Origin: Segnochrobactrum spirostomi
Lineage (GTDB): Bacteria > Pseudomonadota > Alphaproteobacteria > Rhizobiales > Segnochrobactraceae
Length of the DNA stretch: 32,000 nt
NCBI RefSeq assembly: GCF_009600605.1
Contig: NZ_VWNA01000001.1
Location: 1,434,490-1,466,489 of the forward strand
Reading direction: 5' to 3'
Positions 1-32,000 of the stretch are shown in pieces. The notes under the pieces are model-generated. The model was not told the DNA's origin. It saw only the letters and a list, made by a program, of their open reading frames with translations, and did no database searches. Positions within the stretch are counted from its first letter, which is position 1, and the number at the start of each line of letters is the position of its first letter. A program made the position numbers and the translations under genes.

Positions 1-2462
1 CGGGCGATCAGGTCGGCATGGCCGGCAATCGGCCGCGCCCGCGTCAGCGCCATCTGCTCCCAGGTCCACGCCTCGGTCGCCTGATAGGCCTCGAAGCCGC
101 GGATGTGGGTCGCGAGCGGCCCCGCATTGCCGGACGGGCGGAGGCGGAAATCCACCTCGTAGAGCGTCCCCTCCCCGGTCGGCGCGCTCAAGGCGGCGAC
201 GAGGCGCTGGGTCAGGCGAGCATAATATTGGCTCGGTGCGAGCGGCCGGGGGCCGTCCGAATGCTCGGCACCCTCGTCGTGGTCGTACAACAGGATGAGA
301 TCGAGATCGGAGGCCGCCGTCATCTCGCGCCCGCCGAGCTTGCCCATCGCGACCAGGGCGATCTGACCGCCGGGAACGTGGCCGTGCTGGCGCGCGAGTT
401 CGTCGGAGGCCGCCGCGAGCAGACCGCGCACCACGACGTCGGCGAGCGCCGCATAGGCCTCGCCGGCGGCCTCCGGCGCGATGGTGCCGGTGAGCACGCG
501 GACGCCGATCAGGAAGGCCTGCTCCTGGCCGAAGATGCGGGCACGGTCGAGCCGTTCCTCGTAGGAGCGCGCCTCATTGATCGAGCGGGCGAAGCGCGTC
601 CCGAGATCGACCTCGTCGGGCACCGTGTCGAAGAAGGCCGGATCGAGCAGGGCATCGAGCACCCGCGGCCGGCGCGTGAGCACCGCCGCAAGACGCGGCG
701 CGGCGCCCATGATGAGGGCGATAAGGTCGAGCAGCGCCGGATGGGAGCACAAGAGCGAGAAAAGCTGCACGCCGGCGGGAAGCTGCGACAGGAAGCGGTC
801 GAAGGCGTGGAAGGCGGCGTCGGCGTTGTCGGTGCGGGCGAACGCGCCGAGCAAGGCGGGTATGAGTTCGGTCAACCGCTCGCGGGCCCGGCTCGATCGT
901 ACCGCCCGGTAGCGGCCGAAATGCCAGGCGCGGATCGCCCGGGCGACCTCGGAGGGCTGGCGAAAGCCTATCGCCGCCAAGTGCTCGATCGTCGCCGGGT
1001 CGTCGTCGCTGCCGGTGAACACGAGGTCGCCGCCCTCCCCGCCGAGATCGGGAGCGCTCTCGAACAGGCGGACATAATGGCGCTGCACCGCCTCGAGGTG
1101 CTCGCGGAGCCGCTCCGCGAAGTGGCTGGGGTCCCCGAAGCCCATCATCCAGGCGATCCGTGCGAGGCCGGCTTCGTCCTCGGGCAGGGTGTGGCTCTGG
1201 GCGTCGCGCTCCATCTGAATGCGGTGTTCGACGGCGCGCAGGAACACGTAGGCCGCATCGAGTTCGTCGCGGGCCGCGGGCTCGATCCAGCCGAGCTCGG
1301 CGAGCATCGCAAGCATCGCGCGGGTGGAGCGCCCGCGCAGCCGTGGCTCGCGTCCGCCGGCGATGAGCTGCTGGGTCTGGACGAAGAACTCGATCTCGCG
1401 GATGCCGCCGCGCCCGAGCTTCACGTTGTGCCCGGCGACCGCGATGACGCCGTGCCCCTTCACCGCGTTGATCTGTCGCTTGATCGAATGGACGTCGGCG
1501 ATCGAGGCGTAATCGAACGACTTGCGCCAGATGAAGGGGCGGATCTCGGCGAGGAAGGCGGTTCCGGCCGCAATGTCGCCGGCGCAGGGCCGCGCCTTGA
1601 TGAGGGCGGCGCGCTCCCAGTTCTGCCCCATACTCTCGTAATATTGCAGGGCGGCGGGGAGCGAGATGGCGAGCGGGGTGGCCCCGGGATCGGGCCGGAG
1701 CCGCAGGTCGGTGCGGAAGACGTAGCCGTCCGCGGTGCGGTCCTGGAGGATGCGGACGAGCCGCCGCGTCAGGCGCACGAAGAAGGTGCCCGCCTCGTCG
1801 GGATCGGCGAGGCCGGCCCGCTCGGCGTCGTACATCACGATGAGGTCGATATCGCTCGAATAGTTGAGCTCGAAGGCGCCGTGCTTGCCCATCGCAAGCA
1901 CGACATAGCCGTGCTCCTCGGCCGGACGCTCCGGATGGTCGCGGGCGACCTTCCCCTGGGCGGCGGCATCGGTCATCAGGAAGCGCACCGCGCTCTGGAC
2001 GGCGGCATCGGCGAAGCGGCTCAGGGCATCCGTGACCTGACCGACGTTCCAGACGCCGCCGAGATCGGCGAGGGCGATCGTGAGCGCGACCTCCTGCTTG
2101 AGGCGGCGCAGCACCGCCATCGTCTCCGCCTCGCCGGGCTGGCGCAGGGCGGCGGCGGCGATCGCCTCCTCGACGATGCGCTCCGGGCTTTCGAACAGGA
2201 TGCGGTCGAGCCGGGGAAGATCGAGGCGGACAAGATCGCGCAGGAAGGGCGCGTCGGCGCAGGCGGCGACGACGAGCCGGGCGGCGTGCGCGTCGCCCTC
2301 GAGACACGCGGCAAGCCCGGGGCGGTCCGCAGCGCGGGCGAGCGCGACGAGATCGGCGGCGACGGCGGAGAGGGCCTCCGGGTCGGCCTTCGGCACGAGG
2401 CGCACCCGCGCCGCCAGCGCGGCGGCGCCGTTCCCCTTCTCCAGCCCGGATGTCTCGGTCAT
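1..2462 (-). CDS. glnE: Glutamine synthetase adenylyltransferase / adenylyl-removing enzyme GlnE; C-terminal end cut by the left window edge (about 820 codons present)
   Basis: Absent from the ORF track because its stop lies left of position 1. Manual minus-strand translation from ATG 2462..2460 gives MTETSGLEKGNGAAALAARV... and stays open to position 1. It contains two nucleotidyltransferase cores (GKHGAFELNYSSDIDLIVMY and GKLGGREMTAASDLDLILLY) with YVFRTDLRLRP and YEVDFRLRP motifs typical of GlnE. The 879-aa plus ORF 18..2657 is its antisense shadow. Confidence 0.93.
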   Translation of the reverse strand, partial: MTETSGLEKGNGAAALAARVRLVPKADPEALSAVAADLVALARAADRPGLAACLEGDAHAARLVVAACADAPFLRDLVRLDLPRLDRILFESPERIVEEAIAAAALRQPGEAETMAVLRRLKQEVALTIALADLGGVWNVGQVTDALSRFADAAVQSAVRFLMTDAAAQGKVARDHPERPAEEHGYVVLAMGKHGAFELNYSSDIDLIVMYDAERAGLADPDEAGTFFVRLTRRLVRILQDRTADGYVFRTDLRLRPDPGATPLAISLPAALQYYESMGQNWERAALIKARPCAGDIAAGTAFLAEIRPFIWRKSFDYASIADVHSIKRQINAVKGHGVIAVAGHNVKLGRGGIREIEFFVQTQQLIAGGREPRLRGRSTRAMLAMLAELGWIEPAARDELDAAYVFLRAVEHRIQMERDAQSHTLPEDEAGLARIAWMMGFGDPSHFAERLREHLEAVQRHYVRLFESAPDLGGEGGDLVFTGSDDDPATIEHLAAIGFRQPSEVARAIRAWHFGRYRAVRSSRARERLTELIPALLGAFARTDNADAAFHAFDRFLSQLPAGVQLFSLLCSHPALLDLIALIMGAAPRLAAVLTRRPRVLDALLDPAFFDTVPDEVDLGTRFARSINEARSYEERLDRARIFGQEQAFLIGVRVLTGTIAPEAAGEAYAALADVVVRGLLAAASDELARQHGHVPGGQIALVAMGKLGGREMTAASDLDLILLYDHDEGAEHSDGPRPLAPSQYYARLTQRLVAALSAPTGEGTLYEVDFRLRPSGNAGPLATHIRGFEAYQATEAWTWEQMALTRARPIAGHADLIA

Positions 2463-3919
2463 TCCACGTCCGCGTTCGCTGCCTCGGCGGGCCCGGGCGG
2501 CGGAGCGATCGGCAGGACCAGCCGGATGGCGAGCCCCGGCGCCGCGTCGCCGAGCACGAGTTCACCCTTGTGCAGCGATGCGACCGCCTGCACAAGGCTG
2601 AGGCCGAGACCGGAGCCCGGCGCCGAGCGGCTCGCCTCGAGCCGGACGAAGCGCTGAACGACGCGCTCCCGATCCTGCGCCGGAACGCCGGGACCGTTGT
2701 CGGCGACCTCGACGATCGCATGTCCGTCGGTCACCGTGAGCGTGATCCGTACCGCCGGCGGGATGCTCTCGTCGGTCGGCTTGCCGTATTTGAACGCGTT
2801 GTCGACCAGATTGGCGATCGCCTGGGCGATCAGCTCGCGGTGGCCGATCACCCAGAGCCCCGGCGTGACGGCGACCTTCACCGCGACGTCGATCTCCTCG
2901 CCGGCCGGCTCGTAGAGCTCGCCGACCTCGCCGACGATCTCGGACAGATCGGTCGGCACCGCTTCGAGCCCGGCGGAGCCGGCCTCCACCCGCGCGATGC
3001 GCAGAAGCGCCTCGAAGGTGCGGATAAGCGAGTCGGAGTCCTCGATGCTCGCGCCGATCACCTCGCGATAGTCCGCCTCGTCCGGATCGCGGCGCAGGGT
3101 CTCTTCGAGGCGGTTGCGCAGCCGGGTCAGCGGCGTCTTGAGATCGTGGGCGATGTTGTCGGAGACCTCCTTGAGGCCCCGCATCAACTGCTCGATGCGC
3201 TCGAGCATGGCGTTGAGGCTCTCGGCGAGGCGATCGAACTCGTCGCCGGAGCCGTCGATATGGAGGCGTCCCGACAGATCGCCGTCCATGATACGGCGCG
3301 AAGTTTCGGCCACGGCGTCGATCCGCTTCAGCACCCGCCGGCTGACGAACAGCCAGGTCAGCAAGCCGAGCAGCAGGAAGACGCCGATCGAGAACCAATA
3401 GGCCCGCTTGACGATGTGGTCGAAGCGGTCGCGCTCGGCGAGATCGCGGCCGACCAGAAGACGGAAGCCCCCGGGCAGAACGAACACGCGCACCAGCGCA
3501 GATGCTTGGCCGCCGACCCGGGGCTGGCCGCCGTCTTCGTCCTGGAAGCGGACATAGGGCACCGGCTGGGGCGCCCCGTCGGGCGATTCGAGCACGGAGC
3601 TCGGCACGTCCGCGACGTTGCCGGCGAGCCGATTGCCGGCGAAATCGGTCAAGAGATAGAGACTCGCGCCCGGCGCCCGGGAGCGCACGTCGACGACGCG
3701 GATGAGGCGGACGATTCCCCCGCTCTTGTATTGCTCCGCGAGGCCCTGGATCTCGGCGTCGATCGTCTCCCTCATCTGCTTGGTGAGGAGTTCCGACGTG
3801 TTGTAGCCGATATAGACGATCAGGAAGACGGAGAGCGCGGCGAACACCGCGAAATAGAGCGCCGACAGCTTGAGGGCCGTCGTGCGGAAGAAGCGCGTCA
3901 CGCCGCCGGCCACAATCAT
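2459..3919 (-). CDS. Membrane sensor histidine kinase (HAMP + HisKA + HATPase)
   Basis: 486-aa track ORF with two TM segments (LSALYFAVFAALSVFLIVYIGY, YWFSIGVFLLLGLLTWLFV). H-box SDNIAHDLKTPLT; N and G boxes NLVDNAFKYG, DNGPGVP, GSGLGLSLV. Its stop TGA 2461..2459 overlaps the glnE ATG (ATGA). Confidence 0.9.
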   Translation of the reverse strand: MIVAGGVTRFFRTTALKLSALYFAVFAALSVFLIVYIGYNTSELLTKQMRETIDAEIQGLAEQYKSGGIVRLIRVVDVRSRAPGASLYLLTDFAGNRLAGNVADVPSSVLESPDGAPQPVPYVRFQDEDGGQPRVGGQASALVRVFVLPGGFRLLVGRDLAERDRFDHIVKRAYWFSIGVFLLLGLLTWLFVSRRVLKRIDAVAETSRRIMDGDLSGRLHIDGSGDEFDRLAESLNAMLERIEQLMRGLKEVSDNIAHDLKTPLTRLRNRLEETLRRDPDEADYREVIGASIEDSDSLIRTFEALLRIARVEAGSAGLEAVPTDLSEIVGEVGELYEPAGEEIDVAVKVAVTPGLWVIGHRELIAQAIANLVDNAFKYGKPTDESIPPAVRITLTVTDGHAIVEVADNGPGVPAQDRERVVQRFVRLEASRSAPGSGLGLSLVQAVASLHKGELVLGDAAPGLAIRLVLPIAPPPGPAEAANADVE

Positions 3920-3950
3920 CGCTCCCCGCCAGGTCCGGGATCAAAAAGCC

Positions 3951-4637
3951 TCAGCGCAGGCCGTCCCGCACCATATAGCCCGCGCCGCGCACCGTGTGGA
4001 TCAGCGGGCGCTCGAACCCCTTGTCGATCTTCGAGCGCAGCCGCGAGACGTGCACGTCGATCACGTTCGTCTGCGGATCGAAATGGTAATCCCAAACATT
4101 CTCGAGCAGCATCGTGCGGGTGACGACCTGCCCGGCATTCTTCATCAGATATTCGAGGAGGCGGAATTCCCGCGGCTGGAGCGGAATCTCCTGGCCGCCG
4201 CGGGTGACCGTGTGGGAGAGCCGGTCGAGCTCGAGGTCGCCGACCTTGTAGGTGGTATCGACTTCCGCCGGGCGGGAGCGGCGCCCCAAAGCCTCAACGC
4301 GGGCGAGCAGTTCGGTGAAGGCGTAGGGCTTCGTCAGATAATCGTCGCCGCCGGCGCGCAGGCCGGTCACCCGGTCGTCGACCTGACCGAGGGCGGAGAG
4401 GATCAGCGCCGGCGTCCGATCGCCACGGCCGCGCATCTCTTCGATGATCGACAGGCCGTCGCGGTGCGGCAGCATGCGATCGACGACCACCACATCGAAG
4501 CCGCCGGCCTCGACCGCGATCGCGCCTGCCGCCCCGTCGGCGGCGTGCTCAGGCGTGTGCCCCGCCTCGCGCAGACCGCGCACGAGGTAGGCCGCCGCCT
4601 CCTTGTCGTCTTCGATGACCAGAATCCGCATGCTCAT
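3951..4637 (-). CDS. OmpR/PhoB-family response regulator
   Basis: Same frame as track ORF 3951..4844, whose first 69 residues are R/P-rich read-through. Start set at internal ATG 4637 (MSMRILVIEDDKEAAAYL); ATG 4631 is also possible. Receiver domain (VVVDRMLPHRDG, LTKPY) plus winged-helix output (EFRLLEYLMKNAGQVVTRTMLLENVWDYHFDPQTNVIDVHVSRLRSKID, IHTVRGAGYMV). Confidence 0.9.
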   Translation of the reverse strand: MSMRILVIEDDKEAAAYLVRGLREAGHTPEHAADGAAGAIAVEAGGFDVVVVDRMLPHRDGLSIIEEMRGRGDRTPALILSALGQVDDRVTGLRAGGDDYLTKPYAFTELLARVEALGRRSRPAEVDTTYKVGDLELDRLSHTVTRGGQEIPLQPREFRLLEYLMKNAGQVVTRTMLLENVWDYHFDPQTNVIDVHVSRLRSKIDKGFERPLIHTVRGAGYMVRDGLR

Positions 4638-4655
4638 CACTTTAAGCCGCTTTTT

Positions 4656-4670
4656 GATTCCTTGGGAATC
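4656..4670. repeat. Perfect 6-3-6 palindrome GATTCC-TTG-GGAATC about 20-30 nt upstream of the response regulator start codon
   Basis: Read directly from the sequence. It lies in one of the few AT-richer patches of the window (tttaagccgctttttgattcc). Its function is unknown; it may be an operator. Confidence 0.3.
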
Positions 4671-4741
4671 GCTTGGCGATCGTGGTGGGGTTTTTCGCGG
4701 GCCTGATCCTGTGGATCGCGCGGGAGGCGGGAAAGGAAGGT

Positions 4742-4781
4742 GAGACGGCAGGGTCCTTGAGAACCCGATCCCTGCCGTCTC
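4742..4781 (-). terminator. Perfect 12-bp stem / 16-nt loop hairpin between degP and the response regulator gene; possible weak intrinsic terminator or attenuator
   Basis: gagacggcaggg (4742-4753) pairs perfectly with ccctgccgtctc (4770-4781). It lies about 94 nt downstream of the degP stop on the minus strand. It is followed on that strand by a pyrimidine-rich ACCTTCCTTTCCCGCC rather than a clean U-tract, so terminator function is uncertain. Confidence 0.3.
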
Positions 4782-4874
4782 GGATGCCGATGCGGTGGGG
4801 GCGACGACAACCGCAGCAGCATCAGCTCGTCGCCCACCGCGCATCGGCGGCGGGCCAGCATCTCGACGCTGCGG

Positions 4875-6440
4875 TCAGGCCTTGGCGACCGGAACCGCGA
4901 CGAAGCGGAGCTGAGTGCCGCTCTTGAGCTGCATCAGCACGGCCTTCTTGCCTTCGGCCTTGGCGGTGTCGACACCGGCGCTCACATCGCTCGGCTTGGC
5001 GACCGCCTTGCCGCCGACCGAGAGGATCACGTCGCCGACCTGGATGCCCTTGTCGGCGGCCGGACCGTTCGGATCGACGCTGACGACGGCGACGCCCTTG
5101 TCGCTGGGCGAGCCGCTGACGTCGGAGGCCGGCGCGACCGAGAGGCCGAGCTTGCCCACGCTGTCGCCGCCGCTGTTGTCGTCGGCGCTCGCCTGCTGCT
5201 GCTGATCCGGCAGCTTGCCGAGCTTGACCTGGATGTCCTGCGCCTTGCCGTCACGCCACACCGAGAGGGTGACGTTGGTGCCGGGCGAATAGGCGGCGAT
5301 CTTGCGGGCGAGATCGCGCGGGCTGTCCACGGTCTTGCCGTCCACCGAGAGGATGGCGTCACCGGTCTTCACGCCGGCCGCGATCGCCGGGCTGCCGTCC
5401 TGGCTGTCTGCGACGAGGGCGCCCTTGTCGCTCTTGAGGCCGAGGCTCTCGGCGATCTCGTCGGTGATCGGCTGGATCTGCACGCCGAGCCAGCCGCGGG
5501 TGACCGAGCCGTGCTCCTTGAGGTCGGCCACGATCTGCTGGACCGTCGCCGCCGGAATGTCGAAGCCGATGCCGACCGAGCCGCCGGTGGGCGAATAGAT
5601 CGCGGTGTTCATGCCGACGACGTCGCCCTTCAGGTTGAAGGTCGGGCCACCGGAATTGCCCTTGTTGATCGGGGCGTCGATCTGGATGAAGTCGTCGTAG
5701 GGACCGGCGCCGATGTCGCGGCCGCGGGCCGAAACGATGCCCGCCGTGACCGTGTTGCCGAGGCCGAACGGGTTGCCGACCGCGATCACCCAGTCGCCGA
5801 CGCGGCTGTCGCCCTCGGCGAACTTCACGAACGGGAAGTCCTTGTCCTTGCCGCCGTCGACCTTGATGAGCGCGACGTCGGTCTTCTCGTCGGTGCCGAT
5901 GACCTTGGCGGTGTAGGTCTTGCCGTCGTTGGTCAGCACCGTCACCTCGGTCGCCTTGTCGACGACATGGTTGTTGGTGACGATGTAGCCGTCGGCGGAG
6001 ATGAAGAAGCCGGAGCCCTGGCCCATCACGACGTTGTGGGGCGAGCGGCCGCCGTCGGCACCGCCGCGGTTGGCGCCGCCCTTGCCGAACGGAATGCCGA
6101 ACTGCTTGAACCACGGCGGCAACTGCATGCCGCCATTGTCACCGCCCTCGTCATCTCCCCCCTGGAAGCTCGAGGTCTGCGGGCCCATGTCGGCCTTGAC
6201 GCGGATCGATACGACCGCCGGCTGAACCGCGGCGACGACGTCGGCGAAGCTCGGCATCTGCTGCGCGGTCGCCTGCGGAACGGTGACGGCGGCGGCCTGG
6301 GCGGCGCCCGACTGCGCCATCAGCGCTTCGGAGGCGAGACCGCCCACGAGAGCGAGCGACAGCGCGCCCGCCAGCAGCGCCGAGCGGCGGCGGCGCAGGA
6401 GGGAAGACTTCGGAGAGTGCGGAAGGGGGGAAATGGCCAT
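4875..6440 (-). CDS. degP: Periplasmic serine endoprotease, DegP/HtrA (Do) family, two PDZ domains
   Basis: 521-aa track ORF with a signal-like N-terminus (SALLAGALSLALVGGLASEALMA). Trypsin-fold triad contexts TNNHVV (His), DVALIKV (Asp) and GNSGGP (Ser). Two PDZ-like segments (GVKTGDAILSVDG, GIQVGDVILSVGG). Confidence 0.95.
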   Translation of the reverse strand: MAISPLPHSPKSSLLRRRRSALLAGALSLALVGGLASEALMAQSGAAQAAAVTVPQATAQQMPSFADVVAAVQPAVVSIRVKADMGPQTSSFQGGDDEGGDNGGMQLPPWFKQFGIPFGKGGANRGGADGGRSPHNVVMGQGSGFFISADGYIVTNNHVVDKATEVTVLTNDGKTYTAKVIGTDEKTDVALIKVDGGKDKDFPFVKFAEGDSRVGDWVIAVGNPFGLGNTVTAGIVSARGRDIGAGPYDDFIQIDAPINKGNSGGPTFNLKGDVVGMNTAIYSPTGGSVGIGFDIPAATVQQIVADLKEHGSVTRGWLGVQIQPITDEIAESLGLKSDKGALVADSQDGSPAIAAGVKTGDAILSVDGKTVDSPRDLARKIAAYSPGTNVTLSVWRDGKAQDIQVKLGKLPDQQQQASADDNSGGDSVGKLGLSVAPASDVSGSPSDKGVAVVSVDPNGPAADKGIQVGDVILSVGGKAVAKPSDVSAGVDTAKAEGKKAVLMQLKSGTQLRFVAVPVAKA

Positions 6441-6536
6441 CGGCGGGTCCTTGGCGGTCTACTCGAAACGGCGCCGGCGTGTTGCCGAGCGTTGAGAGAA
6501 CCCTGCCAATGGGCGCCTTACGGCAGCCTGTCCGGC

Positions 6537-7076
6537 TTATGAAATCTTGGTAATCTCGCGGGCGAGGATGGCGGATTCGCCGTCGCCCTTCGGCGCCGGC
6601 GGCTTGCGGCCGAGAAGCCGGGCGATTTCCGCCTTTTCCGCCTCGGTGAGCGGGTCTTCGGCGTGCGAGGCTTCGCCCTCGCGCCGCGCGCGGCGCCAGG
6701 CGACGAGCGCGGCGATCAGCCCGATGACCAGAAGCACTGGCGCGGTGAGCCACAATACGAGCGTGCGCGGCTCGAAGCGGGGCTTCAGAAGCACGAACTC
6801 GCCATAGCGTGAGACGAGATAATCGAAGACTTGGCGATTGCTGTCGCCGGCCTTCAGCCGGTCGCGCACGAGGACGCGGAGGTCGCGCGCGAGCGGCGCC
6901 TCCGAATCGTCGATCGATTCGTTCTGGCAGACCATGCAGCGCAATTCGGACGTGATCGTCCGCGCCCGGGCCTCGAGCTTCGCGTCGGGGAGGACCTCGT
7001 CGGGCTGAACGGCTCCCGCAGTGCCCGCGGCAGCGATCAGAAGACCGGCCGCGAGCACCAACGTCGTGCGTTTCAT
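6537..7076 (-). CDS. ccmH: Cytochrome c-type biogenesis protein CcmH/CycL
   Basis: Track ORF 6537..7079 starts at GTG 7079. The adjacent ATG 7076 has a better-spaced GGAG, so it is used here. Signal peptide, then the diagnostic [23 protein letters not shown] (CXXC) motif and a C-terminal TM segment. Confidence 0.92.
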
Positions 7077-7080
7077 CACA

Positions 7081-9057
7081 TTACTCCGCCGCCGCCACCG
7101 CGCGCCGCGCGGGTTCGGGAACGCCTATGCGCATTCGGCGATCACTGAGGGACAAGGCTCCACCGATCGCCATGACGATCGCCCCGAGCCAGATGAGGGT
7201 TACGAGCGGCTTCACATAAGCCCGCATGGCGACCGAGCCGTCGGCGCCGAGATCGCCGAGGGCGACGTAGACCTGGGAGAGGCCGAGCGTGACGATGCCG
7301 GTCTCGCTGGTCGTCATCTGCCGGGTCGCGTAGGTGCGCTTCGACGGCGTCAGGGTTGCGACGACGCGGCCGCCTTGCCGAAGAGTGAACGTCGCGACCG
7401 CGGCCTCGAAATCGCCGGCGGCGCTGCGCGTCAGACCGTCGAACGTGAGGGTATAGCCCGCGAGCGGCACGCTCCCGCCGACCGGAACCGTCGCGATCCT
7501 CTCGGTCTGGAAGGACGAGGTCGCGACGATGCCGAGCAGGCTCACCCCGAGCCCCATATGGCCGAGGGTGGTCCCCCACGACGACCGCGGCAGGCCGACG
7601 AGGCGACGCATGCCGTTGCCGAGCGTCTTCGCGCCGCGGGTCGCCCGCCACAGGGGTTCCCAGAACGCGCCCATTAGGAGCCAGGCCGCGAGCCCGATGC
7701 CGAGCGAAGCGAGGATGTGATCGTAGCCGAGCGCCCAGGCGCAGACGGCGACCGTCGCGAGTGCGACGAAGGCGGCGAAGGCGAGGCGCTGGGCGACCCC
7801 GAGGAGATCGCCGCGCTTCCAGGCGAGGAACGGCCCGAACGGCACCGCGAGCAGCGCCGGGATCATCAGCGGGGCGAACGTCATGTTGAAGAACGGCGCA
7901 CCGACCGAGATCTTCTCCCCCGTCAGCGCCTCGAGGGCGAGCGGATAGAGCGTCCCGACGAGCACCGTCGCGCAGGCGGTGGTGAGAAAGAGGTTGTTGA
8001 GCACCAGCGCGCCTTCGCGGCTCACCGGCGCGAACAGACCGCCCGCCTTCAAAGCCTGGGCGCGCCACGCGAACAGCGTGAGCGAGCCGCCGATGAAGAC
8101 GACGAGAATGCCGAGGATGAAGATGCCGCGCGTCGGATCGGTCGCGAAGGCATGGACCGACGTGAGCACGCCCGAGCGGACCAGGAAGGTGCCGAGCAGG
8201 GACAGCGAGAAGGTCAGGATGGCGAGCAGCACCGTCCAGATCTTCAGCGCGTCGCGCTTCTCCATCACCAGAGCGGAATGGATCAGCGCCGTGCCGGCGA
8301 GCCACGGCATGAACGAGGCGTTTTCGACCGGGTCCCAGAACCACCAGCCGCCCCAGCCGAGCTCGTAATAGGCCCAATAGGAGCCCATCGCGATGCCGAG
8401 GGTGAGGAAGACCCAGGCGGCGAGCGTCCACGGCCGCACCCAGCGCGCCCACGCCGCATCGATGCGCCCCTCGATCAGGGCGGCAACGGCGAAGGAGAAC
8501 GACACCGACATGCCGACATAGCCGAGATAGAGCAGCGGCGGGTGGATCGCGAGGCCGATGTCCTGGAGCAGCGGGTTGAGATCCTGCCCCTCGACCGGCG
8601 CCGGCTGGAGGCGCGTGAACGGGTTCGAGGTGAGCAGGATGAAGAGCAGGAAGGCGACGACGATCCAGGCCTGAACGCCGAGCACATTGGCCCGGAGCGT
8701 CTGCGGCAGACCGCGGCCGAACAGCGCGACCAGCGCTCCGAACAGCACCAGGATCAGCACCCAGAGCAGCATCGAGCCTTCGTGGTTGCCCCAAACGCCG
8801 GTGAACTTGAACAGGAGCGGCATCGCCGAATGGGAGTTCTCGGCGACGTTGAGGAGCGAGAAGTCCGAGCGCACATAGGCGTTCGTCAGCGCGGCGAAGG
8901 AGACCGCGATGAGGCCGAACAGGACGCCGGCCACCGGCTCGGCGACGGCCATCAGGCGGTCGTCGCGAACCCGCGCGCCCCACACCGGCACCACCGATTG
9001 AACGAGGGCGAGCGCGAGCGCCAGAACAAGGGCGAAATGTCCGATCTCGTCGATCAT
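7081..9057 (-). CDS. ccmF: Heme lyase / cytochrome c maturation protein CcmF
   Basis: 658-aa polytopic membrane ORF carrying the WWD motif [19 protein letters not shown]. Flanked by ccmE and ccmH. Confidence 0.97.
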
Positions 9058-9515
9058 GGGGCCGCCGATGATGTCTTGGTTTGGCCTTCCTCCCAGACGC
9101 CGCGGGCCTTGAGGGCATCCACGACTTCCTTCGGCATATAGCGCTCGTCGTGCTTGGCGAGCACGGTGTCGGCGTGGAAGCGGCCGTCGGGCGCGATCGT
9201 GCCCTCGGCCACCACGCCCTGCCCCTCGCGGAACAGGTCCGGCAGCAGGCCGACATAGGTCACCGGGATCTGGTGCGCCGTATCCGTCACCACGAAATCG
9301 ACCTTCTCACCACCGCTCTTCACCACGCTGCCGGCGAGCACGAGCCCGCCGAGGCGGATCCGGTCGCCGGGCGCAACGTGGAGAGTGGCGAGGTCCGTCG
9401 GCGACCGGAAGAACACGATCTCGTCCTTCAGGGCGGTCAGAACCAGGGCGGCCGCCGCCGCGAGGACGACACCGCACAATCCGATCAGCGTCAAACGTCG
9501 CTGCTTTCGGGTCAT
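9054..9515 (-). CDS. ccmE: Heme chaperone CcmE
   Basis: 153 aa with an N-terminal membrane anchor. Heme-binding histidine context [11 protein letters not shown]. Stop overlaps the ccmF start (ATGA at 9054-9057). Confidence 0.97.
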
Positions 9516-9629
9516 TCCCTCTGTCCGTTTCCCGGCGGCGGGGCCGCCTTGTTGTTTATAGCACCGCGAAGGAGTCCGGAGGCTGTCGTCCGAACGAAGC
9601 GGGCCGTTTGATGCCCACTTTATGGCGCA

Positions 9630-10736
9630 TCAATTGGGCTGATCCATGGAGCGTGCGGCGTCGTCGATGCGGCCGGCCGCCACATCGTCGCCCGGGAACG
9701 CCGCTTTCGCCAGCGCCGCCGCCGATTTGGCCTGTGCCGTATCGCCGAGGACCGCGTAGGAGCGGATCAGGCGGAGCCATTCGTCGATCGTGCCGCCCTG
9801 CGTCTTCAAGCGCTGATCGAGGCCCGCCACCATCTGCTCGATCATCGCCCGGCGTTCGGCCGGCGGCATCGCCGCGATGGGTTCGCCGCCGGCGGGCACG
9901 CCCGCGTCGGCAGCCCCCGCCGGTGCCGGCTGGCCGGTCAGCTTGGCGAGTTGGGCCCGCGCCACCTTGGCCCAGGGTTCGTCACCCCGCGCATCCTTGA
10001 GGAGCTCTCGCCACGCCGTGATCGCCTCGCCGTTGCGGCCGGATTGGGTGAGGCCGAGGGCGATGTAGAAGCGCGGCTTGACCGCCGACGGATCGCCGGT
10101 CGCGGCGGACTGGAACGCATCCCACGCCCGGCGTGTCACGATGCCGCCGGCGACGGCGGTGAGGCTCTCGCCGAGCCCCGCCTCGAGCACCGGGTCCTCG
10201 CCTTCGAGGCGAATCGCATTGCGGTAGGCTTCCGCCGCGTCCTGGGCGCGCCCGAGCTGAAGATAGATCGGCGCCACCACCCGCCAGCCGCGCGCATCGT
10301 CCGGATCGGCCGCGAGACGCTTCTCGACCTGGGCCAGCAAGCCGGAGAGATCGTTGGGGAAGCTCATCGCCCGCTCGTCGAGCGGCGCATCGGAAAGGGC
10401 TGGCCGGCCCTGAAACCAATAGAGCGCGGCGGCGGCGCCCGGCACGAAGAGAACGACCGCGATCATCGCCGCGCGCCGACGCCAGACGCGGACGGCGAGC
10501 GCCTGCCGCTCGCGGTTCGCGGCCCGCAGCAGGCGGCGCCCGACCTCGGCCCGCGCCGCCTCGGCGTCGGCGGGCGAAAGGACGCCGCGCATGATCTCGC
10601 GCTCGAGCTCGAAAAGCTGAAGGCGGTAGACCGAGACGTCGGCCGCGTCTCCGGATTTTTCGTCGGCGCGCGCGAGCGGCACCAGCACTGCGAGCACCGC
10701 CGCCGCGGTCATAATGGCGAAGATGGCCCAGATCAC
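9630..10736 (-). CDS. ccmI: Cytochrome c-type biogenesis protein CcmI/CycH (TPR-containing)
   Basis: 368 aa with a GTG start. Two N-terminal TM segments (MIWAIFAIMTAAAVLAVLV, AAMIAVVLFVPGAAAALYW) followed by a TPR-like helical periplasmic part. Sits directly upstream of ccmEFH, as cycH does in Rhizobiales. Confidence 0.85.
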   Translation of the reverse strand: MIWAIFAIMTAAAVLAVLVPLARADEKSGDAADVSVYRLQLFELEREIMRGVLSPADAEAARAEVGRRLLRAANRERQALAVRVWRRRAAMIAVVLFVPGAAAALYWFQGRPALSDAPLDERAMSFPNDLSGLLAQVEKRLAADPDDARGWRVVAPIYLQLGRAQDAAEAYRNAIRLEGEDPVLEAGLGESLTAVAGGIVTRRAWDAFQSAATGDPSAVKPRFYIALGLTQSGRNGEAITAWRELLKDARGDEPWAKVARAQLAKLTGQPAPAGAADAGVPAGGEPIAAMPPAERRAMIEQMVAGLDQRLKTQGGTIDEWLRLIRSYAVLGDTAQAKSAAALAKAAFPGDDVAAGRIDDAARSMDQPN

Positions 10737-10758
10737 ACGAGGTCTGCCGAATTAAGCC

Positions 10759-10804
10759 CGTATCGATACGTCTCGGACGACCTGGGAAGCTCGACCATCC
10801 CAGG
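10759..10804. repeat. 12-bp perfect palindrome CGTATCGATACG (10759-10770) plus a 7-bp-stem hairpin cctggga/tcccagg (10781-10804) in the ccmI leader
   Basis: Read directly from the sequence. Located 23-68 nt upstream of the ccmI GTG (10736). No U-tract follows. Function is unknown. Confidence 0.3.
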
Positions 10805-10935
10805 TGCGAAGACGACGCGGACCGGAGCGGCCGCGTGTCGTTCCGGTCAGGATGTCACGTCCGCGTACCTTCGCGCTAGAGCTAGGCGCGAAAGGATTTC
10901 GTGAAGCTGTCGCGCCTGGGAAGACGGCAGATCGT

Positions 10936-11400
10936 TCAGGCGAGCGGTTGCCAGGTGCCGTCCGGCTGCCGGCAGGCTGTGCCCTTGATCTCCTGGGTCT
11001 GGTCCTCGACCGTCATCGTATGCCGGTAATCGCGGCATTCCTGGTTGTTGACCACGTAGGTCGGCCCGGGAACGACCGACCCGTGAGCGCCCGTATCGGG
11101 GTTGTTCCAGGTCACGGGGGCGCCGGTGCGCGACAGTTCGAGCGCGTCGATTTGCGCCTTCGCCGCGGCGATCCGATCGTTGGCGTCCATCGCGCCGAGC
11201 ACGTTGGCGGGGATGTCCAGCCCGCTCAGCACCTGATCGGCCATCTTCTTGTCCTGCGCCGCGCGCGCAGAGTCCGACGGCTTCGGCGTCGCGAAACCCG
11301 GAATGGAGGCACTGACGCTCGACAGATTGCAGCCGCCGAGCAAAATGCTCGCCGACAGGGCGATCATCGCGGGGCTGACGAACTGTCCATGCGCCGCCAC
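10936..11400 (-). CDS. Small lipoprotein, surface-antigen-like (C-terminal Cys pair domain)
   Basis: 154 aa; GTG start preceded by GGAGG at 5 nt. Lipobox SILLGGC. C-terminal motif NNQECRDYRHTMTVEDQTQEIKGTACRQPDGTWQPL resembles the small alphaproteobacterial surface-antigen lipoproteins. That family assignment is from memory only. Confidence 0.65.
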   Translation of the reverse strand: MAAHGQFVSPAMIALSASILLGGCNLSSVSASIPGFATPKPSDSARAAQDKKMADQVLSGLDIPANVLGAMDANDRIAAAKAQIDALELSRTGAPVTWNNPDTGAHGSVVPGPTYVVNNQECRDYRHTMTVEDQTQEIKGTACRQPDGTWQPLA

Positions 11401-11418
11401 GGCGGCCTCCGTCGCTTG

Positions 11419-11462
11419 CGCTCTTGCAGCGCAGCAAGAGCGTGACTCAAAAAGAAATAATG
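11419..11462. promoter_or_regulatory. 9-bp-stem hairpin (cgctcttgc / gcaagagcg, loop agcgca) next to the most AT-rich patch of the window, in the leader of the lipoprotein gene
   Basis: Stem 11419-11427 / 11434-11442 lies 9 nt upstream of the GGAGG of the lipoprotein gene. The adjacent ctcaaaaagaaataat (11446-11461) is unusual in this GC-rich DNA. On the minus strand the T-run precedes the hairpin, so this is not a canonical terminator. It may be a promoter or 5' UTR element. Confidence 0.25.
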
Positions 11463-11570
11463 GCGATCCGCACCGGCAGGGATGATAGCGCGAGGCGGTC
11501 GTCGCATGTCACGTGATCGCGGCGGAAATAGGAATTGCCTCGCCGAGTGTGGGGAATGCGTCACACCGCG

Positions 11571-12995
11571 TTAGACGCCGGGCAGCGTCAGATCGGCCCG
11601 CAGCCCACCCGCCGGAGACGCCGCCAGGCTGATCCGGCCGCCATAGACGCGGGCGAGATCGTTGACGATCGCGAGCCCGAGCCCGGAGCCCGGCACCGTC
11701 TCATCGAGCCGTTTGCCGCGCTCCAGAACGGCGCTGCGCTGGGCCGGAAGGAGGCCGGGCCCGTCGTCGTCGACGATGAAATGCAGCATCCGCCGATCGC
11801 CCGGCGCGGCGACCAAGTCGCAGGTGACCGTGACCGAACGGCGCGCCCACTTGCAGGCATTGTCCATCAGGTTGCCGAGCATCTCGTCGAGATCCTGCCG
11901 CTCGCCACGAAAGCGCGCATTGGCCGGATAATGCACCGAGACCGTCAGCCCCTTCGCCTCGTGGATCTTGCGCATCGCCCGGGCGAGGCCCTCCGTCACC
12001 GGCCCGATCTCCGTCGCGACGCCGATGATGCGACGCTGCGCCGCGACCCGCGCCCGGTCGAGATCCTCCTGGAGGCGGCTCTGCATCGCCTCGGTCTGCT
12101 CGACGATCTTCGCCGCGATCGGCGCGTCCGACGAGCGCGCCTCGTTGAGGATCACGCTGAGCGGCGTCTTCAGGGCGTGGGCGAGGTTGCCGACATGGGT
12201 ACGGGCCCGCTCCACGATCTCCCCGTTCGATTCGATGAGGGCGTTGAGCTCCTCGACCACCGGCGCGATTTCACGTGGGAAGACGCCCTCGAGGCGCGTG
12301 GCGTCGCCGGAGCGGATGGCATAGAGAGCCTTCCGCATCCGTTCGAGCGGCCGCAGGCCGACCCGCACCTGGAGCGCGATCGTCAAGACGAGGCCGAGCC
12401 CGAACACCGCCAGCGTCATCGCCACCCGGCTGCCGAAGGTCGCGACATCGCGGGCGACCTCCCCGGCGTCGCCGGCGACCGCGACGGAATAGCGCGAGCC
12501 GTCGGCGAGGGTGATCTGGCGCTCGACATAGCGCAGCGCCTCGCCGTCGGGGCCGGTGATGGCGCCGCGCCGGATGAACGCGCCGTCCTCGGTGCGCGGC
12601 GGAATGGCGATGGCGTCGCCGGCGAGCGAGGGAGAGGACAGCGCCACGACCCCGCTCTTGAGGCTGCGCACCAGCCAATACCAGCCCGAGAGCGGGAGCC
12701 CGAACCGGGGATCGCCGAGATCGCCGGGCTCCCGCAGCGTGTTGTTCGAACCGTCGCCCGCCACCGCGCCGGCGACCAGCGTCTTCAGATAAACGTCGAG
12801 CCGCTCGTCGAAGCTGCGCTCGACCGATTGCCGATAGAGCGCGACGAGGATCACGCCCGCCGCGGCGAGCGCAATTGCGCTCCAGACGGTCGAGGTGAAG
12901 AAGAGGCGCAGCGCGAGCGAGGTCGAACGCTTCGGATGGGGGCGGCCTCGCTCATCGCCCGGAATCCGCGTCACCGGAGCAACGGGCGGCCGCAC
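11571..12995 (-). CDS. Membrane sensor histidine kinase
   Basis: 474 aa with two TM segments (LALRLFFTSTVWSAIALAAAGVILVAL, AMTLAVFGLGLVLTIALQV). H-box VGNLAHALKTPLS; N box LGNLMDNACKWA; G boxes DDDGPGL and GSGLGLAIV. The track start is GTG 12995 with no convincing SD, so the exact start is uncertain. Confidence 0.88.
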   Translation of the reverse strand: MRPPVAPVTRIPGDERGRPHPKRSTSLALRLFFTSTVWSAIALAAAGVILVALYRQSVERSFDERLDVYLKTLVAGAVAGDGSNNTLREPGDLGDPRFGLPLSGWYWLVRSLKSGVVALSSPSLAGDAIAIPPRTEDGAFIRRGAITGPDGEALRYVERQITLADGSRYSVAVAGDAGEVARDVATFGSRVAMTLAVFGLGLVLTIALQVRVGLRPLERMRKALYAIRSGDATRLEGVFPREIAPVVEELNALIESNGEIVERARTHVGNLAHALKTPLSVILNEARSSDAPIAAKIVEQTEAMQSRLQEDLDRARVAAQRRIIGVATEIGPVTEGLARAMRKIHEAKGLTVSVHYPANARFRGERQDLDEMLGNLMDNACKWARRSVTVTCDLVAAPGDRRMLHFIVDDDGPGLLPAQRSAVLERGKRLDETVPGSGLGLAIVNDLARVYGGRISLAASPAGGLRADLTLPGV

Positions 12996-13022
12996 TGCGG
13001 GTTGCGGACGTCATGGCGGCGC

Positions 13023-13685
13023 TCACGCCGGATCCGCGAGCCGGTAGCCGAGCCCGCGGACGGTCTCGATCACGTCGCTCGCGAGCTTCTTGCGCAGGCG
13101 CCCGATGAACACCTCGATGGTGTTGGAATCCCGGTCGAAGTCCTGATCGTAGAGGTGCTCGATGATCTCCGAGCGCGACACGATGCGCCCGCGATGATGC
13201 ATGAGGTACGCGAGCAGGCGGTATTCGTGGGAGGTGAGCTTCACCGGCTGACCGCTGACGGTGACCTTGCCGGCGCGCGTGTCGAGGCTGACCGGCCCGC
13301 ACACGAGCTCGTTCGTGGCGTGCCCGCCCGCACGGCGGACCAGCGCGCGCAGGCGCGCCAGCACCTCCTCGATGTGAAACGGCTTGGCGACATAATCGTC
13401 GGCGCCCGCGTCGATGCCGGCGACCTTGTCGCTCCAGCGGTCGCGCGCGGTCAGAATGAGCACGGGCATGGTGCGCCCGGCCCGCCGCCAGCGCTCCAGC
13501 ACGCTGAGGCCGTCCAGCTTCGGCAGGCCGATATCGAGCACCACGGCGTCGTAGGGCTCGCTATCGCCGAGAAAATGGCCTTCCTCGCCGTCGAAGGCGG
13601 TGTCGACCGCATAGCCGGCCTCGCGCAGCGCGCTGGCGAGCTGCCGATTGAGATCGTGGTCGTCCTCGACTACCAGCGCCCGCAC
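13023..13685 (-). CDS. OmpR/PhoB-family response regulator
   Basis: 220 aa; GTG start preceded by GAGGAGG at 6 nt. Receiver domain (MRALVVEDDHD, VVLDIGLPKLDG, VAKPF) plus winged helix (EYRLLAYLMHHRGRIVSRSEIIEHLYDQDFDRDSNTIEVFIGRLRKKL, ETVRGLGYRL). Confidence 0.93.
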   Translation of the reverse strand: MRALVVEDDHDLNRQLASALREAGYAVDTAFDGEEGHFLGDSEPYDAVVLDIGLPKLDGLSVLERWRRAGRTMPVLILTARDRWSDKVAGIDAGADDYVAKPFHIEEVLARLRALVRRAGGHATNELVCGPVSLDTRAGKVTVSGQPVKLTSHEYRLLAYLMHHRGRIVSRSEIIEHLYDQDFDRDSNTIEVFIGRLRKKLASDVIETVRGLGYRLADPA

Positions 13686-13727
13686 GCGCGGCCTCCTCGT
13701 CCTCGTAGCCCAAAGAGTGGCGCCCGC

Positions 13728-14012
13728 TCAGCGCCCGGCCAGCGCCCCCGTCTTGGCGTCGATCAGGAGGCGCACAACCTCGCCGGTCGATTTCAGCACG
13801 GTCGCCTCGTAGACGAGCTTGCCCTTCACCTCGCAGAGCGTGAGGTCGAGCAATTCCCCGTTCACGACCTTCCGCACCGTGTTCGGCCGCACGACCGCCC
13901 CGGATTGGATCGCGGCCCGCTGGGCGGCGGCGTCGAGGCATGCCGCATGAGCCTCGCCGAATCCGGCGAAGACCATCAGCAGACAGAGAAGTGTGGCTTT
14001 GCCGTGAAACAT
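13728..14012 (-). CDS. Secreted PepSY-domain protein, first gene of the PepSY-RR-HK operon
   Basis: 94 aa with signal peptide MFHGKATLLCLLMVFAGFGEAHA. Short beta-rich PepSY-like domain (GELLDLTLCEVKGKLVYEATVLKSTGEVVRLLIDAKTG). This small-protein-plus-OmpR-type-TCS arrangement is common. Confidence 0.7.
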   Translation of the reverse strand: MFHGKATLLCLLMVFAGFGEAHAACLDAAAQRAAIQSGAVVRPNTVRKVVNGELLDLTLCEVKGKLVYEATVLKSTGEVVRLLIDAKTGALAGR

Positions 14013-14075
14013 GCGGCCGATCTAGCCCGCGTGCGCTGAACCCAATCTGAATGAGGCGGTTCCATGGCGGCGAAG

Positions 14076-14345
14076 TCAACCCGAGCCGATGCCGCGCGCG
14101 CTCACGACCCGGCGCGCGGCGATCCGTCCCCAGATCGCGATCGCCCCGCCGATTGCCGCGCCGAGCGAGGAGGCGACGCCGATCACCTCAGCCTGCGCCG
14201 GCGCGTCGAGGCCGAGCGCCGGCCCGAGCAGCGGCAACAGAGCCGCCAGGATCGCCAGCACGCCGCCCCACACGCCCTTCGAGGCGAACGGCGATTTGCC
14301 GCCGCTCAGCATCGCCTCGTCACCCACGTCTCCGCCATTCGTCAT
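14076..14345 (-). CDS. Holin-like small membrane protein (two TM segments, basic C-terminus)
   Basis: Last 89 codons of track ORF 14076..14873, whose upstream part is Arg-rich read-through inside the endolysin gene. ATG 14345..14343 overlaps the endolysin stop (ATGA). TM segments VWGGVLAILAALLPLLGPAL and VIGVASSLGAAIGGAIAIWG, then a tail RIAARRVVSARG. The function is inferred from topology and position only. Confidence 0.5.
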   Translation of the reverse strand: MTNGGDVGDEAMLSGGKSPFASKGVWGGVLAILAALLPLLGPALGLDAPAQAEVIGVASSLGAAIGGAIAIWGRIAARRVVSARGIGSG

Positions 14346-14986
14346 CGTGGATTTCCCCCTGGATTCGGTCGGGACGGCGGCGCAAAACCCGCCGCGTGCA
14401 AGGCGTGCAGAAAGGCCCGGGCATGGGACGCGATCAGCGCGGCCTGGTCGGTCCCGTTGACGACCCGCCGCGCGCCGACCCAGTCGCAGCGCCCCTCGGC
14501 GAGATAATCGCCAAGGCGGCGCCCGGTGAACCAGCCGCCTTCCAGCCCGCGCACCAGGATGCGCCCGGCGACGGCCGGCTTCAGGGCGCGATCGGGCTCC
14601 GATTCGAGATCGATCCCGAGCCGGCGGCCGACCGCGCGATAGTTCGCCCGGCCGGTGATCTGGACATATCCCCGCCCGCGATAGAGATAACCGTCTCCCG
14701 CCGCGATGTTGCCGAGGTCGCGCCGTCCCTCGTAGCGCCGGAAATAGGCGCGAGACCCGTGCTCCGCGATCGGCTCCAGGGTCGCCGCGCTCTCGTGGAA
14801 GGCGGTCGCGAGGCCATAGGCGAGCCAGGCCCGGGCGAGGGCCGCCGAGGGCGCCGCGGTCTCCGCCGTCCACATCCCGACGATCGCGACAAGCCCGGCG
14901 CGCTGGCGGGAATCGGGCCGACGGGCGAACGGGGCCGGCACGACCGCATCGAAAAATGCGGCCTCGTTCATCGTGCCCTCGTTCAT
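14342..14986 (-). CDS. Glycoside hydrolase family 19-type endolysin
   Basis: Track ORF 14342..15001 begins at GTG 15001. In-frame ATGs at 14986 and 14971 each have their own GAGG, and 14986 is chosen provisionally. GH19 signatures: AFHESAATLEPIAE (catalytic Glu contexts) and YLYRGRGYVQITGRANY. Confidence 0.85.
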   Translation of the reverse strand: MNEGTMNEAAFFDAVVPAPFARRPDSRQRAGLVAIVGMWTAETAAPSAALARAWLAYGLATAFHESAATLEPIAEHGSRAYFRRYEGRRDLGNIAAGDGYLYRGRGYVQITGRANYRAVGRRLGIDLESEPDRALKPAVAGRILVRGLEGGWFTGRRLGDYLAEGRCDWVGARRVVNGTDQAALIASHARAFLHALHAAGFAPPSRPNPGGNPR

Positions 14987-15000
14987 CGTGCCCTCGTTCA
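14962..15000 (-). repeat. 15-bp tandem repeat, 2.6 copies (minus-strand unit TGAACGAGGGCACGA), at the 5' end of the endolysin gene
   Basis: Minus strand reads GTG AAC GAG GGC ACG ATG AAC GAG GGC ACG ATG AAC GAG GCC, encoding (M)NEGT-MNEGT-MNE. Each unit carries a GAGG Shine-Dalgarno-like core plus a start codon. Confidence 0.95.
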
Positions 15001-15011
15001 CGGGCGCGGCC

Positions 15012-16523
15012 TCAATAGGTCTCGATCACGGCGGCGCCGAGCGCCCGCTTGGCGCCGCGCAACGGCTCCATCCCGCGCGTGCGGATCGCGGCCGTCCCCT
15101 CCGCCTGGAGGAAGATGCGACCGGCGCCCTCCCACGGCAGCGGGCAACGGTCGAGCCAGAGCTGCGCGCTGTTCTCCGCCCGGAATTCCGAGGGCGGCGC
15201 AGTGCCGCCGTTCACGATGTCGCCGAGGCTGTCGGCCGAGGCGGTGCCGATGCAGGCGAGGCGCGAGGCGCCGATGATGTGCACGCCCGCCCCGCGGCAC
15301 CGCCCATAGATCCCCGCGAGGTCGAGGGCGACGATGTCCTCGTGCACCGTCCACGTATTGTTGGAAGTCGAGGCGCCACGCCCGTTGTCGAAGCCCGAGC
15401 AGTGCAACGCGACCGCCCGCAGCGCGGCGCCGGAATAGGAATTGTGGATGTTGAAGCCGTCCTTGGTCGCCTTCGAGGCATCGCAATCGGCGAAGAAGAC
15501 GAGCCCCGCCTTCGATTGGATCGCGACATTGTCGGCCGGGTTCGCCGCGGTTCCGGCATAGCGGAAGGTGGCGCCGGCCGCCGTCACGATGCCGGGCGTC
15601 GCCCACGCCGCCGTATAATTGAGGACGAGCGCGCCCTGGTAGCCGCCCTCGAGATCGAAGCCGTCGCCCGCGCTCTCCCCGAGAAAGGCGAAGTTCTTCT
15701 GCGTACTGCCGCGGTGGGCGAAGTTGTCCACGTTCGAAAGGTAGGCCCGGGTGTTGGCGTCGCTCACGGCCACCGCATCGGCGCGGTGGACATAGAGCGT
15801 GCTGCCGACGAGCGCCCAGGTTCCCGGGTGGGCGTTGCAGGTCGCGGCATCGGCTACCTGACTGAGTTCTGTGTAGTGGCCGAAGCCGTCGAGGGCGACG
15901 AGGTCGAACACCCGGCCGGTGTTCGAGCGTGTGGCGGTGAAACAATTGCCGTAGGTCGCATCCCGCGCCCAGGTGAGACTGTCGAAGGGGCCGGTCACCA
16001 CCCGCCCGCCATAGGCGACGAAGACCATGTCCTGCTGCGGGCTGACGGCGTTCGAGTTGGAGAAGCCACGCGGCCGCTCGTAGGTGCCGGCCTTGATCTT
16101 GACGATCGCCGGGGTGCCAGCGGCGTTCGCGGCGCTGATCGCCTTGTGGATGGACAGGAACGGCGCCGCCGCGGTCGTTCCCGCGTTGGCGTCGCTGCCG
16201 GCCGCCCGATCGACCCAATAGACCGGCCAGCCGGCATAAGGCGAGCGCGTCGCGAAGGCCGCGGCAGGGCTCGCCGCGGTCCGGCACACGGCGGGGCCTC
16301 CGGGCCGGCGGAACAGCACGAGGTCCGTCAGATCGAGCACGGAATGGTCCCATCCGAGCCCCGCGGGCAGCGTGACGCTCTCGCCCTCGAGGCCGCGGAG
16401 CGTGTCCGCCGCGAGCGCGACCGGCGCCGCGCCGGCGAGGGCGGGCAGGATCTCGGTCCCGTCGAGAATCGACCGCAGCGGCATGTCGGCGCGGTTGCCG
16501 AGTTCCAGGATCGAACCGGTCAT
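15012..16523 (-). CDS. Right-handed parallel beta-helix (pectate-lyase fold) protein; putative spike or fibre, possibly a polysaccharide depolymerase
   Basis: Track ORF 15012..16751 has 76 Arg-rich leading residues. Start set at ATG 16523, preceded by GAGGTGACC. The N-terminal module is followed by the classic beta-helix entry motif SDANAGTTAAAPFLSIHKAISAANAAGTPAIVKIKAGTY. Repeated coil signatures follow (GDGFDLEG, KDGFNIHN, NNTWTVHED). 503 aa. Confidence 0.7.
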   Translation of the reverse strand: MTGSILELGNRADMPLRSILDGTEILPALAGAAPVALAADTLRGLEGESVTLPAGLGWDHSVLDLTDLVLFRRPGGPAVCRTAASPAAAFATRSPYAGWPVYWVDRAAGSDANAGTTAAAPFLSIHKAISAANAAGTPAIVKIKAGTYERPRGFSNSNAVSPQQDMVFVAYGGRVVTGPFDSLTWARDATYGNCFTATRSNTGRVFDLVALDGFGHYTELSQVADAATCNAHPGTWALVGSTLYVHRADAVAVSDANTRAYLSNVDNFAHRGSTQKNFAFLGESAGDGFDLEGGYQGALVLNYTAAWATPGIVTAAGATFRYAGTAANPADNVAIQSKAGLVFFADCDASKATKDGFNIHNSYSGAALRAVALHCSGFDNGRGASTSNNTWTVHEDIVALDLAGIYGRCRGAGVHIIGASRLACIGTASADSLGDIVNGGTAPPSEFRAENSAQLWLDRCPLPWEGAGRIFLQAEGTAAIRTRGMEPLRGAKRALGAAVIETY

Positions 16524-16525
16524 GG

Positions 16526-16648
16526 TCACCTCATGACGAGGGGCACGCCGCCGATGGCAAGGCGCCGCCCGGTGAGACAGAGCGAAAAGGGAGCGATCGG
16601 CACGGGCGTCGGCATCAGCCCGACGCCGAGCCCGAGCGAGACAATCAT
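16526..16648 (-). CDS. 40-codon hydrophobic micro-ORF between the spike-base and beta-helix genes
   Basis: MIVSLGLGVGLMPTPVPIAPFSLCLTGRRLAIGGVPLVMR. ATG 16648 is preceded by GGGAGG at 5 nt. Its stop (ATG AGG TGA CC ATG) lies inside the SD of the next gene, 2 nt before that gene's ATG, a termination-reinitiation geometry. No known family; it could be a non-coding spacer. Confidence 0.3.
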   Translation of the reverse strand: MIVSLGLGVGLMPTPVPIAPFSLCLTGRRLAIGGVPLVMR

Positions 16649-16662
16649 GGTCGCCTCCCGCC

Positions 16663-16929
16663 TCAGACGAGGCCGACGAGGTCGGACGCCGTCGAGGCGG
16701 TGCGGACCGCCGCGGCGCGGATCGGCAGCACGGTGCCCGCCGGCACCGCACGGAAGGTCGTCACCGCCCCCGTCGCATCGACGGCGACGACGTCGCCGCC
16801 GCCGCCGACATAAAGGCCGCGCACGAGCTCCGGCAGATCGGCGCCGTCGCTCGGAGCGATGGCGAAGAAGCGGGTCGCCGGCCCATGCGCGCTCGGCGCA
16901 TGGGTAGCGAAGCGATCCGATGCGGACAT
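16663..16929 (-). CDS. Small phage-particle protein resembling the RcGTA head-spike base protein (Rcc01079 family)
   Basis: Last 88 codons of track ORF 16663..17490. ATG 16929 is preceded by AGGAGGG. Sequence MSASDRFATHAPSAHGPATRFFAIAPSDGADLPELVRGLYVGGGGDVVAVDATGAVTTFRAVPAGTVLPIRAAAVRTASTASDLVGLV. Its size and the pattern FAI.PSD..DLP...R.LYVG..GDV.V......VTF..V.AG..LPIR match my recollection of that family. This needs an HMM check. Confidence 0.55.
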   Translation of the reverse strand: MSASDRFATHAPSAHGPATRFFAIAPSDGADLPELVRGLYVGGGGDVVAVDATGAVTTFRAVPAGTVLPIRAAAVRTASTASDLVGLV

Positions 16930-16985
16930 CGAACCCTCCTGGCTGGAATGAAAGGGGATGAGGGGCCGACTGTCGGGAACCGGCG

Positions 16986-17687
16986 TCACGCCGCCGGAAT
17001 GGTCGGCCGCAGGCAATGGATGGCGTAGCGGACCCGGCCGCCGGTAAAGCTGCCGGTCGTGGCACTGAGGCGCACCGGCGTTGGGGCATAGAAGGCCGTC
17101 GGTCCGATCACCCCGGCATTGGTCGAACCGGCCGCGGCACCGAGGCCGCCACCGAACTTGGCGGGCTCGCCGGCGATGCCGCAATCGTAGGCCGGCGCGC
17201 CGGTGACGGCGGTGAGGGTGCGCGTCGTCACAGCGAGCACGATCGCCCGCTCGGGGATCAGGGCCCCGCCGTCCGTCGCATCGCCGAGGAGGTCGACGTC
17301 GCCCTCGATCACCTGATGGAGCGTCGCCGCGCCGTGGGGCGAGACCGCGAGCGCCGTCACCCAGTCCTCCCCGTGGCGGACGGCGATCCGTCCCTCGTCG
17401 GCGATGAAGGCGATCATGCCGTCCCCGGCCGGCAGGAAGACCCAGTCGCCGCCGCTCCGCAAGGCGAGCTGCCCCGCCGCGCCGCTCCACGCCCCTCCGG
17501 CCCCGCTCGGCACGCCATAGAGGTCACCCTCGGCCGCGCTCGGCGGTGCACCGAGGCTCACGCTCGCGATGCGCGGCTGGGTGAGGGCATCGAGCCGCAG
17601 CAGCGCCTCGTTCACCGTGACGTGCTTCTGCGCCTGCGCCGCCGCGACGAGCGGCAGTCCGAGGCGGATCGTCGTCTCTTCAGCCAT
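16986..17687 (-). CDS. DUF2793-domain protein (candidate tail-fibre or baseplate-attached protein)
   Basis: Track ORF 16986..18023 is trimmed to ATG 17687 (MAEETTIRLGLPLVAAAQAQKHVTVNEALLRLDAL, the characteristic DUF2793 N-terminus). The start overlaps the g15 stop by 8 nt (ATGGCTGA). 233 aa. Confidence 0.7.
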   Translation of the reverse strand: MAEETTIRLGLPLVAAAQAQKHVTVNEALLRLDALTQPRIASVSLGAPPSAAEGDLYGVPSGAGGAWSGAAGQLALRSGGDWVFLPAGDGMIAFIADEGRIAVRHGEDWVTALAVSPHGAATLHQVIEGDVDLLGDATDGGALIPERAIVLAVTTRTLTAVTGAPAYDCGIAGEPAKFGGGLGAAAGSTNAGVIGPTAFYAPTPVRLSATTGSFTGGRVRYAIHCLRPTIPAA

Positions 17688-20600
17688 CGATTCCGATCTC
17701 CCGGGCGGTCCCCGCCCCGTAGCCTGCCGCGATCTGGGCGACGCGAACGACGGCGCCGGCGGGCGGCGCGCCGCCGAAATCCGCTGCCGCTTCGGCCGCG
17801 GCGTAGCGCCAGCGCGGTTCGGCGACGTCGAGCCGCCGTACGACGGCGTCGCCCACCACGACCTCGATGCGGTAAAGCTCGCTCTCCTCGCCGAGCGGCA
17901 CCGTCTCGGCGCTCCAATCGTCGCCACCGAGCCGCGTCCGCCGGATCCAGGTGAACACCCTGTCACCGCCGTCCCGCCGCATCCGCAGATGCACGGGGCT
18001 GAACGGCCTGAGCCCACGCCCACGCGTGGCGCCCTCGACGGCGGTCGCCGTCTCGTCGGCGATGTCGGTTCCGGGGCGCACGATGCGGTGGAACAAGTCC
18101 CGCCCGATCTCCGCCCGCGTCAGCGGCAGCGGCACCAACGCGGCATCGAGCAGCACCGCGGGTGCGCCCGCCGGATGGCCGGCAATCATCGCCTCCTCGG
18201 TGCCGAGTTGCGCCCGCAACAGACCCGAAAGCTCATAGAGTTCGGCGCCGACGAGCGTCGCGGTGCAGAACTGGACGATCTCCCAGAGCCCCGACGCCGA
18301 GCGGACCGCCAGCGCATTGCCGCCCGCGAGCACCGCCGCCTCGGCAAGGCTCGCGAAGGGCGACGGACTCTCGATCCGGACACGGCTCGCCCGGTCCCAC
18401 CGGTCGATCGGTCCGGGGCCGAGCGGGGCCGTGAGGGAGCCCATCGCCGCCGCCCGCTCGATCGTCGCGACCCGCTCGAATCCGTCGCCGGTCGCCGACC
18501 GCATCACCGCATAGGGACCACCCCAGGGCTCGGCGGACGCGGCGATCCAGGGCCTCAGCGCCGCGACATCCTCGTTGATCGGCGGCAGGTCGAGGATTTC
18601 GACGAGCGGCGGGCCGGGCGCGGCCAGCGTCGGCAGGGTCGCCACGCCGATCCCGCTCGCCGCCGTGCGGAACACGGAGCGGTCGAGGAGGCGCGCGTTC
18701 ACCTTGCGCGTGCCGTCGTCCTCCACCTGCTCGATCAGCAGCGTCCGCACGGCGCCCCGCGCGGCGAGCGTCACCACATCGCCCGGCTCGAGGGCGAGAC
18801 GGGAGGGGCCGAGCGCGAAGGCGAGCCGCTCCCGCGCGGTCCAGCGATCGTGCAGGGCCGCCTCCGCGGCGCGCTGCATCGTGTCGGCCGACGCGGCGAC
18901 GGCGAGGTCGAGGCTCTCGATCCGCCGCGTCGCCCCCTCGAGCCGCCGCGAGGCCGTGCTGGTCGCCCGGTGGTCGCGCCCGCTGTCGAGGAAATCGATC
19001 CGCAGTTCCCGCGGCAGCTCGGAATCCTGTGTCCGCGTGATCGACAGGCTCGGCTCGCGCCCGTTCGCGTCTTCGACCAGATCGTCCGCGCCGAGGGCGG
19101 CGTCCGGCAGCCGGTCGAGCGATCGGAAACGAAGCCGATCTCCCGCATCCGCCACCGTGAAGCCGAAGGCCGTAGCGAGCGGCGCGATCGCGTCGCGTGC
19201 CGACATCGGCCGGTCGATCACGTAGCCGTCGATCACGGTGTCGAGCCCATCGATGACGAAATCCGTGAAGCCGCGGTCGGCGGCGATCGCCCGCACCAGG
19301 CCGGCGAGGGTCGTGCCGCCGAGGCGGCCGGTCAGCCAGTGGCCGCGCTCCCAGTTGCCGCCGTCCGCCCACAGCGCACCGAGCCGCGGAAAGGCGGGCC
19401 AGGGCCGCGCGTCCCAGGTCCAGAGATGAATGTCCGACGGGTCGATCATCCGGCCGCCGGCACCGGCGGCGGGGTTGGCGGTGCCGTCGAACCGCGGCGA
19501 GGCCGGATCGAGAGCGCCGATCAGGGCTTCGAGATAGCGCCGCTGGATGGCGTCGTCCCGCGCTCCGTTGGAGAAATAGGGCGCGAAGGATTCGGCGGAC
19601 TTCGGGTCGATGAAGACGTTCGGCTGGTTGGCGCCGCGGTCGATCGCGGGGCATCCCGCCTCGGTCAACCGGATCGGCTTCATCTGCGGCCGCCACGGGG
19701 TCGGCCCGGCATTCTCGACACCCCCGATGCGATCGACGTGAAGGTTCGACCACCACGCCGCCACGTCCTTGTAGCGGAAGGTCCAGGGCTTGCCGTAGGC
19801 TCCGTCGGCAATCGGCGTGCGCACGCCCGCCACGCGGTCGGCGACGCTCGCATAGAACCAATCGTAACCCTCGCCGCCGGCGACGTTGCCGGCGAGATGA
19901 TCGAGATCGTAGGTCGAAGGCGCGCGCGCCGCGTCGCCGCCCGCGCCGTCGCGCCAATCAGCGAGCGGCCAATAGGCGTCGATGCCGACGAAGTCGACAT
20001 CGGGGCTCGCCCACAGCGGATCGAGGTGGAACAGGACGTCGCCGCTGCCGTCCTGCGGATGATGGCCGAAATATTCGCTCCAATCGGCGCCATACCCGAT
20101 CGCGGTGCCCGGGCCGAGGATCGAACGGACGTCGGCCGCGAGCGCCATCAGCGCCTGGACGAAAGGGAACTCCGCCCGACCCGACCGCGCCGTCGTCAGC
20201 CCGCGCATCTCCGCGCCGATCAGGAACGCATCAACCCCGCCCGCGGCGACCGCGAGATGGGCATAATGGAGGATGAGGCGCCGATAGCTCCAATCGGTCG
20301 GCGACCCGGTGAACGCCACCTGCCCGCCAGAGACCCGGAAGGCGCTCGTCCGCGTCGTGCCGACGAAGGTCGCGATCTCGGCCGCCGCCGCGGCCGTCCG
20401 ATCGGTGCTGCCGGACCGTCCCGGCGCCGTCGCGAGCGTGATCCGCCCGCGCCACGGAAAGGCCGCCTGCCGCGCGCCGCCATAGGGGTCCGGCAGGTCG
20501 TTGTCGGCCGGCACATCCATCATGATGAAGGGATAGAGCGTCACTCGGAGACCGCGGGCTTTGATCGCCTTGATGCCCGCGATCACGCTCGAGTCCGCAG

Positions 20601-21573
20601 GCGTGCCGCCATAATTCGAGGCCCCGTCGGTGCGCGACACCTCCTCGGCATCGCTGCGCTCGACGCCGGAGACGATCCACGGCCGCGTGCGCGTCACCCG
20701 AGTCCGGCTTTCCACCTTCGGCTTCAGCCGGCAATGCCCGGCCCTGAGATCGTCGCCGAACCAGGCCGTCACCAAGGCGACCTTTTCGAGGTTCGGGCAG
20801 AGCGATTGCAAGTCGTCGAGCGAGCTTTCGAGATCGCTGTGCCCGGTCGCGATGTGGCGGTTGAGCAGCGACCCGCCGCCGAAGCGGGCGCGCTCGCGCA
20901 CCGGTACGGTCTCGTAGCCATATTCGGTGGCGCCGGGGATCAGCGTCACGGCGCGGATCATCGGCTCCAGCGCGTCGACGACGCGGATCACCTCGAACGA
21001 GAGCTGCGGCAGGCGGTTGCCGTAGGCTTCGAGCGGCAGCCGCTCGAACACGATATAGGCGGTGCCGCGAAAGGCCGGCGCTGCGCCCTCCTTCGCCGCG
21101 ATCAGGGGATCGCCCGCCTGATCCTCGGACCCCCGATGCACCCGGAGCGTCACCCGGGTCAGATCGAGCGGCTCGCCGTCGGCCCAGATCCGCGCGACAC
21201 GGTGAATGGGCCCGTCGCAGAGGGCGACGGCGAAATCGGCAAAATAGGAATAGCTCGTCGCCGTCGTGCCGGAGCCGCCGCCCTTGCCGCCGACGCTCTC
21301 GCGGCTCGCGACCTCCTCGAACGGCCTCGCCCAGATGACGGTACCGGCGAGCCGCGCCCGGCCGTAGACCCGGGGCAGCGGCGTACCCTCAGCGCCGCCC
21401 TGGAAGGCGACGCTGTCGAGCCGTGGGCCCTCGACGCTGCGCCCCGTCCCGAACAGGCTCTGGTCGACAACAGAGCCGCCGAGCGCCCCGAGGGCGCCGC
21501 CGACGAGGGCGCCGACCGGCCCGAGCAGGCCGCCCAGCGCCGTGCCGGCCGCCTGCAACACCAATGTCGCCAT
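17680..21573 (-). CDS. GTA g15 homologue: large baseplate / host-specificity multidomain protein (GTA TIM-barrel-like domain plus phage-tail domain)
   Basis: 1297 aa. N-terminus MATLVLQAAGTALGGLLGPVGALVGGALGALGGSVVDQSLFG...EGPRLDSVAFQGGAEGTPLPRVYGRARLAGTVIWA is the typical g15 opening. Its size and position after the NlpC/P60 gene match RcGTA g15. Confidence 0.9.
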   Translation of the reverse strand: MATLVLQAAGTALGGLLGPVGALVGGALGALGGSVVDQSLFGTGRSVEGPRLDSVAFQGGAEGTPLPRVYGRARLAGTVIWARPFEEVASRESVGGKGGGSGTTATSYSYFADFAVALCDGPIHRVARIWADGEPLDLTRVTLRVHRGSEDQAGDPLIAAKEGAAPAFRGTAYIVFERLPLEAYGNRLPQLSFEVIRVVDALEPMIRAVTLIPGATEYGYETVPVRERARFGGGSLLNRHIATGHSDLESSLDDLQSLCPNLEKVALVTAWFGDDLRAGHCRLKPKVESRTRVTRTRPWIVSGVERSDAEEVSRTDGASNYGGTPADSSVIAGIKAIKARGLRVTLYPFIMMDVPADNDLPDPYGGARQAAFPWRGRITLATAPGRSGSTDRTAAAAAEIATFVGTTRTSAFRVSGGQVAFTGSPTDWSYRRLILHYAHLAVAAGGVDAFLIGAEMRGLTTARSGRAEFPFVQALMALAADVRSILGPGTAIGYGADWSEYFGHHPQDGSGDVLFHLDPLWASPDVDFVGIDAYWPLADWRDGAGGDAARAPSTYDLDHLAGNVAGGEGYDWFYASVADRVAGVRTPIADGAYGKPWTFRYKDVAAWWSNLHVDRIGGVENAGPTPWRPQMKPIRLTEAGCPAIDRGANQPNVFIDPKSAESFAPYFSNGARDDAIQRRYLEALIGALDPASPRFDGTANPAAGAGGRMIDPSDIHLWTWDARPWPAFPRLGALWADGGNWERGHWLTGRLGGTTLAGLVRAIAADRGFTDFVIDGLDTVIDGYVIDRPMSARDAIAPLATAFGFTVADAGDRLRFRSLDRLPDAALGADDLVEDANGREPSLSITRTQDSELPRELRIDFLDSGRDHRATSTASRRLEGATRRIESLDLAVAASADTMQRAAEAALHDRWTARERLAFALGPSRLALEPGDVVTLAARGAVRTLLIEQVEDDGTRKVNARLLDRSVFRTAASGIGVATLPTLAAPGPPLVEILDLPPINEDVAALRPWIAASAEPWGGPYAVMRSATGDGFERVATIERAAAMGSLTAPLGPGPIDRWDRASRVRIESPSPFASLAEAAVLAGGNALAVRSASGLWEIVQFCTATLVGAELYELSGLLRAQLGTEEAMIAGHPAGAPAVLLDAALVPLPLTRAEIGRDLFHRIVRPGTDIADETATAVEGATRGRGLRPFSPVHLRMRRDGGDRVFTWIRRTRLGGDDWSAETVPLGEESELYRIEVVVGDAVVRRLDVAEPRWRYAAAEAAADFGGAPPAGAVVRVAQIAAGYGAGTAREIGIDG

Positions 21574-21585
21574 GGCGTGCGTCCC

Positions 21586-22017
21586 TTACGTGTCGATCCC
21601 GGGAAAGGCGAAGGCATAGGCGATCCGGCGTCGCCACCACGGCCCGAGCGCGACCTCGACGACGCCGATCCGCTCGGTCGCGTGGACCATGCGATCGGCC
21701 GTGACGAGGAGGCCGGCGTGCTTCGCCGGCAGCCCCTCCCGAAAGCGATAGAGCACCACGTCGCCCGGCTGCGCGGCCTCGATCGGCACCGCGATCATGT
21801 GGCGAAGGCCGCCGGCCGCCAGTGTCTCACGCCCGCCCGCCTCCGCCCAATCCGGGCTGTAGGCCGGGACCGCCTCCGGCTCCGGCCCGATCAGGTCCCG
21901 CCACAGCCCGCGGACGAGCCCGAGACAATCGGCACCGACGCCCTTCAGCGAGGCCTGATGACGATAGGGCGTGCCGATCCAGCCGCGGGCCGCCGCCACG
22001 ATCTCGTCGCGCGTCAT
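21586..22017 (-). CDS. GTA g14 homologue: NlpC/P60-family cell-wall peptidase
   Basis: 143 aa. WIGTPYRHQASLKGVGADCLGLVRGLW contains the catalytic Cys context; a downstream His is present (KHAGLLV...MVHA). Confidence 0.9.
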   Translation of the reverse strand: MTRDEIVAAARGWIGTPYRHQASLKGVGADCLGLVRGLWRDLIGPEPEAVPAYSPDWAEAGGRETLAAGGLRHMIAVPIEAAQPGDVVLYRFREGLPAKHAGLLVTADRMVHATERIGVVEVALGPWWRRRIAYAFAFPGIDT

Positions 22018-22044
22018 CGCCGTTGACCCTCGATCCGTCGTCCG

Positions 22045-22905
22045 TCAGAGGAGGCCGCTGCCGCTCGAGCCGCCCCGGGCGAACAGGGTGAAGTCGTTGC
22101 CCGGCACGAACGGGAAGCCGCGGAAATTGTCGCCGTCGGCGAATTTCGCCCGGCATGTCGCGAAGGTCTTGTCGCAGCCGGGCGTGACCCGCACCACGTC
22201 GCCCGTCGCAACGGCGCGGGCCGGCACCCGCCAAAGATCGAGAACGCCGCCGGCCGCATGCGCACGGATCTCGCTCGCCTGCCCCGCGTTCACCCCGCTC
22301 GCGAAGACGAGCCGGCCCGCGGTGAACCACCCCCCGGCGTGGGTCAGGCCCACGCACCGGAGCCGGTTCGCCCCTTCGACGGCCGTCACCGCCACCGTGA
22401 CCCGATGGGCATCGAGCGCGACCCCGCAGCGCCGGTCGCCGAGATCGGCGTCGCAGCGCGGCGCGATCACCCGCCCCATCGTCTCGTCGAGGGCCTGAGC
22501 GAGACCGCGCACCTCGGCGCGGAAGGCGCCGTCCGCCTGGGTGACTTCGCCGAGCGTGCCGACCCGAAGCCGCACCCGGTCCGCGACCGAGGTCCAGTCG
22601 ACCGCCCACAGCTCGACCCGCGCACCGTCATAGAGCCCCGCCGCGAGGTCGCCCTCGTCGAGGCTCGCGGCGGAGAGGGCGCCCGCGATGTCGAGCCCAC
22701 CCGTGGCGAAGCCGGACCCGGCCGCGTCGGCACTCGCGGAGAAGCCGCCGGCCGGATCGAAGCGCGTCCCGTCGAAGACGACGCTTTCGTCGTGATCGGT
22801 GAAGCCTCGCCGGGTACCGTCGGCGCGGACGATCAGCCAGCACCGGCAGAGCCGCGTCGCGCCCTCGGCGAGCCGCGCCGCGAGCCCGTCCGTCAGTGAT
22901 TTCAT
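22045..22905 (-). CDS. GTA g13 homologue: DUF2163 / BR0599-type baseplate hub protein
   Basis: Track ORF 22045..22974 trimmed to ATG 22905. MKSLTDGLAARLAEGATRLCRCWLIVRADGTRRGFTDHDESVVFDGTRFDPAGGF is the typical family N-terminus. The C-terminal ...CDKTFATCRAKFADGDNFRGFPFVPG motif is typical of the BR0599 C-terminus. 286 aa. Confidence 0.85.
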   Translation of the reverse strand: MKSLTDGLAARLAEGATRLCRCWLIVRADGTRRGFTDHDESVVFDGTRFDPAGGFSASADAAGSGFATGGLDIAGALSAASLDEGDLAAGLYDGARVELWAVDWTSVADRVRLRVGTLGEVTQADGAFRAEVRGLAQALDETMGRVIAPRCDADLGDRRCGVALDAHRVTVAVTAVEGANRLRCVGLTHAGGWFTAGRLVFASGVNAGQASEIRAHAAGGVLDLWRVPARAVATGDVVRVTPGCDKTFATCRAKFADGDNFRGFPFVPGNDFTLFARGGSSGSGLL

Positions 22906-22924
22906 GGCACCCGCCCTCGCCAAA

Positions 22925-23563
22925 CTAAGGTCTGATCTCCACCAGCGGCACGGAGGGGATCGCCCCCGCCGCAAAGGCCGAGAAGCTGATGTCGAGGCTG
23001 TCGGTGTCGAACCGCACCGGGCAATCGAAGCGGAAACCGGCGGTGATCGTCGCGCCGGGCGGCGGAACCGCGTCGGCGGCGAAGGTGACGATCCCGCTCG
23101 CCGCGTCGAGCGACCAGCGCGCCGCCGGCACCTCGGCCCCGTTCACCGCGACCCGCACCGTTCCGGCCACCGGCTTGAAGATGGTCCGCACATAAGGCGC
23201 GTCGGTCCCGTAGCGCTTGACGAGCTGGAAGCCGACCGTCGCCCCGTCGCCAAGCCCGATCCCCTGGTCCGTCGGTTCCGGCGCCGCGCTCGGCCGGCAC
23301 GACTGTTCGTCGCCGGGATCGCGGAAGCGGAAGCCGATCAGCCGTCCCCGCCGCTCCTCGAAGAAGGCGATGAGGACGGCGAGGTCGTCGAGGGTGCGCA
23401 CGCCGTAGCCGGCATTGAAGCGCCGGCGCGAGTGGACCCAGCGCGCATTGCGCTCCTCCCGCCCCGAGCCGAGCGTCACGATCTCGGTCCTGCGCTCCGG
23501 CCCGCCGGTCGCGCCGAGCGCGATGTCGACGGGAAAGCGAACCTCGTGGAAGGACGCGCTCAT
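22925..23563 (-). CDS. GTA g12 homologue: DUF2460 distal tail protein
   Basis: 212 aa; ATG preceded by GAGGAG. MSASFHEVRFPVDIALGATGGPERRTEIVTLGSGREERNARW matches the DUF2460 opening. Confidence 0.85.
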   Translation of the reverse strand: MSASFHEVRFPVDIALGATGGPERRTEIVTLGSGREERNARWVHSRRRFNAGYGVRTLDDLAVLIAFFEERRGRLIGFRFRDPGDEQSCRPSAAPEPTDQGIGLGDGATVGFQLVKRYGTDAPYVRTIFKPVAGTVRVAVNGAEVPAARWSLDAASGIVTFAADAVPPPGATITAGFRFDCPVRFDTDSLDISFSAFAAGAIPSVPLVEIRP

Positions 23564-23572
23564 GGAAGCTCC

Positions 23573-24172
23573 TCACAAGCCCCGCCGGCCGCGGGCGACC
23601 GTGCGGGCGATCAGGGCCGAGAGCTGCGCCTCGGAGCGGCGGAAGCTGTCGGCATCCGGCGTCGAGACGTTGAAGACGACCGAGAGCGCACCGCCGTCGC
23701 CGCCCGCCTTCACGCCGAGCCGGCCGTCGGCGCCGCGGGCGAGCGGCAGGATCGCCTCCGCGCCCGCCTCGCCGGCGACGCCGAGACCGCGTTCGAGCGG
23801 GAAGAAAGTCGGCGCCGCAACCACCCCACCGGCCGCGAACGGCCGCACCCGGCCGATGTTCACCGCCGCCCCAAGCCGCGCCGCGAGGAGCGAGCCGCCG
23901 GCGGCGCGGCCGAGGCCACCGAGGGCGGAGAGGCCTTGCGTCATCAGCGTTTCGAGCGGCGCGAAGGCCTTGTCGACGAGGCGCGAGGAAATCCTGAGCG
24001 CCGCGCTCGCGAGCACGCCGTCGAGCTGGCGGCCGGCGCCGACCGCGGATTTGAGCCCGCGTACCAGATCGCCCGAAAAGCCGCGGGCGAGGCCGCCGAT
24101 CCGTTCGAAGGTGCGCTCCAGCGCCCGCCCGCTGTCGGCGAGCCCGGTCACGTCGCTCTCGGTCTGCTCCAT
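23573..24172 (-). CDS. GTA g11 homologue: short tail tape measure protein
   Basis: 199 aa, Ala/Gly/Leu-rich and helical. Sits between the chaperone-like ORFs and the distal tail protein. The short length is typical of RcGTA-type clusters. Confidence 0.72.
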   Translation of the reverse strand: MEQTESDVTGLADSGRALERTFERIGGLARGFSGDLVRGLKSAVGAGRQLDGVLASAALRISSRLVDKAFAPLETLMTQGLSALGGLGRAAGGSLLAARLGAAVNIGRVRPFAAGGVVAAPTFFPLERGLGVAGEAGAEAILPLARGADGRLGVKAGGDGGALSVVFNVSTPDADSFRRSEAQLSALIARTVARGRRGL

Positions 24173-24205
24173 GGCGATCCCACCTCCGCGTCGATCGAAG
24201 CCCGC

Positions 24206-24403
24206 TCAGGTCGAGCGATCCGGAAAGCGGGCCATCAGGGTGTCGAGGGCGCGGCGGTCCGGCCCCGCCGTCCGGCGCGGGGCGAGCACCGCCGCGAGCT
24301 CCCGCGGCGTCATCCGCCAGAATGCCTCCGGCGCGAGCTTGAGCACGCCGAGGCCGAAGGCGATCAGGTCGTCCCAGGGCATCGCCGCGGGCGGTCGGGT
24401 CAC
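24206..24403 (-). CDS. GTA g10.1 homologue (Rcc01693-family small tail-assembly protein)
   Basis: 65 aa. GTG 24403..24401 overlaps the g10 stop (GTGA). MPWDDLIAFGLGVLKLAPEAFWRMTPRELAAVL is the characteristic motif. Confidence 0.7.
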   Translation of the reverse strand: MTRPPAAMPWDDLIAFGLGVLKLAPEAFWRMTPRELAAVLAPRRTAGPDRRALDTLMARFPDRST

Positions 24404-24747
24404 GCCCGCGGCCGCCGAGGGTTTTCGCCGCCGTCCTCCGCCCCACCGAAGGCGGCGGCGAGCAATGCGGTCGCGATCGCGGCAAACCCCGCCACGCCGT
24501 CGGCGCAGCCCATCCGCGCGACCTCCTCGTCGGCGATCGGGTGGCCCGCCCCGCGTAAGCCCGCGCCGAGAATGCGCACGAGGTCCGCGGCGGCGAGGCG
24601 GCCGGTCCCGAAGCGCTCCGCGAGCGCCACCAGATCGTCCGCCGCGAAGGCCGCTTCGAGCTCGGCGAGCGCACCGAGGGTCAGGCAGAGCGTGAAGGGG
24701 CGTCCGTCGAGCACCGCCTCGATCTCCCCGCGTCGTCGGTTCGCCAT
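24400..24747 (-). CDS. GTA g10 homologue (tail assembly chaperone-like gene transfer agent family protein)
   Basis: 115 aa. MANRRRGEIEAVLDGRPFTLCLTLGALAELEAAF... Sits immediately after the tube protein gene. Confidence 0.75.
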   Translation of the reverse strand: MANRRRGEIEAVLDGRPFTLCLTLGALAELEAAFAADDLVALAERFGTGRLAAADLVRILGAGLRGAGHPIADEEVARMGCADGVAGFAAIATALLAAAFGGAEDGGENPRRPRA

Positions 24748-24751
24748 CGGC

Positions 24752-25165
24752 TCACACCTCGCTGAAGGAGAGCGCCCCGGCGGATTCGAGGGCGAGGTCG
24801 AACGTCACCTCGCCGTCGTGCTCCCCGCCATATTCGAGCGCGGTAATCTCGAACGGCCCGGAAACGATGCCGAAATCGGGGATCGCGACCTGCCAGGTGC
24901 GCAGAACGTCGCCGAAGAAGAGCCCGCGCAGGGTCGCGTCGGAGGCAGCGTCGCGGAAGAGGCCGCTGCCGGAGATCGAGGCGCGCCGCACGCCCGCACC
25001 GGCGAGGAGTTCCCGCCAGCGTCCGGCCGAATCCGCATCCGTCGCATCGACCGGCTCGGCGTTGAAGGCGAGCTTGCGTGCCCGCAGGCCGGCGACGGTC
25101 GTGAAGGTGCCGTCGCCGGCCGCGTCGACCTTGAGGAGCAGGTCGCGGCCTTTCTGTGCGCCCAT
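24752..25165 (-). CDS. GTA g9 homologue: major tail (tube) protein, TP901-1 type
   Basis: 137 aa. GRDLLLKVDAAGDGTFTTVAGLRARKLAFNAEPVDATDADS...W is the typical motif pattern of this family. Confidence 0.88.
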   Translation of the reverse strand: MGAQKGRDLLLKVDAAGDGTFTTVAGLRARKLAFNAEPVDATDADSAGRWRELLAGAGVRRASISGSGLFRDAASDATLRGLFFGDVLRTWQVAIPDFGIVSGPFEITALEYGGEHDGEVTFDLALESAGALSFSEV

Positions 25166-25202
25166 CGTCGTGTCCCTTGCGGATAGTCGTACCGTGAAGA
25201 GG

Positions 25203-25625
25203 TTAGGCGGCCGGCTCGGTCAGCGCCCGGAAGGTCAGGTCCGCTTCGAAGGAGCGCCGATCGCGCCCCTCGGCGCTCGTCCGCTCGACGAGGGTGAGGT
25301 TGACGAGCCGATGGCCGTCGAGCGGCAGGCTCGCCGTGTGCAGCACCGCCTCGATGCGGCCGGCGATCGCCTGCGCCTCCTTGCGCCCTCCGGCACGCGA
25401 ACGCACCGCGAGGGTGAAGACGTGCGCCCGCACCGGCGCCTCGTCGGCATCGAGAACCGTCGTCCGCCAAGACCCGAACGCGACGAAGGGGTGCTCCGCC
25501 CCGCGCACCGGCGCGTCGTAGAGGCGCCCCAGCGGCACCAGCGCACCGAGGTCGGCGTCTGCCGCCAACGCCGCATGAACCGCGGCTTGCAGCGCAAACC
25601 CGGCGTCGATCGCGGCGTCCGTCAT
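25203..25625 (-). CDS. GTA g8 homologue: DUF3168 tail terminator / tail completion protein
   Basis: Track ORF 25203..26009 trimmed to ATG 25625, which overlaps the g7 stop (ATGA). 140 aa, MTDAAIDAGFALQAAVHAALAADADLGALVPLGRLYDAPV... Confidence 0.8.
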   Translation of the reverse strand: MTDAAIDAGFALQAAVHAALAADADLGALVPLGRLYDAPVRGAEHPFVAFGSWRTTVLDADEAPVRAHVFTLAVRSRAGGRKEAQAIAGRIEAVLHTASLPLDGHRLVNLTLVERTSAEGRDRRSFEADLTFRALTEPAA

Positions 25626-25942
25626 CGCCCCTCCTCCTCGGCGAGCCCGGTGCGATAGCCGGCGCCGGGCGCCGGGGCCTCGACCGCGAGCACCCGCAGC
25701 AGCCGCGCGCCCGCCACCAGCCGGTCGCCGCCGCGCACATCGACGGGCCGTCGGACCCGGAAGCGGTGGGTCGCGAGGCCGTCGCGCCGTCCGCCGCTCT
25801 CGCCCTCGGAGAGGCCGAGCGGCTCGAGCGCGGCCCAGGCTCCGCCGATGTCGCGCCAGGTGACGACCGCCCCGCCGCCGCCGTCGGCGCTCGTCTCCGC
25901 CCGCTCGATGCGGACGCGCAGCGCGAGGGTGCCCGCGCTCAT
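25622..25942 (-). CDS. GTA g7 homologue: head closure / head-tail joining protein
   Basis: Track ORF 25622..26041 trimmed to ATG 25942, which overlaps the g6 stop (ATGA). 106 aa with LRVRIERAETSADGGGGAVVTWRDIGGAWAALEPL...THRFRVRRPVDV pattern. Confidence 0.8.
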   Translation of the reverse strand: MSAGTLALRVRIERAETSADGGGGAVVTWRDIGGAWAALEPLGLSEGESGGRRDGLATHRFRVRRPVDVRGGDRLVAGARLLRVLAVEAPAPGAGYRTGLAEEEGR

Positions 25943-26493
25943 AGCCGCAGTTCCCGGAACGGTGCGACGAGCGCCTCGAAGGCGAGTGCCGCCGGTCCCG
26001 CGACGGCACCGAGCGCCGCCGCCTCTCGGTTCTCGAACCAATAGGCGACGAGCATCAGGATCGCCTGCTTCAGCGGCGCCGGCGCCGCCTCGGCCGTCGC
26101 GTAGCCGGTGTCGAAATCGATCTCGATCCCGTTCGGCGCCGCGGGTAGCCGGCCGAGCACGATCATGTCCGGCTCAGCCGGAGCGAGGCGCCAGTCGCCC
26201 TCCGGCACCGCGACCTCGACGCCGTCGGCATCGAACGCGGCGACGGCGGTGACGGCGCCGACCGGCCCCGGCCGCAGCCGCACCCGCCCGTCCCGCGGGA
26301 TCGCGCCGAGGACGCAGCGCCAGCCCTGCACCGCGAGGGCGCGGCGCGTCACCGCCTCGACATGCGCGCGGGCCGCCGCGACGAGGCCGGTGATGACCGC
26401 GTCCTCGTCGTCGCCGTCCACGCGCAGGTGCGCCTTCGCCGCCGCGAGCCCGACCGGCTCGAAGGCGGGCGGCCGGACCTGGAAGGTCGTCAT
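25939..26493 (-). CDS. GTA g6 homologue: gp6-like head-tail connector (adaptor)
   Basis: C-terminal 184 codons of track ORF 25939..27981. AKAHLRVDGDDEDAVITGLVAAARAHVEAVTRRAL is the gp6-like signature. The start is ATG 26493 or ATG 26505 (MGFAMTT), which I could not resolve. Confidence 0.8.
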   Translation of the reverse strand: MTTFQVRPPAFEPVGLAAAKAHLRVDGDDEDAVITGLVAAARAHVEAVTRRALAVQGWRCVLGAIPRDGRVRLRPGPVGAVTAVAAFDADGVEVAVPEGDWRLAPAEPDMIVLGRLPAAPNGIEIDFDTGYATAEAAPAPLKQAILMLVAYWFENREAAALGAVAGPAALAFEALVAPFRELRL

Positions 26494-26537
26494 GGCAAAC
26501 CCCATGGCAAGCCCCGCTTTGCGAGCAGGAACGCCGC

Positions 26538-27872
26538 TCAGCTCGCCGCGAAGGCGAGCAGCTTGATCGCCTCGAAGTCCTGCACGCCGCCGCCGACGCG
26601 CTTCGTCGTGTAGAACAGGACGTAGGGCTTGGCGCTGTAGGGATCGCGCAGCACGCGGACGCCGAGCCGATCGACGACCAGATAGCCGCGGCGGAAGTCG
26701 CCGAAGGCGATCGCCGCGCCGGCGGAGGCGATCGACGGCATGTCCTCCGCCTCGACGAGGGGGAAGTTCATCAGCGTCGCATCGGCCCCGATCGAGGCCG
26801 GCGGCTGCCAGAGATAATTGCCGTCGGCGTCCTTCAGCTTGCGGATCGCGGCTTGCGTCTTCCGGCTCATCACGAAGGTGGCGTTCTGGCGGTAGCCCGC
26901 CTTGAGCGCATAGACGAGATCGATCAGCACGTCGGACGCGCCCGTCGCCGGGAAGCCGGCGTTCACCCCCGTCACCAGCCGTCCGAGGCTGCCCCACGAC
27001 CAGCTCGCGTCCGCAACCTGCGGATAGGCGAGGAAGCCCTTCGGCTTGTTCACGCCGTCGCCGGAGACGAAGGCCGTTCCCTCCTGCTCGGCGAAGGCGA
27101 CCTCGACCTCCTCGGCGATCCATTGGTCGATGTCGACCGCGGCATCGTCGAGGAGAACGCCGGTCGCCGCCGGCATGGCGTAGAGCTCCATCGTCTGGAA
27201 CGAGAGCTCGGCAAGCGTCGGCCCGGCGGTCTGCGGTCTCGCCGCGGTCTCCGCCACCCAGCCGACCGCAGGTCCCGCGACCGAGAACGGCTTGCGGTAG
27301 ACCGAGCCCGAGACCTGGCGGCTGCCCGCGATGCGGCGGATCGGCGACAGGGCCGAGAGACGGCGCACGATCTCGCGCTCGGTCTCCTCGGGCACCAGAT
27401 AGCCGCCGTCGGCGGGCGAGCCGGCCGAGAGCGCCTTCGCCTCGATCCCCTTGAGGGCGTCGTCGCGCCCGGCCCGCACATAGGCCGCGAACGCCGCCTT
27501 GTGCTCGCGCCGCGCCTCGCCGGATCGGCGGTCGTCCTCCGCCGCGAGCCCCGGCCGGGCCGCCTTGAGGGCGAGGCCGTCGAGCCGCTTTTTGTGCTCG
27601 TCGAGCGCAGTGTCGATGCGGTCGAGCTTCTCGATCGTCAGCGGATCGGCCGACCGGCGCTCGATCTCGGCGAGCCGGGCGTCGTTCACCGCCTTGAAGC
27701 TCTCGAAGGCTTCCATGAAGCCGGCGAAGGCAGAGACCGGATCGCCGGGCCCTTCGAAAAGGGAGGCTCCCTTGCGCTCCGGCGCCCACTGCTGCCCGGG
27801 TGCCCCCTGGGTCCCGCCCGGCATCCCGCCGCTCTGTGCGTCGTGCATCCTCGTCGCTCCGTTTTGCATCAT
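26538..27872 (-). CDS. GTA g5 homologue: HK97-fold major capsid protein with N-terminal scaffold-like segment
   Basis: Track ORF 26538..28475 trimmed to ATG 27872, which overlaps the protease stop (ATGA). FESFKAVNDARLAEIERR coiled segment, then an HK97 capsid body (GGYLVPEE, LYAMPAATGVLLDDAAVDIDQWI, FAEQEGTAFVSGDGVNKPKGFL). 444 aa. Confidence 0.94.
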   Translation of the reverse strand: MMQNGATRMHDAQSGGMPGGTQGAPGQQWAPERKGASLFEGPGDPVSAFAGFMEAFESFKAVNDARLAEIERRSADPLTIEKLDRIDTALDEHKKRLDGLALKAARPGLAAEDDRRSGEARREHKAAFAAYVRAGRDDALKGIEAKALSAGSPADGGYLVPEETEREIVRRLSALSPIRRIAGSRQVSGSVYRKPFSVAGPAVGWVAETAARPQTAGPTLAELSFQTMELYAMPAATGVLLDDAAVDIDQWIAEEVEVAFAEQEGTAFVSGDGVNKPKGFLAYPQVADASWSWGSLGRLVTGVNAGFPATGASDVLIDLVYALKAGYRQNATFVMSRKTQAAIRKLKDADGNYLWQPPASIGADATLMNFPLVEAEDMPSIASAGAAIAFGDFRRGYLVVDRLGVRVLRDPYSAKPYVLFYTTKRVGGGVQDFEAIKLLAFAAS

Positions 27873-28444
27873 GTGAAGGTCGAAAGCCGCGCGGCGCCGC
27901 GCCGGAAGGCGTCGGCGAGCGCGCCCGAAACCGCCTCCGGACGCAGGGCATGGCGCACCGAGACGGGCGCGATGCGGGCATCGGGCAGCAGCGGGAAGGT
28001 GACGATCGAGATCTCCCAGAGGTCGATCTCGATCAGGTCGCGCCGCCCGCTCTTGGTGTCCCGGCTCGCCCGCACCGTGCGGAAGCCGATCGAGAGCCCG
28101 TCGACCGCCCCGGCATCGAGCAGCGCAGCGGCCTCCCGGGCGCGGGCGAGATCGGTGAGGAGAAGCCCCCGTACCCGAAGCCCGAGGCCGTCCTCGCCGA
28201 TCGCGAGCCAGCGGCCTATCGGCTCGGCCGGATCGTGCTGCCAGAGCAGCTTCACGCCGTCCGGCCCGCGTCGTTCGAGCGAGCGGCGGAAGGCGCCCGG
28301 CTTCACCCGATCGCCACCGAGGTCGGTGCGGTGGAACAGGCTGGCATAGCCCTCGAAGGTGCCGTCCGCATTGAGCCGCGACAGCCGCGCCGGCATCCGT
28401 TTCACCTCGAGGTCTGTCGGGCGAGGCCGCGGATAAATAATCAT
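27869..28444 (-). CDS. GTA g4 homologue: HK97-family prohead protease
   Basis: Track ORF 27869..28609 trimmed to ATG 28444 (GGAG at 7 nt; ATGA overlap with the upstream micro-ORF stop). ATG 28396 is an alternative start. GTFEGYASLFHRTDLGGDRVKPGAFRRSL ... LLWQHD ... DGLSIGF are family signatures. Confidence 0.88.
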   Translation of the reverse strand: MIIYPRPRPTDLEVKRMPARLSRLNADGTFEGYASLFHRTDLGGDRVKPGAFRRSLERRGPDGVKLLWQHDPAEPIGRWLAIGEDGLGLRVRGLLLTDLARAREAAALLDAGAVDGLSIGFRTVRASRDTKSGRRDLIEIDLWEISIVTFPLLPDARIAPVSVRHALRPEAVSGALADAFRRGAARLSTFT

Positions 28445-28578
28445 CGCGCGTCTCCGAGCGGGCGCACCCGGGCATCGCTCCGGCGCGGCATCAGCACCCG
28501 CGCCAAGCCGGCGGAGAAGGCGGCGAACACCGGCCGGTGGTCGGCGGCACGCGGTGCAAAGCGGAAGAACGGTGTCAT
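28441..28578 (-). CDS. 45-codon micro-ORF upstream of the protease gene
   Basis: MTPFFRFAPRAADHRPVFAAFSAGLARVLMPRRSDARVRPLGDAR. ATG 28578 is preceded by GGGGAGG at 6 nt. Its stop overlaps the protease ATG (ATGA). It is the tail of the otherwise Arg/Ser-rich 151-aa track ORF 28441..28896. The composition is not very protein-like, so confidence is low. Confidence 0.25.
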   Translation of the reverse strand: MTPFFRFAPRAADHRPVFAAFSAGLARVLMPRRSDARVRPLGDAR

Positions 28579-28615
28579 CGCGAGCCTCCCCAAGCTCTGA
28601 AGCCCGCACGCGCGC

Positions 28616-28804
28616 CTATTCGCGCTCCTTGAAGAGCGCGTTGAGCCGCGCGAGCTCGTTGACGAAATCGTTGAAGCGCCGGTTCGAGGCGGCGAGCTCC
28701 CGCAGCGCCCAGACGAGCAGCCCGCTCGAACTCGACGCCCACAGGAAGAGCGCCAGGTGCGCGAGGTCGCCGCGTTCGACGATGCTTTGCGTGACGGGGT
28801 CCAT
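28616..28804 (-). CDS. GTA g3.5 homologue (Rcc01685-family small head-formation protein)
   Basis: 62 aa; ATG preceded by GGAG. One hydrophobic segment (LAHLALFLWASSSSGLLVWAL) and a C-terminal amphipathic helix. It sits between portal and protease, as RcGTA g3.5 does. Confidence 0.6.
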   Translation of the reverse strand: MDPVTQSIVERGDLAHLALFLWASSSSGLLVWALRELAASNRRFNDFVNELARLNALFKERE

Positions 28805-28912
28805 GGGCGTCTCCGGGTGCTTCTCGTTCGTTCGCCCCCGAACGCCTCTCTCGCTTCGTATGGGTGTCGTCTTCGAACCGACCTCGCCGAACGCACCGTG
28901 CCGCGGCCTGCG

Positions 28913-30109
28913 CTAAGGCGCGTCTCGCCCGTCCGACCCGCGCCTTGGCCCGTAGCCGACCGCGGCCCGCTTCTCGTCCTCGGTCAGGAAGTCGGCCGCG
29001 GCAACGCGCGCCCACAGCGCCTCGCGCTCGGCCGACAAGGCCTCGATGGCGTCGGCGTCGAAGCCAAGGCGCAGATCCGGCCCGAAGGCGGGCCCGAGCC
29101 AGGCCCCGAGCGCCGCCGCGGTGCGCCCGACGAGCGGCAGCACCGTCTGTCGCCAGAACGCCCGGTTCGCCTCCTGATAGTTCGAATAGGTGTTGTCGCC
29201 GGGAATGCCGAGCAGCATCGGCGGCACGCCGAAGGCGAGCGCGATCTCGCGGGCCGCCAGGTTCTTCGCCTCGACGAAATCCATGTCCCGCGGCGACAGC
29301 GCCATGGTGCGCCAATCGAGGCCGCCTTCGAGAAGCAACGGCCGGCCTGCGTTGCGGGCCCCGGAGAAACCCTCTTCGAGCTCCTTCTTCAGCCGCTCGA
29401 ACTGGTCGTCGCTGAGATTGCCGCCCTCGCCGCCGGTATAGACCAGGGCACCCGAGGGCCGCGCCGAATTGTCGAGCAGCGCCTTCGCCCACGCCCCGGC
29501 CGCGTTGTGCACGTCGAGGCTCGTCAGCGCCGCCTCGATCGGGGCGAAGCCGTAATGGTCGTTGAGCGGATGAAACAGCGCGAGTTGCAGGATGGGGCTC
29601 AGCCCCGCTTCGTCGACGGAGAAGCGCACGGTGCGCCCGCCGACGCTGTAATCGTAGGCCTCCGGCCAGCCGTCGCGGCCGGGCACCACCTTCATCCGGT
29701 CAGGCCGCAGCCCATGGAGCTCGCGCACCTGCCCGTCGAGCGCCACCGCCTCGATATAGGCGTTGCCGGCGACGAGCAGGTGCCCGTAGACGGCCTCGAG
29801 GAAGTCGCGTCCCGCCTGACGCGGGCTCGGCCGCTCCAGAAGCGCGAGCAGCGGATGGCCCGGCCGCTCCTCGTCGCCCGCGTAGAGCAACCACGGCACC
29901 GACGCCGACGCCTCGGCCACCATCCGCACCGCCCGGTAGACGACCGGGTTGCGGGCATAGCCCTCACGGGCGAGCGCCGCATAATCCCGCGGCGTCCAGA
30001 CCGGCCGGCCCGGAACGGAAAAGGCGATCAGTCCGCCCGTCCGCGACGCCTTGCGCTCGACGGACGGCCGTTCGCGCGCCGCCGCCCGGCCGCGCCACCA
30101 GTCCAGCAT
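28913..30109 (-). CDS. GTA g3 homologue: HK97-family portal protein
   Basis: 398 aa. YARNPVVYRAVRMVAEASASVPWLLY, LLVAGNAYIE, and FVEAKNLAAREIALAFGVPPMLLGIPGDNTYSNYQEANRAFWRQTVLP are typical portal motifs. Confidence 0.95.
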   Translation of the reverse strand: MLDWWRGRAAARERPSVERKASRTGGLIAFSVPGRPVWTPRDYAALAREGYARNPVVYRAVRMVAEASASVPWLLYAGDEERPGHPLLALLERPSPRQAGRDFLEAVYGHLLVAGNAYIEAVALDGQVRELHGLRPDRMKVVPGRDGWPEAYDYSVGGRTVRFSVDEAGLSPILQLALFHPLNDHYGFAPIEAALTSLDVHNAAGAWAKALLDNSARPSGALVYTGGEGGNLSDDQFERLKKELEEGFSGARNAGRPLLLEGGLDWRTMALSPRDMDFVEAKNLAAREIALAFGVPPMLLGIPGDNTYSNYQEANRAFWRQTVLPLVGRTAAALGAWLGPAFGPDLRLGFDADAIEALSAEREALWARVAAADFLTEDEKRAAVGYGPRRGSDGRDAP

Positions 30110-30138
30110 CCCCGCCCCCCTTGCTTGATCCTATCGTC

Positions 30139-31488
30139 TCAGATGCGGCGCACCTTGGGCTCGCCGCCGCGCCCGAGCATCAGGGCGGTGATCGCCCACA
30201 CGAGCGCGTCGAGCCGGTCCGGCGAGCGGCCGGAGGAGAGGCCGGCTGGGCCGAAATCGCACATCTCGTCCTCGAGGGCGGGAAAGGTCCCGACATGGCG
30301 CACCCGGCCCTGCTCGTAGAGCGCGGCGACCGGCTCGGCCCGGACCCACTTGCCCCGCGTCGCCCGCACGGTCGCGACCGCGGCGGTCGGATCGACCTCG
30401 CGGATCACCGCCGTCACCATCTCGCCGCCCTGGTTGACCTCGGCGACGAGGCTGTCCGCCTCGAAGCGGCGGGCGAGCGCCACTGCGCGCTTCGCCCATT
30501 CCGCGGGCCGCAGCCCGGCCTCGCTCGCATCCGCCAGCACGTAGCCGATGCCGTCCTCGCCGAGCCCGGCGGCGACGAGGCCGCACGCATCGGCCTTGGC
30601 GCCGCTCGACGCCGGCGGGTCGATCGCCACCACGATCCGCCCGAGCGCCGGTACGTCGGCGACGCGCGCCGCCTCGATCGCGCCGCGCCGCCACAAGGCG
30701 TCGCTGCGATCCTCGATCAGCTCGCCGTCGAGTTCCTGCCGGCCGAGCCGAGTTCCGGCATAGCGGCCGACCACCGCCTCCAGGAAACCCGGCGCGAGAA
30801 AGGCCGCGTTCATCGCCGTCGAGGCCCGCGTCGCCGCGGTGCGCGGGTCGGCGAGGAGCCGCTTGACGAGCGGCACCGGGCGCGGCGTCGTGGTCGCGAC
30901 CTGCCGCGGCCGCTCGCCGAGGCGAAGGCCGAATTGCAGCATGTCCCACGTCGCTTCGGCATGCCGCCATTTGGCGATCTCGTCGGCCCAGGCCGCGTCG
31001 AACTGAGGCCCGCGCAGGCCCTCCGGGTCTTCGGCGCTGAAGCCTTGCGCCACCGCCCCGTTCGGCCAGGTCAGCCGGCGGCGCGACGGCTGCCAGGTCG
31101 GCCGCTCGCCGCGCGGGTGGATCGCGAGCAGCCCGGAGACCCCTTCGATCATCACGTCGCGGACGTCGCCCAGCGTCTCGCCGACGAGGGCGATGCGCCC
31201 GGCCGGCGGCCCGCCGAGGCGGCCCATCACCGCCGCCCGCACCCATTCCGCCCCCGCCCGCGTCTTGCCGGCACCGCGCCCGCCGAGCACGAGCCACGTC
31301 GTCCAGTCGCCGTCGGGCGGCATCTGGTCGTCGCGGGCCCAGAGAGGCCAATCATGGAGAAGCGCATCGAGCCGGGCGCGGTCGAGGCCGGCGACCAGGG
31401 TGCCGAATTCACCGCGCTCCGCGCAGGCGATCAAGGCGGCGCGCAAGGTCTTCGCGCAGACCATCGAGAGCGCCCTCCTCGTCCGCAT
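30139..31488 (-). CDS. GTA g2 homologue: terminase large subunit
   Basis: 449 aa. Walker A LVLGGRGAGKTRAGAEW. DEIAKW (Walker B / coupling region). C-terminal nuclease part with VAIDPPASSG...CGLV and EDEMCDF. The start is ATG 31488 or ATG 31464, and either overlaps the g1-like ORF by 56-80 nt. Confidence 0.95.
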   Translation of the reverse strand: MRTRRALSMVCAKTLRAALIACAERGEFGTLVAGLDRARLDALLHDWPLWARDDQMPPDGDWTTWLVLGGRGAGKTRAGAEWVRAAVMGRLGGPPAGRIALVGETLGDVRDVMIEGVSGLLAIHPRGERPTWQPSRRRLTWPNGAVAQGFSAEDPEGLRGPQFDAAWADEIAKWRHAEATWDMLQFGLRLGERPRQVATTTPRPVPLVKRLLADPRTAATRASTAMNAAFLAPGFLEAVVGRYAGTRLGRQELDGELIEDRSDALWRRGAIEAARVADVPALGRIVVAIDPPASSGAKADACGLVAAGLGEDGIGYVLADASEAGLRPAEWAKRAVALARRFEADSLVAEVNQGGEMVTAVIREVDPTAAVATVRATRGKWVRAEPVAALYEQGRVRHVGTFPALEDEMCDFGPAGLSSGRSPDRLDALVWAITALMLGRGGEPKVRRI

Positions 31489-31921
31489 CCGGCGTCTCGG
31501 CCCGCGCCGACCGATCGAGGTCGATCAGCGTTTCCAGCGTCTTGGCGAGCACCGCGAGGGTTCTGGCGTCGCGCTCGCCCGTCGCGCCCGGCTCGCCGAC
31601 CCGCGCCTCGATCTCGGCGACCTGCCGCTCGAAGGCGTCGGTGAGGCGCTTGACCAAGGCGGCGCGGTCGGCCGGCTCGGCCGCACGCCCCGCCACAACT
31701 CCCCCCGCCTTGCCGGCCCCGGAGGCGCCGCCGCCGCGCTTCCGCCGCCGCGGCGGCCGCCCGGAAGCGCCCGCGTCGTTCGATTTGGTTTCGACCGGCG
31801 GCGCCCCCGCGAGGCGCCATCCGGCGGCTGCGGCATGGCGCACCAGCCGCGCCGCCGGCCAGCCCGACAATCCCGCGAGTTCGGCGATCGAGGCGCCCCC
31901 CGTCTCGAACAGAGCCTGCAA
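31409..31921 (-). CDS. GTA g1-like ORF (putative small terminase or packaging accessory protein); 5' end uncertain
   Basis: The 170-aa track ORF starts at a TTG. The frame has no stop between 31921 and the window end, so the true start may lie off-window. It has an HTH-like N-terminal segment (ASIAELAGLSGWPAARLVRHAAAAGW) and a basic Gly-rich linker (RPPRRRKRGGGASGAGKAGG). The C-terminal part is helical (LVKRLTDAFERQVAEIEARV, LAVLAKTLETLIDLDR). It sits directly upstream of TerL. Confidence 0.55.
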   Translation of the reverse strand: MQALFETGGASIAELAGLSGWPAARLVRHAAAAGWRLAGAPPVETKSNDAGASGRPPRRRKRGGGASGAGKAGGVVAGRAAEPADRAALVKRLTDAFERQVAEIEARVGEPGATGERDARTLAVLAKTLETLIDLDRSARAETPDADEEGALDGLREDLARRLDRLRGAR

Positions 31922-32000
31922 GCCCCGCTCACCGGGCGGAACCCTATTCGCTCTACCGGACCCACCGCAGGCTACCGATCCGCCGTGCTTCCCGCCGTGG

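Follow-up and report, generated by a model that had tools for sequence, protein, structure and literature searches.

The RcGTA of Rhodobacter capsulatus is specified by a 'multilocus genome', in which the head-tail cluster, rcc00171, rcc01079/80, rcc00555/6 and rcc01865/6 occupy separate loci (Hynes et al. 2016, PMC5026251). A first-pass annotation of 32,000 nucleotides from Segnochrobactrum spirostomi (hereafter the window) had placed apparent equivalents of several of these genes directly after g15, and left it undecided whether this is an ancestral, single-locus GTA or one that captured a phage adsorption and lysis cassette. Here we ask what the six ORFs after g15 (A to F in Table 1) encode and how they came to reside there. 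We consider it likely that they constitute the adsorption-and-release end of an RcGTA-type GTA of S. spirostomi, comprising a tail fibre (A), a head spike (B and C), a depolymerase (D), and a holin-like protein with its endolysin (F and E). In outline this is an ordinary GTA 3' module, with the head-spike unusually split. The contiguity of the particle and lysis ORFs with the cluster and the family assignments of A and B withstood our analysis; the label 'single-locus GTA' goes too far, and a single-locus, less dispersed GTA is an idea that Shakya et al. (2017, PMC5721377) had put forward before.

Organization of the locus

GC3 frame analysis places all genes of the window on the minus strand, so that "after g15" refers to lower coordinates; the first-pass annotation had named no strand for the ORF chain. 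When the ORF coordinates were rechecked, the six ORFs, their common strand and their spacings proved exact, and independent gene calls on four metagenome contigs (L086-L089) representing two related organisms yielded the same A-F chain, 40-codon ORF included.

Table 1. Features of the g15 locus of S. spirostomi, in the order of reading on the minus strand
Feature	Coordinates	Strand	Description
RcGTA-type head-tail cluster	21586-31921	-	Upstream of A-F; Pfam and NCBIfam matches
g15, megatron	17680-21573	-	Baseplate multidomain protein, 1297 aa; NCBIfam GTA_megatron equivalog
A	16986-17687	-	DUF2793 tail-fibre protein, 233 aa; start overlaps g15 stop by 8 nt
B	16663-16929	-	Rcc01079-family head-spike base, 88 aa; 56-nt gap from A
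C	16526-16648	-	40-codon ORF with head-fibre anchor motif; 14-nt gap from B
D	15012-16523	-	Right-handed beta-helix protein, 503 aa; 2-nt gap from C
E	14342-15001	-	GH19-type endolysin; 10-nt gap from D
F	14076-14345	-	Holin-like protein, 89 aa, two TM; ATG overlaps E stop (ATGA)
PepSY-like secreted protein	13728-14012	-	Module boundary, where the conserved host flank begins; Pfam PepSY match weak

The cluster upstream of g15 is a complete RcGTA-type head-tail cluster, with which the particle and lysis genes are contiguous, as judged by Pfam, NCBIfam and PHROG matches. Its genes begin with a g1-like ORF and end with the g14 NlpC/P60 peptidase; in between lie those for the large terminase, portal, prohead protease, major capsid, connector and tail, followed by tape measure, distal tail and hub. 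The related contig L086 displays the same head-tail gene order. NCBIfam recovered portal_HK97, proheadase_HK97, major_cap_HK97, a head-tail connector, the Rcc01695-family distal tail protein and the baseplate hub, while Pfam recovered Terminase_6N/6C and NLPC_P60. The tape measure is short and of the RcGTA type (199 aa), its RcGTA_tape match of 148 bits lying under the NCBIfam cutoff of 220. The g15 product aligns over residues 1-1293 with GTA_megatron (1715.5 bits; cutoff 800) and contains the Pfam domains GTA_TIM, Phage-tail_3 and Rcc01698_C; the C-terminal domain of the megatron is a tail-fibre-binding domain.

The block shows no compositional anomaly, its GC and GC3 being those of the host, and no consensus terminator or promoter was found between positions 13000 and 22500. 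The spacing and the absence of consensus terminators suggest that A-F and g1-g15 are probably carried on one transcript. The tight same-strand spacing extends into the host two-component and ccm genes; hence, spacing alone is weak evidence for one transcription unit.

The tail fibre and the putative lysis pair

The assignment of A to the DUF2793 family, and thereby its kinship with Rcc00171, is borne out by a score well above the Pfam cutoff (88.8 bits, 2e-25; cutoff 27). Further, residues 8-231 of A align end to end with residues 5-229 of the fibre of the roseophage R4C (PDB 8gtc_S; E=1.2e-38). In R4C, the fibre gene directly follows that of the megatron, and the baseplate bears nine copies of the fibre protein, arranged as three trimers (Huang et al. 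2023, PMC10276861). We propose that A trimerises into tail fibres docked on the C-terminal fibre-binding domain of the megatron.

E, which we read as 219 aa from a GTG at 15001 (214 aa in the NCBI annotation), is a GH19-type endolysin, in support of the original claim: it matches the endolysin family phrog_181 (2.3e-39), and its PDB matches are lytic enzymes, GH19 endolysins and chitinases (the best being 9eoi at 3.9e-13, with 4ok7 also recovered). Its own Pfam GH19 score is below the gathering cutoff (20.1 versus 25.5); PF00182 is precomputed on most of its homologues, and the motif YRGRGYVQITGRANY can be read directly in E. No signal peptide or transmembrane segment is visible in E. F combines two hydrophobic segments with a basic C-terminus. 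The description of F as holin-like is favoured by this topology, its position and its homologues, although its own family match is too weak to carry the call alone: the sole profile matched by F itself is phrog_29088, of unknown function (7e-4), whereas members of its family match PHROG holins (phrog_34682 at 3.9e-9, phrog_4712 and phrog_297). F-like domains occur downstream of g15 in 27 of 80 other loci, either as stand-alone ORFs of 68-96 aa or as the C-terminus of GH108/CHAP endolysins. We found no spanin. We posit that F would open the inner membrane, allowing the cytoplasmic, muramidase/chitinase-like E to reach the wall, with lysis of the producer and release of the particles as the predicted outcome.

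The head-spike base and a proposed free-standing anchor

B is a true member of the Rcc01079 spike-base family, as had been proposed: it matches the NCBIfam spike_base equivalog over its full length (95.7 bits; cutoff 28) and the PDB entry 6tb9, 'Head spike base Rcc01079' (E=2.9e-12). Its homologues in two phage contigs (L090 and L092) lie in the head module, just 3' of the capsid gene. B may form pentameric spike bases at the capsid vertices.

The micro-ORF C, left uninterpreted in the first-pass annotation, carries by its sequence the motif by which Rcc01080 is anchored in RcGTA: residues 2-10 of that head fibre (IALGLGLGL) make up a star, which is plugged into the Rcc01079 pentamer (Bardy et al. 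2020, PMC7296036). C begins MIVSLGLGVGL, in which V3, L5, L7, V9 and L11 make up the alternating hydrophobic/glycine 'five-point star', and it is preceded by its own Shine-Dalgarno sequence (GGGAGG). Among 1259 possible ORF starts in the window, the motif is found at just one, that of C, 14 nt past the spike-base gene. Star-like starts also recur in proteins encoded beside spike-base genes elsewhere (MSHLGPGLGL in L022, MRIGLGLHI in L090 and MFIGLALG in L091). The ORF is intact in three genomes; at 70% GC, ORFs easily stay intact by chance, which bears on this intactness. At 23% nucleotide divergence its start codon, stop codon, length and five star positions are all kept, and its dN/dS, from only 14 non-synonymous and 14 synonymous changes, is 0.34 in frame versus 1.5 and 2.6 out of frame. 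C is under purifying selection. The splitting off of the anchor as a separate gene is new. We propose that C is a separately translated 40-residue peptide, whose N-terminal Val/Leu-Gly repeat would fill each of the five pockets of the B pentamer with a hydrophobic side chain, in the manner of the Rcc01080 N-terminus in RcGTA.

The beta-helix protein and its possible relationship to the anchor

The AlphaFold model of D (pLDDT 85.6) is a right-handed beta-helix, in agreement with the fold originally claimed, and its Foldseek matches are glycoside hydrolases, phage tailspikes and capsule depolymerases. Residues 40-492 match phrog_16653 'hydrolase' (1e-87), and the phage matches of D are annotated as hydrolase, minor tail or tailspike; its family numbers 1082 representatives in a library of 1.84 billion proteins. 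D is a putative polysaccharide depolymerase, which might open capsule or biofilm to the particles while carried either on the tail or, via C, on the head spike.

The link between C and D is one that we infer. The star motif stands at the N-terminus of 7 of 145 D homologues, as against none of 119 controls; one of the seven (P0179) resembles a signal peptide, and another, P0244, in which the star is fused to the body, adjoins a spike_base gene. The N-terminal 43 residues of D, modelled as disordered, constitute a module (MTGSILELG...LDGTEILP) that is distinct from the star anchor and common to the homologues P0127 and P0176 but not to the star-bearing ones. C and D are in different frames, that of D being -1 relative to C. 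Given the differing module, and differing frames without a conserved slippery site, D may not attach via C.

Two other accounts of the C/D junction can be entertained. C could be a scar, left when an incoming phage tailspike gene (D, which brought its own start codon and N-terminal docking module) displaced the body of an earlier anchor-plus-body head-fibre gene and spared its first 40 codons; D would then sit on the baseplate or act as a free enzyme like TspA, and the spike base would be bare or hold a functionless plug. We regard this as possible, though doubtful. The affinity of the D N-terminus for P0127 and P0176 over the star-bearing homologues, and the separate Shine-Dalgarno sequences and frames of C and D, would fit such a history; so would the residues after the star in C (PVPIAPFSLCL), which loosely recall the linker and body start of fused homologues such as P0244 and have the look of a truncated 5' end, and TspA supplies a precedent for a loosely bound beta-helix depolymerase on a GTA baseplate. 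Yet C is under purifying selection specifically in its own frame and has retained its start, stop, length and star despite the divergence noted above, and the C/D junction, inclusive of the D ribosome-binding site, is invariant, as coupled translation predicts. Alternatively, programmed -1 ribosomal frameshifting could join C and D into one polypeptide, an anchor-plus-beta-helix head fibre like P0244. The D frame is indeed open upstream across all of C, fused star/beta-helix homologues exist, and a frameshift was once proposed for rcc01079-rcc01080 (Hynes et al. 2016), but we deem this very improbable: no heptamer of the form X XXY YYZ is present, the sole T-run (CCCTTTT) is not kept in L086 or L088, the open upstream frame is the chance expectation at 70% GC with non-coding codon statistics, and D starts at an ATG with a Shine-Dalgarno sequence of its own, both of them conserved.

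Evolution of the slot downstream of g15

Comparison with 80 other g15 loci, 54 of which have 10 kb of flank, indicates that the interval between g15 and the host two-component/ccm genes is a variable slot, whose usual content is a DUF2793 fibre and varied lysis genes. The flank itself is ordered PepSY, response regulator, histidine kinase, 17-kDa antigen, CcmI, CcmE, CcmF, CcmH; 45 of the 54 loci have the response regulator downstream of g15, and the PepSY gene precedes it in 15 other g15 loci regardless of slot content. After g15, a DUF2793 gene is present in 42/80 loci, B in 2/80, and C, D and GH19 in 0/80 each. As a slot with fibre and lysis genes is widespread, it is probably old, and from these sequences it has probably been the long-standing home of such genes in Hyphomicrobiales GTAs. 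Conversely, nearly all the loci lack B, C, D and the GH19 domain, which are therefore not core GTA parts, and the comparison suggests that they are lineage-specific slot fillings of phage origin; these fillings predate the split of the three sampled genomes (dS ~0.33). Thus, of the two origins initially offered, ancestral or captured, the synteny suggests both: the common slot with its fibre and lysis genes speaks for the former, and the rarity of its present fillings for the latter.

One could instead view A-F as a phage-derived cassette or prophage remnant that lies beside the GTA cluster, unused by the GTA and independently regulated. The scarcity of B, C, D and GH19 after g15 is compatible with this, as are the phage genes that are the nearest characterised relatives of D and the pairs of GH19 and small-protein genes away from the GTA clusters in Paenirhodobacter. 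Nevertheless, we hold it unlikely, given that A overlaps g15 and is of the fibre type that is the cognate partner of the megatron, that integrase, repressor, replication genes and repeats are all absent, that GC and GC3 match the host, that the block is kept in three genomes under purifying selection, and that most other loci fill the same slot with fibre and lysis genes. An interpretation of the entire cluster as a prophage, functional or defective, and not as a GTA strikes us as extremely unlikely. Every structural gene does have phage homologues, and roseophages like R4C share the megatron and fibre module, but the megatron equivalog, the short tape measure and the full g2-g15 order are of the RcGTA type, lysogeny and replication genes are absent from the 32 kb, and the same two-component and ccm neighbours recur across many Hyphomicrobiales genera. 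This conserved chromosomal position points to vertical inheritance.

Comparison with known systems

The locus resembles RcGTA (PMC5026251) in its head-tail cluster with a megatron, in the DUF2793 domain that A shares with Rcc00171, in the membership of B in the Rcc01079 family, in the Rcc01080 anchor motif of C, and in release by an endolysin and a small membrane protein, the roles of E and F being predicted. It differs in the contiguity of these genes with g15, in a short fibre (233 aa versus 371 aa in Rcc00171), and in a head-fibre anchor that has a 40-codon gene to itself, followed by a large beta-helix of another family. No regulator such as gafA is seen among the window genes. At the level of the head spike, a Rcc01079 pentamer with one Rcc01080 fibre (PMC7296036), B matches the solved base protein, and C, encoded directly 3' of the base gene, has five alternating hydrophobics split by Gly or Ser after the start Met. 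In RcGTA, however, a fibre of 325 residues has the star as its N-terminus, whereas in S. spirostomi the product that begins with it is 40 residues long and the large protein is encoded by its own ORF in a different frame.

R4C (PDB 8GTC) likewise encodes hub, megatron and then a 230-aa fibre, which A matches over its full length, but it is a replicating phage, and head-spike or lysis genes directly after its fibre gene are not reported. D has the fold of phage tailspike and capsule depolymerases (for example LKA1 gp49 and the Klebsiella K1 lyase) and E the sequence family of GH19 phage endolysins such as that of SPN1S (4OK7); unlike these, D and E sit in a chromosomal, vertically inherited GTA locus. 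TspA (rcc02623), the detachable biofilm depolymerase of RcGTA, is also a GTA-associated, carbohydrate-active right-handed beta-helix and a possible functional analogue of D. It differs in its 763 aa, N-terminal beta-sandwich, PF12218-like cap and separate locus, and is reported absent outside Rhodobacterales (bioRxiv 10.64898/2026.07.19.739414), while D belongs to a phrog_16653/DUF1565-like family. Finally, Shakya, Soucy and Zhaxybayeva (2017, PMC5721377) described 22 large clusters whose 3' end carries a rcc00171 homologue, with rcc00555 present as well in six, and advanced, on evidence that they call anecdotal, the idea that the fibre and lysis genes once lay beside the head-tail cluster. 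The S. spirostomi locus departs from those clusters in its head-spike genes, anchor micro-ORF and depolymerase, which are not reported there as part of the cluster.

Organization of the block downstream of g15

The window is from Segnochrobactrum spirostomi, with NCBI proteins of which E, D and B (see below) are 100% identical. Its G+C content is 70%, which gives rise to long spurious ORFs in all frames, whereas the GC3 phase over the whole window places all the real genes on the minus strand. A plus-strand reading, with long ORFs at 11535-14039 and 17569-22026, was accordingly rejected as a 70%-G+C artefact. The first-pass annotation had proposed that six adsorption and lysis ORFs, here termed A to F, follow almost without spacing on g15, the megatron gene of a head-tail cluster of the RcGTA type; both the ORFs and their spacings are exact once they are read on the minus strand.

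Features of the window discussed in the text, with sizes and spacings in minus-strand reading order
Feature	Coordinates	Strand	Description
g1-like ORF	31409-31921	-	
Tape-measure ORF	23573-24172	-	short, RcGTA type
g15	17680-21573	-	megatron; A-F at lower coordinates
A	16986-17687	-	DUF2793 fibre ORF, 233 aa; overlaps g15 by 8 nt
B	16663-16929	-	spike-base ORF, 88 aa; 56-nt gap after A
C	16526-16648	-	micro-ORF, 40 codons; 14-nt gap after B
D	15012-16523	-	beta-helix ORF, 503 aa; 2-nt gap after C
E	14342-15001	-	GH19-type endolysin ORF, 219 aa; 10-nt gap after D
AGGGGGAAAT site	14346-14359	-	immediately before the F start codon
F	14076-14345	-	holin-like ORF, 89 aa; ATGA overlap with E
F-PepSY spacer	14013-14075		63 nt
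Linked cellular block	7081-14012	-	PepSY, response regulator, histidine kinase, 17-kDa antigen, ccmI-E-F-H

On the 3' side of F, the same strand carries, with short gaps, genes for a PepSY-like protein, an OmpR-type response regulator and a histidine kinase, followed by those for a 17-kDa-antigen lipoprotein, CcmI, CcmE, CcmF, CcmH and DegP, and then by a second two-component pair and GlnE. The G+C content and GC3 of the block are host-like. Scanning of the region 13000-22500 revealed neither a sigma-70-like promoter nor an intrinsic terminator, and a search for CtrA boxes (TTAA-N7-TTAA) was likewise negative. The overlaps, the short gaps and the lack of consensus promoters and terminators suggest that g1-g15 and the block are co-transcribed, with the qualification that equally tight spacing runs on into the cellular genes downstream.

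Two short sites at this end of the block were observed in passing. The F-PepSY spacer is identical at 59 of 63 positions to that of the related metagenome contig L086, the synonymous divergence of the genes flanking it being 0.2-0.35, and its folding is no better than that of shuffled sequence; a promoter or operator of the two-component operon may be located in it. The site AGGGGGAAAT contains GGGGAAAT, which in rcc01079 has been considered a possible -1 frameshift signal (Hynes et al. 2016, PMC5026251); here it is most simply the Shine-Dalgarno sequence of F.

The head-tail cluster and its tail fibre

The RcGTA-type head-tail cluster upstream of the block is complete, with g2-g14 colinear and coding for the terminase, HK97-type portal, protease, capsid, connector, tape measure, distal tail, hub and NlpC/P60 proteins. 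The g15 protein scores 1715 bits against the NCBIfam GTA_megatron model (cutoff 800) and contains the Pfam domains GTA_TIM, Phage-tail_3 and Rcc01698_C; the tape-measure ORF reaches 148 bits against RcGTA_tape, below the cutoff of 220, and the g1-like ORF has no match in Pfam or NCBIfam. The conservation of the chromosomal context across genera indirectly favors reading the cluster as a GTA, which would package random host DNA without propagating itself.

The protein A displays an N-terminal DUF2793 domain (88.8 bits against a gathering score of 27) and its full length can be aligned with chain S of PDB 8GTC (E=1.2e-38), the 230-residue fibre of roseophage R4C. The gene of that fibre directly follows the megatron gene, and nine copies of the protein assemble into three claw-like trimers on the baseplate, which is RcGTA-like (PMC10276861). 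As the g15 protein of the window also possesses the fibre-holding domain Rcc01698_C, we identify A as a tail fibre.

A head-spike base followed by a probable free anchor peptide

B is recovered by the NCBIfam equivalog NF048002, 'spike base protein, RCAP_Rcc01079 family', with 95.7 bits against a cutoff of 28, and over residues 5-86 it matches the solved Rcc01079 chain 6tb9 (E=2.9e-12); tblastn with B against the phage collection gave no match. In RcGTA the head spike consists of an Rcc01079 pentamer and one copy of the head fibre Rcc01080, residues 2-10 of which are arranged as a five-point star; its (iso)leucines fit into hydrophobic pockets provided by the five base subunits (PMC7296036). 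The micro-ORF C begins with MIVSLGLGVGL, in which V3, L5, L7, V9 and L11 alternate with S/G/G/G, and it is alone among the 1,259 possible ORF starts in the six frames of the window in combining five alternating hydrophobic residues with three or more glycines. Star-like starts also follow spike-base genes in Xanthobacter (L022, MSHLGPGLGL), in a phage head module (L090, MRIGLGLHI) and in an SGNH-esterase fibre (L091, MFIGLALG), and all three neighboring base genes pass the NCBIfam spike_base model.

D starts in the -1 frame relative to C and has its own conserved ribosome-binding site, a split arrangement that is conserved in three genomes. An assembly error is ruled out by the recurrence of the same arrangement in four contigs from two related organisms, and a programmed frameshift joining C to D was rejected, as no conserved slippery site is present. 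At 23% nucleotide divergence C is unchanged in length, in its start and stop codons and in the residues of the star, and its dN/dS, resting on a small sample of 14 + 14 changes, is 0.34 in frame as against 1.5 and 2.6 in the other frames; this is similar to the value for E (0.32) and higher than those for g15 (0.16) and D (0.15). We regard C as an anchor peptide that is translated and functional. As a separate observation, C differs from L088:10282-10404 at only 4 of 123 nt, with the flanking B and D differing by ~10%, and from L086:10281-10403 at 28 of 123 nt; local recombination between lineages may account for the low divergence from L088, as may small-sample noise.

The beta-helix protein D and its possible link to the head spike

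D matches phrog_16653 ('hydrolase') with an E-value of 1e-87, and its phage matches are annotated as hydrolase, minor tail or tailspike proteins; about 1,080 relatives were recovered among 1.84 billion representative proteins. Its AlphaFold model (pLDDT 85.6) is a right-handed beta-helix preceded by 43 disordered N-terminal residues, and Foldseek matches it to glycoside hydrolases, phage tailspikes and capsule depolymerases. A Pfam search yielded a weak DUF1565 match and none to PF12218, and a scan of viral contigs with D as a single protein gave no match. The N-terminal module of D is unlike the star anchor and resembles those of its homologues P0127 and P0176; searches with residues 1-76 of D and with these two N-termini against PDB and PHROG returned nothing usable.

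A star is found at the N-terminus of 7 of 145 D homologues and of none of 119 control proteins. The seven include P0244 (MALGLGLGLALGL), whose gene adjoins a spike_base gene in a phage-like contig, P0256 (MRLGLGLDL) and P0179, in which the motif looks like a signal peptide. From the star-bearing homologues and the location of P0244 we infer that D-type beta-helices serve elsewhere as head-spike fibres to which the anchor is fused. A further reading for the window would be a two-piece head spike, in which free C plugs the pentameric base through its Leu/Gly star and its C-terminal tail recruits D non-covalently; we consider such an assembly unlikely. If it were true, the anchor and the receptor-destroying body could be exchanged independently, and the window would hold the first depolymerase-armed GTA from an order other than Rhodobacterales, TspA homologues being reportedly absent beyond that group (bioRxiv 10.64898/2026.07.19.739414).

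The putative lysis pair E and F

E matches PF00182 only over residues 103-139 and with 20.1 bits, below the cutoff of 25.5; it recovers GH19 endolysins and chitinases in PDB with E-values down to 3.9e-13 and the endolysin family phrog_181 at 2e-39, its homologues bear PF00182, and it displays the motif RGRGxxQITGxxNY. On balance, E is thus likely to belong to the GH19 endolysins. We also asked whether E is the orthologue of the ccm-embedded Rcc00555, a reading that we rejected: the three Rhodobacterales GH19 homologues examined, P0033, P0036 and P0041, do not lie beside ccm genes. The small partners of these three are single-TM coiled-coil proteins unrelated to F.

F contains two hydrophobic segments and a basic C-terminal stretch, RIAARRVVSAR. 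It has no match in Pfam or NCBIfam, and its only PHROG match is to phrog_29088, of unknown function (7e-4). Its clear homologues match the holin families phrog_34682, phrog_4712 and phrog_297 with E-values down to 3.9e-9, and these provide the best support for considering F a holin-like protein. No spanin candidates were detected in the window.

A variable slot between g15 and the two-component operon

The comparison of gene order after g15 envisaged in the first-pass annotation was run on 80 g15 loci taken with their 10 kb flanks from species-representative genomes, and these were searched with the window proteins and with iterated profiles. Of the 54 loci whose downstream flank extends over a full 10 kb, 45 have the same response regulator as the window 0.6-9.5 kb (median 1.9 kb) 3' of g15, and ccm genes also follow in 33 of the 54; the regulator is present together with its kinase in 49/80 loci. 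Loci in which the GTA cluster is linked in this way to the PepSY-to-ccm block of the window (among L003-L082) are mostly from Hyphomicrobiales and those lacking the regulator linkage mostly from Rhodobacterales. Given the conserved anchors on both sides across loci, the g15-to-regulator interval constitutes a variable slot, and it usually carries fibre and/or lysis genes.

A DUF2793 gene follows g15 in 42/80 loci. The peptidoglycan hydrolases of the slot belong to several unrelated Pfam families, namely GH108 (sometimes with CHAP) and PG_binding_3, CHAP with PG_binding_1, Amidase_2, Peptidase_M15_3 and SleB-like. The F-like two-TM domain was found in 27 loci, either at the C-terminus of a GH108/CHAP endolysin or as a lone ORF of 68-96 residues, which in loci of the Rhizobiaceae and Phyllobacteriaceae types comes immediately after g15. 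Neither an E-like GH19 gene (HMM from 120 homologues) nor D was found after g15 in any of the 80 loci, and B was found there in two (L022, L029). The block itself is older than the separation of the three genomes sampled (dS about 0.33).

In Xanthobacter sp. KR7-225 (L022:14570-18341), which parallels the window, g15 is followed by an A-like fibre (58% identity), a spike base, a 429-aa protein with the MSHLGPGLGL start, a GH108-TM endolysin and what looks like a spanin pair, made up of a TM/coiled-coil protein of 131 aa and a lipoprotein of 72 aa with a LAAC lipobox. Lone F-like genes (L009, L010, L023, L036, L040, L043, L048, L050, L055, L057, L059, L064, L069 and L075) code for 68-96 aa with the motif KPWYLSRTIW and start 20-130 nt after g15 in slots without an endolysin or fibre gene. 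SGNH/GDSL esterase-like proteins replace the receptor-binding protein at L026:14728-16146, L027 (Ancylobacter) and L091:6270-7430, coming after the DUF2793 fibre in Ancylobacter and after the spike-base gene, with a star-like N-terminus, in L091; this suggests esterase-type head or tail fibres. The Rhizobium-type loci L057:14052-14924, L059, L063 and L048 carry, after the holin-like gene and before that of the response regulator, a two-gene insert for an AbrB/MazE-like protein of ~115 aa and a 170-aa protein, which may be a toxin-antitoxin pair. In the Rhodobacterales-type loci L029:8620-8885, L045:15019-15306 and L053:7715-8065, a fibre or spike-base gene is followed by one for a conserved small protein, which has a helical, cytoplasmic N-terminal portion, the motif …EFEE(I/L)LARAA(E/Q)(Q/E)GARRALAD… and one C-terminal TM.

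TM-tailed endolysins were likewise observed: L006, L007, L014 and L016 have a 457-aa endolysin ORF ~50 nt after g15 with a C-terminal TM domain, and further instances occur at L022:16977-17837, L047:4069-4842 and L004:16779-17756. Their types are CHAP+GH108+PG_binding_3, GH108+PG_binding_3 and CHAP+PG_binding_1, the TM being F-like in the GH108 proteins. With its ATGA overlap, the E/F pair of the window looks like a split form of such an endolysin-TM fusion.

Discussion

The domestication of a virus into a device with which cells exchange genes has its standard example in GTAs, and the origin of the scattering of their genes over the chromosome is an open question. Under the assignments proposed here, tail fibres of A would dock on the megatron, and pentamers of B would form spike bases on the capsid vertices, plugged by the star of C. 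The beta-helix D, as a putative depolymerase, would clear capsule or matrix, and the predicted holin F would release the cytoplasmic GH19 endolysin E, resulting in lysis of the producer cell.

The central idea of the first-pass annotation, that of a single-locus GTA, was already known from Shakya et al. 2017 (PMC5721377), who described 22 large clusters with an rcc00171 homologue at the 3' end, six of them with rcc00555 beside it, and proposed that the GTA genome was once single-locus; Hynes et al. 2016 (PMC5026251) had remarked on the arrangement in phage RDJLphi1. There appears to be no earlier description of head-spike genes inside a GTA cluster, of the anchor as an independent conserved micro-ORF, of an in-cluster candidate beta-helix depolymerase in an order reported to be without TspA homologues (2026 preprint), or of an F-like holin domain that is conserved at the 3' end of the GTA clusters of Hyphomicrobiales.

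In Hyphomicrobiales, fibre and lysis genes normally occupy the variable slot between g15 and the two-component/ccm operon. In Rhodobacterales, the lysis pair rcc00555/6 is located within the ccm cluster, between cycJ (ccmE) and the haem lyase gene ccmF (Hynes et al. 2016, PMC5026251). Taken together, the linkage in the former and this position in the latter hint at an ancestral GTA-lysis-ccm neighborhood. An ancestral order of head-tail, fibre, lysis and ccm genes that was later broken apart is a concrete and testable picture, which refines current views and does not overturn them, and for which S. spirostomi offers a tractable model organism.

The closest known counterparts of the proposed spike components are the RcGTA head fibre and the TspA-type tailspike. 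C and Rcc01080 have the star pattern in common, and the base gene lies 14 nt upstream of C; whereas the star of Rcc01080 is continuous with a receptor-binding body of ~300 residues, C ends at 40 codons, and this split makes it a natural experiment on how a head fibre attaches to its base. Similarly, D, by its model and Foldseek matches, shares with TspA a right-handed beta-helix of the carbohydrate-active type, and is a candidate depolymerase for GTAs without TspA; however, where TspA-type tailspikes have an N-terminal beta-sandwich and a PF12218-like cap, residues 1-43 of D are disordered.
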